Of a stretch of 64,000 nucleotides of DNA, positions 1-64,000 are shown in pieces. A model generated the notes under the pieces. The model did not search any database and was not told the origin of the DNA. It saw nothing but the letters and a program-made list of their open reading frames with translations. The translations under genes were made by a program, and so were the position numbers. Location: the NCBI GenBank assembly GCA_001917175.1, contig MNTV01000026.1, forward strand, positions 817-64,816, given 5' to 3'. Each line of letters begins with the position of its first letter. Positions within the stretch are counted from its first letter, which is position 1. The stretch is from Azospirillum sp. 51_20 (GTDB taxonomy: Bacteria; Pseudomonadota; Alphaproteobacteria; RF32; CAG-239).

Positions 1-249
1 TACCCGGTTTGCCCCGGCGCAACAGGGGGCTTGCTGAAAAGCGACGGCCGGGCGTCTTCCATCAATATGGCAACACTGCAATATCAAAAATGGCGGCCAG
101 AAGGAAACAAACTCATTTTGTCGGGAAAAAGCACAGGCAGCCGTCAAACAATTGATTTCGTCGATTCATACGTAATTGAAGACATCGGTTTGCAAAAACT
201 CGTTTTGCGAAAAAACAACAAAGTTTTTACTTTTCACAAACAACCGTAA
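1..249 (+). CDS. hypothetical protein, 3' fragment (CDS enters from upstream of the window)
   Basis: The frame of the listed 31..249 ORF stays open back to base 1. Stop is TAA at 247-249. No family motif recognised. Confidence 0.35.
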   Translation, partial: YPVCPGATGGLLKSDGRASSINMATLQYQKWRPEGNKLILSGKSTGSRQTIDFVDSYVIEDIGLQKLVLRKNNKVFTFHKQP

Positions 250-304
250 ATTTGCAAAGTTACATTCGGACGCATTTGAAAAACATTCTTTTTTCTTGCG
301 GCGG

Positions 305-361
305 CCGCCCTTTTCAACCCAAGGGCGGCGCATCCGGAACAAGAAAAATACCGGATTTTTA
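305..361 (+). terminator. two adjacent hairpins between convergent genes
   Basis: gccgccctt(305-313)/aagggcggc(321-329), then atccgg(332-337)/ccggat(351-356) followed by a T-run. The second hairpin overlaps the stop codon of the minus-strand hydrolase. Confidence 0.35.
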
Positions 362-1390
362 TTGCAGGTTGGCTCTAAAAAACGCTTCTATTTTATCAAA
401 CGGGATTTTATCCGTCCGGTCATACAAATCCGTATGATTTGCACCGGGAATGATCATCAGCTCCTTATTGCCGCCTTTGAGCTTTTTGAAAGCGTCTTCG
501 CTGAAATAGCGGCTGTGTGCCTTTTCCCCGTGCAGCATTAAAACCGCACTTCTGATTTCGCCGGCATAAGACAAAATCGGCATATTGATAAATGAGAGCG
601 CATAAGTCATGTTCCAGCCGGTGTTGGAATTTTTTGAACGCTTGTGATAGCCGCGCGGCGTTTTGTAATAATTCCAATAATCTTTGACAAACTGAGGTTC
701 TTCTCCCGTCAGTTTATCCGGCAGACCGGCTTCTTTGGCATAGGTTCCGCTTTTAAAATCTTCGGTACGCTGAGCATTGAGTTTTTGCTTTAAGGCATAA
801 CGGTCGTCTTCACTCATTGCGTCAAAATAACCGTTGGCGTTAACCCGGCTCATATCATACATGGTAGAGGTAACCGTCGCCTTGATTCTGGTATCCATGG
901 CCGCGGCGTTCAGCGCAAAACCGCCAAAACCGCAAATGCCGATAATGCCGATTTTATCGGCGTCAACTCCGTCTTGAACGCTCAAAAAGTCAACTGCCGC
1001 GCTGAAATCTTCGGTGTTAATATCGGGTGAAGCAACCAGACGCGGTTCGCCGCCGCTCTCGCCCGTATATGAAGGGTCAAATGCCAGCGTAATAAAACCG
1101 CGCCCGGCCATTGTCTGCGCATAAAGTCCAGAGGCCTGCTCCTTGACCGCGCCGAACGGCCCGCTGACAGCTATGGCCGGCAGCTTCTCCGCCGGTTTGT
1201 CTTTCGGCATATACAAATCGCCGACAAGTTCAATTCCGTAACGGTTTTTGAACTTCACTTTCTCAATATTGACCTTATCGCTTTTGGCAAAAGTCTTGTC
1301 CCAATCACTTGCCTTTGCATTGTTCATAAAATTTCCTCCCGTAATTAATGTTGCCAGAACCAAAATATTCAATACCGCTTTAAATTTCAT
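359..1390 (-). CDS. secreted alpha/beta hydrolase, dienelactone-hydrolase-like (Cys nucleophile)
   Basis: ORF 359..1435, trimmed to the ATG at 1390 (MKFKAVLNILVLATL, signal-like) preceded by AGGAG. Has the nucleophile elbow GICGFGG and a C-terminal LMLHGEKAH/ANHTDLYD pattern. Confidence 0.7.
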   Translation of the reverse strand: MKFKAVLNILVLATLITGGNFMNNAKASDWDKTFAKSDKVNIEKVKFKNRYGIELVGDLYMPKDKPAEKLPAIAVSGPFGAVKEQASGLYAQTMAGRGFITLAFDPSYTGESGGEPRLVASPDINTEDFSAAVDFLSVQDGVDADKIGIIGICGFGGFALNAAAMDTRIKATVTSTMYDMSRVNANGYFDAMSEDDRYALKQKLNAQRTEDFKSGTYAKEAGLPDKLTGEEPQFVKDYWNYYKTPRGYHKRSKNSNTGWNMTYALSFINMPILSYAGEIRSAVLMLHGEKAHSRYFSEDAFKKLKGGNKELMIIPGANHTDLYDRTDKIPFDKIEAFFRANLQ

Positions 1391-1628
1391 GTTGCTCCTT
1401 TCGCAATTTATTATCCGTTTGACATTCGTGTTCAATCAAGCCTTCACGGAAAAAAGACCGGTGGCATAATCCGCATCTTTCCGATTTCGAAGGATTTTAT
1501 TTTTATCTTCGTACATCATGTCCGCCCCCCGTTTTTTATTATTTACAATTTTCCAAAAAATAGCAAATACTTATATTCAATGCTCAAATATGCTTGACAG
1601 GCATATCTTAAAAGGATACTGTTCTTAT

Positions 1629-2615
1629 ATGGAAATCAGAGTATTAAAATATTTTCTGGCCGTTGCGAGAGAAGGCAGCATAACCGGTGCCGCAAATTCT
1701 CTGCATTTGACGCAGCCTACCCTTACAAGGCAATTGCAGGAACTGGAAAAAGAACTGAGGCAAAAGCTTTTAATAAGGGGAAAACACAAAGTGACGCTTA
1801 CGCTTGAAGGAATGATTTTAAGAAAAAGGGCGGAAGAAATTGTGGACATGGTTGAAAAAACAAAAGCCGAATTTCTTGCAATAAGCGGTACGACGGGCGG
1901 AAACGTTTATATCGGCGGCGGCGAATCAGATTCTATAAAACATGTGGCGGAAATCATTAAAGAAATTCGTTCGGATCATCCGGAAGTAAAATTTCATATT
2001 TATTCCGGAAACGCGGAAGACGTTACCGAAAAGGTCGATAAAGGGCTGCTTGACTTCGGCATACTGATCCAGCCCGTCGACGTTTCCAAGTACGACCATA
2101 TTACACTGCCGGAAAAGGACGTATGGGGCGTCGTTATGAGAAAAGACAGTCCTCTCGCAAAGAAAAAACATGTTGAACTTTCAGACCTGCAAAACATTCC
2201 CTTGCTTAATTCAAGACAGGCAATCAAAAAAACATTTTCAAAAAACGAATTTATCGAATGGTTTCAGGGGAATTTTGACAAGTTGAACACAGCGGTTACC
2301 TTCAATCTCGTCTATAACGCCGCAGTCATGGTGAAAGCCGGGATCGGTTATGCCGTTACCCTGGACAAACTCGTCGACACCTCCGAAGAAAGCGAACTTT
2401 GTTTCAGACCGCTGAAGCCAAAACTTGAATCCGGATTGGACATTGTATGGAAAAAACACCGCGTATTCTCCCCGGCGGCCAAATTATTTTTGGACAAAGC
2501 GCTTGAAAAATTTGCCCCCGATACCCCGGCAGACGCATCCGGACAAACGGCAAACGCAAACTTTGCGGGCAAATCCGATACCGTTTTTTTACCCAAAGAT
2601 ATATTTCATTCATAA
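1629..2615 (+). CDS. LysR-family transcriptional regulator
   Basis: N-terminal HTH: MEIRVLKYFLAVAREGSITGAANSLHLTQPTLTRQLQELE. Start moved to the ATG at 1629. Divergent from the hydrolase gene. Confidence 0.9.
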   Translation: MEIRVLKYFLAVAREGSITGAANSLHLTQPTLTRQLQELEKELRQKLLIRGKHKVTLTLEGMILRKRAEEIVDMVEKTKAEFLAISGTTGGNVYIGGGESDSIKHVAEIIKEIRSDHPEVKFHIYSGNAEDVTEKVDKGLLDFGILIQPVDVSKYDHITLPEKDVWGVVMRKDSPLAKKKHVELSDLQNIPLLNSRQAIKKTFSKNEFIEWFQGNFDKLNTAVTFNLVYNAAVMVKAGIGYAVTLDKLVDTSEESELCFRPLKPKLESGLDIVWKKHRVFSPAAKLFLDKALEKFAPDTPADASGQTANANFAGKSDTVFLPKDIFHS

Positions 2616-2778
2616 TGCATTGCCGGTTGCATGGCAGAATTGTTTTCCTCAAACGCCGTCGGCCGCAACATGAAAACAGAAAAACGACAAAGGAACAAAA
2701 AATTCATAACCGAAACATCGGCCGATCGTTCAACAAAAAATTCCCTGACCCCAAAAGCGCGGAATCGTTTTGCCGTAA

Positions 2779-2818
2779 TAAAAAAAGAGCTGCCCGCACA
2801 AACAGGCAACTCTCTTTA
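2779..2818. terminator. bidirectional hairpin between convergent genes
   Basis: A-run, then gagctgcc / ggcaactc stem (one mismatch), then a T-rich tail. Lies between the LysR stop (2615) and the lipoprotein stop (2824). Confidence 0.35.
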
Positions 2819-2823
2819 TCAGG

Positions 2824-3429
2824 TTATTTACAAACCGGAGAATACAACGAAATGCCGTTTACTCTCTCATGTTTGACAACAGCCCCCTTTTTTACTTCCA
2901 GCCAAAACGGCTCCACCATCGGGTTTACCGAAATAAATTTTCCGTTGGTGAAAGTCACATTGGTAAGAATCTTACCCTGATATGACTGGAAATCGAATTT
3001 CCCGCTCGGAGACGTTAACAAGCCTCCTGACAGATATCCCAAAAACCTTCCGGTTTCTCCTTCATAAACGCTGATAGAAGCAACCTCCAGTTCTTCAGTT
3101 ATATCTGCCGGGGGAACCAGCCGCAGATAATCGCTTTGGTATTCACCATAAACTTCAACAACCCAGCCCGGTTCCGCGTTCTGCCACAGCAAGACTTCGG
3201 GATCATAAAATTTTACTCTCTCCCTGTTCTCGTTTATAAAATAATGATTCCACCGATCGTTGGGATCTATACGCACCGCATATCCGTTTCTCAGATATAC
3301 GTGAACTTCAGAAGATGTTTTTTCTATTTTAAACACCTCCGTCGTTTCCAATACTTTATATTCGGAACAACTTGCAAACAAAAACGCCATTCCACAAATA
3401 ATAAGTGTGGTTTTAATAATATTTTTCAT
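2824..3429 (-). CDS. hypothetical lipoprotein
   Basis: Signal peptide with lipobox: MKNIIKTTLIICGMAFLFASC. No family recognised. Confidence 0.6.
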   Translation of the reverse strand: MKNIIKTTLIICGMAFLFASCSEYKVLETTEVFKIEKTSSEVHVYLRNGYAVRIDPNDRWNHYFINENRERVKFYDPEVLLWQNAEPGWVVEVYGEYQSDYLRLVPPADITEELEVASISVYEGETGRFLGYLSGGLLTSPSGKFDFQSYQGKILTNVTFTNGKFISVNPMVEPFWLEVKKGAVVKHERVNGISLYSPVCK

Positions 3430-3688
3430 GGTATTTAATAATTTTTATTCTTTATCAGTATATCATTTTTTTTACAAAAAGCAACTCCTTTTGCCCAAAA
3501 ACAAACGTTCGTCTCCGTAATCCGCTCATTTTCGAATCTCCCGGCAACCGGCCGGCGCACTTCCCTCAGAATATGTCCGGCAGCAAACATGTATCGAGTT
3601 AAATGAATAAACAAAGCAGCACTTGACCGAACTCTTTTTTCTTGTCATCTTCCCGATTTCGGAGTTTAATCGTTATTCGGAGGCTGTC

Positions 3689-4228
3689 ATGAAAATTCTG
3701 ATTATCGGTCCGCTCGGCGCAGGAAAATCGTCGCTCGCTTATGCAATAAACAAAAGATTCAACCTCCCGCGGTTAAACATCGACGAAGTCTGCCGCAATA
3801 CGGAAGACGGAAGCTATTATTCCGTCGGGGAACAGTTTTCCCGGCTGAAGCTTTTTCTTTCGGAAAACGACGGCTGGGTTGCGGAAGGCTGCCAGAAGTA
3901 CATCTACGAAACAATGCGGCCGGACCTGATTATAGACATGAGAATCTGCCGGCCGGTCGCGATATGGCGCTTTACCGTGCGTTTTCTGAAAGCAAAAAAG
4001 CTTATCGGCAGAAAAATCGACAAGGAACTGCCGGTTCAGGCTTACCATTATCGGAAAATAAGCCTGAAAAAGATCCGGGATTATGACAACTGCAACCGGG
4101 AAATCAATGCGGAAATTTCCGTTTTTTTAAAAAATGCAAAAATCCCGGTCATCAAATGCAAAAATTTTCGCCAATACGGAAAAGTTTTCGCTTATATCGA
4201 AAATTTCCGGCCGGTGCGCCCGATTTAA
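3689..4228 (+). CDS. P-loop NTPase / adenylate-kinase-like (FlaR-type) protein
   Basis: Start at ATG 3689 after GGAGG. Walker A in MKILIIGPLGAGKSSLAYAI. Confidence 0.65.
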   Translation: MKILIIGPLGAGKSSLAYAINKRFNLPRLNIDEVCRNTEDGSYYSVGEQFSRLKLFLSENDGWVAEGCQKYIYETMRPDLIIDMRICRPVAIWRFTVRFLKAKKLIGRKIDKELPVQAYHYRKISLKKIRDYDNCNREINAEISVFLKNAKIPVIKCKNFRQYGKVFAYIENFRPVRPI

Positions 4229-4331
4229 CGAGTTGCGACAAGCGGACCTTTTCTTTTCAGAACGACACGGCCGATTTTTTGTTATACGATATTTTAACCC
4301 GGCAAAAGGTATAATGTCGGCGGAGGTAAAA

Positions 4332-4892
4332 ATGAGACTGATAGAAACACCCTGTGCCGCCTGTCTGGCACAGATTGAAAAGCTGTATTACGAAGCGTTT
4401 CCGGTTGAGGAACAAAAACCGTTTTCCGTAATTCTGGAAAAAAACAGGGAAGGGTCGATGGAGATCCTCGCCGCCGAAAACAATCACAAGGATTTCACGG
4501 GACTGGCCATTACCGCGCGGCACCGCGATCTGGTCATGCTTGACTATTTTGCCATTTCGCCCTGTCACAGACAAGGGGGCGTAGGCTCAAAAGTTTTCCG
4601 GATGCTGAAAGAACGTTATGCCGGTCAACGTTTTTTTCTCGAAATAGAAAGCACGCTGGTCAAAGCGGAAAATGCCGAACAGCGCAAACGGCGCAAAGCC
4701 TTCTACCTTAAAAACGGCATGGTCGACATGCCCTTTACGGTTGACGCCTTCGGCGTGGAGATGGAAATTCTGGCCGACGGCTGTTCCCTTGAATTCGAAG
4801 AATACCGGGACTTGTACCACAGTCTTTTCGGCGCGTCCGCGCACGGCAGGATCAAACTGAAAACGCCGCTGCCGCAAGCGTCGAAAAAATAA
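4332..4892 (+). CDS. GNAT-family N-acetyltransferase
   Basis: Start at ATG 4332 after GGAGG. Acetyl-CoA motif: YFAISPCHRQGGVGSKVFRMLKE. Confidence 0.75.
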   Translation: MRLIETPCAACLAQIEKLYYEAFPVEEQKPFSVILEKNREGSMEILAAENNHKDFTGLAITARHRDLVMLDYFAISPCHRQGGVGSKVFRMLKERYAGQRFFLEIESTLVKAENAEQRKRRKAFYLKNGMVDMPFTVDAFGVEMEILADGCSLEFEEYRDLYHSLFGASAHGRIKLKTPLPQASKK

Positions 4893-4913
4893 CCGGCGGC
4901 ATATGAATTTGCA

Positions 4914-4944
4914 AAAACCCCGTTCGACAGACGGGGTTTTGTTT
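4914..4944 (+). terminator. rho-independent terminator
   Basis: aaccccgt(4916-4923)/acggggtt(4931-4938) followed by ttttgttt. Confidence 0.7.
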
Positions 4945-4964
4945 CATTTTCCGCCCCGGAAACA

Positions 4965-5225
4965 TCAATTTCCGGCAGGCAGTTCTTCAAGCACTCGCGA
5001 CACCACCAGACAATTATGGTAATGTTTGGCGCCGCGGATCATGGTAAAATAGCGGCAGCGCTCGCGGTCGGCAAATTCGAAAGAACGTTTGACCAGGTCG
5101 GACACTTCGGTCAAAGCTTCTTTGGAAAGGCCTGTCAATAAAAAACGAAGACGATGTTCGTCCGGTTCTTCAGTTGCCACAATCATCATGTGTTTCAACT
5201 GTTTTTTCAATTCTTCCGTTTTCAT
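4965..5225 (-). CDS. hypothetical small protein
   Basis: 86-codon ORF with ordinary composition. Weak RBS and no family recognised. Confidence 0.4.
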   Translation of the reverse strand: MKTEELKKQLKHMMIVATEEPDEHRLRFLLTGLSKEALTEVSDLVKRSFEFADRERCRYFTMIRGAKHYHNCLVVSRVLEELPAGN

Positions 5226-5367
5226 AACGATTGTAAAAATAATCTTTCAGCGGCTTCAAACTGCCATAGCTGACATCCGTTGTCAAGCTTTTCCGCAAAC
5301 GGACGAAAAAACTTTACCGCCGTTTTTCTCCGTTTTACAATAAAGAAAAAAGAATCGGTGCACCATC

Positions 5368-5715
5368 ATGACAGAAGATATTTTTTCCCGTCTGGGCCGT
5401 TCGCCTTTCCGCAGCCGCTTCCGGCTGAAGACGGCGGACATTTCCTATGTCCGGCAAAAAGGGCTCGACATCGTCCGCCGGCATGCCGAAAATTTTGTCG
5501 GTAAGCGGCTGGCGCCGGCGGAAATCGCCAACGACGGCAGGCAGACGCCGATGCGCGGCCACCCGGTATTCATCGCCCAGCACGCCACCGCCACCTGCTG
5601 CCGCCAATGCCTGTTCAAATGGCACGGCATTCTCCCGGGCAGAGAGTTAACGCCGGAAGAACAAAAATATGCGGTTGATCTGATTATGGAATGGATCCGC
5701 AGGCAAACGGACTGA
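5368..5715 (+). CDS. DUF4186-like protein
   Basis: The block MRGHPVFIAQHATATCCRQCLFKWHGI matches my recollection of the conserved DUF4186 core. Confidence 0.6.
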   Translation: MTEDIFSRLGRSPFRSRFRLKTADISYVRQKGLDIVRRHAENFVGKRLAPAEIANDGRQTPMRGHPVFIAQHATATCCRQCLFKWHGILPGRELTPEEQKYAVDLIMEWIRRQTD

Positions 5716-5721
5716 CGGCCG

Positions 5722-6072
5722 CTATTCGCGGACATGCTCCAGCGCCTTTTCCCAGATGATGCGGACATGATCGTCGTTTAAGGCATAGTAAACGTTTTTT
5801 CCTTTTTTGTCCGCCCGCACCAGCTTGGCTATACGCAGAATCTTCAACTGGTGGGAAACTGCCGACTTGGTCATGTCAAGCAGTACCGCCAGATCGCTTA
5901 CGCACAGCGACTCTTTTTCCAACGCCCACAAAATGTTAATGCGGGTCGGGTCGCCCATAACCTTAAAAAAGTCGGAAAGACCGTACAACAGCTCTTCCTC
6001 CGGCATTTCGGCGCGGATTGCCGCCACGGTCCGGGGACGGAGGGCGGTGCAGTCCGCCTGAGTGTTTTCCAT
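5722..6072 (-). CDS. ArsR/SmtB-family metal-sensing repressor
   Basis: Winged HTH: MGDPTRINILWALEKESLCVSDLAVLLDMTKSAVSHQLKILR. Divergent from a heavy-metal ATPase gene. Confidence 0.9.
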   Translation of the reverse strand: MENTQADCTALRPRTVAAIRAEMPEEELLYGLSDFFKVMGDPTRINILWALEKESLCVSDLAVLLDMTKSAVSHQLKILRIAKLVRADKKGKNVYYALNDDHVRIIWEKALEHVRE

Positions 6073-6156
6073 GCGACGCTCCTCTCAAGCGATTAAATTC
6101 TGCTTTTACAATAATCGAATCGCCGACGGCACACAAGCGTTTTTATCATTTTTTTA

Positions 6157-6186
6157 TTGACAATTGAACGATTGCTCAACTATTAT
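6157..6186 (+). promoter_or_regulatory. candidate sigma70 promoter with embedded imperfect palindrome (ArsR-type operator candidate)
   Basis: TTGACA(6157-6162), 18-nt spacer, TATTAT(6181-6186). The spacer contains TTGAACGATTGCTCAA (6164-6179), palindromic at 12 of 16 positions. Confidence 0.4.
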
Positions 6187-6230
6187 ACAAACAAAGACGA
6201 TTGAACAACTGTTTGAACGGAGATACGCTT

Positions 6231-8138
6231 ATGTGTAAAGAACATCACCATTGCTCTCATCATCAGGCACAAGAATGCGGCCACTGCCATCATGAACACG
6301 GCAATGCCCGTCTGCCGCTGCAAATCGGCGCCGCCGTGCTGCTGTTTGCCGCGGCCGTCAGCGGTCTGCTGCCGCCGGCTGCCGGCACTGCTCTCTTTGT
6401 TGCCGCCTGGTTCGTTGCCGGCGCGGATATCGTTTATGCGGCGGGCAGAAACATTCTCCGCGGAAAATGGCTGGACGAAAACGCCCTGATGACAATCGCT
6501 ACTCTCGGCGCCGTTTTCCTCGGCGAATATCCGGAAGCGGCAATGGTGATGATTTTGTTCCAAAGCGGCGAATATCTTCAGCACAAGGCGGTGGAAAGCT
6601 CCAAACGCTCAATCGCCGAACTGATGGATATCCGGCCCGACTATGCCTGCCGGGAAGAAAACGGCACGGCGGTCAGAAGACGGCCGGAAGAAATTGCCGT
6701 CGGCGACGTCATCATCGTTAAAAGCGGCGAAAAGATCCCGCTTGACGGTTTAGTTACGGACGGCGAGGCAACGGTTGACACTTCCGCCCTGACCGGAGAA
6801 TCCCTGCCGCGCCGGCTGGTTCCCGGCAGCGAGGCGCTGAGCGGTTTCATCAACACCAACGGCCTGCTTAAAATAAAAGTGAGCAAACCCTTCGGCGAAT
6901 CGACCGCCGCCAAAATCCTCGAACTGGTGGAACATGCGGACGCGCGCAAAGCCCGTACGGAAAAGTTCATTACCCGTTTTGCCCGCTTTTACACGCCGGC
7001 AGTGGTGGCTGCCGCTATATTGCTGGCTTTGGTGCCGCCGCTTGTCGTTCCCGGCACCGCGTTTGCCGAATGGCTGCAGCGCGCGTTGACATTTCTTGTT
7101 ATCTCCTGTCCCTGCGCACTGGTCATTTCGGTTCCGCTCACCTTTTTTGCCGGCATCGGCGGCGCTTCCCGCAACGGCATTCTGATCAAAGGCAGCAATT
7201 ATCTGGAAACGCTGGCAAACTGTAAAACAGCGGTTTTTGACAAGACCGGCACCCTTACCCGCGGCGTATTTGAAGTCAGCCGCATTCTGCCGGCTGCCGG
7301 CATCGGCGAAGACCGGCTGCTGAAAACCGCCGCAGCGGCGGAAAGCGCCTCCAACCATCCGATTGCACTGTCAATCCGCAAAGCGGCCGGAGAAAAGGAA
7401 ACCGGCCTGCCCGGCGGACAGGCGGAAGAAATCGCCGGCTGCGGCGTCCGCATCAAAAAAGACGGAAAAGAAATTCTTGCCGGCAACCTCAAACTGATGG
7501 AAAAATTTAAGATTTCCGGAATTAAAGAAGCTGACGGCGGCACGGTTGCATATATTGCCGAAGACGGAAAATATCTCGGCGCGCTGGTTATTTCCGATAC
7601 GGTTAAGGAAACCGCCGTCGGCGCCGTCGCCGAACTCGGAAAACTGGGAATAAGGACCGTCATGCTGACCGGCGACAACGAACCGGCCGCCGCGGCTGCC
7701 GCCGGACAGCTCGGCATTGCCCGTTTTTATGCCGGACTGCTGCCGGGAGAAAAAGTGGAAAAACTGGAAGAACTGATTAAAGCCCGCAGCGGCGGTTCCG
7801 TCATCTTTGCCGGCGACGGCATCAACGACGCGCCGGTTTTAACCCGCGCCGACGCCGGCATCGCCATGGGTACGACGGGATCCGACGCGGCAATTGAAGC
7901 CGCCGACGCGGTTATCATGAACGACGACCCGCAAAAGGTGGCGGAGGCGGTTAAAATCGCCCGCAAAACCATGGGCATTGTCCGCCAGAACATCGTCTTC
8001 GCGCTTAGTGTCAAAGCTCTTTTCCTCGGGTTGGGCGCCGCCGGCATGATGACCATGTGGGGCGCGGTTTTTGCCGACGTCGGCGTGACCATGCTGGCTG
8101 TGTTGAACGCTCTCCGCGCTTTTAGAAAGCCTATCTAG
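6231..8138 (+). CDS. heavy-metal (Cd/Zn/Co-type) translocating P1B-type ATPase
   Basis: Start at ATG 6231. Cys/His-rich N-terminus (MCKEHHHCSHHQAQECGHCHHEHG). Has the CPC motif (SCPCALVIS), DKTGTLT, and GDGINDAP. Confidence 0.95.
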   Translation: MCKEHHHCSHHQAQECGHCHHEHGNARLPLQIGAAVLLFAAAVSGLLPPAAGTALFVAAWFVAGADIVYAAGRNILRGKWLDENALMTIATLGAVFLGEYPEAAMVMILFQSGEYLQHKAVESSKRSIAELMDIRPDYACREENGTAVRRRPEEIAVGDVIIVKSGEKIPLDGLVTDGEATVDTSALTGESLPRRLVPGSEALSGFINTNGLLKIKVSKPFGESTAAKILELVEHADARKARTEKFITRFARFYTPAVVAAAILLALVPPLVVPGTAFAEWLQRALTFLVISCPCALVISVPLTFFAGIGGASRNGILIKGSNYLETLANCKTAVFDKTGTLTRGVFEVSRILPAAGIGEDRLLKTAAAAESASNHPIALSIRKAAGEKETGLPGGQAEEIAGCGVRIKKDGKEILAGNLKLMEKFKISGIKEADGGTVAYIAEDGKYLGALVISDTVKETAVGAVAELGKLGIRTVMLTGDNEPAAAAAAGQLGIARFYAGLLPGEKVEKLEELIKARSGGSVIFAGDGINDAPVLTRADAGIAMGTTGSDAAIEAADAVIMNDDPQKVAEAVKIARKTMGIVRQNIVFALSVKALFLGLGAAGMMTMWGAVFADVGVTMLAVLNALRAFRKPI

Positions 8139-8167
8139 AACAAAAATGCAAAAATTTTCCGGCGGCT

Positions 8168-8196
8168 CTTGATTCTGCCTTTTGGCCACCCTACCT
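8168..8196 (+). promoter_or_regulatory. sigma32 (RpoH)-type heat-shock promoter candidate
   Basis: CTTGATT(8168-8174), 14-nt spacer, CCCTACCT(8189-8196), compared with the recalled consensus CTTGAAA-N13-14-CCCCATNT. Lies about 40 nt upstream of hsp20. Confidence 0.45.
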
Positions 8197-8237
8197 GTTT
8201 TAACAGAAGGATGATTGATCAAACAAGGAGGTTTAAA

Positions 8238-8717
8238 ATGTCTGATTCATTGGTCAGCCGCAAAGAACACGGTCATCATGCCCCGCTGCGCTGCGGCTTT
8301 AACAAAGATTTTAACGATCTGCTCAACGGCTTTTTCGGCAACTGGCTCGATTTGCCGGAAGAAAAGAACTTTATTGCCAAGAACGAACCGAAAATAGAAG
8401 TCCGCGAAAACGAAAAAGAAGTAACGGTACGCGCCGAAATGCCGGGTATGAAGGAAGAAGACATTGATCTGGAACTGTCTTCCGACGGGTATCTGACAAT
8501 TTCCGGCGAAAAAAAGCAGGAACACCGGGAAGAACACAAAGGAAGTTATTTTTCGGAAATTTCCTACGGCACTTTCAGCCGTACGGTTCCGCTGCCCTGG
8601 GAACTGAAATTTGACGACGCCAAAGCCGATTTTGAAAACGGCGTGCTCACCGTTACGGTTCCCAAATCTTCCGACGAACAGGGCAAAAAGCGCAAAATTG
8701 CCATCAACCGCAAATAA
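8238..8717 (+). CDS. Hsp20/alpha-crystallin small heat-shock protein
   Basis: Start at ATG 8238 after AAGGAGG. Alpha-crystallin domain pattern: VTVRAEMPGMKEEDIDLELSSDGYLTISGEKK...FSRTVPLP...ADFENGVLTVTVPK. Confidence 0.9.
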   Translation: MSDSLVSRKEHGHHAPLRCGFNKDFNDLLNGFFGNWLDLPEEKNFIAKNEPKIEVRENEKEVTVRAEMPGMKEEDIDLELSSDGYLTISGEKKQEHREEHKGSYFSEISYGTFSRTVPLPWELKFDDAKADFENGVLTVTVPKSSDEQGKKRKIAINRK

Positions 8718-8737
8718 TCCGGTCATGATGACGAACA

Positions 8738-8762
8738 CCCCGGGAAATTCCCGGGGTTTTTT
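8738..8762 (+). terminator. rho-independent terminator
   Basis: ccccggg aaatt cccgggg followed by tttttt. Confidence 0.75.
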
Positions 8763-8897
8763 ATTTGCCGCCCGACAGGAAAACCCGGGTTTGCCCGGGG
8801 GCTAAATGCTTTGGTGCCGGGATAACGCCGACTTATGCCTTTGATCATGCTCTGACCGTTGGGTTTGCTGCTGTTTTATTCCCCGCTTACCGTTTTT

Positions 8898-9407
8898 TTA
8901 ACCGCGGCATATCTTGTCAAACACGATCCGCGAAGAACCGTCGGCAATATCAATCAGGCCGCAGAGGGTAAAGTTGTTTTTGCCAAGCACCCGGCGCATC
9001 GGCAGATTGTCGCGGTGGGTGTCGATTTTCAGATAGTCTATGTTGCGGGCAAGCGACAGCTTTTCGGCATGACGCAAAGCGGCCGAGGCCAGTCCGCGTC
9101 CCCGCCAGGCGGCGCCGACCGCCACCCGGTGAACGACGGCAAAACGCCCTTCCCGCCGCCAGCTGCCGTTATAGATTTTGTCATAATCGGCGTCGCCGTC
9201 AAAAGAAACGGCGAAAGAAGCGGCCACCTGCCCTTCCTCTTCCGCCACATAACAATTGCCGGCAACAATGTCCCGTTCAATGACGCCGGCGTTCGGATAG
9301 CTCCGCTGCCACTGGTTAATGCCCTGTTCTTTCAAATTCCGTCTGGCCTCGTTGATGATTTCCATAATTGCCGGAAGATCGCTTAAACCGGCTGCTCTGA
9401 TTTTCAT
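8898..9407 (-). CDS. GNAT-family N-acetyltransferase
   Basis: HRVAVGAAWRGRGLASAALRHAEKLS (Q/RxxGxG/A motif). Typical length of about 170 aa. Confidence 0.85.
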   Translation of the reverse strand: MKIRAAGLSDLPAIMEIINEARRNLKEQGINQWQRSYPNAGVIERDIVAGNCYVAEEEGQVAASFAVSFDGDADYDKIYNGSWRREGRFAVVHRVAVGAAWRGRGLASAALRHAEKLSLARNIDYLKIDTHRDNLPMRRVLGKNNFTLCGLIDIADGSSRIVFDKICRG

Positions 9408-9435
9408 ATCGGTTCTCCTTTTTCAAAAATTAAAG

Positions 9436-9479
9436 AAACAAAAAAGAAACCGCCCGGTTCCTTACGAAACCGGGCGGTT
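9436..9479 (-). terminator. rho-independent terminator (minus strand)
   Basis: Perfect 12-bp stem aaccgcccggtt(9448-9459)/aaccgggcggtt(9468-9479). On the minus strand it is followed by a T-run (plus-strand A-run 9436-9447). Confidence 0.7.
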
Positions 9480-9709
9480 GAAAGTTTGATAAAAGCCGTA
9501 ACAAACTATGCCGTTTTCCGTAAGGTCAGGAACGGGATAACGGTGGTAGTGGTAACGGTTACGGCGGCAAAGGAAACGGCTGCCGGCGTCATTACGGCGC
9601 GGCAGGCAAAACGCTTATTTTCGGCCAAGGCAAAAAACATGTTTTCCGTTTCCTTAAATAAATTAACGATAAGTTCAGATTAAAGACAGATTATCGGACT
9701 GTCAATCTT

Positions 9710-10734
9710 TTATTTATACGACTGCCTGAGAATTTCAACACATTCATTTTCGTCAAGCGGCGCCGGATCCAGGGCGAAAAGGCCACCCATCGTTTCACGC
9801 GCAGTTTGCGCATAGCGGCGCAGATTGCCGCCGTCGATGCCGTAGTCGGACATTTTCAAATCATCGACGCCGCAGGCCTTTTGCAGATCAACCAGCGCGG
9901 CAACGAAATCCTCTGCCTTGTCAGCATCTTTTCGGCCCAGCGCTTTGGCCATTGCAACCATCCGCTCGTCACAGGCATGCTTGTCGACAAAAGTCTGATA
10001 ATAAGCGCGGCTGATCATGATCAACCCGGCGCCGTGCGGCAAATTCGGATGCCAGGCGGACAGCGCATGTTCCAGGCTGTGTTCGGAAATGCAGCAGGAA
10101 GTCGACTCGACCATGCCCGACAGGGTGTTGGCCAGCGCCACGTCGGCGCGCGCTTCCCGGTCGGAACCGTCTTTGACGGCTTTGGCCAGACTGCGGCCGA
10201 TCAGTTCGATCGCTTTTATGGCGTAAATGTCGCTTATCGGGGTGCTGCAGTTGGCAAGATAGCCCTCGGTGCTGTGAAAGAGGGCGTCAAACCCCTGATA
10301 AGCGGTCAGATGCGGCGGCACGGTCATCATCAGTTCGGGATCAACAATCGAGAGCACCGGAAAGACTTCCGGCCAGCCGGCACCGATCTTCTCATTGCTG
10401 TCTTCTTTGGTAATCACCGTCCACGGATCGGCTTCGGTACCGGTGCCCGCGGTAGTGGTTACCGCCACAACCGGCAGCGGCGAATTTGCCAACGGCTGCC
10501 CTTTGCCGGAACCGGCCGCAATATAATCCCAATAGTCGCCCGGATTGGCCGCCATTACGGCAATCGCCTTGGCGGCATCGATCGGCGACCCGCCGCCGAG
10601 ACCAAGCACAAAATCGCAGGCTTCCGCCCGGGCCAGGGCAGCGCCTTTTTGCCCGGCAGCTTCTGTTTGTGCAGATCGTTCAAACGGCCGGCACCGAACA
10701 AAATCCGGGTAGGAATATAATAGTCAAAATTCAT
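9710..10734 (-). pseudogene. iron-containing alcohol dehydrogenase, disrupted (internal deletion plus frameshift)
   Basis: The N-terminus MNFDYYIPTRILFGAGRLNDLHKQKLPGKKAL starts at ATG 10734 after AAGGAGG and runs into a stop at 10555. The rest (GAALARAEACDFVLGLGGGSPIDAAKAIA...) is in another frame (ORF 9710..10609). Only about 45 codons separate the start from GGGS, versus about 90 in the Fe-ADHs I recall. Confidence 0.7.
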
Positions 10735-11004
10735 CTTTAACCTCCTTTTACAATTGAGAAACTTTGGTTTCAGCATAGTGTCCCCTTTGTTCGTTGGCAA
10801 GCCGCAAAGGTATTTTTTCACCCGCAAACTTCCACCGGCCGGCGCAAGCGGCATTAACCGTTCCGAACGGGTTCGCCCGGCTCCAAAGTTTCGCAAGCCT
10901 TGCGGCCGCGCGGAAACTTCCGCATCCGCCCGCCCGTGCAGACGTCCGAATCATAAAAAAAAGCCCGCTCCCCGCAAGGAACGGACTTTTTATCAACCGG
11001 CGGC

Positions 11005-11307
11005 TCACAAAAGGCCGCTTTCTTTTTGCAAACGGACAATGTCCGTACAGTTATCACGCAGGGTGTCGTGTTTGTCCCACCCGGCCCGATGAATGTCAAT
11101 GCGGATTTCAAATGCTTTTTCCGCTTTGCCCGCGACAATCAGCATGTCCAGAGAATCGGCCCCCAGATCAGCCGGCCGGTCGGAAAGCTTCAGTTCGCAT
11201 TTTTCAAGCGACAACGCGTCAGTTACGAGGGGACAAAGCCTGGCAAACACTGCCTGAATTTCCTGCTCGCCGGCAGAAAATTCTTTGTCTTTTCTTTCTT
11301 TTCCCAT
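11005..11307 (-). CDS. acyl-carrier-protein-like protein (paralogue A)
   Basis: DLGADSLDMLIVAGKAEKAFEIRID contains the phosphopantetheine-serine motif LGADSLD. Helix II-like segment follows. Confidence 0.6.
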   Translation of the reverse strand: MGKERKDKEFSAGEQEIQAVFARLCPLVTDALSLEKCELKLSDRPADLGADSLDMLIVAGKAEKAFEIRIDIHRAGWDKHDTLRDNCTDIVRLQKESGLL

Positions 11308-11330
11308 AGGCAGACGATTAAACCGGCGGC

Positions 11331-11630
11331 TTACCGACGGTCGGTTTCACCTAACGTGCGGACAATGCCGGAACAGGTTTCGTACAAGGTGGAATTTTTG
11401 TCCCAGCCGTCGTTTTCATCAATATGAATTTCCAGCAGTTTGTCAACTTCCATCATCACATAGGCCATGTCCAGGGAATCGGCGCCCAAATCATCGCGCC
11501 AACAGGCGTCAAGCACAACGTCCTTCTCCTCGCATCCCACTTCTCTGACGATCACGCTTCTGATTTTGTCAAGCACGGTTTGAGCCTCTTCTCTGCTGAC
11601 CGCGGATTTTTTTGCATTACAGTTTTCCAT
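11331..11630 (-). CDS. acyl-carrier-protein-like protein (paralogue B)
   Basis: DLGADSLDMAYVMMEVDKLLEIHID. Shares GWDK...T.....C..IVR with paralogue A. Confidence 0.6.
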   Translation of the reverse strand: MENCNAKKSAVSREEAQTVLDKIRSVIVREVGCEEKDVVLDACWRDDLGADSLDMAYVMMEVDKLLEIHIDENDGWDKNSTLYETCSGIVRTLGETDRR

Positions 11631-11814
11631 AAAATTATATGATAAAAAATTATTTTCCCGTCAGATATAGCATGCCGGCCGCTTTTTGTCAACCCGGAAC
11701 CTCATTTTTCCGCTTAGACCGCCACTGAAAAAGGCGGCAAAAAGAATTTGCGTTTCGCCTTTTTTTGTGCTACTTTGGACAAAAATATCATATTAATGCA
11801 AACGGATTGCAACC

Positions 11815-13458
11815 ATGTCTGACCTGCAGAAAAATTTAACCGCGGCCGGAGCCTCTGCCGAATCGGCCGAAAAAATCGCCGGCATAATCAAAGCGGCGGC
11901 CCAAGCCGCCGCCCTCACCCCCGTTGAGCTTAACCGCTGTCTCCGCATCGGTGCGGACGAAGCCAGACGCATTTATTACTGGGAAAAGAAACATGCCCCG
12001 CTGCTGCCGGCCGGCGGCGGCGAACGGCTGAAAGAAATAAAAAAACTTTTTACCGACAGAGGCCTTGCCGCAGACGATGAACGTTTCAAACACATTTTGC
12101 TTGAAGCGCCGTCGCTTCTGTTTCTGCCGGCATCGACAATTGAAGACAACATCAAAAGCCTCTGCCGCTTTCCCGGACTGCCGGCAATCGACGAGGAAAC
12201 ATACCGCCGGGCGGCCCTGAAACAGCCGCGGCTGCTTTGTCTGCGGCCGCAGACGATTGCGGACAACATCCGCGGACTGGTCAATCACCCCGCACTTTGC
12301 GGACGCGAAGGCAAACCGCTGCTCAAATGCCGGGAATACATCGCGGCGGCCCTCAAACGCCCGCAGCTGCTTTACCAGTTGCCGGAAACGCTGGCTGCCA
12401 ACGTCAGCGGCGTCGTCAGCCATCCGGCGCTGAAAGACGATGACGGCAAACCGCTGTTTACAACGGAAACCTATCTGCAAACGGCGCTGAAAAAACCGCA
12501 GTTGTTTTTACACGCGCCGGAAACCGTGGTCGAACATGTTACGCGCTTTCTCCGGCATCCAGCCTTCGCCGACGAAAACGGCAACAGTCTGATCAAAGCC
12601 GGCGACTACCGCAAGGCGGTTCTCCGACACCCGGCGCTGCTGTTGCAAAATCCCGACCTGGCCGCCGCCAACATCAGCGGCGTCGTCAATCATCCGCTGC
12701 TGGCCGCCGCGGACGGCAGCCCCCTGACAAGCCGTGCCGAATATGTCAGGGCGGCTCTGAAACAGGCTTCGCTGTTTATCATTACGCCGGACACCGTGGT
12801 CGGAAAAATAAACGGCATCATCCGCCACCCGGATCTCAGCGGTACAGACGGCCGTCCCGTCATTGACAAGGCCGCCTGTCTGAAAGCGGCGCTGAAAATG
12901 CCGGCGCTGTTCGTCATTTTGCCGGAAACGATCGCCGCCAACGTCAACGGCGTCGTTCGTCATCCGGCACTGCAAAACGAACAGGGACAGCCGATGTTCA
13001 AACGCGAAGACTACATAAGAGCCGCGATCAGACAGCCCTCGCTGCTGGTACAGGCGCCGCAGACAGTAGCCGAACACGTAACAATCATCAAAGACCTGCT
13101 GCTTAAGGAGGAAATCTGCCCCGATACGGCGGCGGTCGCCGATTTCTGCCTGACCAACCCGATTACCATGGTGCTTGGCAGCGACAACCTGAAATCCCGC
13201 TATCTGTATGCTTACGCCAAGCGCCGCCGCGGGGAAAAGCCGGGCAAAAAAATCATTGCCGATACCAAGGGTAAAATGCGCGATTATCTGGCGCAAAGCG
13301 ACTTTTCCGCAGATTTGCCGGAACGCGACTATGAACGACTTTACCGGCGGCACCGGATCGTCGTTGCGGACGGACGGGCAAACGTGCTTGCGCCGCGGAC
13401 GGCTTCCGTTTACGGTATTGATATTATCCGCAGCCTCAGGGCGGGAAAAGAAAAATAA
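11815..13458 (+). CDS. tandem 45-residue helical-repeat protein (no family recognised)
   Basis: 547-aa ORF. Six consecutive 45-aa units of the form HPAL-x4-G-x-P-x7-Y-x2-AALK-x-P-x-LL-x3-PET-x-A-x-NV-x-GVV, preceded by two shorter degenerate units. Confidence 0.75.
   Translation: MSDLQKNLTAAGASAESAEKIAGIIKAAAQAAALTPVELNRCLRIGADEARRIYYWEKKHAPLLPAGGGERLKEIKKLFTDRGLAADDERFKHILLEAPSLLFLPASTIEDNIKSLCRFPGLPAIDEETYRRAALKQPRLLCLRPQTIADNIRGLVNHPALCGREGKPLLKCREYIAAALKRPQLLYQLPETLAANVSGVVSHPALKDDDGKPLFTTETYLQTALKKPQLFLHAPETVVEHVTRFLRHPAFADENGNSLIKAGDYRKAVLRHPALLLQNPDLAAANISGVVNHPLLAAADGSPLTSRAEYVRAALKQASLFIITPDTVVGKINGIIRHPDLSGTDGRPVIDKAACLKAALKMPALFVILPETIAANVNGVVRHPALQNEQGQPMFKREDYIRAAIRQPSLLVQAPQTVAEHVTIIKDLLLKEEICPDTAAVADFCLTNPITMVLGSDNLKSRYLYAYAKRRRGEKPGKKIIADTKGKMRDYLAQSDFSADLPERDYERLYRRHRIVVADGRANVLAPRTASVYGIDIIRSLRAGKEK
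12286..13095 (+). repeat. 6 x 135-nt (45-codon) in-frame tandem repeat array, diverged
   Basis: Units begin HPALCGREG, HPALKDDDG, HPAFADENG, HPLLAAADG, HPDLSGTDG and HPALQNEQG at exact 45-codon spacing, starting at residue 158. Confidence 0.85.
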
Positions 13459-13498
13459 CCGCCCTAAAAAAGAAAAATCCCCTTATTGCACAAAAAAA

Positions 13499-13533
13499 CT
13501 TCCGCCGTCCTTTTCGGACGCGGAAGCTTTTTT
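13499..13533. terminator. bidirectional rho-independent terminator
   Basis: cttccgccgtcc/ggacgcggaag stem (one bulge), flanked by an A-run and a T-run. Lies between convergent genes ending at 13458 (+) and 13550 (-). Confidence 0.7.
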
Positions 13534-13549
13534 CATAACGGAAAGAATT

Positions 13550-14419
13550 TCAGCCGACAAAGAAAGCTTTTCCGGCACCGGCATCAAACACCTTGTTGCC
13601 GACGGCGATTACCGCCCGGTCAAACAATTCTATTTCACCATACTCCTCAACGCATTTTTCCCCGTCAAAAAGAATCAGCGTGCCGTTTTTGTCGCTGTCC
13701 CGGTCATAAACCAGCACCGCCGGCAGATCGAAATTTTCCGGCAGACAGTCAGAGCCTTCGTAAACCTTTTTCCACGCGTCGCCGGCGGCAAACAGCAAAA
13801 CGCTGCCGCCTCTCACCTGCAGTTTCCGATATCCGCCCTGCGGACCGGCCTTGATGCGGTAGCCGTCGCAAAACAGGTCACAGCGGCCGTCCGGATACTG
13901 CGCAATGCTTGTTTTTCCGTCCGCAGCCGGCGTGAAAGAAACGTATTTGCGCGTTTCAAAAGCGTCCGTTTCCTCATCAAGGGCGGAAACGTTCCAGCCG
14001 CCGCTTTCCGGACGCTCGCCGAAAACGTCGCCGGCAAGGATTTTTTTACCCAGATAAATATCGCCCAAAAACATTTCCCGGCCGTTTTCCAGCTTCTGTT
14101 TTCCCGGCCGGTGATTGAGCCAAAACCAGCCGTCGGTCAGATGATATACAAAATCGGCGCCGAAAAGCTTAAACTCAAAAACGTCGCGCGGACCGCAAAC
14201 CAACGGTCCCGTCAGATTCCGACAGGGAAAATAAAAAAGGTCGAACACGCGGTCTTTTTTGCGCATCACGGCAACCGCCGCGTTTGCAAACTGCCAGTAG
14301 TTCAAACCGGACGAAACTTCGCACTCTGCCGCAGCCGTCGTTTTTTTCATCAGCAAACGGCAGCGCACTTCCCGGTTGTCATTCTCTTTTTCCAGTCTTA
14401 CATTGTTTCCGTAAATCAT
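13550..14419 (-). CDS. hypothetical protein
   Basis: 289-aa ORF with normal amino-acid composition. The overlapping + ORF 13208..14437 is R/K/F-rich and looks like a shadow. No family recognised. Confidence 0.55.
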   Translation of the reverse strand: MIYGNNVRLEKENDNREVRCRLLMKKTTAAAECEVSSGLNYWQFANAAVAVMRKKDRVFDLFYFPCRNLTGPLVCGPRDVFEFKLFGADFVYHLTDGWFWLNHRPGKQKLENGREMFLGDIYLGKKILAGDVFGERPESGGWNVSALDEETDAFETRKYVSFTPAADGKTSIAQYPDGRCDLFCDGYRIKAGPQGGYRKLQVRGGSVLLFAAGDAWKKVYEGSDCLPENFDLPAVLVYDRDSDKNGTLILFDGEKCVEEYGEIELFDRAVIAVGNKVFDAGAGKAFFVG

Positions 14420-14515
14420 AAGTTTTGTTATTTTTAATAATTAAACATAAAATATTATCGCGGACGGGAATTTAACAAAAAATTTCCGTCTTGGCAAGCA
14501 AATACATTCCGTTTT

Positions 14516-14986
14516 TCAAACCGTCAGCCGGGCAGTCTTCAGGCCGACGATTTCCTCCAGCGCGGCGAGCGGCGCCTCAATCTGAAAACCGATTTTGCCG
14601 GCACTGAAAATGATCGTCGCAAAGTCCGCGGCGGTTTCGTCGGCAAATGTCGGAAACGGCTTTTTCATCCCGAGCGGCGAACAACCGCCGTGAACATAGC
14701 CGGTCAGGCCGAGAAGCTCTTTTGACTTGACCATCTCGACCGACTTTTCGCCGGCGGCGGCCGCCGCTTTTTTCAGATCCAGCTCTTCCGCCACCGGAAT
14801 CATAAAGACATAATGCTGATGCGACTTTCCGACCGTCACCAGGGTTTTAAACACCTGCTTCGGGTTCTGGCCGAGCGCCGTCGCCACTTCTATCCCGCTC
14901 AAGGCCCGGCTGCCGTCATAACTGTAGGATCGGTAGTCAATCTTATGCCGGTCGAGTATCCGCATGGCGTTGGTTTTGCTTTCCAT
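14516..14986 (-). CDS. ybaK: Cys-tRNA(Pro)/Cys-tRNA(Cys) deacylase, YbaK/EbsC family
   Basis: MRILDRHKIDYRSYSYD...HYVFMIPVAEELDLKKAA...GYVHGGCSPLGMKK. Typical 156-aa length. Confidence 0.8.
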   Translation of the reverse strand: MESKTNAMRILDRHKIDYRSYSYDGSRALSGIEVATALGQNPKQVFKTLVTVGKSHQHYVFMIPVAEELDLKKAAAAAGEKSVEMVKSKELLGLTGYVHGGCSPLGMKKPFPTFADETAADFATIIFSAGKIGFQIEAPLAALEEIVGLKTARLTV

Positions 14987-15000
14987 CGTTTCCTCTCTTT

Positions 15001-15642
15001 TTAATTTTCCACCCGTATGGTCAGCGCCGGGAACAACTCGTCGTCACTGCCGAAGTGGCTGAAACGGATGTCTCCGGCAGCGTCCGCCGTCAGCAGCGAT
15101 TTGAAGGGACGCGCTTCCCGCCGGCCCTCAAAAGAATAGCGGTGATAAGACTGTTCCGTATCGTTAAGCAGAAGAAAACTCAGGCTGCCGAACAACGGTT
15201 TTCTGACCGTCAGCACACCGTTTTCGGCCGTCGAAATTTTTACGACGGTCAATCCGGGGAACAGCTTTTCCACCTCTTCGGGCGACAATTTACGCACCTT
15301 GAAAGCGTTGTCGCGATATACCGTTTCGGTAAAATACAGATCGTTTTGGTTATATCCGATCAAACGGCCGTTTAACAGAAACTCATAGGTCGAAGCGGGC
15401 GAAAAGCCTGCTTTCCTTGCCGTATATTGCGAATAACTGCCCGTACCCGGCGAAACGGACCTGGTAAACACCGTGCGGTCTTCCGCCATGCCGCCTTCCG
15501 ACCAGACGCCGGCCGCAGGAGAATAGACCACCTGCGCCCTGTCCCCGACCGCTGCTGCCGTCACCTCCGGCGGCAGCCGGTAACCGGCGGCGCAGCCGCT
15601 TAAAAAACAAAGGCACATCCCTGTGAAAAAAACGTTTTTCAT
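15001..15642 (-). CDS. hypothetical lipoprotein
   Basis: Lipobox signal: MKNVFFTGMCLCFLSGC. Confidence 0.6.
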   Translation of the reverse strand: MKNVFFTGMCLCFLSGCAAGYRLPPEVTAAAVGDRAQVVYSPAAGVWSEGGMAEDRTVFTRSVSPGTGSYSQYTARKAGFSPASTYEFLLNGRLIGYNQNDLYFTETVYRDNAFKVRKLSPEEVEKLFPGLTVVKISTAENGVLTVRKPLFGSLSFLLLNDTEQSYHRYSFEGRREARPFKSLLTADAAGDIRFSHFGSDDELFPALTIRVEN

Positions 15643-15781
15643 TTACACCCCTCCGCAAACTTTGCGCATTAAAACTTTCATTGTATACAATTAAACCCAA
15701 TATCTATGAGATTCAATAATTTTGTAGAGGTTGTATTGCAGGAGACGCACAACATATTAATTTTCTAAAAGGAGGAAGACC

Positions 15782-15970
15782 ATGAATGAATTGCACTTTC
15801 TGATTCATAACCTTTCCGATCTGGCACCGAACCACGACCGCCGCCCTCATTGCCGGGTCGTCGACATTCTGGTGGAAAACTGGGCGGGCGGACAATACAT
15901 CACCTACAATTACCGGGAACACATCATGCGGATCAGACGCCGACCGGAAACGGCCGTTGTCAAAAACTGA
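15782..15970 (+). CDS. hypothetical small protein
   Basis: 62 codons with a strong RBS (AAAGGAGGAAGACC-ATG). Confidence 0.45.
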   Translation: MNELHFLIHNLSDLAPNHDRRPHCRVVDILVENWAGGQYITYNYREHIMRIRRRPETAVVKN

Positions 15971-16131
15971 GACAAACGCGCGCCGCCGTTCCGCACGGCG
16001 GACAAAAAGGCAAAGTGTACTTATTTTTGGTTACCCCGCACCGACTTTTACCTACTACCGCAATTTTGCGACCATGGTATAGTTCGTTTTGTGATTGCCA
16101 TAACTTAACCGAAAAAGGAGGGTATTAAAAA

Positions 16132-16365
16132 ATGGGACAGGCGATAAAGAAAAAGACGATTCCGGGAAACGACGACGAGCGCGACATCATGCTCATCGGG
16201 AAAATTTACAAAAGTTTCGAGGCTCTGGAAGAAACGCTCGGAAAGCTGCAGCTTGAAGAGCCTCTGTTTATTACCTACATGGCAAAGAAGTCTTTTGCCG
16301 ACACCGTTTTTTCACAAATCAAACATAATAACGAAAAAACGCAGATTCAACGTTTCATCAACTGA
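16132..16365 (+). CDS. hypothetical small protein
   Basis: 77 codons with RBS AAAAGGAGGG 9 nt upstream of the ATG. Confidence 0.5.
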   Translation: MGQAIKKKTIPGNDDERDIMLIGKIYKSFEALEETLGKLQLEEPLFITYMAKKSFADTVFSQIKHNNEKTQIQRFIN

Positions 16366-16367
16366 AA

Positions 16368-17753
16368 TCAGCATTTTTTCCAGGTGGTGCCGGAAGGCGT
16401 GTCCTCCAGCACAATGCCCGCAGATTTCAACTGATTGCGGATTTCGTCCGCCCGCGCATAGTTCTTTTCCTTTTTGGCAAGGGCGCGCTCTTCTATCAAA
16501 CGGTTGATCTCATTCTCGTCGAGCGGTCCGCCGGCCCCCTGCTTAAACCAGCTTTCGGGATCCTGATACAAAAGGCCGAGAACGGCAGCCGAGGCGACGA
16601 GCTTTGACTTGGCTTCCCTGCGCTCTTCCGCGCTTTCCGCCTTATTCAGGGTGTTGACCAACTCGTGGAGAACCGACAAGGCCAGCGGCGTGTTGAGGTC
16701 GTCGCAAAGAGCTTCCATCACTCTGGCATCCGGACCTACGCCGGCATCAACCTTGATATCTGCCGTTTTGAGCAAAGCGTTGTAAAACTTGTCCAAAACC
16801 GTTTTTGCCTGTTTCAGCCCGTCAAAAGTGAAATTGAACGGCTGATGATAATGGGTGCCGATAAACAGCAGCCGGAGAGCTTCCGCCGGATATTCTCCGA
16901 TCAGCTGGTTAACGGTATAAAAATTGCCGAGCGATTTGGACATTTTGACTCCGTCCACCATCAGCATGCCGGCATGCACCCAGTAACGGGCAAAAGTGTC
17001 GTTCGGATGGGCGCACATCGACTGCGCGCATTCGTTCTCATGGTGAGGGAAAATCAGATCCGATCCGCCGCCGTGAATGTCAAACGAATTACCGAGATAT
17101 TTTGAACTCATGGCCGAACATTCCAGATGCCAGCCCGGACGGCCGTAGCCCCAGGGGCTGTCCCAGCCGGGCTGCCCGGCTGCCGACGGCTTCCACAAAA
17201 TGAAGTCGGCCGGATTTTTCTTGTAACCGGCCACCTCAATCCGCGCGCCGGCCAGCATTTCCTTCATGCTGCGGCCGGAAAGGAAACCGTAGTTTTTCAT
17301 CGAATCGACGGAAAACAAAACGTGCCCGTCGGCCTCATAGGCATGGCCGTTTTTAAGCAGCAGTTCGACCAGCTCAATCATCTCGTTGACAAACTCGGTC
17401 GCCCGCGGACGAAAATCGGGATCGGCCACGTTCAGCGCATGCATGTCGTCCAGATACCACTGATAGGTTTCCCGGGTGATTTCACTGATCGGCTTGCCGG
17501 TTTCCTGATGTTTGTTCAAAATCTTGTCGTCAATGTCGGTAATGTTGGAAACGTAAGTTACGTGGTCTTTGCCGTAAACCTCGCGCAAAACCCGGTTGAG
17601 CACGTCAAAAACCACCGCCGACTTGGCGTTGCCGAGGTGCGCGCGGTCATAAACCGTCGGCCCGCAGACATACATGCGAACGTTGTTTTCATCCAACGGA
17701 ACAAATTTCTCCTTGCGGCGTGTCAACGTATTGTGCAGATACATTTCCGGCAT
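16368..17753 (-). CDS. cysS: cysteine--tRNA ligase
   Basis: Class I signatures: CGPTVYDRAHLGNA (HIGH-type) and KMSKSLGN. 461 aa. Confidence 0.97.
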   Translation of the reverse strand: MPEMYLHNTLTRRKEKFVPLDENNVRMYVCGPTVYDRAHLGNAKSAVVFDVLNRVLREVYGKDHVTYVSNITDIDDKILNKHQETGKPISEITRETYQWYLDDMHALNVADPDFRPRATEFVNEMIELVELLLKNGHAYEADGHVLFSVDSMKNYGFLSGRSMKEMLAGARIEVAGYKKNPADFILWKPSAAGQPGWDSPWGYGRPGWHLECSAMSSKYLGNSFDIHGGGSDLIFPHHENECAQSMCAHPNDTFARYWVHAGMLMVDGVKMSKSLGNFYTVNQLIGEYPAEALRLLFIGTHYHQPFNFTFDGLKQAKTVLDKFYNALLKTADIKVDAGVGPDARVMEALCDDLNTPLALSVLHELVNTLNKAESAEERREAKSKLVASAAVLGLLYQDPESWFKQGAGGPLDENEINRLIEERALAKKEKNYARADEIRNQLKSAGIVLEDTPSGTTWKKC

Positions 17754-17765
17754 TTTTTTCTCCTT

Positions 17766-19088
17766 TTATGCATATTCGCCGTTCAAGCGGCGGAAAACCC
17801 GTTCGCGCCCGATCAACGGCAGTAAAATTTTCAGTTCGGGACCGTCTTCCGTCCCGGTAATCGCTTTGCGCAGCGGGTGAAACAAAGCTTTTCCCTTGCG
17901 GCCGGTGCGCTCTTTTACCGCATTTGTCCAGACGGCAAAGGTTTCCTCGTTCCACGGCTCGGGCGGCAACAATTCGGCGGCGGCGGACGTCAGTTCCCTG
18001 TCTTCCAGTTCGGGTCGAACCGGCCGACGGCAGATTCCCCGCCATATTTCACTGTCTGTTACAATATTCAGATTGCCGCGGATGGCATTCCAAAACTCCC
18101 TGTCTACATTCACCCGGCCTTTTACCGCTTCATAATCCAGCCCGCGAACCAGGTGGGTGTTGAAGCGGCGCAGGTCGTCTTCCGAAAACTTCGGCTGCGA
18201 ACGCCCCAGCCTGGCAAGATCCAGACTTTCCGCAAGGCTGCACAGGTCGGCAAAAGGTTCCACCGCTTCCGAAGTGCCCAGCTTGGCAAGATAAGAACAA
18301 ATTGCCATCGCTTCAACGCCTTCCGCCCGCAATTCGGCAACGCCGACGGAACCCAGACGTTTGGAAAGTTTTCCCTCCCTGCCGGTCAAAAGCGGCAGGT
18401 GGGCAAACGACGGCACCCGGCCGCCGACCGCCTCAAACATCCGTATCTGCGACGCGGTATTGGTCACGTGGTCTTCGCCGCGGACAATATGTGTGATTGC
18501 AAAGTCCGTATCGTCGACAACAGAAGGCAGATGGTATAAATAACTTCCGTCTTCACGAATTACAACGGGGTCGCTCAAATTTTCCGCCGAATAATGGCAG
18601 CGGCCGCGCACCATATCTTTCCAGACGATGTCGCCGGGCGCCAGTTTAAAACGGTAATGAGGCCGGCGGCCTTCCTTTTCATAAGCGGCAATTTGTTCTT
18701 TCGTCAAACTCAGGGCACGGCGGTCATAAATCGGCGGGCGACCCTTGGCCAGCAGTGTTTTGCGCATCAGTTCCAGTTCTTCCGGCGTTTCGTAACAAGG
18801 GTAAACCAATCCTTCCGCAATCAGTTTTGCCGTCACTTCCCGGTAACGTTCCGTCCGCGCGGACTGCCGGGCTTCGCTCGACCACACCAGTCCCAGCCAC
18901 TGCAGGGCGTCGCGTATTTCCGCTTCATATTCTTTTTTGGAGCGTTCCTTATCGGTATCGTCGATCCGTAGCATAAAGCTTCCGCCCAGCTTTTGCGCCA
19001 GCAGCCAGTTGAACAGCGCGGTTCTGGTATTGCCGATATGCATGTGCCCGGTCGGCGACGGCGCGAATCTGACTTTGACTTCTGACAT
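17766..19088 (-). CDS. gltX: glutamate--tRNA ligase
   Basis: RFAPSPTGHMHIGNTRTALFNWL (HIGH) and KLSKRLG (KMSKS). 440 aa. Sits 12 nt upstream of cysS. Confidence 0.95.
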   Translation of the reverse strand: MSEVKVRFAPSPTGHMHIGNTRTALFNWLLAQKLGGSFMLRIDDTDKERSKKEYEAEIRDALQWLGLVWSSEARQSARTERYREVTAKLIAEGLVYPCYETPEELELMRKTLLAKGRPPIYDRRALSLTKEQIAAYEKEGRRPHYRFKLAPGDIVWKDMVRGRCHYSAENLSDPVVIREDGSYLYHLPSVVDDTDFAITHIVRGEDHVTNTASQIRMFEAVGGRVPSFAHLPLLTGREGKLSKRLGSVGVAELRAEGVEAMAICSYLAKLGTSEAVEPFADLCSLAESLDLARLGRSQPKFSEDDLRRFNTHLVRGLDYEAVKGRVNVDREFWNAIRGNLNIVTDSEIWRGICRRPVRPELEDRELTSAAAELLPPEPWNEETFAVWTNAVKERTGRKGKALFHPLRKAITGTEDGPELKILLPLIGRERVFRRLNGEYA

Positions 19089-19365
19089 TTGAAATTATTC
19101 CCCGATAAATTTGAACAATTGCCGAGTATATAAGCATACCCCGCAGATTTCAAGACTTTTTTACCCCCTCGGCGGCAACGGCAAAACAAAATCCGCCGGC
19201 ATAACAAAGCCTTTGCGAATATAACCGGTTACGCCGAGTATTTTCAAACCCCGTTCCCGTCGCCGCGGCGACGCAGCCTTTTTCCCGGCGGCACCGGGTA
19301 CCGACGGCCGATACAAACGTCATCAACCGTTCTGAATATCGAAAAACCGGCCGCACAAGCTTGAA

Positions 19366-19513
19366 GATGAAGCAGCATCACATATCTGCTTTGATACCGG
19401 CTTGTTGTGCCTGCCTGATAAAAAGACTCTCCGTAAGCGTCAAAAACACTTTCAGGCTCGGCGTGTCCGGGGACTTATCGCTGCGGTACCTTCATTGTGA
19501 TGCTGTGTTCATC
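19366..19513 (+). ncRNA. unassigned rod-like structured element (candidate sRNA); strand tentative
   Basis: GATGAAGCAGCATCACA(19366-19382) pairs with TGTGATGCTGTGTTCATC(19496-19513): 17 bp with one bulge. Inner helices are gata/tatc, ccgg/ccgg and gcctga/tcaggc. An intrinsic terminator follows directly on the + strand. Confidence 0.3.
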
Positions 19514-19517
19514 CCAT

Positions 19518-19555
19518 AAAAAAACCTCTCCGCCAGGAGAGGTTTTTCGTTTTTA
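19518..19555. terminator. bidirectional rho-independent terminator
   Basis: acctctcc gcca ggagaggt, flanked by an A-run and a T-run. Ends the DUF1013 gene on the minus strand and the candidate RNA on the plus strand. Confidence 0.75.
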
Positions 19556-20476
19556 AGCTTCGGCCTTTTTGCTCTTTTTCTTTACCGTTTTTTTGGCAGC
19601 AGCCTTCTTTTCTTTGGCCGCGGCTTTTTTGGCAGCGGCTTTTTCCTTGGCGGCAGCTTTCTTTTCGGCTGCTTTCTGCCTGGCCGCTTCGGCTTTTTTC
19701 CGGTCGGCTTCCTTCTTTTTCGCCGCAGCGGCTTTTTTCTTTGCCGCTTCTTTTTCCTTTGCGGCGGCAGCTTTCTTCTTCTCGGCCTCTTTCTTTTTGG
19801 CTGCTTCGGCTTTCTTCTTCGCCGCTTCTTTTTCTTTTGCGGCGGCAGCTTTCAGTTTTTCCGCCTCTTTTTTTCTGGCAGCGGCGGCCTTGGCTTTCGC
19901 CGCAGATTTTCCGGCTTTCTTCTTCACCGTTTTTTTCGGCTGGCTTTTCAGTTCGGTCCATTTTTTGGAAACGGCAATTGCTTCGTCCAGGTCCTTTTCC
20001 TTGCACAAACCGACAGCAACCGGATTCTTCGGCCGCAGGTTGGCCATGTCGCGGTGCGTGCCGTCCCGCAGAGAAGCAATGGTCGGCTTGGTGGTACCGA
20101 TCAGCTTGCATATCTGGGAATCGATAATTTCCGGACAATTGCGCAAAATCCACAGAATAGCCGCCGGCTTGTCGCTGCGCTGCGACGGCGAAAGCACTTT
20201 TTTGTTCTTGCTGTTTTCCGCCTTGACGTTGCGTTCCGGTTCAACCCCGACAAGCGACGCGGAAGGATCCTGTTCGCAGCGGGCAATTTCGTCCGCCGTC
20301 AGCTGACCGCCGGTAACCGGATTCAGCCCGACGATGTTAAAAGCGACGTCGCCGTCGGCAATCGCCTGCACTTCCAGCTCGTGCAGTTCGCAGAAATCGC
20401 CGATTTGTTTAAAAGTCAAAGTCGTATTTTCAACCAGCCAGACGGCTGTTGCCTTGGGCATTAACGGGGCTGTCAT
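19553..20476 (-). CDS. DUF1013-family protein with a long Lys/Ala/Glu-rich C-terminal tail
   Basis: Start at ATG 20476 (MTAPLMPKATAVWLVENTTLTFKQIGDFCELHELEVQAIADGDVA is the DUF1013 signature as I recall it). The C-terminal ~130 aa are KKAAAAKEKEAAKKK-type low complexity. Confidence 0.8.
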   Translation of the reverse strand: MTAPLMPKATAVWLVENTTLTFKQIGDFCELHELEVQAIADGDVAFNIVGLNPVTGGQLTADEIARCEQDPSASLVGVEPERNVKAENSKNKKVLSPSQRSDKPAAILWILRNCPEIIDSQICKLIGTTKPTIASLRDGTHRDMANLRPKNPVAVGLCKEKDLDEAIAVSKKWTELKSQPKKTVKKKAGKSAAKAKAAAARKKEAEKLKAAAAKEKEAAKKKAEAAKKKEAEKKKAAAAKEKEAAKKKAAAAKKKEADRKKAEAARQKAAEKKAAAKEKAAAKKAAAKEKKAAAKKTVKKKSKKAEA

Positions 20477-20591
20477 TCTTCTGTCCTTTCTTTTTTGTTT
20501 TAAGCACACAGATTTTGTGAGCAAAAAACCCACATTCCATTATAGAATGCAGGTTAATTGAAAAAATTTAAGATAGTATTAAGATTAAATA

Positions 20592-20828
20592 CTATTCGCC
20601 GTCGGAAGTTTTGAGACCGAAAGCGCCAAACTTGTTCTTAAATTTGGACAACTGACCGCCGGTGTCAACCAGACGATAAACGCCGGTCCATGCCGGATGG
20701 GATTTCGGATCAATTTCCAAAGTCATCTTGTCTCCGGCTTTGCCCCAGGTGGATCTGGTGGTGGCTACGCTGCCGTCACTCATTACATAGGTAATTTCGT
20801 GATAATCCGGATGAATACCTTTTTTCAT
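20592..20828 (-). CDS. rpmE: 50S ribosomal protein L31
   Basis: [30 protein letters not shown]...[11 protein letters not shown]. Confidence 0.95.
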
Positions 20829-20924
20829 CTTATTTTCTCCATATCGAATTTTCAGTTGTCGTTCTTATACATTAGAGTTTCAAATAAAGCAAGCATTAAT
20901 TTAAAAAATTTTAAGCTTTTTCCA

Positions 20925-22160
20925 TTAATCCGCCTGCTCGAAAACTTCCACCGTGTTTTGCTTGCCGCGGTTGTCGGTATTGACGATTTTGATGCCGAAG
21001 TTTTTATAACCGCGGGTCATCAGATAAGAACGGATTTCCACCGCCCGGTTCAAACTCAGACGCTTGTTTTTGAAATCGTTGCCGCCGTCGTTGAAGTTGT
21101 AGGCGTAGATGAGGATTTTGCTTTCGCCCGGCCGTTTGAAGCCGTCGGCAATTGCTGCCAGCCGCGCCGTATTTTCGGCCGAAAGCTCAAACACGCCGCC
21201 GGCAAAGGCAATGACGTCGGCGGCCGGTTCTTCTTCCGCCACCGGAATCAGCGGCTGCAAAGCCGGTTCTTTTTCCTTTGCAACGACCGGGGCGGAACTC
21301 GTTTTTTCAATTTTTACCGGAATTTTTTCCGCCGGTTTGTCTTCCGCGGCAAAGTGCTTTTCTCCCTCTTTCCTGCTCTCTGCGGCGGAAATTTGCGCTT
21401 TTACCACCGGAACTTCCCGCGACACTTCCGCTTTCACCGCCCGTTCCGTATCTTTCGCCCGTACCGTTTTTTCGACCTTAACGGTTTTGTCCGCGTCGGC
21501 CTTCACCGCTTTATCCGCCGCAGGTTCGGCAACGACTGACGAAACCGGCTGCCGGGACACTGCCGGCATGCTTTTCTTTTCAATATCCGCTTTTATCGCC
21601 GGTTTTTCTTTTACCGCCGGTTTGGCCTCCGGCTTTTTTCTCTCTGCCGCCGGCTTTTTTGTTGCGGAAACGATCGTGTTTCCGGACACGTTTTCCTTAA
21701 CTGCCGCAGGCTTGGTTTCCGCCGCCGCGGGCTTTGCCGGCAATGCCGCCTTTTTAACGGTTACTGCCTTATCTTCTGCCGGCCTCTTTTTTTGTGCCGC
21801 AACAGGTTCGGCCGCCGGTTCGGACTTAACCGGCAGCGGACGTATATTCGGTTTGCGTTCGGGAACGGGAATCGTTTTTACCGCCGGTTCGGTTTTTGCT
21901 TTTACCGCAACCGGAGTTTTCTCCGGTTTACCCTTTATCTCAGCCGGCGCCGGCCTGACCGCCCGGGGCTTGTCGCCGATAACCGGCTTAGGCAGCGGAC
22001 GCAGGGACGAATCGTCAAATACGGGGAAAAGCGGCGCATCGACTCCGGCAGGCGCGGCGTCCAGACCGTCCAACACCGAAAGATCAACATAAACGTCGTC
22101 GGCCGCCGCCCGTCCCCACAACAGGCAGGAAACCGTTACCAACATCCAGACTTTGCGCAT
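20925..22160 (-). CDS. OmpA/MotB-domain protein with a long Pro/Ala/Lys-rich linker
   Basis: Signal peptide MRKVWMLVTVSCLLWGRAAA, about 300 aa of P/A/K/E-rich sequence, then a C-terminal OmpA-like block (NKRLSLNRAVEIRSYLMTRG). Confidence 0.75.
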   Translation of the reverse strand: MRKVWMLVTVSCLLWGRAAADDVYVDLSVLDGLDAAPAGVDAPLFPVFDDSSLRPLPKPVIGDKPRAVRPAPAEIKGKPEKTPVAVKAKTEPAVKTIPVPERKPNIRPLPVKSEPAAEPVAAQKKRPAEDKAVTVKKAALPAKPAAAETKPAAVKENVSGNTIVSATKKPAAERKKPEAKPAVKEKPAIKADIEKKSMPAVSRQPVSSVVAEPAADKAVKADADKTVKVEKTVRAKDTERAVKAEVSREVPVVKAQISAAESRKEGEKHFAAEDKPAEKIPVKIEKTSSAPVVAKEKEPALQPLIPVAEEEPAADVIAFAGGVFELSAENTARLAAIADGFKRPGESKILIYAYNFNDGGNDFKNKRLSLNRAVEIRSYLMTRGYKNFGIKIVNTDNRGKQNTVEVFEQAD

Positions 22161-22185
22161 TCTCTTCCCCCGAAAGACAAAAACA

Positions 22186-22986
22186 CTATCCCGCCAGTCT
22201 GACGATAAACGCCTCCAGCGAGGTGTTGGTCGCCGCCAACTCGTCGGAAACGATCACCTGTTCGATTTTTTCCGGCGCAAATTCTTCCCGTTTCAGGTTA
22301 TAGACGTAACCGCCGGCTTCGCGCACCAGCAACAGACCGGCAACCGCCGAATTCAGATTGCTGCCGAGGCTGAGGCAGACATCCATTTTGCCGGCGGCAA
22401 CGCCGGCCAGCGAGAGCGCAACGGAACCGAGCAGCCGAACGTTTTCGGTTTCGGCAAACAAATCGCGGTAAGCGGCGGTATATTCCGCGCTGCCGTGCTG
22501 AAAGCCGATTGAGGCCGCCACCAGAGCCGCGGTGCCATCCTTGACGGCGGAAACGCGCAGACGTTCGTGGTTGCGGAAGCCTTCCTTGTAGGCGCCGCTG
22601 CCCTTTTCGGCAAAATACAGCTCGTCACTGGCACGGTTATAGACGACCGAAGCCTTGACTTCGCCGTTTTCGCAATAGGCGACGGTGGTGGCAAACACCG
22701 GAATGCCGCGGACAAAGTTGCCCATGCCGTCAATCGGATTGACCATAAAACAGCATCCGCGGGAAAGCGGCGGTTTGCCGTCGACAAAGACGGCGTCCGG
22801 CCGCAGCCGGGAAAGTTCGCTTTTCAGAGTCTGCGCCACCCGCTCGAAAGAACGGGAAACGAAATTCTGATAACCGCGCACCGAAGACTGCAGCTTCTCA
22901 ATCTCGTTGAAGTCGCGGTCAAGCGACGCCGTTGCCTTTTTGACGGCGCCGACCAAAAGCGTGAGAGTTGGGGAAAGATACGACAT
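22186..22986 (-). CDS. suhB: inositol monophosphatase family protein (SuhB-like)
   Basis: VNPIDGMGNFVRGIPVFATTVAY and a C-terminal G..LLGSVALSLAGVAAG pattern. Its ATG shares one base with the efp stop (TAATG). Confidence 0.85.
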   Translation of the reverse strand: MSYLSPTLTLLVGAVKKATASLDRDFNEIEKLQSSVRGYQNFVSRSFERVAQTLKSELSRLRPDAVFVDGKPPLSRGCCFMVNPIDGMGNFVRGIPVFATTVAYCENGEVKASVVYNRASDELYFAEKGSGAYKEGFRNHERLRVSAVKDGTAALVAASIGFQHGSAEYTAAYRDLFAETENVRLLGSVALSLAGVAAGKMDVCLSLGSNLNSAVAGLLLVREAGGYVYNLKREEFAPEKIEQVIVSDELAATNTSLEAFIVRLAG

Positions 22987-23549
22987 TATTTGGCTCTTTC
23001 GACATAGTTGGCTTCGGCCGTGCCGACCACGACCTTTTCACCCTGGTTGATAAACGGCGGAACCATGATGCGGACGCCGTTGTCCAAAATCGCCGGTTTG
23101 TAGGACGAAGCCGCGGTCTGTCCTTTGACCACCGGTTCGGTTTCGGCAATGGTGCAGACGACCTGCTGCGGCAGTTCGACCGCCACCGGACGACCGTCGA
23201 TGAAATTGATGTAAACGGTCATGCCTTCGACCATAAACGGACGGGAATCGCCCAAAATGTCGGCAGGCATAACAAACTGTTCAAAAGTTTCCGAATCCAT
23301 AAAGGTCAGACCGAGAGCGTCTTCATAGAGGAACTGGCAGTCTTTTTCTTCCACCATCAGTTTTTCGACCGTATCTTCGGAACGGAAACGCTCGTTGGTT
23401 TTGGTTCCTTCCTCAACCGACTTCATTTCGACCTGCATAAAGGCGCCGCCCTTGCCCGGCTTGATGTGGGTTGCCTTAACGACCGTCCAGGGTTTGCCCT
23501 TGTATTCGATTACCCAGCCGATTCTGATGGATACTGCTTGCTGCTTCAT
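22986..23549 (-). CDS. efp: elongation factor P
   Basis: KPGKGGAFMQVEMKSVEEGTKTNERFRS. Start set to ATG 23549 (AAGGAG upstream); the listed GTG start overlaps the RBS. Confidence 0.95.
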   Translation of the reverse strand: MKQQAVSIRIGWVIEYKGKPWTVVKATHIKPGKGGAFMQVEMKSVEEGTKTNERFRSEDTVEKLMVEEKDCQFLYEDALGLTFMDSETFEQFVMPADILGDSRPFMVEGMTVYINFIDGRPVAVELPQQVVCTIAETEPVVKGQTAASSYKPAILDNGVRIMVPPFINQGEKVVVGTAEANYVERAK

Positions 23550-23610
23550 TTTCTTATTCACTCCTTAATTTTTGATTTTTTGAATTTTATCAAGATAATT
23601 ACTCTAAACT

Positions 23611-24144
23611 TTATTTTTTCGCAACTAAAATCTTATAGTCTTCGGGGCTTAAAATCACCATGTCCGCGGGCCAGGCGGAAAAATTGACGGAACCGTCCAT
23701 CGGCTCGACCGCCGTCTGCAGCAGAAAAAACTCCGCATACCAGTCGGCCAGCGCTTTGGTTTTCTCCGCCCCCTCACTCCAGATGCGGAAAACAACAAAG
23801 TCCGGTTCGTTTTCGCTTACGATCATCGCTTCATGACGGCGGCTGCGGCAGATAACGCCGAGAAAACGACGGCCGAGCTGCCGGCGCAGGGCCGCCATCT
23901 CCTTTTTGATTGCCGTTGAGGCGCTCAGATCGGCAACAATGCCGTCGGCGCCGAGTTTAACCGCCAGCGCGGCGGCGTCTTCGCCTTCAAGCAGCGCAAT
24001 TTTTCCGGCCGCCTCAATCTTCCGGATTATCCTGCCGAGGCAGTCCTCCGGCAGGGAAGCAGACAGAATGAAACATTCGACGTTCTTTTCGTCGATGCAG
24101 TTTTCGGCGCTTTCGGCCGTAATTTTGAGAATAAATTTAGGCAT
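23611..24144 (-). CDS. thiamine-phosphate-synthase (TMP-TENI)-like protein, function uncertain
   Basis: 177-aa ORF. The LGADGIVADL and VVF segments are only a loose resemblance to ThiE/TenI-fold proteins. Confidence 0.4.
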   Translation of the reverse strand: MPKFILKITAESAENCIDEKNVECFILSASLPEDCLGRIIRKIEAAGKIALLEGEDAAALAVKLGADGIVADLSASTAIKKEMAALRRQLGRRFLGVICRSRRHEAMIVSENEPDFVVFRIWSEGAEKTKALADWYAEFFLLQTAVEPMDGSVNFSAWPADMVILSPEDYKILVAKK

Positions 24145-24236
24145 ATCCGTTTTTGCCGCTTGAAAAAATAGTTAATGACCGGTATTATCGGGAGATTATA
24201 AGCTAACGGCATCGATAAAGAAAGAAAAATTTTACC

Positions 24237-24452
24237 ATGGAAACAGAAATTTCGCGTTTCAAGGAAACGGCGGAAGCCCTGAACGAAATCGACGCGGCGC
24301 TCAACGAGCTGCAGCGGGCATTTGAAAACAAGCGGGAAAACGTTTCCCGCCTTAAAGAAACCGCCGCCCGTTCGGTTGCCCGTATCGACGAACTGATCAA
24401 CAAACTGAACACGGCACGGGAGCAAAATGGCACAAGTAACGGTAACGATTAA
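24237..24452 (+). CDS. ZauP/ZapB-like coiled-coil protein (DUF4164-like)
   Basis: 71-aa heptad-rich ORF immediately upstream of zapA and overlapping it. This arrangement is known for ZauP-ZapA in Caulobacter. Confidence 0.5.
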   Translation: METEISRFKETAEALNEIDAALNELQRAFENKRENVSRLKETAARSVARIDELINKLNTAREQNGTSNGND

Positions 24453-24765
24453 TTCCCGCGAATATCCGATTGCCTGCGAAAGCGGTCAGGAAGCGCGGAT
24501 CATGCAGCTGGCCGGCGTTTTGGAAGAAAAGGCGCGGCTGTTGAAAGATATCAGCGGACAAATCAGCGAAAACATGCTGCTGGCAATGATCGGCATTCTG
24601 GTTGCCGACGATTTGCTTGAAGCGCGCAAAAACAACCCCGCGCCGGTTGCCCCCGCGGGGGAAGACGCCGCCCGGACCGCTGCCGCCGACCGCGAACTTT
24701 CCGCCCGGCTCAGGGTTGTGAGCGAAAAAATAAAAGCTGTTGCAAAACAGATCGAATCATTATAA
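24427..24765 (+). CDS. zapA: cell division protein ZapA
   Basis: MAQVTVTINSREYPIACESGQEARIMQLAGVLEEKARLL is a typical ZapA N-terminus. 112 aa. Confidence 0.85.
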   Translation: MAQVTVTINSREYPIACESGQEARIMQLAGVLEEKARLLKDISGQISENMLLAMIGILVADDLLEARKNNPAPVAPAGEDAARTAAADRELSARLRVVSEKIKAVAKQIESL

Positions 24766-24772
24766 TATCGGT

Positions 24773-24942
24773 TTATGGAGAGGTGACTGTCCGGTTCGTA
24801 ATTCCGCAGATCTTCCGAGCCAACGTAATTTTATCGGGAATTGTCCCTGGCAGGATCGTGGTCCTGTTATATGATGCCCACCTATTGAGATGCGGTTCGA
24901 GACAGAATGTACCTATACGGCCCGACGGTTCTCTCTTTTTTT
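24773..24942 (+). ncRNA. ssrS: 6S RNA candidate
   Basis: Lies directly downstream of zapA, the conserved proteobacterial position. TATAAT at 24761-24766. Closing helix GGAGAGG/CTCTCT plus CTGTCCGG/CCGACGG. CCGAGCCAACGUAAUUUUAUC resembles E. coli CUGAGCCGAUAUUUCAUAC. Ends in a T-run. Confidence 0.55.
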
Positions 24943-24952
24943 GTTACCTTTC

Positions 24953-24977
24953 AACTCCGGCCGCCGGAGTTTTTTTT
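24953..24977 (+). terminator. rho-independent terminator
   Basis: aactccgg ccg ccggagtt followed by ttttttt. Confidence 0.75.
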
Positions 24978-24995
24978 AATTAACGGAGAAAACTG

Positions 24996-25790
24996 TTGAA
25001 GATCATTTATTTGGGCGACGTGGTCGGCCGGGCGGGAAGAGACGCCGTCTTAAACAACCTGCCGCTGATGCGGGAAAAATACAAGGCCGACGTAATTATC
25101 GTCAATGTTGAAAACGCCGCCCACGGCTTCGGCGTCACGCCGGGAATCGCCCGCGAGTTTCTGGAACGCGGCGCCGACGTTCTGACTACCGGCAACCATG
25201 TCTGGCAGCAGCGTGACATCATCCCTTTCTTAGACGAGTGCAAACGCATTGTCCGGCCGCTGAACTATCCCGACAGCGCACCCGGCCGCGGAGCGGTCGA
25301 ATTTGAACTGGCCAGCGGCAAAAAAATTCTTGTTACCCAGGTGCTGGGACGAGTCTTCATGGACAGCGTTGACAACCCCGCGTTTGTCCTCGACCGGCTG
25401 TTAAAGAACTATGCGCTCGGCCGCAACATTGCCGCCGTTTTCGTCGACGTCCATGCCGAATCGACCTCGGAAAAGCTTTCTCTCGGACACTATCTCGACG
25501 GCCGGGTTTCCATTGTTGCCGGCACCCACACCCACATCCCCACCGCCGACGCCCATATCTTAAACGGCGGCACCGCCTACATCACCGACGTCGGCATGTG
25601 CGGTAATTACGACTCCGTGCTCGGCTTTGACAAACAGGCGCCGATCGACCGGCTGTGCCAGCGTTACAACGGCAACCGGCTGGAAGTCTGCCGCAGCGGC
25701 GGCACCGTATGGGGAATCGCGGTTCAAACCGACGACAAAACCGGTCTGGCCGAAACAATCGAACAATTCAGCTTAAAAGGAAACGAATGA
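24996..25790 (+). CDS. YmdB-like (TIGR00282-type) metallophosphoesterase
   Basis: TTG start. MKIIYLGDVVGRAGRDAV...VIIVNVENAAHGFGVTP...TTGNHVW...GTHTHIPTAD. Confidence 0.85.
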   Translation: MKIIYLGDVVGRAGRDAVLNNLPLMREKYKADVIIVNVENAAHGFGVTPGIAREFLERGADVLTTGNHVWQQRDIIPFLDECKRIVRPLNYPDSAPGRGAVEFELASGKKILVTQVLGRVFMDSVDNPAFVLDRLLKNYALGRNIAAVFVDVHAESTSEKLSLGHYLDGRVSIVAGTHTHIPTADAHILNGGTAYITDVGMCGNYDSVLGFDKQAPIDRLCQRYNGNRLEVCRSGGTVWGIAVQTDDKTGLAETIEQFSLKGNE

Positions 25791-26239
25791 TGGCGGAAAA
25801 GGAATATATCAGCTACGAGGAAATCAACAGCGAATGCAAAAAACTGGCTTATATTCTTGCCGGATGCGGTTTTAAACGCATTATCGCGGTCGCCCGCGGC
25901 GGGCTGGTGCCGGCCTGCGTTCTCGCCCAGTTTCTCGGCATCAGGGAAATCAGCAGCATCTCGCTGGCCAGCTATGAGGGCGAAGCCCGCAGCGAACTCA
26001 AATGTCTGGTGCCGCCCGACATCCGCATGGACGAGGAAACGCTGTTCGTGGATGACCTTTACGATTCCGGCAGCACTTACCGTTATTTGAAAGAAAAATA
26101 TCCGCGGGCCAAAATCGCCGTTTTGTTCAGCAAAGACCCGGCAGCCGAGCTTGACTTTCCGGCCGCGCCGAAAGTTCCCGGCCGCTGGCTGGTATTCCCC
26201 TGGGAATTTGAACCGATTGAAAGCAGCAGCGGCAAATAG
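25787..26239 (+). CDS. gpt: xanthine-guanine phosphoribosyltransferase
   Basis: IIAVARGGLVPACVLAQFLGI...LFVDDLYDSGST...WLVFPWE parallels E. coli Gpt. The start overlaps the upstream stop (ATGATG). Confidence 0.8.
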   Translation: MMAEKEYISYEEINSECKKLAYILAGCGFKRIIAVARGGLVPACVLAQFLGIREISSISLASYEGEARSELKCLVPPDIRMDEETLFVDDLYDSGSTYRYLKEKYPRAKIAVLFSKDPAAELDFPAAPKVPGRWLVFPWEFEPIESSSGK

Positions 26240-26253
26240 TTTTCGTTTTTCCG

Positions 26254-26281
26254 GACACGGGCGGATTTCCCCGTCTTTTTT
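26254..26281 (+). terminator. rho-independent terminator of gpt
   Basis: gac(ac)ggg ... cccgtc followed by tttttt. Confidence 0.55.
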
Positions 26282-26314
26282 CAAAAATTCCCCGCAGAAA
26301 GAACAACTTTCCGC

Positions 26315-26343
26315 TTGTCAAAAACCGGTGTTTTCTTTAATAT
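26315..26343 (+). promoter_or_regulatory. sigma70-type promoter P1
   Basis: TTGTCA(26315-26320), 17-nt spacer, TAATAT(26338-26343). Confidence 0.55.
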
Positions 26344-26349
26344 CAGTTC

Positions 26350-26524
26350 TGCATCCGGGAGGCCGAATGCGGAGTGTCAGAGCTCCTTCATACAAAATAA
26401 TATCCCCTGAAAGAGGGAGATGCTGAAATAAGCGCGCTTTCAAGCGTGACGAATAAGGTGTACTGTATTGTATGAACAGTTCTGAACTCCCTCACCTTGA
26501 ATTTATCAAGGTGAGTTTTGTTTT
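26350..26524 (+). ncRNA. candidate structured sRNA, copy 1
   Basis: 5' hairpin gcatccgg-gagg-ccgaatgc (26351-26370). GAGCUCCUUC at 26380-26389. Intrinsic terminator ctcaccttga-attta-tcaaggtgag (26491-26515) plus a T-run. Confidence 0.5.
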
Positions 26525-26577
26525 AACCGAAGGTAAATAAGCAAAACGAGGAGTGGCTGGAGGAAAAAAGAAATCTC

Positions 26578-26606
26578 TTGCCAACGGGCGGCAATTTCTT
26601 TAATAT
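26578..26606 (+). promoter_or_regulatory. sigma70-type promoter P2 (paralogue of P1)
   Basis: TTGCCA(26578-26583), 17-nt spacer, TAATAT(26601-26606). The sequence from -15 through the first hairpin is nearly identical to P1/copy 1. Confidence 0.55.
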
Positions 26607-26612
26607 CAGCCC

Positions 26613-26774
26613 TGCATCCGGGAGGCCGGATGCGGTGTCTAACAAACATCTTCAACGTAAAAATCCTTCTTCGGAAGGAGTGCCGGTAATATGCCGAATA
26701 ACGGCGACTGCATACGTTGACAGTTTTTGAGCTCCTTCCGCCTAAGGGTTTTCCCCGGGCGGTTTTGTTTTTTT
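26613..26774 (+). ncRNA. candidate structured sRNA copy 2, or terminator-containing leader of the downstream small ORF
   Basis: Perfect 5' hairpin gcatccgg-gagg-ccggatgc (26614-26633). UUCG hairpin tccttc-ttcg-gaagga (26664-26679). GAGCUCCUUC at 26729-26738 abuts the terminator (26738-26762) and its T-run (26763-26774). Confidence 0.5.
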
Positions 26775-26805
26775 ACCATAAACAAAATCAAGGGAGTTTC
26801 AAACT

Positions 26806-27075
26806 ATGTTTAACAACAAAATCAAAAAAATAATCGGACAAGAGCTGCACAAATACCGCTGTGACCGTTTTCTGCCCTGGTATGTGATCGACAACATGGA
26901 GATAGGCAGCGTGCGCAAATGGGAACATTACCGTCATCTGCTTGAGTTTTACGGCAAAGAGCTCAAAATCGAACTGATTGAGAGAAGCGGGCGCATCGGG
27001 AACGGTACCGTGAAAAACGACGGCGGAAACAACCGGCGAGAAACAATGAAAAGATCGGACACGTCCGAAAGATGA
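26806..27075 (+). CDS. hypothetical small protein (faint XRE-HTH-like pattern)
   Basis: 89 codons with RBS AGGGAG 9 nt upstream. Only 31 nt separate it from the copy-2 terminator, so no separate promoter is visible. Confidence 0.4.
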   Translation: MFNNKIKKIIGQELHKYRCDRFLPWYVIDNMEIGSVRKWEHYRHLLEFYGKELKIELIERSGRIGNGTVKNDGGNNRRETMKRSDTSER

Positions 27076-27315
27076 AACAAAGAAAAAAAGCAAAAAAACA
27101 GCGAGAGAGAGAAAGAGGGAAAGATAAGAAAAAACAAGGAAAGGAAAGAAAAAGAAAAAAGATAAAGACAAATAAAGAGAAAAAACAAGAAAAAAGCAAA
27201 AAACGGAAAGAATAAACGAGTGAATAAAAGTAAAGAAGAAAAAAAAGGAGTAAGCAAGAGAGAAAGGAGAAGAAGGAAGAAGGAAAAAGGAGAAACAAAA
27301 AGACAAGAGAAAAAA
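27067..27315 (+). other. ~250-nt polypurine (A/G) tract
   Basis: By hand count about 22 pyrimidines in 249 nt on the + strand (about 91% purine). Contains repeated AAGGAG/GGAA/GAAGAAGGAAGAAGGA motifs. Lies between the small-ORF stop and a terminator. Confidence 0.9.
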
Positions 27316-27341
27316 TCAACCCTTGTCCTTATTTAAAAAGC

Positions 27342-27380
27342 GACACGGCCGGACGAAACCGTCCGTGTCATTTTTTGTTT
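27342..27380 (+). terminator. rho-independent terminator
   Basis: gacacgg(c)cgg-acgaaa-ccg(t)ccgtgtc (27342-27369) followed by ttttttgttt. Confidence 0.7.
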
Positions 27381-27410
27381 CAAATGTCTGAATAACCAGA
27401 TAACCAATTT

Positions 27411-27790
27411 GCGGCCGGTCAAGAAATTCCCGAACCGGGCATTTGCTGCCGGAAACGGTTAATGCTGCCTGCGGGAACCGGCGGAAGTTTATTTCCGCCC
27501 GGACTTCAAAACCTGTTCGCCCTTTCAAGGGGGAAAAATCTTTTCGCACCGGCCGGCAACCGGTTTACGTAACTCCCGAACCGGGCATTTGCTGCCGGAA
27601 ACGGTTAATGCCGCCTGCGGGAACCGGCGGAAGTTTATTTTTGCCCGACTTTTAAACCTGTTCGGCCTCTCAAGGTGGCAAAATCTTTCCGCACCGGCCG
27701 GCAACCGGTTTACGTAACTCCCGAACCGGGCATTTGCTGCCGGAAACGGTTAATGCTGCCTGCGGGAACCGGCAACCGGTTTATTGCGCC
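27411..27790. repeat. 145-146-bp tandem repeat, about 2.6 copies
   Basis: The cccgaaccgggcatttgctgccggaaacggttaatgc motif recurs at 27429, 27575 and 27720. Copies are over 90% identical. The last copy overlaps the stop codon of the J-domain gene. Confidence 0.9.
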
Positions 27791-28938
27791 GCAACGATTT
27801 TGCTTTCTTCCGGTATCGGATTACCGCGGCCTTTTTCCAACTCAGATTCCCGGACAAAGCCCATTTCGCCGTTGTCAAGCATGATCCGGTACCATTTTTT
27901 GTCCGGCGTAAATCCGGTAACGCGAACGGTATGTCCTTTTTCCGTCGTCGTCATCACATCAAACTTGTCGCCCGGCCCGTACATCACTTTGCCTTCGCCG
28001 GTCAGGTGATAGAGCATTTTTTCGTCATAGACGTCGACGGGAATGTCAAAGATTTTGGAAACCACCACGTCGTCAAAAGTTTCTCCGCCGTCGTTGAACG
28101 TCACTTTCTGGAAATAGGTGATTTCATGCTGCTTGGTCATATATTGCCGGAATCCGCCGAAAACGGAATTGACGACCGGAGAAAGCAAAATCATGACCAG
28201 CACGAACGGCACCAACAGATGCGCCGTTTTCAAACGCAGCCAGCGCCAGCGGGGCAACGGCGGAATTTTGCAGTTCAGCCGGGCGATAAAGCGCTCAACC
28301 AGCGGCCGCTGTTCCGGCAAAGCATATTCCAGCGCCTGCGCGGCGGAATACGCCGCCTGACGATCCTTGTTTTCCTGATGATAGGCCAGCGCATTGTGCA
28401 GCAAAAGAGTCAGGTTGTCCTGCCGGTTGCTTCCGGTTTTGCGAAAATTTGCGGCAATCGCACGGCAGTTGGCGGCAAAGGCCTTAATTCCCCACCAACC
28501 GGCCAGCCAGTTGACAAGAGAACATTTCAGAATTTCGTTAAAAGCCTGTTTTTCGCTGCAAATCAGGCGTTCTTCCCGATCGGTGCATTTGATCAGCCTG
28601 CCGGTCACGTAACGCAGGTCAAACACCCGCACGTCGGGATTTTCCGCTTCCATCCGGTCTTTGAAAATGCTCAGCGCATCCATCTGCGGAAAATCGTCCT
28701 TCCCGTAGACACAGGCCAGCAAATCGTAGGTCAGGCGCTTTTCCTCATCCTGCAAAACGTCATAAGCCACCGAAATTTTCTGGAAATGCTCCATCGCGTT
28801 TTCCGCCTTATTGTAGTCGGGGTGCCATTCTTTGGCGCGGTCGCGGTAGCTCAGCTTGATCGTCCGCGCGTCGGCGTCGGGCGAAACTTCCAAAACCTGA
28901 TAGTATTCCAACGGGTCACGATTGTACATTTTTTTCAT
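27781..28938 (-). CDS. J-domain (DnaJ-like) membrane protein with C-terminal SH3-like domain
   Basis: J-domain YYQVLEVSPDADARTIKLSYRDRAKEWHPDYNK (HPD present). Hydrophobic segment LLVPFVLVMILLSPVVNSVF. C-terminal GHTVRVTGFTPDKKWYRIMLDNGEMGFV. Start ambiguous (ATG 28938 or 28929) and overlaps the flhG stop. Confidence 0.8.
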   Translation of the reverse strand: MKKMYNRDPLEYYQVLEVSPDADARTIKLSYRDRAKEWHPDYNKAENAMEHFQKISVAYDVLQDEEKRLTYDLLACVYGKDDFPQMDALSIFKDRMEAENPDVRVFDLRYVTGRLIKCTDREERLICSEKQAFNEILKCSLVNWLAGWWGIKAFAANCRAIAANFRKTGSNRQDNLTLLLHNALAYHQENKDRQAAYSAAQALEYALPEQRPLVERFIARLNCKIPPLPRWRWLRLKTAHLLVPFVLVMILLSPVVNSVFGGFRQYMTKQHEITYFQKVTFNDGGETFDDVVVSKIFDIPVDVYDEKMLYHLTGEGKVMYGPGDKFDVMTTTEKGHTVRVTGFTPDKKWYRIMLDNGEMGFVRESELEKGRGNPIPEESKIVAAQ

Positions 28939-29725
28939 CCTGTAAAATTTTTCTTGCAATTTCGATTACGTCCGCGGCCGCCTCCGAAGTCGGATAACGG
29001 CTGATGAGCGGCATCTGGTTGCGGATGGCATCGCGTACGCGCGCATCGCGGCGAACAATCCCTAAAAGCGGCGGCGAGATTTTGAGAAAAGTCTGGCAGG
29101 CCTTTTGCAGAATATCATAGGTCTGACGGCCTTCGCGCAGAGTGTCCGCCTGGTTGACCACGATCTCCAACCGGCATTTCGGGTACTGCATGGCCATCAG
29201 TTTGACAAAGGCATAGGCGTCGGTCAGGGCCGTCGGTTCGTCGGTGCAGACCACGATCACCCGTCCCGACATGCCCGACAAAATACGGATGGATTTTTCC
29301 ACCCCTGCCCCCATGTCGAGAATCACCTTGTCGTACGCGCCGGACAAAAGCGCCAGGTCTTCGGCCAGAATCTGCAAACGGCCGACCGGCATCGAAGCCA
29401 GCCCGGCCGAGCCCGAACGTCCGGCAATGACGTCAAAACGGCATTTGTCACAATAGTGAACCACCTGGTTTAAGGTGGTGGTTCCGGTAACCACGCTGCC
29501 CAGATCAAACGGCACCATCAGCCCCAGCTGAACATCGATGTTGGCCATACCCAGATCGCCGTCGAACAACAGGGTTTTCTGCCGCAGACCGCTCAAAGCA
29601 TGCGCCAGAGTGATCGAAAACCAGGTTTTGCCGACCCCGCCCTTGCCCGAGGCGACCGCAATCATCCGATCGGCTTCAAACCGCCGCGGACTGCAGATTC
29701 CCGCCGTCAAGTCTTCTTCCCGCAT
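28916..29725 (-). CDS. flhG: MinD/ParA-type ATPase FlhG (YlxH/FleN)
   Basis: Deviant Walker A IAVASGKGGVGKTWFSITLA and LLFDGDLGMANIDVQLG. Located directly after flhF. Confidence 0.85.
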   Translation of the reverse strand: MREEDLTAGICSPRRFEADRMIAVASGKGGVGKTWFSITLAHALSGLRQKTLLFDGDLGMANIDVQLGLMVPFDLGSVVTGTTTLNQVVHYCDKCRFDVIAGRSGSAGLASMPVGRLQILAEDLALLSGAYDKVILDMGAGVEKSIRILSGMSGRVIVVCTDEPTALTDAYAFVKLMAMQYPKCRLEIVVNQADTLREGRQTYDILQKACQTFLKISPPLLGIVRRDARVRDAIRNQMPLISRYPTSEAAADVIEIARKILQDEKNVQS

Positions 29726-29743
29726 CCGTTTTCCCCTTTATAT

Positions 29744-30688
29744 TCATGCCAGCAGCAACCGGGCAAGCGAAGGCCCGTCAAATTCCGACAGCCCGTTTGC
29801 CATGCTGGCGGAAACCGAAGCCCGTCCGAGCTTGAAACCGCCTTTAAGCGCTGCCGTCAGCACCCCGCCGATCCGCCGGCAGAGGTCGAGTTTGGTCGGC
29901 AGCAGGCAGTCCGCACCGAGCGAAGCAAACAACGCCGCCGCTTCGCCGGCGTCACAGGCATTGTATCCGGCGTCAAGAGTCAGCACCGTTTCGCCGCCGG
30001 CCGCTTTCAGCAGGGCGGACAGGCGTTCGCGCTCGGAATCGAGAAAAGGATTGGTGCCCGGCGTGTCAACCAGCACCAAACGGCCTTTTTCCGCACCGGC
30101 TACCGCCGCCGACAGCTGCTCCGGTTCCCGTGCGGCCAGAAAATCCGCCGACAAAACGGCCGCCAGGGACTTCAACTGAGCATTGGCGCCGGCACGCACG
30201 CCGTCGGCGCTGATCAGCGTGCAGGCAATGCCTTTACGGCAGGCAAGCGCCGCGGTTTTGACCAAAGCGGCGGTTTTGCCGCTGCCCTGAAGACCGGCAA
30301 ACACCTTCACCGGATTTTTCCGATCCAAAAGATCATAAGCGGCAAACAAACGGTTGAAAACCGCGGTTAAAATCCGCACGTCGTCCTTCTCCCCGCCGGC
30401 CGCCGCCTCTTCCCGGCACAGCGCCAGCAGTCTTGCCCGCACCGCCGCGTCAGCTTCGTGATAGTCCAGCCGTTCGCGGATCAGGTTGTCGCTGTAAGCC
30501 GCCGCGTAAACCGCAGGTTCGGCACCGTCCGCAAATTCGATTTCGTCGGTTTCCACCGCAGCCACCAGTTCGCTGCGGCCGTCTTCGCTCTGCGAGGTGG
30601 AAACGATTACCGCTTCCGGCCCCAGTTCTTCTTTCACCCGCCGCATCAGACGGATCATGTCTTCGTCAACGAATTTTTTTATCCGCAT
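29744..30688 (-). CDS. flhF: flagellar biosynthesis GTPase FlhF (short form)
   Basis: N-terminus MRIKKFVDEDMIRLMRRVKEELGPEAVIVST. SRP-type G motifs GLQGSGKT, DTPG and TKLD. Confidence 0.8.
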   Translation of the reverse strand: MRIKKFVDEDMIRLMRRVKEELGPEAVIVSTSQSEDGRSELVAAVETDEIEFADGAEPAVYAAAYSDNLIRERLDYHEADAAVRARLLALCREEAAAGGEKDDVRILTAVFNRLFAAYDLLDRKNPVKVFAGLQGSGKTAALVKTAALACRKGIACTLISADGVRAGANAQLKSLAAVLSADFLAAREPEQLSAAVAGAEKGRLVLVDTPGTNPFLDSERERLSALLKAAGGETVLTLDAGYNACDAGEAAALFASLGADCLLPTKLDLCRRIGGVLTAALKGGFKLGRASVSASMANGLSEFDGPSLARLLLA

Positions 30689-30939
30689 GCGTTTTCCTCT
30701 TCCAAAACTTTTGTCACGGCAATGCCCAGCCGGCCGTTTTCGACCATCAGTTCGCCTTTGGCCACCACGCTGCCGTTGACGCAGACGTCAACTTCGTCGT
30801 TCACCCCGCGGTCCAGCTCCAGCACCGCGCCTTCTTCCAGTGCCAGCAGCTGCCCGATGGTAAGACGGGTCTGCCCCAGCACCACCGTCACTTCCACCGG
30901 CACGTTTGACAACGGTTCCAGTTTTTCCCGATCAGTCAT
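30679..30939 (-). CDS. fliN: flagellar motor switch protein FliN
   Basis: SpoA domain: VPVEVTVVLGQTRLTIGQLLALEEGAVLELDRGVNDEVDVCVNGSVVAKGELMVENGRLGIAVTKV. Confidence 0.85.
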   Translation of the reverse strand: MTDREKLEPLSNVPVEVTVVLGQTRLTIGQLLALEEGAVLELDRGVNDEVDVCVNGSVVAKGELMVENGRLGIAVTKVLEEENACG

Positions 30940-31462
30940 TTTTCTCTCCCGTCAGCATTGCTTCCAGCCGGCGGATTTTTTCCCCGCCGCAAAACGCGGT
31001 TTCGCCCTGCTGCCAGCAGATCCGGCAATCCGCCGGCGCCAGCGTTTCGTCCTCATGCAGCAGGATGCGGCCGGCAAAACCGTCGGCGGCAGCCGTTTCC
31101 GCCAGAAACGGACGAACAACGGCAAGCGTCCGCGGATGGAAATAAAAATCGAGCGCCTTTTTCTCGCCGAGACGGGGGAAATTGTCGGCAATAAAACGGC
31201 TGACCACCGCCAAAGCATTTTGTTCCAAAAGCGCCGGAGAAAGTTCCCGCAGGATCATCCGGATCAGGCGCAGGTTGTCATTTTTCTTCCCGTCCAGCAG
31301 CAAATCCAGCCGCGCCCGGACGTTTTCCAAAACTTCCGCCGTTTCCGCCGACGACGTTTTTTCCGCCGCCGGAAACGACCGGCGGTTGACCGCAAGATCC
31401 AGTACCGCCGCGCTGCCGTCCGCAATTACGAAATTGTCAAACTCATAGGGCCGGCGGCTCAT
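30932..31462 (-). CDS. FliH/FlbE-like flagellar assembly protein (weak call)
   Basis: Its position between the fliF/G gene and fliN matches the alphaproteobacterial fliF-fliG-flbE-fliN order. The C-terminal LAPADCRICWQQGE resembles the FliH C-terminus. Confidence 0.45.
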   Translation of the reverse strand: MSRRPYEFDNFVIADGSAAVLDLAVNRRSFPAAEKTSSAETAEVLENVRARLDLLLDGKKNDNLRLIRMILRELSPALLEQNALAVVSRFIADNFPRLGEKKALDFYFHPRTLAVVRPFLAETAAADGFAGRILLHEDETLAPADCRICWQQGETAFCGGEKIRRLEAMLTGEKND

Positions 31463-32844
31463 CAGACGCGTCCCCCGTTCATTTTCCGCAGGCGGATTTT
31501 GCCGACGGCCGCCAGCCGGGCGGCCTGTTCGATGATTTCATCCTGCGCGGCTTCCACTTCTTTCAGCTTAACCGGACCGAGCGCGGCCATTTCTTTCCGT
31601 ATAAAAGCAGCGGCTTCCGGCGACATGTCGGCAAAAAAGCGCTGTTTCAGCCGTTCCGAAGCTCCGCGAAGCGCCACCGCCAGCCGTTCGGCTTCCACTT
31701 CGTCAAACAGACGGCGGATATCATCGTCGCTTACCGCGTTAAAATCTTCAAAATTAAACATTGTTGCCCGCAGCCGGCCGGCCAGCACCGGATCTTCCGT
31801 TTCCAGCACCGACAAAAGCTCCCGGCGACGTTCTCCCCCCGCGGCGGCAAACAGGGCAAAAGCACGTTCGCGCCCGTTGGGAACGCTTTGGGCAAAATCG
31901 CGCGACAGGGTTCGTTCAATCTCCGCGGCAATTTCCGGCACCACCGGCGCGGAAACCGCCATCGCCGCCAGCACGCCGGCAGCGAAGGGAAGCGGCAGCC
32001 CGTTCAGCACCGTTTCCGCCGTCGGCCGGTTCAGCCGCAGCAGCACATAGGCCGCAACCGACGGACTTTCGCCCGACAGGTAGGCCGCCAGCGCTTCGGC
32101 ATCGGTATTTTCAAGCGTTTTCCAGACAGTGTTTTTTCCGCCGTCTTCCTGCCGGCGCCGGCGGCCGCGGAAAAAGTTCAGCCCCCACACCGCCAGCCCG
32201 GCGAGAGCGGCGGCCAGCAGCAGCGGAACAATCTGTCCCTTGCCTGCAAACGAAACGTTTTCGATTTGCAGAATGTCGCCCCGCCGCGGTTCAAAACCGA
32301 TAACCGGCGCTACCATCGACGCCAACCGCACGGCTTCGCCGTCCCGGCAGACGCCGTCGGGACAAAGGCCGTCAACCAGCACCAGCGCGGACAACCGTTT
32401 GCCGCGCCCGCCGCTTTTTACCACGCGGCGGCTGTATCTGCTGATCTCATATTCGGCTTCGCTGGCGAAATTGGCCGCCGCCGTATAAGCGCGCAGCACC
32501 TGTCCGTCGGGATCAAAAATTTCTTCGCCGGAACTGACGGTGTCATAATCGATTTCAAGCCGCACTTCCGCCCGCACTTTTCCTTCGCCGACAAACGGTT
32601 CCAACACGCTGACGATGCGGCGGGCAAGATAAGCCTCTTCGGTGCGGCGGACGGCTTCGCGGCCGTTTTCCGCGGCTGTTGCCGGCATCTGCGGCCGGCT
32701 GAGCGCCAACAGCACCGCCACCACCGCCAGCCCGGCGGCAAAACTGACGGCTGCCGCCAGCAGCCCCTGCCCGAGCGGGCAGTTTGTTTCAGAACGTTGC
32801 AATTTTTCCACCTGATTTTTCAATTTTCTTCCCTGTTTAAGCAA
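31462..32844 (-). CDS. FliF(minimal)-FliG fusion protein
   Basis: The N-terminal half has TM1, FliF RBM3-like blocks (IVSVLEPFVGEGKVRAEVRLEIDYD; GFEPRRGDILQIENVSF) and TM2. The C-terminal half is FliG middle plus C domains (MFNFEDF; ALRGASERLKQRFFADMSPEAAAFIRKEMAALGPVKLKEVEAAQ). TTG start assumed. Confidence 0.7.
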   Translation of the reverse strand: MLKQGRKLKNQVEKLQRSETNCPLGQGLLAAAVSFAAGLAVVAVLLALSRPQMPATAAENGREAVRRTEEAYLARRIVSVLEPFVGEGKVRAEVRLEIDYDTVSSGEEIFDPDGQVLRAYTAAANFASEAEYEISRYSRRVVKSGGRGKRLSALVLVDGLCPDGVCRDGEAVRLASMVAPVIGFEPRRGDILQIENVSFAGKGQIVPLLLAAALAGLAVWGLNFFRGRRRRQEDGGKNTVWKTLENTDAEALAAYLSGESPSVAAYVLLRLNRPTAETVLNGLPLPFAAGVLAAMAVSAPVVPEIAAEIERTLSRDFAQSVPNGRERAFALFAAAGGERRRELLSVLETEDPVLAGRLRATMFNFEDFNAVSDDDIRRLFDEVEAERLAVALRGASERLKQRFFADMSPEAAAFIRKEMAALGPVKLKEVEAAQDEIIEQAARLAAVGKIRLRKMNGGRV

Positions 32845-32881
32845 AATAGCCTTTTCCGGCCGATTGTTAAAAGCAAATTCT

Positions 32882-33640
32882 TCAGATATTCACAAACTTA
32901 GCCAGCGAATTTTTCAGTTCCGCGACCGCATCGTCATCGTTTAAGCGGTGGTCGGAAGACTTCAGCAGCTTAACTTCCACGTTTTCGGAAGCAAGCGCCG
33001 CGGCAAAATCAAGAGCAAAATGCCACGGCAGGCAGGCATCTTTCATCCCCTGGATCAAATGCACCGGACAGCCGACCGGCCATGTTTTTTCCCCTTCGGG
33101 CAGACATTCCGCCGTTGCCGTGTCGATAAAACGCCCGGTTATGGTATAGGTAAAATCGTCGGTACCGAAAGTAAACCTGCCTTTTTCCCGCAGTTCGGCT
33201 TCCTGTTCGGGGGTCACCAGTTTGGCAAAACGCCTGACGAAATTCGGCGCCGCCGCCAGCCCGATCACGCCCCTGACCCGTTCCGGCCGCTCAATCGCCG
33301 CCAGCAGCGACAGCCAGCCGCCCATCGACGAACCGACGCAGACGATATCGCCGGCCAGCGCTTCGTCGATTACCTCAAGCACCTGCTCTTTCCAGATTTT
33401 GAAATCGGCCTTTGCAAAATTTTCCCGGTCCGAACCGTGGCCGGCATAGTCAAAACGAAACAGACCGACGCCGTGCGCCAGACAAAAGGCCTTGACCGTT
33501 TCCGGTTTTCTTCCCCAGCAGTCGGAACAGAAACCGTGCAGGTAAAGGACGGTCGGACGGCCGTTTTTTGGCGGAATATGCTCAAAATCTGTTGCAAAGG
33601 CGGATTTAAAAGTGTACTTTGGCATCAATTGACAACCCAT
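32882..33640 (-). CDS. alpha/beta-fold serine hydrolase
   Basis: LYLHGFCSD, nucleophile elbow VGSSMGG and C-terminal SSDHRL. Alternative start at ATG 33625. Confidence 0.8.
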   Translation of the reverse strand: MGCQLMPKYTFKSAFATDFEHIPPKNGRPTVLYLHGFCSDCWGRKPETVKAFCLAHGVGLFRFDYAGHGSDRENFAKADFKIWKEQVLEVIDEALAGDIVCVGSSMGGWLSLLAAIERPERVRGVIGLAAAPNFVRRFAKLVTPEQEAELREKGRFTFGTDDFTYTITGRFIDTATAECLPEGEKTWPVGCPVHLIQGMKDACLPWHFALDFAAALASENVEVKLLKSSDHRLNDDDAVAELKNSLAKFVNI

Positions 33641-33681
33641 AACGTAAATTATACAGAACTGTGAAGGATTATATTAAGAAA

Positions 33682-34836
33682 ATGTCGAAAGGTAAAGAAC
33701 AAAAACCGGTTATTCTGCAAGTGCTGCCGGAACTTGACCACGGCGGGGTGGAAGTCGGGACGGTGCAAATCGCCGACGCCCTCCGGCAACACGGCATCAA
33801 AAACTTCGTCGCTTCCGCCGGCGGACGCATGGTGCACGATTTGGAAAAAATCAAAGTGCCCCATATTACGCTGCCGCTGAAAACCAAAAATCCGATCAAG
33901 CTTTACCTCAATTCGCTGAAGCTGGAAAAAATCATTAAGGAAAACGGCATCAACATCGTGCATGCCCGTTCCCGCGCGCCGGCCTGGAGCGCCTATTGGG
34001 CGGCCAAACGCGCCGGCGTCAAATTCATGACCACTTTCCACGGCACTTACGGACTGGGGCCGAAGGGAATCAAGAAATTTTATAACCGGGTGATGACCTA
34101 CGGACAGCTGGTCATTGCCATTTCCAACCATATCAAAAAGCATATCACGGAAAATTATCGGATCAACGAAGACAAGATCCGCCTTATCCACCGCTGCGTC
34201 GACATTGAAAAGTTTTCGCCGGCGGCAGTTTCCCAGGAGCGCATCATCCGCGCCGTGCAGGAAAACAACATTCCGGAAGATCTGCCGGTAATTTCGCTGA
34301 TCGGACGGATTACCCGCTGGAAAGGCCAGCACGTGCTGCTCGAAGCCCTTTCCAAACTGAAAGACCGCGACTTTTTCTGCCTCATCGTCGGTTCCGACCA
34401 GGGGCGCGTCAAATATACCGAAGAACTGAAAGAACTGGTGAAAAAATACGGGCTTGAAAGCAAAGTCAAATTCATCGGCCAGAGCTTTGACATTCCCGCG
34501 CTGCTGATGGTTTCCGACATCGTGCTGTCGACCGCCGTCGAGCCGGAAGCTTTCGGCCGCGCCGCCATCGAAGGTCAGGCGATGGGCAAAATCGTGATTG
34601 CCTCAAACCTCGGCGGTTCGCTCGAAAACACCATTGACGGCGTGACCGGCAAGCTTTACGAAAGCAGCGACCCGCAGGCTCTGGCCGACGCAATCCGCTG
34701 GGCGCTTGACCTGCCTTTGGAAGAAAAGAAAAAAATTTCCGCCGCCGCAATCAAAAACGTAAAAGAAAATTTTACAAAGCAGATAATGTGTGATAAAACG
34801 ATAGCGGTTTACAACGAACTGATCAACATGGATTAA
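33682..34836 (+). CDS. glycosyltransferase family 4 (GT-B, group 1)
   Basis: EX7E region EPEAFGRAAIEGQAMGKIVIASNLGGSLENTIDGVTGKL. Start at ATG 33682 (the listed ORF starts at GTG 33661). Confidence 0.85.
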   Translation: MSKGKEQKPVILQVLPELDHGGVEVGTVQIADALRQHGIKNFVASAGGRMVHDLEKIKVPHITLPLKTKNPIKLYLNSLKLEKIIKENGINIVHARSRAPAWSAYWAAKRAGVKFMTTFHGTYGLGPKGIKKFYNRVMTYGQLVIAISNHIKKHITENYRINEDKIRLIHRCVDIEKFSPAAVSQERIIRAVQENNIPEDLPVISLIGRITRWKGQHVLLEALSKLKDRDFFCLIVGSDQGRVKYTEELKELVKKYGLESKVKFIGQSFDIPALLMVSDIVLSTAVEPEAFGRAAIEGQAMGKIVIASNLGGSLENTIDGVTGKLYESSDPQALADAIRWALDLPLEEKKKISAAAIKNVKENFTKQIMCDKTIAVYNELINMD

Positions 34837-34868
34837 AAATTTCAATTTAACAAAAAAGGATAAAGATA

Positions 34869-36800
34869 ATGGTTGCTATTAAATTGCCGGATGGCAGTGT
34901 AATGAATTTTGACGGCGCCGTTTCCGGAAAGGAAGTCGCCGAAAAAATCAGTGCCGGTTTAGCAAAAAACGCTTTAGCGGTGAAGGTTAACGATAAATTG
35001 CAGGATTTGGCCGCGACCATCACCACCGACGCCACCGTAACCGTTATCACCGCCAAGGATAAGGAAGGACTTGCCATTCTCCGCCACTCCTGCTCGCACG
35101 TGATGGCGGAAGCGGTCAAAGAGTTGTGGCCCGACGTTCAGGTCACGATCGGACCGGCGATCGAAAACGGTTTCTACTACGACTTTGCCCGCAAGGAACC
35201 GTTTACGACCGAAGACTTTGCCAAGATTGAAGCCAAAATGCATGAAATCGTCAAGCGCGACGAAGAAGTCAGCCGCAAAGTGCTGCCGAGAAACGAAGCG
35301 ATCGACTATTTCAAATCAATCGGCGAGCACTATAAGGTCGAACTGATCGAAGACCTGCCGGAGAACGAAGTTATCTCGCTTTACACGCAGGGAAATTTCA
35401 CCGACCTCTGCCGCGGACCGCACGTACCTTCGACCGGAAAGATCGGCGACGCCTTTAAACTGACGAAAGTTGCCGGCGCCTACTGGCGCGGCGACTCCAG
35501 CCGCGAAATGCTGCAGCGCATTTATGCCACCGCCTGGGCAAACAAAAAAGACCTGCAGGAATATCTGACCATGCTGGAAGAGGCGGAAAAACGCGACCAC
35601 CGCAAACTGGGACGCGAAATGGACCTTTTCCACTTTGAACCGGAATATGCACCGGGCGCGGTTTTCTGGCATGACAAGGGCTACAAGATTTACCGCAAGC
35701 TGATCGAATATATGCGCAACCGTCAGGAACACAACGGCTATATCGAAATTTCCACCCCCCGGGTAATGGATCGCGTGCTGTGGGAAATTTCCGGCCACTG
35801 GGACAAATACGGCGCCCACAACTACTCCGGTCAGACGGAAGACAAAAAATGGTTCTGCATCAAACCGATGAACTGCCCGGGCGGCCTGCTGGTTTACAAA
35901 CAGGGCATCAAATCTTACCGTGACCTGCCGCTGCGCGTTGCCGAATTCGGCAAGGTTAACCGCTACGAGGCCTCCGGTTCGCTGATGGGGCTGATGCGGG
36001 TACGCGAATTTACCCAGGACGATGCCCACATCTTCTGCACCCCGGAACAGATGGAAGAAGAGTGCATTACCACGCTGAAACTGATTCTCGACATTTACAA
36101 GGACTTCGGTTTTGAAGACGTCAAGATCTACCTTTCCACCCGTCCGGACAGCATTTACCGGATCGGCTCCGACGAAATCTGGGATTTGTGCGAAAACGCC
36201 CTGGCCAACGCGCTGACCTCGCACGGCTATAAATTCGAGATCAACGAAGGCGAAGGCGCTTTCTACGGTCCCAAACTGGAGTTCATCCTGAAAGACGCCA
36301 TCGGCCGCGAATGGCAGTGCGGCACCATTCAGGTAGACATGAACCTGCCGCAGCGTTTTGACATTTCCTACATCGGCGAAGACGGCGAGAAACACCAGCC
36401 GGTTATGCTGCACCGCGCCCTGTTCGGTTCGATCGAACGCTTCCTCGGCATTCTGATCGAAAACCATGCCGGCAAGCTGCCGCTGTGGCTGTCGCCGGAA
36501 CAGGTAGTGGTTGCGCCGATCGTCAACGATTTTGACGGCTATGCCGAAGAAGTGGCGGATCGTCTGCGCAAAGCCGGACTTTATGCCAAGACCGACCTGC
36601 GCAACGAAAAGATCAACTACAAGATCCGCGAACATTCGGTTGCCAAAATTCCGGTCATCGCCGTCGTCGGCGCCAAGGAAAAGGAAAACGGCACGGTAAC
36701 CGTCCGCCGTCTTGGCTCCGACAAGCAGGAAGTGATGAAACTCAATGATTTTGTCAACGCCCTGCGCGAAGAAGCGCAAATGCCGCATCTGCACGAATAA
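34869..36800 (+). CDS. thrS: threonine--tRNA ligase
   Basis: 643 aa. TGS N-terminus, editing-domain HSCSHVMA, and class II motifs (FRVREFTQDDAHIF; GTIQVDMNLPQRF). Confidence 0.97.
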   Translation: MVAIKLPDGSVMNFDGAVSGKEVAEKISAGLAKNALAVKVNDKLQDLAATITTDATVTVITAKDKEGLAILRHSCSHVMAEAVKELWPDVQVTIGPAIENGFYYDFARKEPFTTEDFAKIEAKMHEIVKRDEEVSRKVLPRNEAIDYFKSIGEHYKVELIEDLPENEVISLYTQGNFTDLCRGPHVPSTGKIGDAFKLTKVAGAYWRGDSSREMLQRIYATAWANKKDLQEYLTMLEEAEKRDHRKLGREMDLFHFEPEYAPGAVFWHDKGYKIYRKLIEYMRNRQEHNGYIEISTPRVMDRVLWEISGHWDKYGAHNYSGQTEDKKWFCIKPMNCPGGLLVYKQGIKSYRDLPLRVAEFGKVNRYEASGSLMGLMRVREFTQDDAHIFCTPEQMEEECITTLKLILDIYKDFGFEDVKIYLSTRPDSIYRIGSDEIWDLCENALANALTSHGYKFEINEGEGAFYGPKLEFILKDAIGREWQCGTIQVDMNLPQRFDISYIGEDGEKHQPVMLHRALFGSIERFLGILIENHAGKLPLWLSPEQVVVAPIVNDFDGYAEEVADRLRKAGLYAKTDLRNEKINYKIREHSVAKIPVIAVVGAKEKENGTVTVRRLGSDKQEVMKLNDFVNALREEAQMPHLHE

Positions 36801-36822
36801 AAGAACGGCAGCATTAACAAAC

Positions 36823-36860
36823 AAACCCCGGTTCGCTGAACCGGGGTTTGCCGTTTGTTT
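36823..36860 (+). terminator. rho-independent terminator of thrS
   Basis: 12-bp stem aaaccccggttc/gaaccggggttt followed by tgccgtttgttt. Confidence 0.7.
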
Positions 36861-36999
36861 AAAACAGGGGCATTGGCTGCCGGCATTTGCCGTTTGGCGG
36901 AAGCGGGGCGTTGTTTATCAGGGTTTGCTATTTGGCTAAAACAGAAACATTGGCTACAGGTATTTGTCACTCGGAGGAAGCGGGAATATGGTTTGGCTA
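36853..36999. repeat. two degenerate ~70-nt tandem units related to the 27.4-kb repeat family
   Basis: taaaacagGGGcattggctGCCggCatttg...ggaagcggg versus taaaacagAAAcattggctACAggTatttg...ggaagcggg. gggcattggctgccgg (36868-36883) matches gggcatttgctgccgg (27437-27452) at 15 of 16 positions. Confidence 0.55.
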
Positions 37000-37152
37000 G
37001 ATTAGTGATGACCGAACCGTCTTCTTTAGCCGTGCAAAACTTATTTCGGCAGTTTTTCCGTTATCTTTCCTGTTCCCCCGGGCAAGAACTTTTTCTCCGC
37101 ACCGCAAAAAATTACAAGCCGGTCTCACACTTTTGCAGCAACGGGAGAACGT

Positions 37153-37647
37153 TCATTTCGACGCAGCGATCCCGTCTTTTTCCGAAAGCGGAGATGTCGG
37201 GACTTTTTCCATCAGATAATTGGTCAGCAAAACGCCGTCCCTCTCCGCCTGCTGTTCTTTCAGTACCCGATAGCCCCGTTTTTCAAAAAACGGACGGGCG
37301 GTAATTGAAGCATGAGTGGTAATACGGACAAAAGAAGCGGCATTTTCCAGTTCCCGGCAAAGGGCCGAGGCCGCTCCCCGCCGCTGATGATCTTTATGCA
37401 CAAACAGCCGGTCAAGGTACCCGTCGTCATCAATATCGCCAAAACCGATAATTTTTCCGTCTTCAACAGCCACAAAAGAAAAGTGCCGCAAAAACCTTTC
37501 GTTCCAGGCCGTCAGATTCCGCTTTTCCGGCGCCCACGCTTCACATTGCCGGCGGCTGTAATCCCGCCGGTTGACATTATGTACGGTTTCGTAAAAAAGC
37601 GCTGCCGTTTCCCGGCAGTCCGTTTCTTTGTATTTTCTGACGATCAT
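37153..37647 (-). CDS. GNAT-family N-acetyltransferase
   Basis: Start at ATG 37647 after GGAGAG. LFVHKDHQRRGAASALCRELE. Confidence 0.85.
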   Translation of the reverse strand: MIVRKYKETDCRETAALFYETVHNVNRRDYSRRQCEAWAPEKRNLTAWNERFLRHFSFVAVEDGKIIGFGDIDDDGYLDRLFVHKDHQRRGAASALCRELENAASFVRITTHASITARPFFEKRGYRVLKEQQAERDGVLLTNYLMEKVPTSPLSEKDGIAASK

Positions 37648-37733
37648 TTTTCTCTCCATACGTTAAGGATATCCGAAAAAAACTTTTCCGCAACAGACAA
37701 AAAAGAACGGCGCGGAAAAACCGCACCGTTTTT

Positions 37734-38444
37734 TCATTTGCATTTTCCCCGGCTTTCCCAAAAGCGGAGAACTTTCACCGCCAGACCGATGAAATTAAGG
37801 TACACCGCCAACGCGCCGCGCACAGCCAGCTGGTTGAGCCGGGTGCGATCGGAATCGGCGATAATCCGTTCGATTTCCTCACCGGAATAAGCAGTCACCG
37901 CGCCGTAGACGATAACCGCCGCCATGCTGACGGCCCAGTCGGTCAAACCGGAGGGAAACAGCCAGCAGCCGAGCGCGGTCAGCAGGGTTCCCCACACCAC
38001 GGTCAGCAAAATGCAATGCCAGGAAATCATGTCGCGGCGAAAAACCGCCCCGGTCAGCGCCATGGCAAAAAACATCACGGAGGAAGTGAGCAGCCCGCGG
38101 GCAACGTCGGCTTTGACAAAAACCAGCGAGACGCCGCTCAGAGCCGCACCGATCAACCCGCAGAACAAACAGAACATCAGCAGCACCGCGGCAAAACTCA
38201 GATTTTTGCGTTCGGCGGGCACGGCCAGAAACATCACCAGCGGCAGCAGCAGCAAAATCCAGCCGCTGACGCTTAACATCAAATTGTTTTCGGCATCCGG
38301 CACCGCGAGGAAATCTCGGTATTCCGCCACTCTTGTCAACAGACAGGCGACCGCCGCCGAAAGCCCCGCACCGATCCCCATAAAAGCAAACAGGCGGACA
38401 ACAATGCGGTTTTCCAGTTTTTTGGTCAGACTTTTCATAAACAA
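37734..38444 (-). CDS. Bax-inhibitor-1/YccA-family membrane protein (paralogue 2)
   Basis: Seven hydrophobic segments. C-terminal ALAVYLNFIGLAVKVLRFW is typical of the family. Confidence 0.85.
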   Translation of the reverse strand: MFMKSLTKKLENRIVVRLFAFMGIGAGLSAAVACLLTRVAEYRDFLAVPDAENNLMLSVSGWILLLLPLVMFLAVPAERKNLSFAAVLLMFCLFCGLIGAALSGVSLVFVKADVARGLLTSSVMFFAMALTGAVFRRDMISWHCILLTVVWGTLLTALGCWLFPSGLTDWAVSMAAVIVYGAVTAYSGEEIERIIADSDRTRLNQLAVRGALAVYLNFIGLAVKVLRFWESRGKCK

Positions 38445-38587
38445 TAATGCATTAATGATTACGTAACGTTTTTCATATAGCCGCGGATCTTATTTTTACA
38501 AGTCCCTTTCCGCCGTTTTTTCCTCAGCCCGGCACAAAAAAGGACGACCGCAGATACGGCCGCCCTTTTTGTGAAAAAAAGCAGTTG

Positions 38588-39292
38588 TCATTTCTTTTGT
38601 CCGAACAGACGGAGAAGATGCAGCAACAGATTGACAAAGTCGAGATAAAGCGACAATGCGCCCCAAATCGCGATTTTGGCGGCTTCCTCATCGTCATAAC
38701 AATTGTCAAGCTCTTCCCTGATTTTACGGCTGTCATAAGCCGTCAGGGCACAAAACACGACAACGGCAACCAGCGAAATGACAAAGTCCATTGCGGCGGA
38801 TTTGAAGAAGATGTTGACCACCATGGCAACGATCAGGCCGAACAAAGCCATCAGCAAAACGCTTCCCCACGACGTCAGATCCGTCTGGGTCGTCAGTCCG
38901 AAAAGCGCCATCGCGCCGAAAGTGGCGGAAGCGGTGACAAAACACATCATAATGCTGGCTTCGGTGTAGACCAGAAAGACGCTGCTCAGACTGGCACCCA
39001 TCAGCGCACAAAAGAAAACAAACACAATCATCATTGCCCCCGCGCTCAGCTGCTTCATCAAACCGCCCGTGAACAAAACGATCGCCAACGGCGCAAGCAA
39101 AACGATCCAGCCGCTGACGGAAAGCGTCGTTTCGCCCGTTTTTCCCACGCTGTAAAGAAACTCGCGGCAATCAGGCACGTAAGCGAACATTGCCGCCGTC
39201 AGCGCCGAAACAATAAGGCCCAGAAACATGTAGCCGTAGACTCTGGTCATTACCGCATTCGCTGCTTTTTTTTCTGCTTCTGAATATCTCAT
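38588..39292 (-). CDS. Bax-inhibitor-1/YccA (YbhL-like) membrane protein (paralogue 1)
   Basis: MTRVYGYMFLGLIVSALTA...ALTAYDSRKIRE...GALSLYLDFVNLLLHLLRLFG. Confidence 0.9.
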   Translation of the reverse strand: MRYSEAEKKAANAVMTRVYGYMFLGLIVSALTAAMFAYVPDCREFLYSVGKTGETTLSVSGWIVLLAPLAIVLFTGGLMKQLSAGAMMIVFVFFCALMGASLSSVFLVYTEASIMMCFVTASATFGAMALFGLTTQTDLTSWGSVLLMALFGLIVAMVVNIFFKSAAMDFVISLVAVVVFCALTAYDSRKIREELDNCYDDEEAAKIAIWGALSLYLDFVNLLLHLLRLFGQKK

Positions 39293-39408
39293 AGTTTTTT
39301 GGTTTTGGTTGTGTCCGTTTATAAAAAAACATCACGGCGGAAACAACCGTCCGAAACATGAAATTTTTTAATAATAGGACACAATAGATTACACATATTT
39401 TCAGTATA
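39293..39408 (-). promoter_or_regulatory. promoter plus ~100-nt structured leader of the BI-1 gene (possible ybhL-type motif)
   Basis: On the minus strand: TTGCGG, 16-nt spacer, TATACT (-10 at 39403-39408). The leader holds the hairpin cggacgg-ttgttt-ccgccg (39335-39353) followed by a U-run (39323-39329). It is bracketed by complementary UGUGUCC (39377-39383) and GGACACA (39310-39316). Confidence 0.35.
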
Positions 39409-39510
39409 GCAACTTTTGCCCAAACCGCAACAGGTAAAAAAAGACGCCGACCGGTCGTTGCGGTCGGAGAGAAAAACGCGTTCAAAACGCAAAACGAAAC
39501 AAAAAACGCC

Positions 39511-40374
39511 TTATCGGCGGAGACCGGAAATCACATAATCGGGATAGGCCTCGATCATATTGCCGAGTTCCCGGGTTTTGGTTACGTCGGGAATGTAGCC
39601 TTCGCCCAAAAAGCTGACATGCACGCCCTTGCTGACCAGACAGCTCGAAATGCCGGCGGCCGACGCCGCCCGGATATCAGACGCCATGCAGTCACCGATC
39701 ATCAGAATCCGTTTGCGCTCCGTCGGGCCGAAAGCGGCCAGCGCATAGTCAACCACGGCGGGATCGGGCTTGCCGACGGTAATGATTCTGCCGCCCAAAA
39801 CCGCATATTGTTCGGCAACGGCGCCGGCGGCCGGCACCGTGTCTTCGCCGCAGACGACCGACGTGTCGTTGCCCGCGCACAAAAGCGGCAGGCCGAGGCT
39901 GGCGGCATGGTTCAGCACATCCAGATAATCGTCGACTGCACGGCCGGCGGGCAAACGGCCGACATAAAGGAAATCCGCTTTTGCCGGGTCTGCGGTTACG
40001 GCAAAATCCAACCCTTCAAACAAAGAAGCGCCGCCGTCCTCGTCAAGGCAGCAGCAGTTTTTTCCGAGCGAAGCGTAAACGCCGCGGCCGGCGGCCAGAT
40101 GATGGTGCAGAATTTCCCCGGCGGTAACCATTGCGGAAAACAAACGGGGAGAAAACCCGTTTTGATGCATCAGACGGGCAATCTCTTCCACCCGGCGGCA
40201 ATCGTTGCTCAAAAGCACGATTTTTTTGCCGCTTTTATAAAGACAAAGCAAAGCTTCCAGTGCTTCCGCCCGGAAAGAAACGCCGTCGTGAAGCACGCCG
40301 TTAAAACCGCAAAGGACGGCGTCATAGGCATCCGCAACCTTTGAAACGTTAACGATCGGCTTTATCATCTTCAT
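39511..40374 (-). CDS. HAD-superfamily hydrolase, subfamily IIA-like
   Basis: VLCGFNGVLHDG (DxD-like position), LLSNDCRR, and C-terminal MIGDCMASDIRAA. Confidence 0.75.
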   Translation of the reverse strand: MKMIKPIVNVSKVADAYDAVLCGFNGVLHDGVSFRAEALEALLCLYKSGKKIVLLSNDCRRVEEIARLMHQNGFSPRLFSAMVTAGEILHHHLAAGRGVYASLGKNCCCLDEDGGASLFEGLDFAVTADPAKADFLYVGRLPAGRAVDDYLDVLNHAASLGLPLLCAGNDTSVVCGEDTVPAAGAVAEQYAVLGGRIITVGKPDPAVVDYALAAFGPTERKRILMIGDCMASDIRAASAAGISSCLVSKGVHVSFLGEGYIPDVTKTRELGNMIEAYPDYVISGLRR

Positions 40375-40473
40375 GGCAAAACTCTCTTAATCTTTCCGTT
40401 GTCCGCATTTGTTGTTTTACATTATTTCCAGTAGTAACAGAGCATTATTAAAAAAGCATTTAAATTGCAAGCT

Positions 40474-41220
40474 TTATCGCGATTTATAACCCGACAAACG
40501 CAGAATCGCCTCGTTGGCGATCGTCAGGCCGAAGACGGCCGTCACCGTCGGCAGCGATCCCATGGTATGGCGCCGGCGTCCGCCGTCGGACGGCTTGTCT
40601 TCCATAAACAGTGCGCTTTCGGGCACCGAAACTGCCTCGTCGGAAGACACGCAGACGATTTTGTCAAGCCGGCAGCCGCGCCGTTTCAGCCGTTTGCGGA
40701 CAAACCGCGCCAACGGACAGTTGCGGGTTTGGTCAAGCGTTTGCAGACGGATCTTCGACGGATCGGTCTTTAATGCCGCACCCATTGAGGAAATAAAGGG
40801 AATCTCCCTTTGCTGCAACGCTTCGATCAGGCCGCATTTGGGATTGAGCGAATCGATGGCGTCAATCACCAGGTCAACCGGCTCCGCCAGCAGTTCCGGC
40901 AAATTATCGGCATTGACAAACATGTCCCTGACCGTCACTTCGCAGGCCGGATTAATGTCGCGCACGCGCGCGGCGGCCACCTCGCTCTTTTTGCGGCCGA
41001 CGGTCGAAGTCAGCGCCAGAATCTGGCGATTGATATTGCTTTCCTCCACCCGATCGAAATCGACCAGCACCAAATGTCCGACACCGGCGCGGGCCAAAGC
41101 CTCCAGCGCATAACCGCCGACCGCCCCGAGGCCGACGATCATCACTTTCGCGTTTTGCAGGCGGGCAAACTTTTCCTCGCCGAGCAAGGCTTTCGTCCGG
41201 CCGAAACTTTTATTTTCCAT
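40474..41220 (-). CDS. tcdA: tRNA threonylcarbamoyladenosine dehydratase (ThiF/MoeB-fold, TcdA-like)
   Basis: Start at ATG 41220. VMIVGLGAVGGYALEALARAGVGHLVLVDFDRVEESNINRQ. Confidence 0.8.
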   Translation of the reverse strand: MENKSFGRTKALLGEEKFARLQNAKVMIVGLGAVGGYALEALARAGVGHLVLVDFDRVEESNINRQILALTSTVGRKKSEVAAARVRDINPACEVTVRDMFVNADNLPELLAEPVDLVIDAIDSLNPKCGLIEALQQREIPFISSMGAALKTDPSKIRLQTLDQTRNCPLARFVRKRLKRRGCRLDKIVCVSSDEAVSVPESALFMEDKPSDGGRRRHTMGSLPTVTAVFGLTIANEAILRLSGYKSR

Positions 41221-41953
41221 AAATAAACTCCTTCGCGTTGGCTTCCGCCGCGGCCGCCAGCTTTTCCGCGTCTTCCCGCCGCCAGCGGGCAAGCTGCGCC
41301 AGCAGTACGGGCAAAAACAGCGGCGTTTGTTCGCGCCCCTTTTCCGGCCCCTGATAAGGGCCGTCGGTTTCGATCAGCAGCCGGTCTTCCGGCACCAGGC
41401 GGACAATTTCCCCGGCGTCGCGGTTTTTCAATATCGAGGCGGAAAAAGACACGTAACCGCCGGCGTTTAAAATCGGCCGCAGATGTTCCGTCCGGCCGTT
41501 GAAAGAATGAATCATAAACCGTTCGGGCATTTGCGGCAAAAAGGCGGAAAGCGCCGCCACCGCCTTCACCGCATGGATAACGAGCGGGCGCCGCAGCTCT
41601 TTCGCCAATGCCGCCTGGACGGAAAAAACCGTTTTTTGCGCCGCCTGATCGCCGCGCAAACCGTCCAAGCCGCTTTCGCCGACCAACGCTTCCGGCGCGG
41701 ACAGCAACCGTTTGTGAAGGCGGTGTTCCCAACCTGCCGCCGTTTCGCCGGCATACCAGGGATGGACGCCGAAAGCCGGCACCACCGTATGCGGATATTT
41801 CTCCGCCAGCGCCGCCACCGCCGGCCAGTCGCTTTCCGCGGTTGCCGCGCAGACCATCCGGCCGACGCCCGCCGCACGGGCGTTTTCGATAATATCCGTT
41901 GCACAGTTTGCCTTATAGTCTTGCAAGTGGATATGCATGTCGGTAAAATTCAT
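41210..41953 (-). CDS. TatD-family metal-dependent hydrolase
   Basis: Start at ATG 41953 (MNFTDMHIHLQDY). HAVKA...IHSFNG...ETDGPY pattern. Confidence 0.85.
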   Translation of the reverse strand: MNFTDMHIHLQDYKANCATDIIENARAAGVGRMVCAATAESDWPAVAALAEKYPHTVVPAFGVHPWYAGETAAGWEHRLHKRLLSAPEALVGESGLDGLRGDQAAQKTVFSVQAALAKELRRPLVIHAVKAVAALSAFLPQMPERFMIHSFNGRTEHLRPILNAGGYVSFSASILKNRDAGEIVRLVPEDRLLIETDGPYQGPEKGREQTPLFLPVLLAQLARWRREDAEKLAAAAEANAKEFIYGK

Positions 41954-42014
41954 GCAATTTGACTCTTCAACCAAAAAAGAAAATTGTTTCTGACGGAAAG
42001 GATAATAAGCAGAT

Positions 42015-43103
42015 ATGAGTGTTTTGACAAGACCGATTTTAGAAATCAACCTGGACAATCTGGAAAAAAACTACCGCTTTTTGCAAACTCTGGCCCAGGG
42101 GGCGGAAGCCGCCGCGGTGGTCAAGGACGACGCCTACGGACTGGGAGCGGAAACGGTTGCCGAAAGGCTTTATGAAAACGCCGGCTGCCGCACTTTTTTC
42201 GTCGCCCACGGCATTGAAGGGGAAAACATCCGCCCGCACGTACCGAACGCCAAAATTTACGTTTTGCAGGGAATCGGCGAAGACAGCCTGGCTTCCTTCG
42301 AGCGGTCAAACCTGATTCCGGTAATTGCCGGCAGAGAGCAGCTGGCCTTTTGGAAAGAACATAAAATCAAGGGCATTAAACCGGCGATTCAAATCGAAAC
42401 CGGCCTTAACCGGCTCGGCTTCCGCGAAAACGAACTGACTGAAATGTCCCCCGACGACCGCGACCTGTTTTCGCTGGTATTGTCGCATCTTGCCTGCGCC
42501 GACGAACAGGGACATTTCATGAACGAGTATCAACTGCAAAATTTCAACCGCCTGCGGGAAAGATTCTTTCCCAGACTGCCGGCCAGCCTGTCCGCCTCCG
42601 ACGGCACTTTTCTCGGTCAGGATTACCGGTTTGACGTTGTCCGTCTGGGCGCCGCCATGTACGGCATCAATACCGCGCCCTACCGGGAAAACCAAATGCT
42701 GCCGGTGGTTCGGGTGATGGCGCCGGTATTGGAAATTTCCGCTCTCAGCCGCGGCGACTTCGTCGGCTATTCCGCCACCTATCGCGCCGCCGGCAACCGC
42801 AAAATCGCCATCGTGTCAATCGGCTACGGCGACGGCGTTCCCCGCGCGTTGTCAAACGTCGGCAAGCTCTTCTTTTATAACGGCGGGAAAACTTCCGAAG
42901 CCAGAATCATCGGACGCATTTCCATGGACAACGTCATCTGCGACGTTACCGAAGTGGAAAACCTGCATGTCGGCGACATGGCTTTTATCGTCAACGAATT
43001 TTACACTCTTGACGACATCGGCCGCGACGCCGGCACCATCGGATATGAAGTGTTGTCCAGAATCGGCAAAAACCGACGCTTTGAACGCCGCTACCTCAGA
43101 TAG
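42015..43103 (+). CDS. alr: alanine racemase
   Basis: PLP-lysine region AAVVKDDAYGLGA. C-terminal GRISMDNVICDVT and YEVLSRIG. Confidence 0.9.
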   Translation: MSVLTRPILEINLDNLEKNYRFLQTLAQGAEAAAVVKDDAYGLGAETVAERLYENAGCRTFFVAHGIEGENIRPHVPNAKIYVLQGIGEDSLASFERSNLIPVIAGREQLAFWKEHKIKGIKPAIQIETGLNRLGFRENELTEMSPDDRDLFSLVLSHLACADEQGHFMNEYQLQNFNRLRERFFPRLPASLSASDGTFLGQDYRFDVVRLGAAMYGINTAPYRENQMLPVVRVMAPVLEISALSRGDFVGYSATYRAAGNRKIAIVSIGYGDGVPRALSNVGKLFFYNGGKTSEARIIGRISMDNVICDVTEVENLHVGDMAFIVNEFYTLDDIGRDAGTIGYEVLSRIGKNRRFERRYLR

Positions 43104-43525
43104 GGAGCAGCAAACAGGACCTTGGTGCGCCCTTTTCCGCCGGCAAAACCCCGGTTAAACAAGTCCCGGTTAAAGCGGAACTTTGCCGTCAGACAAATAT
43201 TCCCCGCTCAACCGGGGGGCTGATCGCGGTAAAGCCCATGGTTTAACCGCGATCAAAGGAACAAGGCGGGATTGCCCCCCATTTTGCACATTTGAATCAC
43301 GATCGGGACTTGACCATGATCAAAGGCGCAAGGCATCGTTGCCCGGCATTTTAAGCATTCAGCCCAAGTAAACCCGTTTTTTTGTCAAAAACATAATAAA
43401 CTTTCATTAGCTTATCCCAGCGATATTAGCCATTCCAAACCTCAAACACCCGGCCAAAAGCTTCGCAAGCATAGCAGCCGAGCCGAAAATCGATCTCTGC
43501 CTGCTTACGCAAACGTTCAAAACAT

Positions 43526-43586
43526 AAAAAAAACGGCTGAGCGAACTGTCCGTTTTTCGGAGGACAGATCACGAGCCGTTTTTTTT
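43526..43586. terminator. long bidirectional hairpin terminator
   Basis: A-run, then acggctgagcgaactgtcc...ggacagatcacgagccgt, then a T-run. Lies just downstream of the minus-strand gene ending at 43610. Confidence 0.65.
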
Positions 43587-43609
43587 GCTGTTTCAAAGAA
43601 GTCTCGTCG

Positions 43610-46228
43610 TTAACGACTTTCTATCTCTTTTTGCATCTTAGCAAGCTGCCTTAGTTCCCTACGGCTAAGATTTTGAGCTTCTGGAGAATTCGGATTCAGC
43701 TTCTGAGCTGCCTGAGCCCCTTCAAGTCCCGGACGTTTGCCGGACTGGGTAGTGGCGCCGACAGTATACTTTTCTTCTTTCTGTACGGAACGGGTAATGA
43801 CTTCATCACCGCCGCGGTCGCCGTCCCCTTCCAGCTCCAGACGAATGTCGGAACCGCTGTTTTCTTCCGTGATAATAGTGGCGGGAATCGGTTTTTGCGG
43901 TTCAATCGGCTCAACGATTTTTCTTTCCTCGCCGCCTTTGACTTCTTCATACATAACCCGTTTGTCATCCGGACAATTGGTACCTTCACCGATAACGCGG
44001 ATCCGGCGGGTCATGGTCAGGGTACCATCTTCATCAACCGGCAATCCTTTGTAACCGGCGCCGGCTACGGCGAAGAATTTATCCGCATCCATCCGGCCGT
44101 CAGCTCTGCCGGCTTCGTTTAAGGTACAGATGTCAAGCGTTTTGCGGGCGGTTTCCATCTGCTCGGCCGTCAGCTGATCGCCGCAGCCCAGCAGATGGTA
44201 AATGTCTTCCAACTGCTTGCCAAGGGAACCGGTGCCGATGGTACCGAACTCTCCGCTCTTAACCGAAGTGATCGCCGCCAGACGGGAGAACTTGAACAGT
44301 ACCTGTTCAGCCGTCATCGGGTTGTCGGAGTCAACGCTCAACTCGGCCGCATAGTGGGCGGCATGTGAATAAAAACGATCCATACCGGCGCCGTCGGTGG
44401 TATCCAGTTTATCATACCAGCTTTTCAGGGTTTCAAACTGACGACGGCTGATGCCCATGTTTTCGTTCCATTGTTCGGGGAAATCCTTCATTTCAAAATC
44501 ATCAACGACAGACGTCTGTTCGGTTTGAACCTCTGCTTCCCGGTTGTCGGCCTGCGCTACCCGGATATCGGCGTCACTCTGTTCCCGCGCATCGGTAAGA
44601 TTTTCACCTTGCAGCGTCTTTCGAACATTGAGCGTATCGGTTTGCGCTTTTTGAACGGTAATACTGTCCGTCTGTTGCTCTAATGTTTCCGAATGCGGAT
44701 CAGTCAGCGTATCTGACCGGGTTTCGCCGGCATGAGCGTCACTGCAGGCCTCGGCCACAAACATGGTTACCGCGGCGCCGAGAGCAGACATTCCCAGACT
44801 CTTCCATTCTCTTTTGCGTTCTTCGGCGTCTTTGGCCGTTGCTACGCCGACGATATTGCTGGTTACTGACCCGGCAATCGTTACCGCGCGTTTGGCCATT
44901 TTCTGTGCGGCCAGTTGTTTGGCAACTTCCGCCGCCGTCTGAGTTGCCACGTCGGCACCGACCGAAGCCGCCGTGCCGGCAATGCCCCAGCTGACGGCCG
45001 CCGCACCGACCGAAAACACCGCTTTGGTCAAAAACTTGCCATTGGTATAAATTTCTTTGTAGCTTTTGTCCGGGTGTTCCTTTTTCTGCTTATACGCTTC
45101 GTAGATAACCCGGCGGCCGACGGTATAGGCGGCATACGCGGCGCCGCCGACCAGCGCGGCCGTTCCGCCGGTGGCGACCGTTGCGGCAAAACCGGCGGCG
45201 GCAACCATGTCGGCCCCGATTTCATATTTATTTTTATAGATGTTTTTGGCAACGCTCAGGGCAATTTCGTATTTGTTTTCCCAAACGTGTTTGCAGCCTT
45301 CGTTGAAAGCGACGATGCCGTCCGACATCTTTTTGTTGCAGCTTTCAAAAACCTTGTTGGCGCCGGCTCTCGCCTTCTGCCACTGATTGCGCAACGTTTT
45401 GCCCTGATCTTTCAGCTTGGCAAAACCCCGATTGATTCGGTCGGCGATTTTTTTGACATTGTTTTTATACTCGGCCAGCCGCTCTTCCGCCTGAGCCGAC
45501 ACTTTGGCGCAATAGCCGATGGCGCCTTCGACGCCGATCGACAGTTTTTCCGCGCCCGATTTGCCGATATTGGCAATCTTTTCCTTTATTTCCTTGGTTC
45601 GGGCGGAAAGCAGAATTTTTGCCTCTTCGTCGGCCTTTTTTCTGTCGCCGGAATATTTCTTGTCCATTTCCCGGTTGATTTTGGTCGTTTCGGCAACAAG
45701 AAAGCTCTGCAAAAGCGCCAAATCGATTTTTTCGTTCAGGGTTTCCCGGTAAACGGCTTTTTTGGCTTCCGCATCAGCCGCGTTCATAAACTTTTTGGCC
45801 GCCGGAGATTCCGGGCTGCTGGCGCCGCGGAGCTCGCTGTCGGCTTCCAGCTTGGCCGCGGCAACGATCTGCGCGATCATTTTGTCACGCTCTTTGCCTT
45901 CCACGGCTTTGCTTACTTCTTTACCGTTTTCGCTGACGGTCTGATACAGTTCGACTTTTTCCAGCCGTTTGCGGGTATCGGCAAAAGCCGGATCTTTTTC
46001 GTCCAGAGGATCGGTTGCCGCACTCAGTTCCTCCACCGCTTTGGCCGACGTCGCCAAACCGGTATACAGACTCATATCCAGCTTTACTTTGGTTTCGATG
46101 TGCTGAAGCAGCCTGGCAAATTCGGCGCCGTACTCTTTTTGTCCGTTTAAGGCGTCGTAGAGCTCGTCGGCATCGTTAAAATTGCCGTTTCTGATCAATT
46201 CCGCTGCTTGCTTTGCATTCATTGCCAT
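43610..46228 (-). CDS. large hypothetical protein: coiled-coil N-terminal region, Gly/Ala-rich membrane core, soluble C-terminal region
   Basis: Start at ATG 46228 (GAGGAG 7 nt upstream). Four hydrophobic G/A-rich segments (ADMVAAAGFAATVATGGTAALVGGAAYAAY; AVFSVGAAAVSWGIAGTAASVGA; AVTIAGSVTSNIVGVA; LGMSALGAAVTMFVAEA). No family recognised. Confidence 0.8.
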   Translation of the reverse strand: MAMNAKQAAELIRNGNFNDADELYDALNGQKEYGAEFARLLQHIETKVKLDMSLYTGLATSAKAVEELSAATDPLDEKDPAFADTRKRLEKVELYQTVSENGKEVSKAVEGKERDKMIAQIVAAAKLEADSELRGASSPESPAAKKFMNAADAEAKKAVYRETLNEKIDLALLQSFLVAETTKINREMDKKYSGDRKKADEEAKILLSARTKEIKEKIANIGKSGAEKLSIGVEGAIGYCAKVSAQAEERLAEYKNNVKKIADRINRGFAKLKDQGKTLRNQWQKARAGANKVFESCNKKMSDGIVAFNEGCKHVWENKYEIALSVAKNIYKNKYEIGADMVAAAGFAATVATGGTAALVGGAAYAAYTVGRRVIYEAYKQKKEHPDKSYKEIYTNGKFLTKAVFSVGAAAVSWGIAGTAASVGADVATQTAAEVAKQLAAQKMAKRAVTIAGSVTSNIVGVATAKDAEERKREWKSLGMSALGAAVTMFVAEACSDAHAGETRSDTLTDPHSETLEQQTDSITVQKAQTDTLNVRKTLQGENLTDAREQSDADIRVAQADNREAEVQTEQTSVVDDFEMKDFPEQWNENMGISRRQFETLKSWYDKLDTTDGAGMDRFYSHAAHYAAELSVDSDNPMTAEQVLFKFSRLAAITSVKSGEFGTIGTGSLGKQLEDIYHLLGCGDQLTAEQMETARKTLDICTLNEAGRADGRMDADKFFAVAGAGYKGLPVDEDGTLTMTRRIRVIGEGTNCPDDKRVMYEEVKGGEERKIVEPIEPQKPIPATIITEENSGSDIRLELEGDGDRGGDEVITRSVQKEEKYTVGATTQSGKRPGLEGAQAAQKLNPNSPEAQNLSRRELRQLAKMQKEIESR

Positions 46229-46370
46229 GAGTTTTCTCCTCAAAATCCCCATATTCTACATATTTGCCTGCACTATACCACAGAAAGTATGTGCAGGCAA
46301 GTATTTTTTGTCAATTTTTGTATTCTTTTACAAATTTTTAATAATCGGCATGATGAATTTTCAAACCCTT

Positions 46371-47963
46371 TTATTGCAGAGTCTGTCCTTTTTTCTCTTT
46401 CATGGCTTCCAAGACCGCCGGATCCATTTCCCGTTTTTTCGGGAAAGCCTTCTCCATGGCGGCGTTAATGTTGACCTTTTCTTCTTCCGTCCGCTCGCCG
46501 TAAGGTTTGGTTTCGACAACAAAAGAGCCACCGTTTTCCGGCTTGCGTTTAATGCTGTCAACACCATAACGCTGCAATGCGGTTTCATAAAGCGCCTGCT
46601 TGTCCTTGTCTCCGTCATATTCAGCTTCAACATATTTCATCATAAGGATCTTCGCCTTCAGCGCATCTTCCTTGTCACCTTCCAACACACCGCTTTTCAA
46701 CTCTTCTTCTTTCTTTCTCAGACTATTTTCAAATTCATCCGTATCATCTCTGGAATCTAAGTCAAGGTCCCTCGAGTAACGCCCCAAACATGACTGAACC
46801 ACATTACTTTTTACGGAATAGGATGTCTCTTTTTCCTGTTTTTCTTCTTTTTTCTCTTCCGTCTTTTCTTCTTTCGGCACAAAACCGTTATAGACTGCGC
46901 GGTCTTCCTCGCTTAAGTTCTGGATTTCGACCCCGCCTTTGGCACAGGCTTCGATCAGCGCGGCCTTGAATTCCGGCGTCATGGTCGGACCGAGCTTGAT
47001 ATCCTGTCCGTTTTCTTTGGCCAGAGCGATAATTTCCTTAAAATGATCAGCATTGGGCTTTTCGCCTTCCGGCGTTTTGACCGACAGTTTGTCCTTGTCG
47101 GCATAATGAACCTCGGTACCGTTTTTGAACTTGCCTTTCAAACCGGCCGGACGCTCGCCGTTCTCATCGGCCTCGTTATCGCGGGTCCACTCGTTGCCGT
47201 TTTCCTGACCGTATCTGGTTAAGGCCGCGTCATATTTCCTGACCCAGTCGGGATCTTCATTTTCCGCCGTGCGCGGACCGTTGCCGTCCGCTCCGTCGAC
47301 TTCAATGGCAGAACCGTCGCCGGCCGCCGCAGTGCCGTCGTTGCCTTCCCCCGTATCCTGCCGATCGTCGTTGCCGTCCTTTTCCAGCTCTTTATGCCGC
47401 TTTTCCAGCTTTTCAAAATCTGCTTCGCTGACTTTACCGTCTGCAATCTTTATTTCCAGATCTTTAAACTTTTCCTCATCATAATAGCCGGGAAGATCGA
47501 CCATGTGGTCATTTTCGTTGTCCGCGGCGGCGCTGCCGGCCGGAACATTATCTTCAACTTCCGGTTGCTTTTTGTCTTCGCTCATTTGTTCCTCCTGTGA
47601 CGATATTCCCAAATAATCTTTCAAACTTCCGGGTTTAACATACAATTCCCGGTAAATGGCATCATTAAACTCCACATCTTTCAAAACGCCGTGCAGTTTC
47701 CGCTGTTTGAGTTCGGCCTGCAGCATGTTCTGTACTTTCTTCTGTCCTTTGGCAGTCGCGTTCAGATAGTGCGGTATTTTATCGTTGCGGAGCATTTCCC
47801 CGATTCTGGCAAAGCCATCGCCTTCGCCTTTCTGCGAAGCCGCACGTTCCAAATTCACCCTGACGCCGGCCATATAGTTCTGATAAGGTCTAGAAACCTT
47901 GACTTTGTCAACGACCTCAAGCAGCGCGTCCGTTTCTTCGGTTGTCAGATTGACTTCGGCCAT
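46371..47963 (-). CDS. large acidic hypothetical protein
   Basis: Start at ATG 47963 (AAAGAGG upstream). 530 aa, rich in D/E/K with low-complexity acidic stretches. No signal peptide and no family recognised. Confidence 0.8.
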   Translation of the reverse strand: MAEVNLTTEETDALLEVVDKVKVSRPYQNYMAGVRVNLERAASQKGEGDGFARIGEMLRNDKIPHYLNATAKGQKKVQNMLQAELKQRKLHGVLKDVEFNDAIYRELYVKPGSLKDYLGISSQEEQMSEDKKQPEVEDNVPAGSAAADNENDHMVDLPGYYDEEKFKDLEIKIADGKVSEADFEKLEKRHKELEKDGNDDRQDTGEGNDGTAAAGDGSAIEVDGADGNGPRTAENEDPDWVRKYDAALTRYGQENGNEWTRDNEADENGERPAGLKGKFKNGTEVHYADKDKLSVKTPEGEKPNADHFKEIIALAKENGQDIKLGPTMTPEFKAALIEACAKGGVEIQNLSEEDRAVYNGFVPKEEKTEEKKEEKQEKETSYSVKSNVVQSCLGRYSRDLDLDSRDDTDEFENSLRKKEEELKSGVLEGDKEDALKAKILMMKYVEAEYDGDKDKQALYETALQRYGVDSIKRKPENGGSFVVETKPYGERTEEEKVNINAAMEKAFPKKREMDPAVLEAMKEKKGQTLQ

Positions 47964-48053
47964 TGTCAGCACCTCTTTGTTGTTTGCTTATATCGGCAAG
48001 ATAACACAAAAAAACGTTTTTGTCCACTTTTTTGTTAAATATCAATTGCGATT

Positions 48054-48088
48054 ATAAAAAAAACGAGCCGCAAAAGCAACTCGTTTTC
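48054..48088 (-). terminator. rho-independent terminator of nrdG
   Basis: On the minus strand: aacgag-ttgcttttgcgg-ctcgtt followed by tttttttt. Confidence 0.6.
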
Positions 48089-48106
48089 AAAAGGTTGTGA
48101 CAAAAA

Positions 48107-48811
48107 TCAGCGACGGACGTCAAATACCCGGAAGCAGGCACGAAGATGCTCGAGCAACTCCTTGTCGAGAAAGAAACGCTCACAATCGGCATCGGTCGAG
48201 GTTTTATCGCTTTCAACCGGGCGGTACTTTTGCAGAAAATACTTTTCCACTCCCCGCGCCTTTAGTTCCCCGGCGATCATATAAATGTCCTCAATTGTCA
48301 GAATCCGCGGGTCGCAGGTAGTGCGGCATTCAAAATCGACACCGCTTTCCGTCAGCAGCTTCAGGCTTTCCTCCGCTTCATGCAGATGATCGGCACCACC
48401 TACCGCCGTTTTGTATTTTTCCCGTTCAAACGGCGCCTTGACGTCAAAACCGATCCAGTCAACCAGCGGCAGAACTTCCGCCAGATGCTTCGGCCGGTAG
48501 CCGCCGGTATGCAGTCCGATCAAAAAGCCCAGTTCCTTCACTTCGGCGACGGCCGCCGCCAGACCGTTTTGCATCAGCGGCTCGCCGCCGGAAAAAACGA
48601 CGCCGTCCAAAATGCCGCGCCGGGTTTTCAGAAATTCGACAAACTTTTCCCAGACGAAGTTGTCCGCCGCCGAGGCGTCCTGCAAAAACGCGTTGTGACA
48701 GAACGGACACCGCCACGGACAGCCCTGCATAAAGACAACAGCCGCTATCTTATCAGGAAAATCGACGGTGCTGAAAGTTTCAACACCGCCGATCTTAACC
48801 GGGTTTACCAT
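48107..48811 (-). CDS. nrdG: anaerobic ribonucleoside-triphosphate reductase activating protein (radical SAM)
   Basis: Start at ATG 48811 (MVNPVKIGG). Radical-SAM cluster GCPWRCPFCHN. GGEPLMQ. Confidence 0.85.
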   Translation of the reverse strand: MVNPVKIGGVETFSTVDFPDKIAAVVFMQGCPWRCPFCHNAFLQDASAADNFVWEKFVEFLKTRRGILDGVVFSGGEPLMQNGLAAAVAEVKELGFLIGLHTGGYRPKHLAEVLPLVDWIGFDVKAPFEREKYKTAVGGADHLHEAEESLKLLTESGVDFECRTTCDPRILTIEDIYMIAGELKARGVEKYFLQKYRPVESDKTSTDADCERFFLDKELLEHLRACFRVFDVRR

Positions 48812-48828
48812 TGCCGCCGGCTCAAAGG

Positions 48829-49038
48829 CTATTCGGCCGCAACGTTGACATAGGTTGCACAGCCGCAGCCTTCGACCGCTTTGGCTTCGGTGAAATACTG
48901 TCTGGCGTAAAATTCCGACTTTTTGCCTTTGTTGAATTCGGATACCGGACGCAGATAGCCCATAACCCGGGTCCATACTTCGCAGGGCTGTCTTTCTTCG
49001 TCGCTCAGTTTTACGTCATTGATATTTACAACTGTCAT
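48829..49038 (-). CDS. stand-alone glycyl-radical domain of class III RNR (NrdD C-terminal piece)
   Basis: CEVWTRVMGYLRPVSEFNKGKKSEFYARQYF matches the NrdD C-terminal glycyl-radical signature (RVxGY...N.GK..E). Has its own RBS, GGAG 8 nt upstream of the ATG. Confidence 0.7.
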   Translation of the reverse strand: MTVVNINDVKLSDEERQPCEVWTRVMGYLRPVSEFNKGKKSEFYARQYFTEAKAVEGCGCATYVNVAAE

Positions 49039-49077
49039 TTCTCTTCTCCAAATTTAATTGTATCATAATGTTGATGT

Positions 49078-51141
49078 TTATGCAACTTCGGATGAGGCTG
49101 CGGCTCTTCTTTTTTCTGCCATCTTCTCTTCGTCGCAGAAGGGGCAGTATTTGTGTTCTCCGGAAATGTAACCGTGCTTGGGGCAAACGGAAAAAGTCGG
49201 AGTGATGGTAATGTACGGTAAACGGTAGTTGGTCAGCACGCGTTTGACAATGTCGCGGCAAACCTTGGCCGAAGACACACGCTGCCCCATATAGAGGTGC
49301 AGCACCGTGCCGCCGGTATATTTCGACTGCAGATCGGCCTGCAGCTCCAACGCCTCGAACGGATCGTCGGTAAAGCCGACCGGCAGCTGCGAAGAGTTGG
49401 TATAATAGGGGTTCTCGCTTGTACCCGCCTGAATGATGCCGACAAAGCGCTTTTTGTCTTCGCGGGCAAAGCGGTAGGTGGCGCTTTCCGCCGGAGTGGC
49501 CTCAAGGTTGTACATATGGCCGGTTTCTTCCTGGATTTTGACCAGACGCGCACGGATGTAGTCCAAGAACTTTTCGGCAAAGGCGCGGCCCCATTCGTCG
49601 GTGATGTCATGCTTGCCGTCGGTGAAGTTCAGGATCATCTCGTTGATGCCGTTGACGCCGATGGTCGAAAAATGGTTGCGGAGCGTGCCGAGGTAGCGTT
49701 TGGTGTAGGGGAACAAACCGTTGTCGATCAGACGCTGAATCAGCTTGCGCTTGAGTTCCAGCGAAGTGCGGGCAATGTTCATCAGTTCGTCGACGCGGGC
49801 AAACAGGCCGGCTTCGTTGTTTTTGTAAACAAAGCCCAGACGCGCACAGTTGAAAGTGACGACGCCGATCGACCCCGTCTGCTCGGCCGAACCGAACAGG
49901 CCGTTGCCTTTGGCCAGCAGTTCGCGCAGATCAAGCTGCAGACGGCAGCACATGGAACGAATCTGTCCCGGCTTCAGGGTCGAGTTGATAAAGTTCTGGA
50001 AATAAGGCAAACCGTATTTGGCCGTCATTTCAAACAACAATTCGGTGTTCTCGTCTTCCCAGGGGAAATCCGGCGTCATGTTGTAAGTCGGAATCGGGAA
50101 AGTAAACGGCCGCCCCTTGATGTCGCCTTTCATCATGACATTGATGTAGGCTTTGTTGATCATGTCCATTTCCGGCTTGAGGTCGCCGTAGGTAAACGGC
50201 TGTTCGACGCCGGCGATCAGCGGATGCTTGTCGCGCAGATCTTCCGGGCATACCCAGTCAAAGGTAAAGTTGGTAAACGGCGTCTGCGATCCCCAGCGGG
50301 AAGGAACGTTCAGGTTGTAAATCAGTTCCTGAAAGGCCTGTTCAACCTGTTCATAGCTCAGATTGTCCGCCCGGATGTAGGGCGCCAGGTAGGTGTCGAC
50401 CGAAGAAAAAGCCTGTGCGCCGGCCCACTCGTTTTGCAGCGTGCCCATAAAATTGACCATCTGGCCGACAGCTGCCGACAGGTGTTTGGCCGGGCCGGCC
50501 TCGGCTTTGCCGGGAACGCCGTTGAAACCTTCGTGCAATAGGTTTTTCAACGACCAGCCGGCGCAATAGGCGGCCAGCATGTCCAAATCGTGAATGTGAA
50601 TGTCGCCGTTGCGGTGGGCTTCTCCGACTTCCGCCGGATAAACGTGGCTCAGCCAGTAGTTAGCGGTAACTTTGCCGGCGACGTTTAAGATCAAACCGCC
50701 GTTGGAATAACCCTGGTTGGCGTTGGCATTGACGCGCCAGTCCAGTTTTTCCAGATATTCGTTGATCGAACTTTCAACGTCGACCATCACCTTTTTTTCG
50801 CCGCGCAGGCGATGGCGCTGCTCGCGGTAAAGAATATAAGCCTTGGCGGTGGTGAAATAGTTGGCGGAAATCAGCACCTGTTCGACCACGTCCTGAATGC
50901 ATTCGATCGTCGGCAGGGTTTCCGTAAATTTGTGTTCCAGCACTTTCAGAACCTGAGCCGTCAGCAGATAGCTCTCCTGTTCGCCGAACTCGCCGGTTGA
51001 TTCACCCGCTTTGCGGATGGCGTTGTAAATTTTGTCGCTGTCAAACGGAACCATGGTGCCGTCCCGTTTGATCACATTGGCGATTTTGGTCTCCTTGGCT
51101 TTGGAAACGCTGTACTTTTCTTCGGACATCGCTTTTGACAT
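49078..51141 (-). CDS. nrdD: anaerobic ribonucleoside-triphosphate reductase, large piece lacking the glycyl-radical tail
   Basis: ATP-cone VIKRDGTMVPFDSDKIYNAIRKA. Catalytic core motifs. Ends right after the zinc-ribbon region SVCPKHGYISGEHKYCPFCDEE. Confidence 0.93.
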   Translation of the reverse strand: MSKAMSEEKYSVSKAKETKIANVIKRDGTMVPFDSDKIYNAIRKAGESTGEFGEQESYLLTAQVLKVLEHKFTETLPTIECIQDVVEQVLISANYFTTAKAYILYREQRHRLRGEKKVMVDVESSINEYLEKLDWRVNANANQGYSNGGLILNVAGKVTANYWLSHVYPAEVGEAHRNGDIHIHDLDMLAAYCAGWSLKNLLHEGFNGVPGKAEAGPAKHLSAAVGQMVNFMGTLQNEWAGAQAFSSVDTYLAPYIRADNLSYEQVEQAFQELIYNLNVPSRWGSQTPFTNFTFDWVCPEDLRDKHPLIAGVEQPFTYGDLKPEMDMINKAYINVMMKGDIKGRPFTFPIPTYNMTPDFPWEDENTELLFEMTAKYGLPYFQNFINSTLKPGQIRSMCCRLQLDLRELLAKGNGLFGSAEQTGSIGVVTFNCARLGFVYKNNEAGLFARVDELMNIARTSLELKRKLIQRLIDNGLFPYTKRYLGTLRNHFSTIGVNGINEMILNFTDGKHDITDEWGRAFAEKFLDYIRARLVKIQEETGHMYNLEATPAESATYRFAREDKKRFVGIIQAGTSENPYYTNSSQLPVGFTDDPFEALELQADLQSKYTGGTVLHLYMGQRVSSAKVCRDIVKRVLTNYRLPYITITPTFSVCPKHGYISGEHKYCPFCDEEKMAEKRRAAASSEVA

Positions 51142-51176
51142 TCCTTCCCGTGGCTAGTGGTTAACTCAATTTCGAT

Positions 51177-51223
51177 CTACCATATATAGTTTAACAAAAA
51201 GTAAAAGCCTCTATATCTAGTAT
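51177..51223. promoter_or_regulatory. two NrdR-box-like palindromes upstream of nrdD
   Basis: ctaCCATATATAGttt (51177-51192) and cctCTATATCTAGtat (51208-51223). Centres are 31 bp apart, 36-82 nt upstream of the nrdD start. Matches the recalled NrdR-box form acaCwAtATaTwGtgt in tandem. Confidence 0.55.
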
Positions 51224-51691
51224 TGCACAACTTTTTATCAAATTCTTTTTTACGGCATGAATCGGTCAGATGACATGCTTTAGATACTGCAACAAAGCCG
51301 CGGTTTCATCAAGCCGGAAAAATTTATATTTGCCCCCTTTTTACTCTTGACATAAGGCATGCCTTTAGAAAGCGGGAAAAATTTTTTTTGCCCTCTGGTG
51401 GATAAAATTTTGCAAAAAACTCTTTTTGTCACAAAAACAACCGTTTATAAAAAAAGTTAATATACACAAGCAGTTTGCGGCCGCGGACCACCCGCCGCCC
51501 TTTTATCCACAGACAATTTTTAGACGAAAAAGATAATCCTTTGCAAGTTTTCCGTCCGCTGCGGGAAACCTTCAGCCGCCTTAAAAAAACGCCTTTTGCG
51601 GAAACGGCGAGCAAAAAGGTTGTAATGTGCGGACAAGTCAATTATATTTATCTTTAGTTTTAATTCAAACAGGTTTTATAAGGACAAAGGA

Positions 51692-52303
51692 ATGAAGATT
51701 TTATACGCCGCGGCGGCCTTTCTGCTGTGGCTGCCAGCCGCAACCGCCGCCGTGCCGACCAGCAGCGACATCGGAAAAATCGAAAACTATCTCAACTCGG
51801 TCAAAACGCTCACCGCGCGTTTTGTGCAGAACGCCAGCAACGGCAACGTCGCCGAAGGCAAACTGTGGATTGAAAAACCGAACAAAATCCGCATGGAATA
51901 CGGCGCGCCGACCAACGTGCTGATCGTCGGCAACGGCGATTTTATCGTTTACCACGACAAAGACCTTGATCAGGTGAGCAACATCGACTATGAGGACATT
52001 CCCGCCAGCCTGATCCTCGGCAACGATATCCGAATCGACGGCAAAAACATCAAAATCACCGATTTTTATCAGGACTCGGGGACTACCATCGCCACCTTGG
52101 AATATGCCAAAGGCGGCATCGGCCCGATTACCCTGGTGTTCAACAACCAGCCGTTTGAATTGAGGCAGTGGAAAATCGTTGATCCGCAAAGCGTGGAAGT
52201 GACGGTTTCCCTTTACGGCAGCAAAACCGACGAAAAATTGCCGGCCTCCCTGTTCCGTTTCCGCAAGCCGAATAATCCGCTTAACAACAAAAAAGGACGT
52301 TAA
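51692..52303 (+). CDS. lolA: outer-membrane lipoprotein carrier protein LolA
   Basis: Signal peptide, then LTARFVQNASNGNVAEGKLWIEKPNKIRMEY, typical of LolA. Confidence 0.85.
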   Translation: MKILYAAAAFLLWLPAATAAVPTSSDIGKIENYLNSVKTLTARFVQNASNGNVAEGKLWIEKPNKIRMEYGAPTNVLIVGNGDFIVYHDKDLDQVSNIDYEDIPASLILGNDIRIDGKNIKITDFYQDSGTTIATLEYAKGGIGPITLVFNNQPFELRQWKIVDPQSVEVTVSLYGSKTDEKLPASLFRFRKPNNPLNNKKGR

Positions 52304-53100
52304 TGACTAAAATCTTAAGCTGGAACGTCAATTCGCTGCGCATCCGCCTGGCGGAGCTTGAACGAATCGCGCACGAAGAAAATCCCGACGTCGTCTGCCT
52401 GCAGGAAGTGAAAGCCAAAGAAGAAGACTTTCCGTTTGCCGCCGTCAAAGCGGCCGGTTTTGAACATATCGCCCTTTACGGCATGGCCGGCTACAACGGC
52501 GTGGCCATTCTTTCCCGCCGTCCGCTGACCGGCGTCCGCCGTTTCGACTGGGCGGGAAAAGCCGATGCCCGTCACATCAGCGCGGTAACGGAAGAAGGAA
52601 TCGAAATCCACAATATTTACATTCCCGCCGGCGGCGACCTGCCCGATCCGGCCGCCAACCCGGCCTTTGCCCGCAAGCTGGCTTTTATTGAAGAACTGGA
52701 CGCCTATTTTGCCGGCCGCAAAGCCGAAGGAGCAACACGAAAAATGCTCGTCTGCGGCGATTTTAACGTCGCCCCGTCGGAAAATGATGTCTGGAACCAC
52801 AAACAGCTTCTGAAAATCGTTTCCCACACGCCGGCGGAAACGTCAAGACTGCAGAAATGGTACCGGGAATCGGGACTGGTCGACGCCGTCCGCCGCTGCC
52901 GTCCGGAACCGGAAAAAGTCTTTTCCTGGTGGAGTTACCGCAACCCCAACTGGCAAACCAACGACAAAGGACGGCGGCTGGATCATGTCTGGATCAGTCC
53001 GGCGCTGGCGCCGCAGCTGCAATCTGCTTTTGTCTTAAAAGAATACCGCGGACACGAACGTCCTTCCGACCATGTGCCGGTCGGCGTCGTGCTGGCATAA
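52303..53100 (+). CDS. xthA: exodeoxyribonuclease III
   Basis: ILSWNVNSLRIRL...VCLQEVK...GDFNVAPSE...SDHVPV. The start shares one base with the lolA stop (TAATG). Confidence 0.92.
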   Translation: MTKILSWNVNSLRIRLAELERIAHEENPDVVCLQEVKAKEEDFPFAAVKAAGFEHIALYGMAGYNGVAILSRRPLTGVRRFDWAGKADARHISAVTEEGIEIHNIYIPAGGDLPDPAANPAFARKLAFIEELDAYFAGRKAEGATRKMLVCGDFNVAPSENDVWNHKQLLKIVSHTPAETSRLQKWYRESGLVDAVRRCRPEPEKVFSWWSYRNPNWQTNDKGRRLDHVWISPALAPQLQSAFVLKEYRGHERPSDHVPVGVVLA

Positions 53101-53133
53101 TTGCCGGCATGAAAAAGCCCCCGCGGACAGGGG

Positions 53134-53760
53134 TCAGGCGTTTTCCTTCTTGAGCCTGTAACCGTTGTCTTCGGTCATGATAACCTGTTCCGGCCGTTCG
53201 ATTTTCTGACGCAGGCGGTAAATATGGGTTTCCACCGTATGGGTGGTGGCTTCCGGATTATAACCCCACACTTCCGCCAGTAATTCGGCCTTGCCGACGA
53301 TCTTGTCGCCGGCCTTGTACAGATATTTCAGAATTGCCGTTTCCCGCTCGGTCAGCTTGATCGGCTCCCGGCCGTCGGGATAGCAGACTTCCCGAGCGGC
53401 AACATTGAGCCGGCAGCCGCACAGCGGCAGTTCGCCGCCGGCCGGCGGCGCGGCATTGACCGCCGTATGAAGGGCATCAATCAGCGCCTCCAGCCGAAAC
53501 GGCTTGCGCACGACACGGACACCTTCGTCTTCCGGCAGTTCGGTTTCTCCCGACCACAGCAAAAACAACGGCGTCTGCAACAGTTTTTCGTGCAGGCTCC
53601 GCAGCTTTTCGGCGTCATCGTCAACCACGGCAGCATCAAAAACACCGTCTGAATCGTATTCTTCGCGCACCTCCCAGTCCGGGTGCCGCTCCAGCTGCGA
53701 CTTCAGATCTCCGGCAAAAACGGCGTTGGCGGAAATCAGCAGAATTTTGGCCATGGGCAC
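53134..53760 (-). CDS. OmpR-family winged-helix regulator with atypical receiver domain
   Basis: C-terminal trans_reg_C: LTERETAILKYLYKAGDKIVGKAELLAEVWGY...VETHIYRLRQKIE. The receiver-like N-terminus reads ILLISANAV where the DD acidic pair is expected. Confidence 0.8.
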   Translation of the reverse strand: MPMAKILLISANAVFAGDLKSQLERHPDWEVREEYDSDGVFDAAVVDDDAEKLRSLHEKLLQTPLFLLWSGETELPEDEGVRVVRKPFRLEALIDALHTAVNAAPPAGGELPLCGCRLNVAAREVCYPDGREPIKLTERETAILKYLYKAGDKIVGKAELLAEVWGYNPEATTHTVETHIYRLRQKIERPEQVIMTEDNGYRLKKENA

Positions 53761-53763
53761 CTC

Positions 53764-54876
53764 CTAAAACTTAAAGCCGATACCGGTGACAAAGGCATAG
53801 CCTTCGTTGCTTTCCGCCGCGTCGTATCCTTTAAACTCGCCGCGGGCAACCGCCGCTTGCAGCTCAAAATGCCGGTTCAGCTGATAGCGGCCGGAAAGCT
53901 GCACGATTTTGTCTTCATAATCGCGGCCGTCAGCCTTGGAATAAAAATAAGTCAGCGCGGTTTTGACCGGACCGATCTCATAGCCGACGCCGATATTGGC
54001 CGCCCAGGCGTCGCGATAAGCGTCAAACCCTTCCGGCCGGCGGGGAGAACGCACGTTCATGTCCGCATATTTGTGACTGACGAACGTCCGACGGATGCCG
54101 CCGCCAAAAGTCCAGCCTTTGTAATACAGGCTCAGACCGGCCGACAACTCGTCGTCAATATCTTCAAAATGAGCGGCGGCAAGCGAGGCCGACAAGCTGA
54201 CGTTGCCCAGTTCGCGGTTATGATAAACCGAAGCAATGTAACCGGCTTTGTCGTGATAAGGCGCATAACGGCTGATCAGACCGTCGCGGCTGAAACTTTC
54301 CGGCACAAAAGTCAGGCCGAACATGGTGCCGTCGAACTCGGGGCTGATATAGGTAATTTTGGGCGCGGTGCCGTCGGTGTTGATGTCGGTCGAATTGAGC
54401 GTGCGGTAGGCGGTGCCGCGGCGATTGCGCTGCCAGTTGGGGTTGGCGACAAAATTGACCAGATCGCTCTGATTGACGCCGAGAACGCCGGCATCCGGCG
54501 CGCCGACTCCGAGCTGATAAGCGGCATTGTAACTCTGACCGCCGACAACCCGGCCGAAAGGCGCATCCAAAATCAAATATGCCTCTTCGCCCCACGAACC
54601 GTGGTTGTAATCCTTCAGCTGCTGATCAAAACCATAGGCCAGATCAAGGTAGGCTCCAAGCTGATAGGAATCGTCAAAACTGTATTGCGCCAGCAGGCTG
54701 AGGTTGAAACGCGTCGGTAGATGGTAACGGGACCGGTGATAAGAATAGCGGGAATCGGGATGGCCGTATCCAAACAGCGTCCGCGCCTTTCCCATTGCCT
54801 CAAAAGTCCATTCCCCGGCCTCGGCCGCGGTACTGATCAAAGCCGCGCAAACGGCCGCTATCGCTGCTTTTTTCAT
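53764..54876 (-). CDS. outer-membrane porin (alphaproteobacterial type)
   Basis: Signal peptide MKKAAIAAVCAALISTAAEA. Alternating beta-strand pattern. C-terminal ...VTGIGFKF. Confidence 0.75.
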   Translation of the reverse strand: MKKAAIAAVCAALISTAAEAGEWTFEAMGKARTLFGYGHPDSRYSYHRSRYHLPTRFNLSLLAQYSFDDSYQLGAYLDLAYGFDQQLKDYNHGSWGEEAYLILDAPFGRVVGGQSYNAAYQLGVGAPDAGVLGVNQSDLVNFVANPNWQRNRRGTAYRTLNSTDINTDGTAPKITYISPEFDGTMFGLTFVPESFSRDGLISRYAPYHDKAGYIASVYHNRELGNVSLSASLAAAHFEDIDDELSAGLSLYYKGWTFGGGIRRTFVSHKYADMNVRSPRRPEGFDAYRDAWAANIGVGYEIGPVKTALTYFYSKADGRDYEDKIVQLSGRYQLNRHFELQAAVARGEFKGYDAAESNEGYAFVTGIGFKF

Positions 54877-55011
54877 CGTATTTTCCCCGTTTATTGCTTA
54901 TTGCTGCCAGTCTAAGGACTATTTTTCCGCTGTCAATAAAATATTTACTGGACAAAAAAATGCAAGCGTTGTAAAATGAAAGTATGAAAACAATTATTAA
55001 AAATAACTACT

Positions 55012-55224
55012 ATGTGCAGAAAAGAACAGGAATTGGAGTATCTCCAAGACGAAATCAGAGACGAATATTTAGATATGAACTGCTCTGAATTACGCGATCA
55101 AATTGCAGCCCTTCAACAGGATCAGGAAATGGACAAATACGAACGCAAAGTACGTTTGTCGGTCTTAAAAGAACTGTTGCAGGACGCCCGCATCGACCGC
55201 GACACGTTCTTTGAGAACGACTGA
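55012..55224 (+). CDS. hypothetical small acidic protein
   Basis: 70 codons, followed by a clean terminator. Confidence 0.45.
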   Translation: MCRKEQELEYLQDEIRDEYLDMNCSELRDQIAALQQDQEMDKYERKVRLSVLKELLQDARIDRDTFFEND

Positions 55225-55244
55225 GATTTTCTTAAAAAAAAACA

Positions 55245-55279
55245 AAAGCTCTCCGACCGCCCGGTTTGAGAGCTTTTTT
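55245..55279 (+). terminator. rho-independent terminator
   Basis: aaagctctc ... gagagcttt followed by a T-run. Confidence 0.65.
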
Positions 55280-55483
55280 ATGGCTGCCGCATAAGCGGGC
55301 AAACGGGCGGTACATCTGCCGGAATTGCATCGTTTGCAGACTGGAAAGGCGGGGCAAAGCGGTCAACAGCCCGGCCTCGGCCGGTGAAAATTTATTTTCG
55401 GACAGATACGGCATTTTTTGCTGGAAAGCGGAGAAAATAAGTATATATATAGAAAGAGTATCAATTTTATAACAGGAGAAACC

Positions 55484-55867
55484 ATGAAAAAATTATGCGC
55501 TCTTTTTCTCGGCCTGATGCTGGCCGCGTGCAGCAAAGATCCGGCCTCGCAGATCAAAGGCAACGATTATATTCTGCTCGACGCGCCGGAAGGAATGGAA
55601 ATTTCCCTCTCGTTTGACGCCGAAGCGCCCAAATTTTACGGCCAGGCCGTCAACCGCTATTTCGGCAACTATGAATTAAACGGCGACAAGATCAAGTTTT
55701 CGGCCATCGGCTCGACCATGATGGCGGCGCCGGAACCGATGATGAAGGCGGAAACCGAATATTTCAAAAACCTCGGCAACATCGAAACCGTTTCTTTCGA
55801 AGACGGCAACCTGGTACTGAAAGGCGGCGACACGACGCTGAAATTCGAACAGGTCGACCCGGAATAA
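55484..55867 (+). CDS. META-domain (HslJ-like) lipoprotein
   Basis: Start at ATG 55484 after AGGAGA. Lipobox LMLAAC. AVNRYFGNYELNGDKIKFSAIGSTMMA is a typical META motif. Confidence 0.75.
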   Translation: MKKLCALFLGLMLAACSKDPASQIKGNDYILLDAPEGMEISLSFDAEAPKFYGQAVNRYFGNYELNGDKIKFSAIGSTMMAAPEPMMKAETEYFKNLGNIETVSFEDGNLVLKGGDTTLKFEQVDPE

Positions 55868-55902
55868 TACAAACGGAAAATCTGCCCGGACATCCGGTGC
55901 GG

Positions 55903-55937
55903 CAGGCGGAGAAAACGAAATTTCCCCGCCTGTTTTT
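55903..55937 (+). terminator. rho-independent terminator
   Basis: caggcgg ... ccgcctg followed by ttttt. The T-run is the first part of the 20-bp direct repeat. Confidence 0.6.
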
Positions 55938-55952
55938 ATTTGCAAATATTTT
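55933..55952 (+). repeat. 20-bp direct repeat, left copy
   Basis: tttttatttgcaaatatttt, identical to 56681-56700. Confidence 0.9.
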
Positions 55953-55983
55953 CAGGAACCCACCGGTTTTGTATATTAAGCAT

Positions 55984-56030
55984 TTACTTTTGTAACATTT
56001 TATGTTATACATATAATGTTACAAAAGTAA
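55984..56030. promoter_or_regulatory. perfect 16-bp inverted repeat (operator or hairpin candidate)
   Basis: TTACTTTTGTAACATT (55984-55999), 15-nt spacer, AATGTTACAAAAGTAA (56015-56030). Lies 35 nt upstream of the SAA-like gene. Confidence 0.45.
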
Positions 56031-56064
56031 CATGGTTTTAACATAAACACTTAAGGAACATAAC

Positions 56065-56634
56065 ATGGATTATAACAACAAATGGGTACGAGACGCCGCC
56101 CGGCAATGGATCAACGATTTGGTGCAGGATGGCACAATTCCGGCCTCTTATGCCACAAAAACGCATACACCGGACTACCAACCACCGGTCAGCCCATCAC
56201 AAGCACCTCATCAGCCATATTCAGAACAAATAGCAGAAAAGATTGCAAGAAATGCCAGACATATATTTTTAGAAACCAATCCGGTTTATCGAGTTGGTGA
56301 AACTTTCGGAACATTACATGCAGCTAAACAGGAAATGGACGCCGTAAATGCTGTCGGTTATGACAATTACGCACACAGACTCGGAATGTGCATTAACGGA
56401 CAGGGAGGTCCGGACCAATATATATATGGTGCCTTTTTAGGCGGCCTAAAAGAAGGTTACGATATTGTTCGAAAAATATGGAAAGGGCATCCTGTGATAG
56501 AAACATTACAAGATTCTTATAAGGATATGGACAATAATATTGAAGCTCTGAATTATGGTCTGTTGCACCCGAATGACAATTGCAGAAACTGGTTAAAAGA
56601 TTTTGATTATAAAAACAATCGATGGAGAAAATGA
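56065..56634 (+). CDS. serum-amyloid-A-like domain protein
   Basis: [27 protein letters not shown]...KEGYDI...[16 protein letters not shown] parallels vertebrate SAA [29 protein letters not shown]...RENIQ...DSLADQAANEWGRSG. Sits in a low-GC context. Confidence 0.5.
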   Translation: [189 protein letters not shown]

Positions 56635-56680
56635 CCATAAGTTTTTTCAATTAAATAAGGAACCGACAACGGTTCCTCAT

Positions 56681-56700
56681 TTTTTATTTGCAAATATTTT
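56681..56700 (+). repeat. 20-bp direct repeat, right copy
   Basis: tttttatttgcaaatatttt, directly after the terminator hairpin ggaacc-gacaac-ggttcc of the SAA-like gene. Confidence 0.9.
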
Positions 56701-57429
56701 TTTTTATTATACACTAACGACAAGGAAATTCATCAACGGCCGGTTCATCAACGGTTTTCGGGAAAAACAACGTGGCAGAAGACAATCAGGAAATCAAAAG
56801 TTCAAAATTTTACCGCTTTCTCAAAAAAATCGGTTTAATTTATTTGAGAATATCGCAAGTTATTCTGATTTTAGGCCTTTTGCTGGTGTTGTACGGAATG
56901 TTTGTTTTTGAACCGCAGCACCAATAAAAGAAAGCAAACTTCATGTCTGAAAACAAAACAAACAAAAGCCGGATATGGGAAGAATTCAAAATCTGCTGCA
57001 AATGGACCTTTAATGCCGCGGCAATAATAATAGTTACCGCCGCCATAGTCGGCGGCTTTATTTTATCCTTATAAACAACGGACAAACGCGGAAGAGTTCC
57101 GCCGGCACATATTTTCGGCAGCTTCGGAGACCGGCTTCGCGCAAAAAGCCGGGCAACAAATTTTTACCGGCAGGCACAGGCATTTGAAACATAAATTTCT
57201 GCCGGTTGACGCAGGGAGTCCAAACTCAAACGCCCGGCAGAGCATCCTCTGTTCGACAAGATATGCGACAAAACACAAAGCGTATCTGCCCCGAAACATA
57301 AATTTTCATTCGCCGGAAAGAGCGGCGATGACCGTTTCAAACCGCAAAAGCCCGGCTTCAATACTCCGCGAATTTACCGGACGGGTCGAGATGTCCGCAT
57401 TCATCCGCCGGACCGGGCGCCTAAAGCAT

Positions 57430-57460
57430 AAAAAAAGGGAGATGAAAATCTCCCTTTTTT
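57430..57460. terminator. bidirectional rho-independent terminator (ends tig)
   Basis: A-run, gggagat-gaaa-atctccc, then a T-run. Confidence 0.7.
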
Positions 57461-57486
57461 ATTTTATCGTTGCTGCAAGACGCCGA

Positions 57487-58848
57487 CTATTTGGCAGCGG
57501 CCTTTTTCTTTTTGGCCGGCTTGGCATCTTCGTCAAAAGAATACAGTTCTTCGACCGAAACGATTTTTTCTTCGACCTTGGCCTTGCCCAGCACGAAGTC
57601 GATGATTTTTTCTTCAAACACCGGCGCACGCAGAGCTTCTACCGCCTTGGCGTTTTTCAGATAGAAATCGAAAACGGTCTTTTCCTGTCCCGGATATTTC
57701 TTCGCTTCGTTCATAATCGCCTTGTTCAGGTCGTCGGCGGTTACGGTAACTTTGGCTTCGGCGCCGACTTCGGAAAGCAGCAGACCGAGTTTGACGCGGC
57801 GGACGGCAATCTGCTTATATTCCTTCATCAGTTCTTCTTCCGGGGTATTCTTTTCGTGCTCGTCAAGCTGGTTCAGCTCCTTGGCGCGTTTATACTGGGC
57901 TTCGATCGATTTGAACTCTTCTTCGACCAGGCTTTCCGGAACGTCAAATTTGTAAGCTTCGTCAAGCTTGTCCAGCAGGCTGCGTTTCAGCTTCAGTTTG
58001 GAGGCGTTTTCATAATCTGCCTTAATGCGGTTTTTGATGCTTTCCTTCAAAGCGTCCAGGCTTTCTTCGCCGACGGACTTGGCAAATTCATCATTAACCT
58101 CAATCGCTTTCGGTTCGCGGATTTCCTTTACCTCAACCGCAAAAACGGCGTCTTTGCCGGCCAAGTCCTTGGCATGATAGTTGTCGGGGAATTTGACCTT
58201 GACGTCAATCTTGTCGCCGGCTTTGGCATTGATCAGCTGGTCTTCAAAACCGGGGATAAAAGTGTTGGAGCCGAGCTCAAGCGGATAGTCGCTGCCTTTG
58301 CCGCCCTGAAATTCGACGCCGTCAATCGAACCGCAGAAATCGATGACCAGGGTGTCGCCTTTTTTGGCCTGACGGCCGGCATCTTCAACTTTTACCGTTT
58401 CGCGGCGGGAGCTGACGATATACTGCAAAGCCTTTTCGACTTCTTCGGCAGGAACTTCGGCCATCAGCTTTTCGACTTTGACGTCGGAAAAATCGCCGAC
58501 TTTAATTTCCGGCAGGGTTTCGGCTTCCATATCAAATTCGATGTCTTTGCCTTCGTCAAATTTGGTGATGCTGATGCTCGGACGCAAAGCCAGTTTCAGC
58601 TTGTTTTCCTTGACCACTTCGTCGGCGGCGTCGCGGACCATTTCGTCCAGAGCCTCGCCCATAACCGAAGCGCGGTATTTCTGTTTCAACATTTCTTTGG
58701 GGGCTTTGCCCGGACGGAAACCCGGAAGTTTGACGTTTTTGGCGACTTCGTTCAGTTTCTTCTCGACTTTTGCCTCAAAGTCTCTGTTTTCAATAACCAC
58801 CTGATATTTTTTCTTCAGGCCTTCTGCTTTTTGTTCTGTTACCTTCAT
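57487..58848 (-). CDS. tig: trigger factor
   Basis: Start at ATG 58848 (MKVTEQKAEGLKKKYQVVI...LPGFRPGKAPKEML). The listed ORF start at 58962 reads through the tRNA gene. Confidence 0.95.
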   Translation of the reverse strand: MKVTEQKAEGLKKKYQVVIENRDFEAKVEKKLNEVAKNVKLPGFRPGKAPKEMLKQKYRASVMGEALDEMVRDAADEVVKENKLKLALRPSISITKFDEGKDIEFDMEAETLPEIKVGDFSDVKVEKLMAEVPAEEVEKALQYIVSSRRETVKVEDAGRQAKKGDTLVIDFCGSIDGVEFQGGKGSDYPLELGSNTFIPGFEDQLINAKAGDKIDVKVKFPDNYHAKDLAGKDAVFAVEVKEIREPKAIEVNDEFAKSVGEESLDALKESIKNRIKADYENASKLKLKRSLLDKLDEAYKFDVPESLVEEEFKSIEAQYKRAKELNQLDEHEKNTPEEELMKEYKQIAVRRVKLGLLLSEVGAEAKVTVTADDLNKAIMNEAKKYPGQEKTVFDFYLKNAKAVEALRAPVFEEKIIDFVLGKAKVEEKIVSVEELYSFDEDAKPAKKKKAAAK

Positions 58849-58883
58849 TTTCTTCTCTGTCATAAAATGTTGAAACCAATGTC

Positions 58884-58968
58884 TGGTGCGGGCGAAGGGA
58901 CTTGAACCCCCACGACTTGCGTCATCAGAACCTAAATCTGACGTGTCTGCCAGTTCCACCACGCCCGC
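58884..58968 (-). tRNA. tRNA-Leu (anticodon UAG), class II with long variable arm, CCA encoded
   Basis: Minus-strand sequence GCGGGCG-TG-GTG..CAC-G-TCAGA-TTTAGGT-TCTGA-TGACGCAAGTCGTG-GGGGG-TTCAAGT-CCCTT-CGCCCGC-A-CCA folds as a cloverleaf. Confidence 0.85.
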
Positions 58969-59128
58969 ACTTAAATAAAATTCTTCAAAATACTACTCAA
59001 AATATTTTATAAATCAAGCCCTAAATCGCAAAAAGCCACCGGAGAAGCGTTCTAAGCACTTGCAAAATGTGAAGAAATATGTAATATGCCGCTAAACGGA
59101 CGAAACAGATTTTTTTTACAGGAAAAAC

Positions 59129-60718
<1,590 letters not shown>

Positions 60719-60723
60719 AACGC

Positions 60724-60765
60724 AACTCCCCTGCAGCCGCCGGCCGACAGGGGAGTTTAATTATT
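60724..60765 (+). terminator. hairpin terminator of prfC
   Basis: aactcccctg ... caggggagtt followed by an AT-rich tail. Confidence 0.55.
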
Positions 60766-60842
60766 GCCGAAGCTGACGTTCATTATACATCACGGCAACA
60801 ATAACGATTTTAAAACGCATTGCATCAACATGCACGGTTTTG

Positions 60843-61118
60843 CTACTTATTAATGCCTTCGAGACCTTGCAGCCAATAAATACATATCCAAAATCCCATA
60901 CACACCACCACTATGATCTTCAGCAGCAAAGCCAGTTTGTTCCGTTCTGCAACAAACGGCATTTTCAGAAGAACAAGCGCAGCCGACAACAGCAGCACGA
61001 AGAATACGAAAATTGTTCCTATTTCCATAAATTTTGCAATATAAAGGTTAATAATTATCATTATAAAAATTTTATCAAACAATCCGAAAATAACATTTTT
61101 TAAAAAAAAGTCAACCAT
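60843..61118 (-). CDS. hypothetical small membrane protein in an AT-rich patch
   Basis: About 91 codons from ATG 61118, with three hydrophobic segments. Local GC is clearly below the window average. Sits directly downstream of comEC. Confidence 0.35.
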   Translation of the reverse strand: MVDFFLKNVIFGLFDKIFIMIIINLYIAKFMEIGTIFVFFVLLLSAALVLLKMPFVAERNKLALLLKIIVVVCMGFWICIYWLQGLEGINK

Positions 61119-61139
61119 TTTGGACAAAAAAAACAAAAA

Positions 61140-63092
61140 TCACCGGTTCCACGGACGGCGGCCGATATACCCGCGCACGGTTTCCATCCGCAAGTGACCG
61201 TCACGTTCATAAAAGCCGGCGCCCAAAGTTTCGTTTCGGTCAAAAAAGCGGCCGTCGACCAGCACGCCCCTGCCCGGCACCGGTTCAACCCGTCCGGGAT
61301 ACAGCGGATTATAAATATCCCGCCGGTTCTTTTCCTCTTCCGCCGCATATTTGCTCAGCCAGTTCTGCTTGTTCCAGCGGGAAGCGCCGGGCAGGAAAAA
61401 GTATTTGCCGTTGCGGCGGTTCAAAACCACCATGGTTTTGCCCTGCCGGTCGACAATAATGTCCGGCTTATCCACCGCCGCCATGGCAAGCATGCCGACA
61501 ACAACGGCCGCCGTTCCCCATATCCGCCAGCTTCCGCGCCACAGGCAAAGCCAGAGGCCGCCGAGACTGATCAGCACCAACGCCCAGACCGGCATCGAAA
61601 CGGCGCCGCCGGTCGCATGAGGCAGCGAAGCCACCCAAACCGTCAGCCGGTTGGTAAGCGACAGGCCGAAGCCGACGATTTTGAGCGGCAGCCATTCCAG
61701 ACCGAAAGGCATGGCCAAAAGAAACACCAGCACAAAGGGCATAATTACGAATCCGATCAGCGGACCGGACAGCAGGTTGGTCAGACTGCTGTAATAATCG
61801 AGCTGGTTAAAGTGATAAATGCCAAACGGCAGGGTGGCAACCGAAGCGACAAGATCGGCAATCACCGTGCCGGCGAAATAGGCAAACAGCCCGCGGCCGA
61901 TTTTGGCCGGCAGAGAAACTTCTTCTCCGCTCAGAAAGCGGTTGAGGCGGCCGGCATATTTTTCATAAAAAGCCACCAGCGCAAACACCGCGGCAAAAGA
62001 CATCTGAAAACTGGCGCCGACAAGAGCTTCGGGCGTGACGACCAAAACGATCAGCGCCGCCCATGTCAGCGTGCGCACGGAAATCGCCTGCCGCTCGAAC
62101 AATACCGCCAGCAGCACCACCAAAGTCATGATAAAAGCCCTTTGCGCGGGGATCGCCGCGCCCGAAATCACCAGATAAACCGCGCCGATGAAAATGGCAA
62201 GGACGGCGGCAACCTTTTTGGAATTATAGCGAAGCGAAAGCGGCGGGATCAGAGCCATCACCATCCGCACCAGGAAAAACATCAGTCCCGCCAGCATGCT
62301 CATATGCAAACCGGAAATGGAAAGGAAATGCGCCAGACCGGAATTGCGGTAAGCGTCAATCAACGGACGGCTGATTTTGGTCTGGTCGCCGGCGACGATC
62401 GCCACCGCAACCGCAGCTTCATCCGGCGGCAGAATATTGTAAATCCGCTCGACGATCGACCGGCGCAGCGCCGCCGCGCGGTCGGCAAGCCGAGGAGAAG
62501 AATCCGGACACTTAACCGGCAGCACTTCACTCGGAATATAACCGGTGCCGGTTATGCCGTCAAAAAACAGCCGGCGGTCGAACTGATAGCCGTCGGCCAG
62601 CGACGGAGGAAACGGCGGAGAAACCGCCGCCACCATTTCCACGCAGTCGCCGACTTCAAGCCCCGGATCCCGGTGGATCATGCTCAGCCGATAGCGCCCG
62701 GCGACCGGATTGTCTTCAAAATCGTACATTTCTCCGAGCACGATCCGGGGACGCCCGCGGTAATTGGTGTCAAGCCGGTCAATGCGGCCCCGCAGGTAAA
62801 GCTTGCCGTCTTCAGCCGGCGGCGCCTTGCGGGAAAGGCAAAAACTTTTCAACTGAACGTCGGCAAAACCGGCGGTTGCCAGCAGCAACAGCAAAACGAC
62901 ACCGCGGACAACCGGACGACGGCGGAAAAGCCACAAGAGAGGCAGCAGGGCAAACGGCGCGGCAGCCGTCCACAGCGGCGGTTCCGAGGGCAGCGCGAAA
63001 TAAACGCCGATACCGGCGGCAAAGAAAACCGGCACCCACAAAAACCAACGGGTCCGTTCATATAAAAAGCAGGATTTCAGTTCTGACCACAA
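61140..63092 (-). CDS. comEC: ComEC/Rec2-family DNA internalisation channel protein
   Basis: Polytopic membrane protein with the competence-domain motif GLAHFLSISGLHMSMLAGLMFF. 650 aa. Confidence 0.9.
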   Translation of the reverse strand: MWSELKSCFLYERTRWFLWVPVFFAAGIGVYFALPSEPPLWTAAAPFALLPLLWLFRRRPVVRGVVLLLLLATAGFADVQLKSFCLSRKAPPAEDGKLYLRGRIDRLDTNYRGRPRIVLGEMYDFEDNPVAGRYRLSMIHRDPGLEVGDCVEMVAAVSPPFPPSLADGYQFDRRLFFDGITGTGYIPSEVLPVKCPDSSPRLADRAAALRRSIVERIYNILPPDEAAVAVAIVAGDQTKISRPLIDAYRNSGLAHFLSISGLHMSMLAGLMFFLVRMVMALIPPLSLRYNSKKVAAVLAIFIGAVYLVISGAAIPAQRAFIMTLVVLLAVLFERQAISVRTLTWAALIVLVVTPEALVGASFQMSFAAVFALVAFYEKYAGRLNRFLSGEEVSLPAKIGRGLFAYFAGTVIADLVASVATLPFGIYHFNQLDYYSSLTNLLSGPLIGFVIMPFVLVFLLAMPFGLEWLPLKIVGFGLSLTNRLTVWVASLPHATGGAVSMPVWALVLISLGGLWLCLWRGSWRIWGTAAVVVGMLAMAAVDKPDIIVDRQGKTMVVLNRRNGKYFFLPGASRWNKQNWLSKYAAEEEKNRRDIYNPLYPGRVEPVPGRGVLVDGRFFDRNETLGAGFYERDGHLRMETVRGYIGRRPWNR

Positions 63093-63206
63093 CGGCGGTT
63101 CCTTCGGCGGTATTTTTTTATTCCAGATTTAGCGCATAAATAAAAAAGTGCCAAACATTTTTTGTTCGGCACTTTTCGTTTCGGCATTTTACATACCGTC
63201 TGCAAA

Positions 63207-63503
63207 TCAGTCCAGCAGGATTTCCAGCCGTCTTCTCGCGTCTTCAAGATACGCCGCGCCGACAATGATGACATTGACGGTCAGGCTCGACACGAAAGGC
63301 ATCAGGTCTTCGCTGACGATAACCGTGCCGGCGTTTTTGAAAGCGGGCATGTTGAGCGGAAAATCGTCGGCAACGAAAACGGCCTCGGCGTCATAATAAG
63401 AAAGCCAGGGATCAGCCATGCGGTCTGCTTCCAGTCTTTCGTTTCCCTGAAAAAGTTCCGGCGAGAACTCGGACAATTCTGCTAAAATTTCTCTTATCGT
63501 CAT
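63207..63503 (-). CDS. hypothetical protein
   Basis: 98-codon ORF with ordinary composition. No family recognised. Confidence 0.45.
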   Translation of the reverse strand: MTIREILAELSEFSPELFQGNERLEADRMADPWLSYYDAEAVFVADDFPLNMPAFKNAGTVIVSEDLMPFVSSLTVNVIIVGAAYLEDARRRLEILLD

Positions 63504-63560
63504 ACTCTAATTAATTAATAATGTTTATTGTTTTTAAGTATAACGCATTTTCTCCGGTTG

Positions 63561-64000
63561 TCAATCCGTTCCCGAAAAACGGCTTTTCAGGCGGATAAAA
63601 CGGCATTGCCCGTAACCGTTGTCCGACAACGCCGCGGTGCCCTGCCCGATCAGGCCGATCACCGTCGGACTCCGGTCATAGTCCTCATGGGCGGAAACCG
63701 GATTAACCACGCCGACTCCGAAAGCGGAAACCGCATCGGTTACGTTAACGCTGACGTTGGTTACCCGCGGACAAATGCGGGAATCTATGTAGCGGTCGAC
63801 AAAGTCCGGGCGGACGGCATAGGTCAGCAGATCGTCGGGATCGTTAAAGGCGACGATATTCAGACGGCTGATGATCCGCCGGTCGTAATCGCGTCCGTCC
63901 GGACAGCAGTAAGAGGCGATTTTGCCGTTGACTTTTGCCGGATCCGACCAGATGTGCAGCAGCGGCAGCTGGTTGGCCATCATAAACACGGTCAGCCTTT
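63561..64000 (-). CDS. hypothetical protein, probably truncated by the window edge
   Basis: ORF 63561..63989. The frame may continue beyond base 64000. No family recognised. Confidence 0.4.
   Translation of the reverse strand, partial: RLTVFMMANQLPLLHIWSDPAKVNGKIASYCCPDGRDYDRRIISRLNIVAFNDPDDLLTYAVRPDFVDRYIDSRICPRVTNVSVNVTDAVSAFGVGVVNPVSAHEDYDRSPTVIGLIGQGTAALSDNGYGQCRFIRLKSRFSGTD

Follow-up and report, generated by a model that had tools for sequence, protein, structure and literature searches.

Tandem genes for predicted Brt-like structured RNAs upstream of a decayed XRE-type gene in Azospirillum sp. 51_20

The Bartonella regulatory transcripts Brt1-9, with their downstream XRE regulators Trp1-9 (Tu et al. 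2016, PMC5387305; review PMC8070961), are the closest described counterparts of the locus reported here. Deletion of the 3' stem-loop of Brt1 increased transcription of trp1 (PMC8070961). Tu et al. used BLAST similarity as the criterion for a Brt (PMC5387305), and these RNAs have been described as genus-specific.

Tandem sibling sRNA genes with CUCC-type motifs are represented in Alphaproteobacteria by AbcR1/AbcR2 (alpha-r15) of the Rhizobiales. The AbcR RNAs are about 110 nt long and have exposed anti-SD loops. Several near-identical sRNA genes per genome, some of them in tandem and each with its own promoter and terminator, are also found in the Qrr1-5, LhrC1-5 and NsiR1 arrays, whose RNAs are short and act via conserved single-stranded seeds. 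In terminating riboswitches and attenuators with an RBS-sequestering platform, mutually exclusive pairings, a terminator and a masked RBS lie downstream of a conserved junction of several helices.

The window (the whole 64,000-nt stretch of Azospirillum sp. 51_20 DNA that was analysed) contains two tandem units (26315-26524 and 26578-26774). In each, a sigma-70-like promoter precedes a 5' hairpin, which is followed by a structured core and, at the end, an intrinsic terminator. The promoters, hairpins, motifs, UCCUUC-UUCG-GAAGGA element, terminators and ATG listed in a preliminary description of this DNA were all found in place. That description took the units for paralogous, self-contained promoter-RNA-terminator genes, a view that is supported. 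They can be aligned end to end with 76% mean column identity, so that their likeness extends beyond the 5' hairpin. The 24-nt hairpin motif occurs twice in the window and in none of 100 window shuffles. Judged from the sequence, both units are genes in their own right, encoding structured RNAs of about 165-180 nt (~170 nt); the 5' ends, 3' ends and read-through discussed below are likewise predictions. The features of the locus are as follows.

26315-26343, plus strand: unit 1 promoter-like site TTGTCA-17-TAATAT, locus-specific and conserved in other strains
26351-26370, plus strand: unit 1 5' hairpin P1, GCAUCCGG-GAGG-CCGAAUGC, with one C.A mismatch; P1 pairs covary across relatives
26371-26395, plus strand: unit 1 box a (GGAGU), then P2 5' strand UCAGAGCU, CC loop and P3 5' strand UUCAUACAA
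26403-26420, plus strand: unit 1 hairpin P4, with box b UCCCCU and box c GAGGGAG (26413-26419)
26420-26461, plus strand: unit 1 P5/P6 arm with conserved internal loop GAAAUAAG / CGAAUAA
26462-26493, plus strand: unit 1 ACUG, P3 3' strand, CAGU, P2 3' strand and box d ACUCCCUC (26486-26493)
26491-26524, plus strand: unit 1 intrinsic terminator, a 10-bp stem followed by UUUUGUUUU
26541-26554, plus strand: inter-unit spacer, retaining an A-tract and an RBS-like GAGGAGU with no gene after it
26578-26606, plus strand: unit 2 promoter-like site TTGCCA-17-TAATAT
26614-26633, plus strand: unit 2 5' hairpin P1, 8 bp with GAGG loop
26634-26659, plus strand: unit 2 box a (GGUGU), P2 5' strand CUAACAAAC and P3 5' strand CAACGUA
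26664-26680, plus strand: unit 2 hairpin P4, UCCUUC-UUCG-GAAGGA (26664-26679), with box c GGAAGGAG (26673-26680)
26682-26706, plus strand: unit 2 P5 arm GCCGG ... CGGCG with UAAUAU / GAAUAA; P6 reduced
26707-26739, plus strand: unit 2 ACUG, P3 3' strand, CAG, P2 3' strand GUUUUUGAG and box d CUCCUUCC (26732-26739)
26738-26774, plus strand: unit 2 intrinsic terminator, CCGCC..GGGCGG followed by a T-run
26780-26798, plus strand: A-tract AAACAAAA, complementary to the U-tract, followed by RBS box e AAGGGAGUU
26806-27075, plus strand: 89-codon ORF for a decayed small XRE-type HTH regulator

The P1 hairpins of both units conform to the consensus GCAUCCGG-GAGG-CCGRAUGC, and the -35 hexamer of unit 2 is overlapped by an inverted repeat, TTGCC-N7-GGCAA, which might be an operator for the intact 100-aa XRE protein. 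The motif GAGCTCCTTC, which had been singled out as shared by both units, is indeed present at 26380-26389 and 26729-26738, but the two GAGCUCCUUC strings do not correspond in position: that of unit 1 is situated at the P2/P3 internal loop, that of unit 2 forms the box preceding the terminator, and the counterpart of this box in unit 1 is ACUCCCUC. The preliminary description had also compared the units with AbcR1/2 and proposed an Rfam scan. At gathering thresholds, Rfam 15 detected only 6S RNA and one tRNA in the window and no family for the units; in a sensitive scan of 26200-26900 the best match was sRNA-Xcc1, with 23 bits against a cut-off of 53 bits and an E-value of 0.19. Neither scan matched AbcR or any other described family to the units, on which ground the AbcR-type interpretation was rejected, and blastn of unit 1 against a plasmid collection returned no match.

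The predicted fold begins with the 5' hairpin P1. After it come a long rod in two parts, P2 and P3, both hypervariable in sequence, then a three-way junction from which P4 and P5/P6 emerge, box d and the terminator. Minimum free energy folds of three units had z-scores of -4.2, -3.1 and -4.1 and identical topology. The covariation in relatives that had been suggested as a check was found: 97.1% of cells were paired in a set of 52 units drawn from about 35 genomes, as against 31-45% in slid controls, and 26 of the 28 modelled pairs showed compensatory changes on both sides, counted on a model-fitted alignment of related sequences, which biases the count towards structure. The eight units examined in this genome have 5 distinct fully paired sequences for P2 and 7 for P3. 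An energy-based scan for the rod produced an excess of false positives when run on the reversed control, and an explicit helix descriptor took its place. Conserved elements of the junction core are GAUAUAAG/CGAAUAA, ACUG and CAGU. The GAGG loop of P1, proposed earlier as a shared mark of the units, is kept only in close relatives, and in other genera P1 is a hairpin of any sequence. Most CUCC motifs are base-paired in the predicted fold, the 5' GGAGU with the 3' ACUCC, and CUCC with GGGAG in P4. In contrast to AbcR, the motifs of this family are thus mostly within helices and the fold is a rod with a three-way junction. Some ORFs extend through the units (e.g. C14:134035-134256); that they encode peptides was ruled out, as the helices covary and the frame crosses a promoter.

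A covariance model identified 21 copies in the Azospirillum sp. 51_20 genome (1.98 Mb), mostly in tandem arrays, and a search for the hairpin motif with up to three mismatches gave 15 matches there. Both units seen initially are therefore real, but they are one locus of a family rather than just a pair, and the number of copies had been underestimated. Covariance-model matches are present in 32 of 61 genomes of relatives, with up to 32 copies per genome, and class-wide in 10 of 401 genomes, these 10 belonging to 8 families, all of them small-genome Alphaproteobacteria. The arrays comprise 2-4 promoter-RNA-terminator units without an intervening gene, and for most array units the next element is another unit and not a gene. 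The last unit lies 25-31 nt upstream of a gene without its own promoter, a spacing that is fixed across many genera and many gene types; in relatives these genes encode XRE regulators, OMP beta-barrels, lipoproteins, a TM2 protein and a methylase. The Qrr, LhrC and NsiR1 genes, unlike this family, are not conserved leaders with a set spacing to the start codon of a gene. The family is large, absent from Rfam and common in small-genome gut Alphaproteobacteria. If the reading favoured below is correct, then at 20-30 copies per 1.5-2 Mb genome it would be among the most abundant structured non-coding RNA classes of a very common human-gut bacterial group, though without an Rfam entry.

Alternatively, the units might be selfish or neutral repeats, in the form of recombination-prone tandem duplications, mobile or satellite-like, without regulatory function. 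Consistent with this, other strains have one or two units at this locus, with units swapped or chimeric, many copies are located at contig ends, and several of the downstream XRE genes are pseudogenes. However, neutral repeats would retain neither some 20 helices' worth of compensatory changes across alphaproteobacterial families nor an intact promoter and terminator in every copy, and the units also lack any associated transposase or terminal repeats, which makes this explanation highly improbable.

Five sequence boxes of the unit and its downstream gene are mutually complementary: box a, 5' GGAGU; box b, the P4 5' strand CUCC; box c, the P4 3' strand GGGAG; box d, ACUCCC before the terminator; and box e, the RBS GGGAGUU. 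Covariation links box d to box c and also to box e. The c:d pairing was complementary in 90.9% of cells (49-63% in slid controls), and 41 cells had changes on both sides, compared with 13.5 in shuffles. In the window, c and d can form 7 bp in unit 1 (GAGGGAG:CUCCCUC) and 8 bp in unit 2 (GGAAGGAG:CUCCUUCC), overlapping the start of the terminator stem by 3 nt and 2 nt, respectively. For d:e, the longest Watson-Crick run averaged 5.87 for cognate and 4.54 for non-cognate pairs, and the cognate value was reached in 0 of 50,000 permutations (all 50,000 fell short of it); the pairings fall into the classes ACUCCC/GGGAGU, AGCUCC/GGAGCU, ACAUCC/GGAUGU and ACUUCC/GGAAGU. This exact-run statistic was computed on aligned boxes, RNAduplex with long windows having been abandoned as too noisy (z -2.1). 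The anti-SD role proposed for the CUCC motifs thus requires revision: they are not free generic seeds, being mostly paired in the predicted fold, but the box does pair with the extended RBS of its cognate downstream gene.

A protein-binding, sponge or structural RNA, in which the repeated GGA/GGAG and CUCC boxes titrate an RNA-binding protein (CsrA-like, ProQ or a ribosome component) and the linkage to genes is secondary, would account for the four to five SD-like GGAG/GGGAG elements per RNA, which in this genus include the P1 loop, and for the very high copy number per genome. We regard it as improbable, because the sequences of the P1 loop and the boxes vary by lineage yet remain mutually complementary, which points to RNA-RNA pairing rather than to a fixed protein motif, and because the genome, which is 96.9% complete, contains no CsrA homologue. 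A CsrA/RsmA-sequestering sRNA in particular was rejected, as PF02599 is absent from it and the GGA boxes are mostly in stems.

The preliminary description had considered that the second copy might be a terminator-containing leader of the next ORF. The ATG at 26806 is located 31 nt past the second T-run, an interval without a promoter, and the lack of room for one, together with the complementarity of the RBS to the RNA, supports this suggestion. We therefore favour, with a probability of roughly 0.55, the reading that each unit encodes a Brt-like RNA of about 170 nt, from a structured RNA family absent from Rfam, that works as an off-by-default leader combining a terminator with RBS masking and also releases a small RNA. 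In the default fold, a would pair with d and b with c, the terminator would form, and transcription would stop with release of a stable small RNA. Any read-through transcript would have its RBS masked by d:e pairing; in minimum free energy folds of read-through RNAs, box d does pair with the RBS. In the alternative fold, the partners of c would be d and the foot of the terminator stem, so that termination would be weakened and the RBS freed together. A ligand or protein acting at the conserved junction (GAUAUAAG/CGAAUAA, ACUG, CAGU) is a candidate for selecting the fold; work on Brt suggests heme as one ligand to consider. The upstream units of an array would supply additional terminated RNA, and their box d could mask the same RBS in trans.

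The likeness to terminating riboswitches and attenuators is apparent in the conserved structured domain that precedes a platform with mutually exclusive pairings (b:c versus c:d, a:d versus d:e), in which the terminator, c:d and d:e covary. Unlike riboswitches, members of this family consist mostly of variable rod, carry one promoter per unit and are stacked in arrays, and the genes concerned encode regulators and surface proteins rather than a metabolic pathway; the downstream genes (regulators, OMPs, lipoproteins, a methylase) do not point to a metabolite. Several observations speak against the leader model. An intact P2/P3 rod keeps c, at the junction, and d, at the rod base, apart within one molecule, so the c:d state requires that the rod be unfolded or never formed, and imposing this state is unfavourable by +13.7 kcal/mol for unit 1 and by +2.2 kcal/mol for unit 2. 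In the window, c:d overlaps the terminators by 2-3 bp only, and the fact that most array units precede another unit is not explained by a purely cis role.

The arrays of 2-4 units without a gene between them would instead suit purely trans-acting sibling sRNAs. The terminated 170-nt RNA, perhaps Hfq-dependent, would then be the product, box d would repress the XRE gene and other mRNAs with a matching extended RBS, and the position upstream of a gene would be incidental or autoregulatory. The terminators are strong and U-tailed, an Hfq gene is present in the genome, and box d of unit 1 (type A, AACUCCC) fits the RBS of the ORF, GGGAGUU, better than box d of the adjacent unit 2 does. In Bartonella, antisense knock-down of Brt1 altered the expression of badA (PMC5387305). 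Against this, the predicted sRNA fold has most of box d paired with box a, the fixed 25-31 nt to the start codon across genera and gene types and the promoter-less genes argue for action in cis, and deletion of the Brt1 3' stem-loop works in cis on trp1. An exclusively trans-acting role is therefore unlikely, though less so than the repeat and protein-titration explanations.

The off-by-default leader reading draws on an extensive resemblance to Brt. Both families consist of multicopy RNAs of about 170-200 nt that have their own promoter, starting CTTGCCAA in each family; the units described here, each with a promoter-like site, are somewhat shorter (~165-180 nt) than Brt (190-200 nt). Both possess a 5' hairpin and a GGRR...CUCC closing helix, hypervariable but covarying P2 and P3, the layout CUG-P3'-CAGU-P2'-ACUCC, and a P4 3' strand complementary to the box that precedes the last hairpin, the same b/c/d logic. 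Both form tandem arrays and are followed, 15-30 nt downstream, by a promoter-less XRE gene, in some cases now a pseudogene. A single structural descriptor, composed after both families had been seen, recovered 118 Brt sites, 106 of which immediately precede the Brt probe sequence, together with 8 units in this genome and a further 12 in the loci of relatives; reversed and shuffled controls gave 0-1 matches. No link between the two families emerges from sequence or profile searches. A Brt HMM run with nhmmer against this genome gave one chance match, in a terminator (C30:89196-89368); the HMM of the present family found none in 0.92 Mb of Bartonella loci, and its model R1 gave nothing below an E-value of 0.06 on the Bartonella plasmid pBGR3. 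Like the present family, Brt RNA has no match in Rfam. The two also differ in structure and context. At its junction Brt has one hairpin more, and its P5 internal loop is of another kind; the final hairpin of Brt lacks a U-tract, whereas the units described here end in a predicted canonical intrinsic terminator, and only the present family also precedes OMP, lipoprotein and other genes.

The present family is thus built like Brt. If the leader reading is correct, it would tie gut bacteria to the Brt/Trp circuit, which has so far been treated as genus-specific and without a structural model, would offer that circuit, in the covarying boxes b, c, d and e, a mechanism open to testing, and would widen it from XRE regulators to outer-membrane and lipoprotein genes. 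More tentatively, both families might represent one ancient, uncatalogued class of effector-sensing leaders in reduced-genome, host-associated Alphaproteobacteria, with an aptamer or protein site at the junction and an a-e platform that couples antitermination to RBS release. Such a class would switch both XRE regulators and surface proteins (OMPs, lipoproteins, pilins), its array units doubling as trans anti-RBS sRNAs and its hypervariable rod separating paralogues.

In profile searches, the small downstream proteins match the structures of XRE, HigA, DdrO and SinR with E-values of 1e-7 to 1e-5. Compared with the 100-aa allele of other strains, the 89-codon ORF in the window has lost 11 codons in frame (QLKTVA.KTGI), so the XRE-type gene of this strain is without its HTH helix. 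In unit 2, 2 of the 9 positions in the 3' strand of P2 do not match the 5' strand, identifying the allele as recombinant. The locus at 26315-27075 is accordingly partly decayed. It illustrates the rapid turnover of these modules, in which the number of units, their identity and even the strands of P2 vary between strains.

Two head-to-tail units lie in the window between a phosphoribosyltransferase gene, which ends at 26239, and an 89-codon ORF (26806-27075), and each comprises a sigma-70-like promoter site, an 8-bp GAGG-loop hairpin, a structured body and, at its end, an intrinsic terminator:

26315-26524: unit 1, promoter TTGTCA-17-TAATAT at 26315-26343
26578-26774: unit 2, promoter TTGCCA-17-TAATAT at 26578-26606

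The units can be aligned end to end with a mean column identity of 76%, and the window has two occurrences of the 24-nt hairpin motif, against none in 100 shuffles. Together, the promoters, hairpins, terminators, full-length alignment and shuffle test bear out the preliminary description of tandem paralogous units. That description presented just a pair, whereas the units belong to a family. The hairpin motif has 15 matches at up to three mismatches in this 1.98-Mb, 41-contig genome, and R1, a covariance model built on 12 complete copies, recovers 21 copies. Since several of these lie at contig ends, the true copy number is probably higher. In addition to single copies, there are tandem arrays with a period of ~255-290 nt, comprising at least four units on contig C24, three on C41, and two to three each on C39, on C14 and in the window. 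Two subtypes can be distinguished, type A, which resembles unit 1 and carries the box ACUCCCUC, and type B, which resembles unit 2, carries GCUCCUUCC and is usually the last unit, ahead of the gene. A divergent long form (C41:52492-52668) precedes a PEGA lipoprotein gene.

Minimum free energy (MFE) folds of three units are concordant and exceed shuffled sequence in stability, with z-scores of -4.2, -3.1 and -4.1. Hairpin P1 is followed by a P2/P3 rod, a three-way junction formed by P4 and a P5/P6 arm, and the terminator. In P2, 5' GGAGU, a bulged G and 8 bp are paired with 8 bp and ACUCC; a small CC/C loop separates P2 from P3 (7-9 bp). P4 is a hairpin at the junction (CUCC..GGGAG), and the P5/P6 arm contains the conserved internal loop GAUAUAAG/CGAAUAA. 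The GAGG loop highlighted in the preliminary description is kept among close relatives only; outside them, P1 remains a hairpin with no fixed sequence. In A3, which aligns 52 units of about 35 genomes to R1, standard pairs make up 97.1% of cells, as opposed to 31-45% when partners are slid by 1-3 columns, and 26 of 28 pairs have changes on both sides, although these counts come from a single alignment fitted to R1 and are biased toward structure. Among paralogues of the same genome helix sequences differ wholly while pairing is kept; eight type-A units have five distinct P2 cores and seven distinct P3 cores. Neutral repeats, as one reading of such a family, do not fit, being at odds with this covariation.

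Gene-proximal units in this genome are followed by genes for small proteins, MKSKLHIKQKIGR.LGEYRRNHGIRLEHAAKQSGVPWQMIDQLELGS being an example, which have no Pfam match at the default threshold. At looser thresholds, members of A4, the alignment of these proteins, match helix-turn-helix families (HTH_31 in six of nine, best E 2.5e-5), and a nine-protein profile matches the solved structures of XRE, HigA, DdrO and SinR (E 1e-7 to 1e-5). In other genera, the RNA is followed by genes for OMP beta-barrel proteins (PF13505), a PEGA lipoprotein, a TM2/zinc-ribbon protein, an EcoRI-type methylase and a Trp-like HTH_3 regulator, always with about 15-45 nt from the T-run to the start codon. An inverted repeat, TTGCC-N7-GGCAA (26578-26594), coincides in part with the unit 2 -35 hexamer and is a possible operator for the XRE protein; relatives have comparable repeats (TTGCCA-N5-TGGCAA, TTGCA-N5-TGCAA). 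The repeat is missing from some copies.

The CUCC motifs that the preliminary description regarded as anti-Shine-Dalgarno sequences are present, and are better described as part of five mutually complementary boxes:

box a: 5' GGAGU
box b: P4 5' strand, CUCC
box c: P4 3' strand, GGGAG
box d: ACUCCC, between P2 and the terminator
box e: ribosome-binding site (RBS) of the downstream ORF, GGGAGUU

Box d varies by lineage (ACUCCC, AGCUCC, ACAUCC, ACUUCC, ACUUCU), and c and e vary in step. On A3, c:d is paired in 90.9% of cells (slid controls, 49-63%), with changes on both sides in 41 cells as opposed to 13.5 in shuffles, figures inflated by sequence relatedness. In unit 1, c:d spans 7 bp (GAGGGAG:CUCCCUC) and shares 3 nt with the terminator base; in unit 2 it spans 8 bp (GGAAGGAG:CUCCUUCC) and shares 2 nt. 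Long forms, such as GACUGGAAG with CUUCCAGUC, extend the pairing 7-9 bp into the 5' half of the terminator stem. For d:e, the aligned box was compared with the 24 nt preceding the start codon in 31 distinct units with an ORF behind them. The longest Watson-Crick run averaged 5.87 for cognate and 4.54 for non-cognate combinations, the observed value being reached in none of 50000 permutations (z of 5 in a cruder version), again with inflation by relatedness. The match extends past the Shine-Dalgarno core, as in CGAACAUCC with GGAUGUUCG and UAACUUCC with GGAAGUUA. Relatedness notwithstanding, the box d classes represent at least three independent compensatory switches. In MFE folds of read-through RNAs, d is paired with the RBS, with two hairpins between the paired strands: that of the terminator and one in which the U-tract pairs with a conserved downstream A-tract. 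At two loci of one other genome (L041 and L048 of G060), box d is AACUUCUGG and its perfect complement CCAGAAGUU lies ~35 nt past the terminator with no ORF behind, a d:e-type pairing without an obvious gene.

The best-supported reading is that the units act as off-by-default leaders of the gene behind them. In the default fold (a:d, b:c and terminator), transcription would stop and a stable RNA would be released; in any read-through RNA, the RBS would be masked through d:e. The c:d fold would destabilize the terminator and leave the RBS accessible. Geometry is the weak point of the leader reading: as long as the rod is intact, c and d are unable to meet in cis, so the switch would have to be decided during transcription or by unfolding of the rod. 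A role in trans, alone or in addition, stays under consideration, given that some arrays have no genes, the type-A box d matches the RBS behind the type-B unit well, and Hfq is present. With no CsrA gene found in this genome, a sponge of the CsrA type is unlikely.

R1 matches are found in 32 of 61 related genomes, with a maximum of 32 copies per genome. The positives include most of the genera sampled in the family, plus a single genome from a different family of the order. When the class was sampled evenly, 10 of 401 genomes had matches at E 1e-5 or better; these belong to eight families and are all of 0.9-2.3 Mb. In agreement with the preliminary description, which had assigned the units to no known family, Rfam 15 contains no match for them, either at gathering thresholds or in a sensitive scan. 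The window ZapA protein occurs in 5259 blocks of the assembly collection, and the matches listed were all from metagenome assemblies.

The closest parallel in organization is with the Bartonella regulatory transcripts (Brt). Bartonella henselae has nine Brt RNAs of 194-203 nt, each located ahead of an XRE gene (trp) that is poorly transcribed; their copy number differs by species and they were termed genus-specific (Tu et al., PMC5387305). Deletion of the Brt1 3' stem-loop raises trp1 transcription, and a response to heme has been suggested (review, PMC8070961). We located Brt on plasmid pBGR3 by the published probe sequence and then collected more than 120 Bartonella loci. Searches with nhmmer in both directions and with R1 gave chance matches only, with no sequence-level link between the families, and Brt has no match in Rfam. 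Like the window family, Brt has a CTTGCCAA promoter, a 5' hairpin, GGGA with a variable P2, a variable P3 and the order CUGA-P3'-UCAGU-P2'-ACUCCC. Its P4 (UCCCGG-GAUU-CCGGGAG) likewise has a 3' strand complementary to box d (CUCCCGG), with occasional joint variants such as CCGGGGGC with GCCCCCGG. A descriptor (GGRR, a 7-bp helix, a second 7-bp helix, CUG, the second-helix partner, CAGY, the first-helix partner and CUCC, with at most one non-pair overall) had 118 hits across 0.92 Mb of Bartonella loci, with the probe sequence immediately behind in 106 cases. It also picked out eight units of this genome and 12 from the loci of relatives, compared with 0-1 hits in reversed or shuffled sequence. 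Because the descriptor was written with both families already seen, this shows a shared, specific architecture and does not prove common descent. Brt also occurs in tandem, since probe sites ~375 nt apart in three loci (L057, L100 and L102; Bartonella grahamii and Bartonella spp.) leave too little room for an intervening trp gene.

The window neighbourhood was found on six metagenome contigs, three with two units and three with one, and in some strains the first unit at the locus is a different paralogue. All six encode a 100-aa ORF in place of the 89-aa ORF of the window, in which a strain-specific in-frame loss has removed QLKTVA.KTGI, the helix-turn-helix itself. P2 of window unit 2 combines the 5' strand CUAACAAAC of one allele with the 3' strand GUUUUUGAG of another, the matched alleles elsewhere being CUAACAAAC/GUUUGUUAG and CUCAAAAAC/GUUUUUGAG. 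Judging from these mixed alleles, the swapped first units and the ORF deletion, the units recombine with one another and the window copy is partly decayed. Several regulated genes of this genome are likewise pseudogenes, as the XRE gene that follows the lone C2 unit (C2:9760-) has in-frame stop codons and the C39 copy has an internal deletion. The first units of the C14 and C39 arrays (C14:134399-134572, C39:14711-14883) lack the P2 3' strand and the terminator and run on into a common, unrelated 3' sequence (CAGTTCTCTTCACTTAGGCATCT...), and so are variant or truncated members. Two minus-strand copies (C5:66895-67031 and C4:56892-57049) end inside P2 or the terminator, straight into XRE coding sequence, and are either recombinant deletions or contig-end assembly chimeras.

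Several other features flank the window units:

24781-24935: 6S RNA (RF00013, 63.4 bits) directly behind zapA, followed by a YmdB-like gene, the phosphoribosyltransferase gene and the RNA units
27067-27315: tract of ~250 nt, roughly 90% purine, directly behind the ORF, with a terminator-like hairpin (27350-27365) at its end
27428-27773: 145-bp tandem repeat, 2.4 copies with 94% matches, abutting the 3' end of a DnaJ/SH3 gene (27781-28959, minus strand)

The arrays on C24 and C41 also have neighbouring GA-rich low-complexity tracts similar to the purine tract (about 834-1700 and about 25784-26300, respectively), which occupy the opposite side and strand with respect to the array.

Follow-up and report, generated by a model that had tools for sequence, protein, structure and literature searches.

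On the reverse strand of the window, by which we mean the whole 64-kb stretch analysed, lies an open reading frame (31462..32844, stop codon 31462-31464) that joins a minimal FliF covalently to a FliG without its N-terminal domain. The frame runs uninterrupted through 460 codons, as an earlier note on this DNA had stated, and its longest form starts with a TTG at 32844. Because an AGGTGG Shine-Dalgarno sequence lies 5 nt ahead of an in-frame TTG at 32802, and because the homologue P0001 begins at the residue matching this second TTG (MQRSETN), the fusion probably starts at 32802, which refines the product to 446 aa (MQRSETN...). In the numbering of the 460-aa form, a short K/R-rich cytoplasmic N-terminus precedes a first transmembrane helix (TM1; 32701..32772, residues 25-48, placed from the modelled helix and a reading of the sequence). 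It is followed by the periplasmic ring-building motif RBM3 of FliF with a shortened beta-collar (32254..32676, residues 57-197), TM2 (32152..32229, residues 206-231), a short basic linker (RGRRRRQEDGGKN) that runs directly into the FliG middle domain (FliG-M; 31885..32133, residues 238-320), and the FliG C-terminal domain (FliG-C; 31489..31875, residues 324-452), all on the reverse strand. By alignment, about 17 residues separate TM2 from FliG-M, and the TM2/linker segment evolves fast. RBM1-2, the FliF C-tail and FliG-N are missing.

The identity of the two halves, as proposed in the earlier note, is borne out by Pfam, NCBIfam, alignment, an AlphaFold2 model and Foldseek. Three Pfam families exceed their gathering score (GA, Pfam's curated cut-off): YscJ_FliF_C (PF08345; E=1.1e-16, 62 bits, GA 23.8; two stretches, the best at residues 129-199), FliG_M (PF14841; E=4.2e-11, 43.3 bits, GA 25; residues 250-319) and FliG_C (PF01706; E=3.5e-33, 114.5 bits, GA 23.3; residues 347-452). 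The NCBIfam fliG profile TIGR00207 aligns its positions 113-327 of 338 to residues 242-451 with 112.9 bits, short of its equivalog cut-off of 226.7, and the fliF profile TIGR00206 its positions 242-290 to residues 67-114 with 29.9 bits, again short of the cut-off of 129.75. In the Pfam search, PF01514 (YscJ_FliF; RBM1-2, the domains of the inner M-ring) had no match in the fusion, and the sole FliG_N match (PF14842; 19.6 bits, below the GA of 25) falls within FliG-C. Alignment to E. coli FliF and to that of L026, a sister gut lineage, agrees with these absences: the entire RBM1-2 region is deleted, as is the variable, disordered beta-collar loop in the middle of canonical RBM3; the C-terminal cytoplasmic tail of FliF, which binds FliG-N, is absent, and the FliG part begins at about E. 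coli residue 105. In the AlphaFold2 model, TM1 spans 25-48 and TM2 206-231; between them lies a domain of RBM3 type (57-197, alpha-beta...beta-alpha-beta), and helical FliG-M/C follows at 238-446. The protein has the two TM helices of a FliF, each with basic residues on its cytoplasmic side. Foldseek matched the model to the FliG structures 3hjl and 1lkv (E about 1e-12), to the FliF S-ring/RBM3 structures 8z5v, 6scn and 6sd1 (E about 1e-7) and, for FliG-C, to 1qc7 (TM 0.88-0.96).

The fusion heads a packed cluster of genes on the same strand. Its stop overlaps the start of orf176 (30932..31462), the positional orthologue of L026 FliH. The assignment rests on orthology, since Pfam matches only the L026 protein (PF02108, E=9e-6): orf176 has no Pfam match of its own, PF02108 included, and a PDB profile search with it returned no FliH match. 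As a probable truncated FliH, orf176 retains the FxFDNF peptide at its N-terminus together with the C-terminal domain (42% identity to L026 FliH in the C-part, E=8e-19) and has lost about 80 aa of linker/coiled coil. Next come a short FliN of 86 aa (30679..30939), which consists of the SpoA/FliMN_C domain only and measures 119 aa in canonical relatives; FlhF, an SRP-type GTPase of 314 aa (29744..30688, Pfam SRP54); and FlhG, a MinD/ParA-type ATPase of 269 aa (28916..29725, Pfam CbiA/ParA). The two proteins of the FlhF/FlhG placement system are encoded together with their motifs intact: G1 GSGKT, G3 DTPG, G4 TKLD and the conserved N-terminus MRIKKFVDEDM... in FlhF, and the deviant Walker A SGKGGVGKT in FlhG, whose gene is under the strongest constraint in the operon (dN/dS 0.008-0.067). 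The final gene encodes a membrane J-protein (27781..28959) with a DnaJ domain, its HPD motif intact, a TM segment and a C-terminal SH3. A dnaJ gene also lies downstream of flhG in canonical gut relatives; because it is missing from other reduced modules, the J-protein is probably not core to the module.

A sigma70-like promoter match (TTAACA, 16 nt, TATTTT; 32843..32870, reverse strand), which is a consensus match only, sits in the 37-nt spacer that follows the hydrolase gene upstream. No CtrA box (TTAA-N7-TTAA) was found upstream of the operon, and the sole match in the window, at 20568, is at chance level. Since a terminator scan gave counts no higher than the shuffled expectation, the operon ends are set by gene packing only.

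Could the fusion be an artefact? Canonical fliF and fliG are adjacent, and a sequencing error could in principle merge them. However, 446-460 codons stand here in place of the roughly 880 that canonical fliF and fliG have together, by way of three discrete in-frame deletions, and independent assemblies, 11 GTDB species and four long contigs all show the same structure. A survey of relatives, as the earlier note had called for, found 14 homologue clusters of 45-98% identity, all of 419-473 aa and with the same architecture, and the same intact operon stands on all four contigs inspected (224-232 kb). The dN/dS ratio is 0.18-0.27 for the whole fusion, 0.06-0.26 for RBM3 and 0.10-0.22 for FliG-C, compared with about 0.03 for ThrRS. 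Because of these clusters, long contigs and dN/dS values, the fusion is a real gene under purifying selection and no artefact; the chance that an assembly error or frameshift merged separate genes is negligible, and we rejected this explanation.

The same data bear on whether these are functionless last pieces of a flagellar locus awaiting deletion. Such decay would suit a FliH that is truncated or lost, a FliN that is shortened here and absent in one related module, and the fast-evolving linker. Against it, the frame is intact even among members just 45% identical and in each of the four long contigs, RBM3 and FliG-C are under tighter constraint than the whole, the neighbouring FliN of the species occurs in 7,514 collection blocks, and three clades have converged on the same gene set. 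We consider decay very improbable.

The source organism is a very common human-gut alphaproteobacterium. Canonical gut relatives carry the order fliF-fliG-fliH-fliN-flbD-flhA-flhF-flhG-orf542-dnaJ, a cluster type also exemplified by the fliF operon of Caulobacter. In L026, it comprises fliF of 540 aa (RBM1-3; PF01514 at E=1e-59), fliG of 340 aa (N+M+C), fliH of 253 aa, fliN of 119 aa, a sigma54 activator, flhA of 707 aa, flhF, flhG, orf542 and dnaJ. The window module shares its gene order with the cluster of L026 ('uncultured Azospirillum sp. UMGS63'), in which, however, FliF and FliG are full-length and separate, FliH and FliN are complete, and the sigma54 activator and FlhA are encoded as well. 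What the window lineage retains is the fusion, truncated FliH, short FliN, FlhF, FlhG and DnaJ, with identities to L026 of 34% for the FliF/FliG parts, 44% for FliN, 39% for FlhF and 77% for FlhG. The canonical alphaproteobacterial cluster is the direct evolutionary source of the module.

The losses are extensive. With tblastn, flbD (the sigma54 activator), flhA and orf542 had no match in the window or in 17 loci of the fusion lineage, and FlhB, FliPQR, FliI, FliM, rod, hook, filament and MotAB were all absent from the 64 kb and from about 20 kb around the same loci. Beyond the module, no flagellar, mot or che gene occurs in the window or any flank. When the FlhA of a canonical relative was searched against 5.8 billion proteins, the matches listed (at least 120) were all FlhAs of canonical gut relatives, Azospirillum sp. 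47_25 among them, and at least 88% identical, a range in which a diverged FlhA could not show.

The FliG half has changed in the residues through which canonical FliG touches its partners. Q128 and R160, which contact FliM, are each kept in 187 of 191 canonical FliGs and in none of the 16 fusion-family members. Of the stator contacts, R281 occurs in 183 of the canonical FliGs but in no family member, while an acidic residue stands at position 288 in 183 canonical FliGs and in two of the 16, with K in 12 of the 16. FliG of the canonical cluster retains the EHPQR motif and the torque-helix charges, unlike the window fusion, in which alignment confirmed two readings of the earlier note: EHPQ has become E-S-P-S (with R160 replaced by A), and E. 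coli R281/D288/D289 read E/K/E. Two charge reversals are thus present in the window protein, as that note had suggested, but they form no conserved compensatory pattern across the family, where position 281 is E, D or A. Such variability suggests that constraint has relaxed, not that a salt bridge was swapped. The other three of the five stator-facing charges keep their type (K264 as R, D289 as E, R297 as K), the MFNFEDF and LAVALRGASE blocks are near-invariant in the family, and no other part of the protein is conserved as well as FliG-C. Because of this conservation and the charge types kept, FliG-C may have a stator-like partner.

These features allow a reading in which the fusion serves a working, streamlined flagellar motor as both MS-ring and FliG. 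The missing genes, flhA included, would lie at other sites in the genome, the function of RBM1-2 would be either unneeded or provided in trans by a separate SctJ-like protein, and MotA would match the charge changes. Laboratory-made Salmonella FliF-FliG deletion-fusions that lack the FliF C-tail and FliG-N retain motility (cited in PMC4768692), and placing flagella is the classic task of FlhF and FlhG. The conserved FliG-C with its kept charges also fits a rotor, and the FliH C-domain is under purifying selection in the window species (dN/dS 0.10-0.19), which hints at a surviving FliH partner such as FliI. However, in five sublineages (L002, L005, L008, L009, L010) only the N-terminal peptide of FliH persists, fused to FliN, so the FliI-binding part is dispensable there. 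Furthermore, the ancestral position of flhA and the class-II activator flbD no longer holds these genes, either in the window lineage or in at least two further clades, and losing them repeatedly is far more parsimonious than moving them repeatedly. The export gate has no RBM1-2 to hold it, none of the flanks contains a gene with PF01514 only, no motility or chemotaxis gene surrounds the module, and the FliM and stator contacts are lost family-wide, with position 281 variable instead of compensatory. We therefore regard a working rotor, which the earlier note had implied, as unlikely. Most likely, the module no longer builds a secreting, rotating flagellum, and the remaining flagellar genes would be absent from the genome as a whole.

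The architecture is not unique to the window. Similar RBM3-only fusions accompanied by FlhF and FlhG occur in at least two further alphaproteobacterial clades, and the same or related RBM3-only fusions are also found in Desulfomonilia. In L090, L092, L097 and L098, the fusion is followed by FliN-FlhF-FlhG or, in L098, where FliN is absent, by FlhF-FlhG alone, and the modules lie among housekeeping genes. In the FlhG tree, a neighbour-joining tree without support values like the other trees used to trace origins, these clades stand apart from the window lineage, each beside canonical flagellar relatives. A single origin of all fusions was rejected: the analysis of FliG-MC neighbours, synteny and the FlhG tree point to several origins. 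One lineage, P0021, might still be flagellated, because its module adjoins a gene of the FlaF family (flagellin regulator) and keeps most FliG contact residues; the FlaF-family neighbour also counts in favour of a rotor.

What, then, might the module do? We think it on balance probable, if only by a little, that a reductively derived and selectively maintained fusion forms an FlhF/FlhG-associated membrane ring or scaffold instead of a rotor. Deletions would have stripped FliF of RBM1-2, the housing of the export gate, of the collar loop and of its C-tail, and FliG of its N-domain, making the FliF-FliG joint covalent; flbD and flhA would have gone too, along with a piece of fliH and the N-terminal part of fliN. 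GTP-bound FlhF could mark a site on the membrane, probably the pole, and bind FliG-M/C of the fusion; FlhF-GTP binds FliG, probably through the M and C domains (PMC12713375). The RBM3 domains would oligomerise into an S-ring-like ring that the two TM helices anchor in the inner membrane, and FliG-M/C would form a 1:1 ring tethered some 20 residues beneath that membrane. An engineered Vibrio FliF-FliG fusion efficiently forms MS-rings (PMC10941966). FliN may dock underneath together with the N-terminal peptide of FliH, and the MinD-like ATPase FlhG may cycle on this platform. The assembly would act as a positional landmark or regulatory scaffold, a role for which FlhG-dependent inhibition of polar division in Campylobacter is the best precedent.

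Alternatively, the ring could be the base or docking site of a T3SS, pili or another polar organelle placed by FlhF/FlhG. An injectisome role has been proposed for the chlamydial FliF-FliG fusion (Bergeron 2016, PMC4768692), FliN and SctQ are homologous, and a partly retained FliH function would suit an ATPase-containing machine. Yet neither the window nor any of the nine fusion contexts inspected contains secretion-system, pilus or ATPase genes, and the RBM1-2 ring for holding an export gate is missing, which makes such an adaptor quite improbable. Returning to the scaffold, a bolder version would make it a self-contained, flagellum-independent organiser resembling an MS/C-ring, in which the fusion ring with FliN is positioned by FlhF and read by FlhG for the control of polarity or division sites in place of motility or secretion, and which at least three gut-associated alphaproteobacterial clades reached convergently. 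We offer this version tentatively and consider it somewhat doubtful.

If true, the organiser would represent an exaptation of the flagellar base in some of the most prevalent uncultured Alphaproteobacteria of the human gut. If the scaffold reading holds, the fusion would be the smallest MS-ring/FliG unit still maintained by evolution. It could then show how much of FliF and FliG is enough to build a ring and to be recognised by FlhF/FlhG, and would make non-motility roles of the flagellar base and FlhF/FlhG, such as the control of division sites in Campylobacter, testable without confounding by motility or secretion. It would also constitute a recurrent end-state of flagellar loss, opposite to the pattern of endosymbionts, in which FliG-N is lost convergently once the joint is covalent. 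As the fusion proteins are now annotated 'hypothetical protein' or plain 'FliG', flagellar censuses of gut metagenomes would misread them.

Finally, we would like to compare the module with known systems. A literature search for natural minimal fusions or relic modules returned only engineered FliFG constructs and the Chlamydia case, and one on flagella or motility under 'RF32', a putative name for the gut lineage, returned nothing useful. The Chlamydia case shows that the earlier note, which knew of no characterised natural fusion, overstated the novelty: Bergeron 2016 (PMC4768692) describes a differently built Chlamydiaceae fusion of about 330 aa, in which RBM2 and an RBM-like domain are present, the RBM3/SpoIIIAG-like domain is lacking, and FliG is represented by its M domain alone. 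Both are natural single polypeptides of a shortened two-TM FliF and FliG sequence, and the chlamydial hosts are considered non-flagellated, with few flagellar genes left (PMC4768692). The window fusion differs from the chlamydial one, as published, in having RBM3 only and both FliG-M and FliG-C. Since the phylum differs, the two fusions would have independent origins. FliI is reportedly a chlamydial partner, a finding ascribed to Stone et al. in 2010; the partners would then be FliI and FlhA in Chlamydia versus FliN, FlhF and FlhG in the window module. Bergeron 2016 lists chlamydial FliF, FliL and FlhA (PMC4768692).

Engineered Salmonella and Vibrio fusions likewise join FliF and FliG covalently at 1:1 (PMC4768692; PMC10941966; PMC11481574), and the Salmonella deletion-fusion, which also lacks the FliF C-tail and FliG-N, follows the same junction logic (cited in PMC4768692). 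However, the engineered proteins retain the full periplasmic FliF (RBM1-3) within a complete flagellum, whereas the window fusion lacks RBM1-2 and the collar loop and lies in a locus without flhA. Close in its protein set is division control in Campylobacter jejuni (Balaban & Hendrixson 2011, PMC3228812), where FlhG, FlhF, FliF, FliM and FliN restrain polar division independently of the export apparatus (T3SS), sigma54 and rod genes; FlhG, FlhF, FliF and FliN recur in the module. C. jejuni has working flagella and requires FliM but not FliG for this control (PMC3228812). In the window locus, by contrast, FliM was not seen and FliG is part of the fusion, and a division role is an analogy.

The end-state of the module also differs from a familiar course of flagellar reduction. 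Buchnera and other insect endosymbionts with reduced flagellar systems still carry some of the flagellar genes after losing motility: those for the export apparatus and basal body are retained, whereas those for the filament, the motor and placement are lost. The window module presents the reverse of this retention pattern.

The fusion occupies a single uninterrupted ORF of 460 codons from a TTG (31462..32844, minus strand), as the earlier note had read it, and its make-up, FliF RBM3 joined to the M and C domains of FliG, was borne out by Pfam, NCBIfam, an AlphaFold2 model and Foldseek alike. In the Pfam scan, YscJ_FliF_C, the RBM3 region, matches in two stretches (best at residues 129-199, E=1.1e-16), alongside FliG_M (residues 250-319, E=4.2e-11) and FliG_C (residues 347-452, E=3.5e-33), with no match to YscJ_FliF (RBM1-2) and no credible match to FliG_N. 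In NCBIfam, the fliG model (338 positions) is matched over its positions 113-327 by residues 242-451, and the fliF model over its positions 242-290 by residues 67-114; both scores lie far under the equivalog cut-offs. The AlphaFold2 model, built with the family alignment as input (mean pLDDT 66), places TM1 at residues 25-48, an alpha-beta...beta-alpha-beta RBM3 domain at 57-197, TM2 at 206-231 and helical FliG-M and FliG-C at 238-446; the central RBM3 hairpin is of low confidence, as expected for a beta-collar that is ordered only inside the ring. Foldseek against the PDB relates the model to full-length and MC-domain FliG structures (3hjl, 1lkv; E about 1e-12), with TM 0.88-0.96 for FliG-C, and to FliF S-ring/RBM3 structures (8z5v, 6scn, 6sd1; E about 1e-7). 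Alignment to FliF of a canonical relative and of E. coli reveals three in-frame deletions, removing RBM1-2, the variable collar loop within RBM3 and the cytoplasmic C-tail, while FliG sequence takes over where the N-M linker helix ends (T-V-W-K-T-L versus T-M-W-D-K-L), only about 17 residues after TM2. The proposed absence of RBM1-2, the FliF C-tail and FliG-N therefore holds by Pfam and by both alignments. Translation probably begins at the TTG at 32802, giving 446 aa, since AGGTGG lies 5 nt ahead of it and the homologue P0001 has the same start.

The fusion is no artefact, and the gene is under selection. The same three Pfam domains recur in 14 homologue clusters of 45-98% identity, all 419-473 aa long. 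The fusion is present in 11 GTDB species representatives; all are Alphaproteobacteria from the gut that have not been cultured, and their labels read 'uncultured Azospirillum sp.' or 'uncultured Alphaproteobacteria bacterium'. Across the assembly collection, 7,514 blocks contain the exact FliN sequence of the window, and the operon is intact in 4/4 long contigs inspected (224-232 kb, from different studies). With the architecture shared this widely, the survey of relatives that the earlier note had called for also disposes of the misassembly or frameshift it had considered. Nei-Gojobori dN/dS of the window genes against four relatives is 0.18-0.27 for the whole fusion, with 0.06-0.26 for RBM3, 0.11-0.21 for FliG-M and 0.10-0.22 for FliG-C; free evolution is confined to the TM2-linker segment. 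The neighbouring genes give 0.008-0.067 (FlhG), 0.06-0.18 (FlhF), 0.24-0.34 (FliN) and 0.10-0.35 (orf176), and ThrRS, for comparison, about 0.03. An 86-aa fragment of the fusion family, P0315 (cluster of P0009), lies on an ENA contig of 1,784,432 bp, so a near-complete single-contig genome of the fusion lineage exists in ENA.

The fusion is the first gene of a compact minus-strand cluster with several overlapping starts and stops. It is followed by orf176 (30932-31462), an 86-aa FliN (30679-30939), FlhF (29744-30688), FlhG (28916-29725) and a membrane J-protein with an SH3 domain (27781-28959), all on the minus strand. Judged by their motifs, the partners seem to be active enzymes: the G1 (GSGKT), G3 (DTPG) and G4 (TKLD) motifs and the conserved N-terminus are present in FlhF, a deviant Walker A (SGKGGVGKT) in FlhG and HPD in the J-domain. 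Everything around the cluster is housekeeping, with a hydrolase, a GT4 glycosyltransferase and ThrRS upstream, YmdB, ZapA, 6S RNA, EF-P and L31 downstream, and NrdD, ComEC, RF3, CysRS and GluRS in the remaining window. When 39 flagellar, motility and chemotaxis proteins of E. coli, together with proteins from a canonical relative, served as tblastn queries, no further gene of these kinds turned up in the window or in the flanks (about 10 kb per side) of 17 fusion-lineage loci. On the main rival explanation, the module could be a working but streamlined rotor whose missing genes lie elsewhere in the genome, as the screen covered the window and these flanks and a database search with FlhA was saturated by canonical relatives.

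Several features of the surroundings deserve mention in their own right. The 6S (SsrS) RNA (24781-24935, plus strand; Rfam 63.4 bits) adjoins the ZapA homologue, identified via the collinear loci L083-L086, an arrangement found in many proteobacteria. The sole tRNA of the 64-kb window is a tRNA-Leu (58884-58968, minus strand). Four large ORFs have no Pfam match: 880 aa (43610-46252) and 533 aa (46371-47972) on the minus strand, and 573 aa (57184-58905) and 547 aa (11815-13458) on the plus strand. The first two lie in a region, 44-48 kb, whose AT skew is strongly negative (-0.24 to -0.29), and a comparable skew is found at 18-22 kb. NrdD, an anaerobic ribonucleotide reductase with ATP-cone (49078-51141, minus strand), is consistent with anaerobic gut life of the source alphaproteobacterium.

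Where did this cluster come from? The gut relative 'uncultured Azospirillum sp. UMGS63' (L026) and a dozen others carry a canonical cluster, which in L026 comprises, in order, fliF (540 aa, PF01514 and PF08345), fliG (340 aa, N+M+C), fliH (253 aa), fliN (119 aa), an FlbD-like sigma54 activator (440 aa), flhA (707 aa), flhF, flhG, orf542 and the DnaJ-SH3 gene. The window lineage keeps this order without the activator, flhA and orf542; compared with the canonical genes, it has trimmed versions of FliF and FliG joined to each other, a FliH shortened to 176 aa and a FliN shortened to 86 aa. The J-protein (DnaJ HPD, TM segment, C-terminal SH3) keeps its place after flhG in canonical as well as reduced gut lineages, at 45% identity (L026 region 9361-12161), and the 542-aa gene that separates it from flhG in canonical relatives, lost in the fusion lineage, has no Pfam match; we know of no flagellar role for either. 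The assignment of orf176 as a FliH is transitive, via L026 FliH: orf176 matches the latter at E=8e-19, and the latter PF02108 at E=9e-6. It aligns end to end with the relatives' FliH, retaining the N-terminal FxFDNF peptide and the C-terminal domain without about 80 residues of linker and coiled coil. That the C-domain is still constrained in the window species is one point that keeps the streamlined rotor alive. In five sublineages, FliH has shrunk to its N-terminal peptide of about 30 residues (consensus about YEFDNF...AVLDLSINR), joined in frame to the FliN SpoA domain as a second natural fusion of the module (L002 7504-7965, L005 11236-11514, L008 about 11413-11736, L009 598-924, L010 11386-11805). 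This indicates that the FliI-binding part of FliH is dispensable in the fusion lineage. A speculative role for the peptide is to bind FliN or, as an EIDAL-like element, FlhG.

The contact residues of FliG were compared between 191 canonical FliG and 16 window-family members, with E. coli numbering verified. Q128 and R160, each present in 187/191 canonical proteins, are found in 0/16 of the family; R281 (183/191) is likewise absent (0/16), replaced by E, D or A. Position 288, acidic in 183/191, is acidic in 2/16 and K in 12/16, and position 289, also acidic in 183/191, remains so in 10/16. K264 and R297, mostly conserved in canonical FliG, become R and K or R, respectively, keeping their charge. 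The FliM-binding EHPQR signature and the torque-helix core are thus lost across the window family. The E/K/E reported at first reading for the torque helix is right for the window protein, and the variability of position 281 argues for relaxed constraint rather than a compensated salt bridge. Almost no variation is seen in the MFNFEDF hinge or in the LAVALRGASE block, and the strong conservation of FliG-C again speaks for a rotor.

A profile search of 1.84 billion representative proteins, followed by Pfam scans, recovered several natural FliF-FliG fusion architectures. Type A (RBM3 with FliG-M and C) comprises the window family, P0020, P0021, P0022, P0025, P0029, P0036 and P0040; type B, which adds FliG-N, comprises P0023, P0053, P0058, P0109 and P0110. 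P0115 (757 aa), a putative gene product, joins full FliF (RBM1-3) to FliG-M and C, which would make it a natural analogue of the Salmonella deletion-fusion, and the likewise putative P0074 (887 aa) joins full FliF to full FliG. P0027 (996 aa), a protein of unusual build, combines FliM, FliG_M and a pair of FliG_C domains with five DUF4116 repeats; FliG_C is duplicated also in P0084 and P0132. P0022 and P0025 branch off deep in the window lineage and share its ThrRS-GT4 synteny. Type B proteins (576-648 aa) come from animal-gut Alphaproteobacteria and precede (FliN)-FlhF-FlhG (L093, L097, L098): FliN-FlhF-FlhG follows P0053, as it follows the type A proteins P0021 and P0029, and FlhF-FlhG only follows P0109. 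The nine contexts all lie amid housekeeping genes, and no flhA, fliI, fliPQR, rod, hook or mot gene is present in any of them; a FlaF-family gene adjoins the P0021 module, a further point for the rotor. P0036 (L094 5738-7396, a Desulfomonilia MAG, annotated 'FliG') and the syntenic P0040 (L100 3187-4842), both about 550 aa, retain all FliM and stator contact residues. Flanked by a large TPR protein and an MgtE_N-like protein of 172-200 aa, with a sigma54 activator upstream in L094, they are a different orphan module, from another phylum and remote from flagellar genes.

In an FlhG NJ tree, the window lineage forms a single clade whose sisters are the canonical gut relatives. The P0021 module is nested among canonical Rhodospirillales-like lineages, and the P0029, P0053 and P0109 modules fall elsewhere, beside other canonical lineages; FliG-MC distances agree. 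At least three independent reductions are a well-supported inference, short of proof as the NJ trees carry no support values. In the P0029/P0053/P0109 group, types A and B are syntenic, with a pseudouridine synthase immediately upstream in each, which suggests that FliG-N is lost after fusion renders it redundant; type B looks like the intermediate stage.

Taken together, the fusion is a conserved two-TM protein with the ring-building RBM3 domain outside and FliG-M/C inside, strictly associated in the genome with FlhF and FlhG and usually FliN, while the export-gate gene, the class-II activator, the gate-housing FliF domains and the FliM and stator contact residues are lost. FlhF-GTP binds FliG, probably via its M and C domains (PMC12713375), and FliG or a covalent FliF-FliG fusion promotes MS-ring formation in Vibrio (PMC10941966). 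In C. jejuni, FlhG restrains polar division with FlhF, FliF, FliM and FliN, without need of T3SS, sigma54 or rod genes (PMC3228812). Given these features and precedents, the best explanation is a flagellum-derived membrane ring or patch: the fusion would build it, FlhF would recruit it, FliN would decorate it and FlhG would employ it as a positional platform, with control of the division site or of polarity as its likeliest output.

Conserved, common in the human gut and apparently convergent, the module makes flagellum-independent roles of the MS/C-ring base and FlhF/FlhG directly testable. Database labels of the fusion proteins read 'hypothetical' or 'FliG', and in the literature searched neither the fusion of an RBM3-only FliF to FliG-M/C nor the accompanying FlhF/FlhG/FliN module nor the FliH-peptide-FliN fusions are described. 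The concept itself is not new: where the earlier note knew of no characterised natural minimal fusion, a natural FliF-FliG fusion has been published from Chlamydiaceae (PMC4768692). By its description, that protein combines RBM2 and an RBM-like domain with FliG-M only and has other partner genes. The fusions engineered in Salmonella and Vibrio are joined by the same logic as the window fusion but retain RBM1-3.
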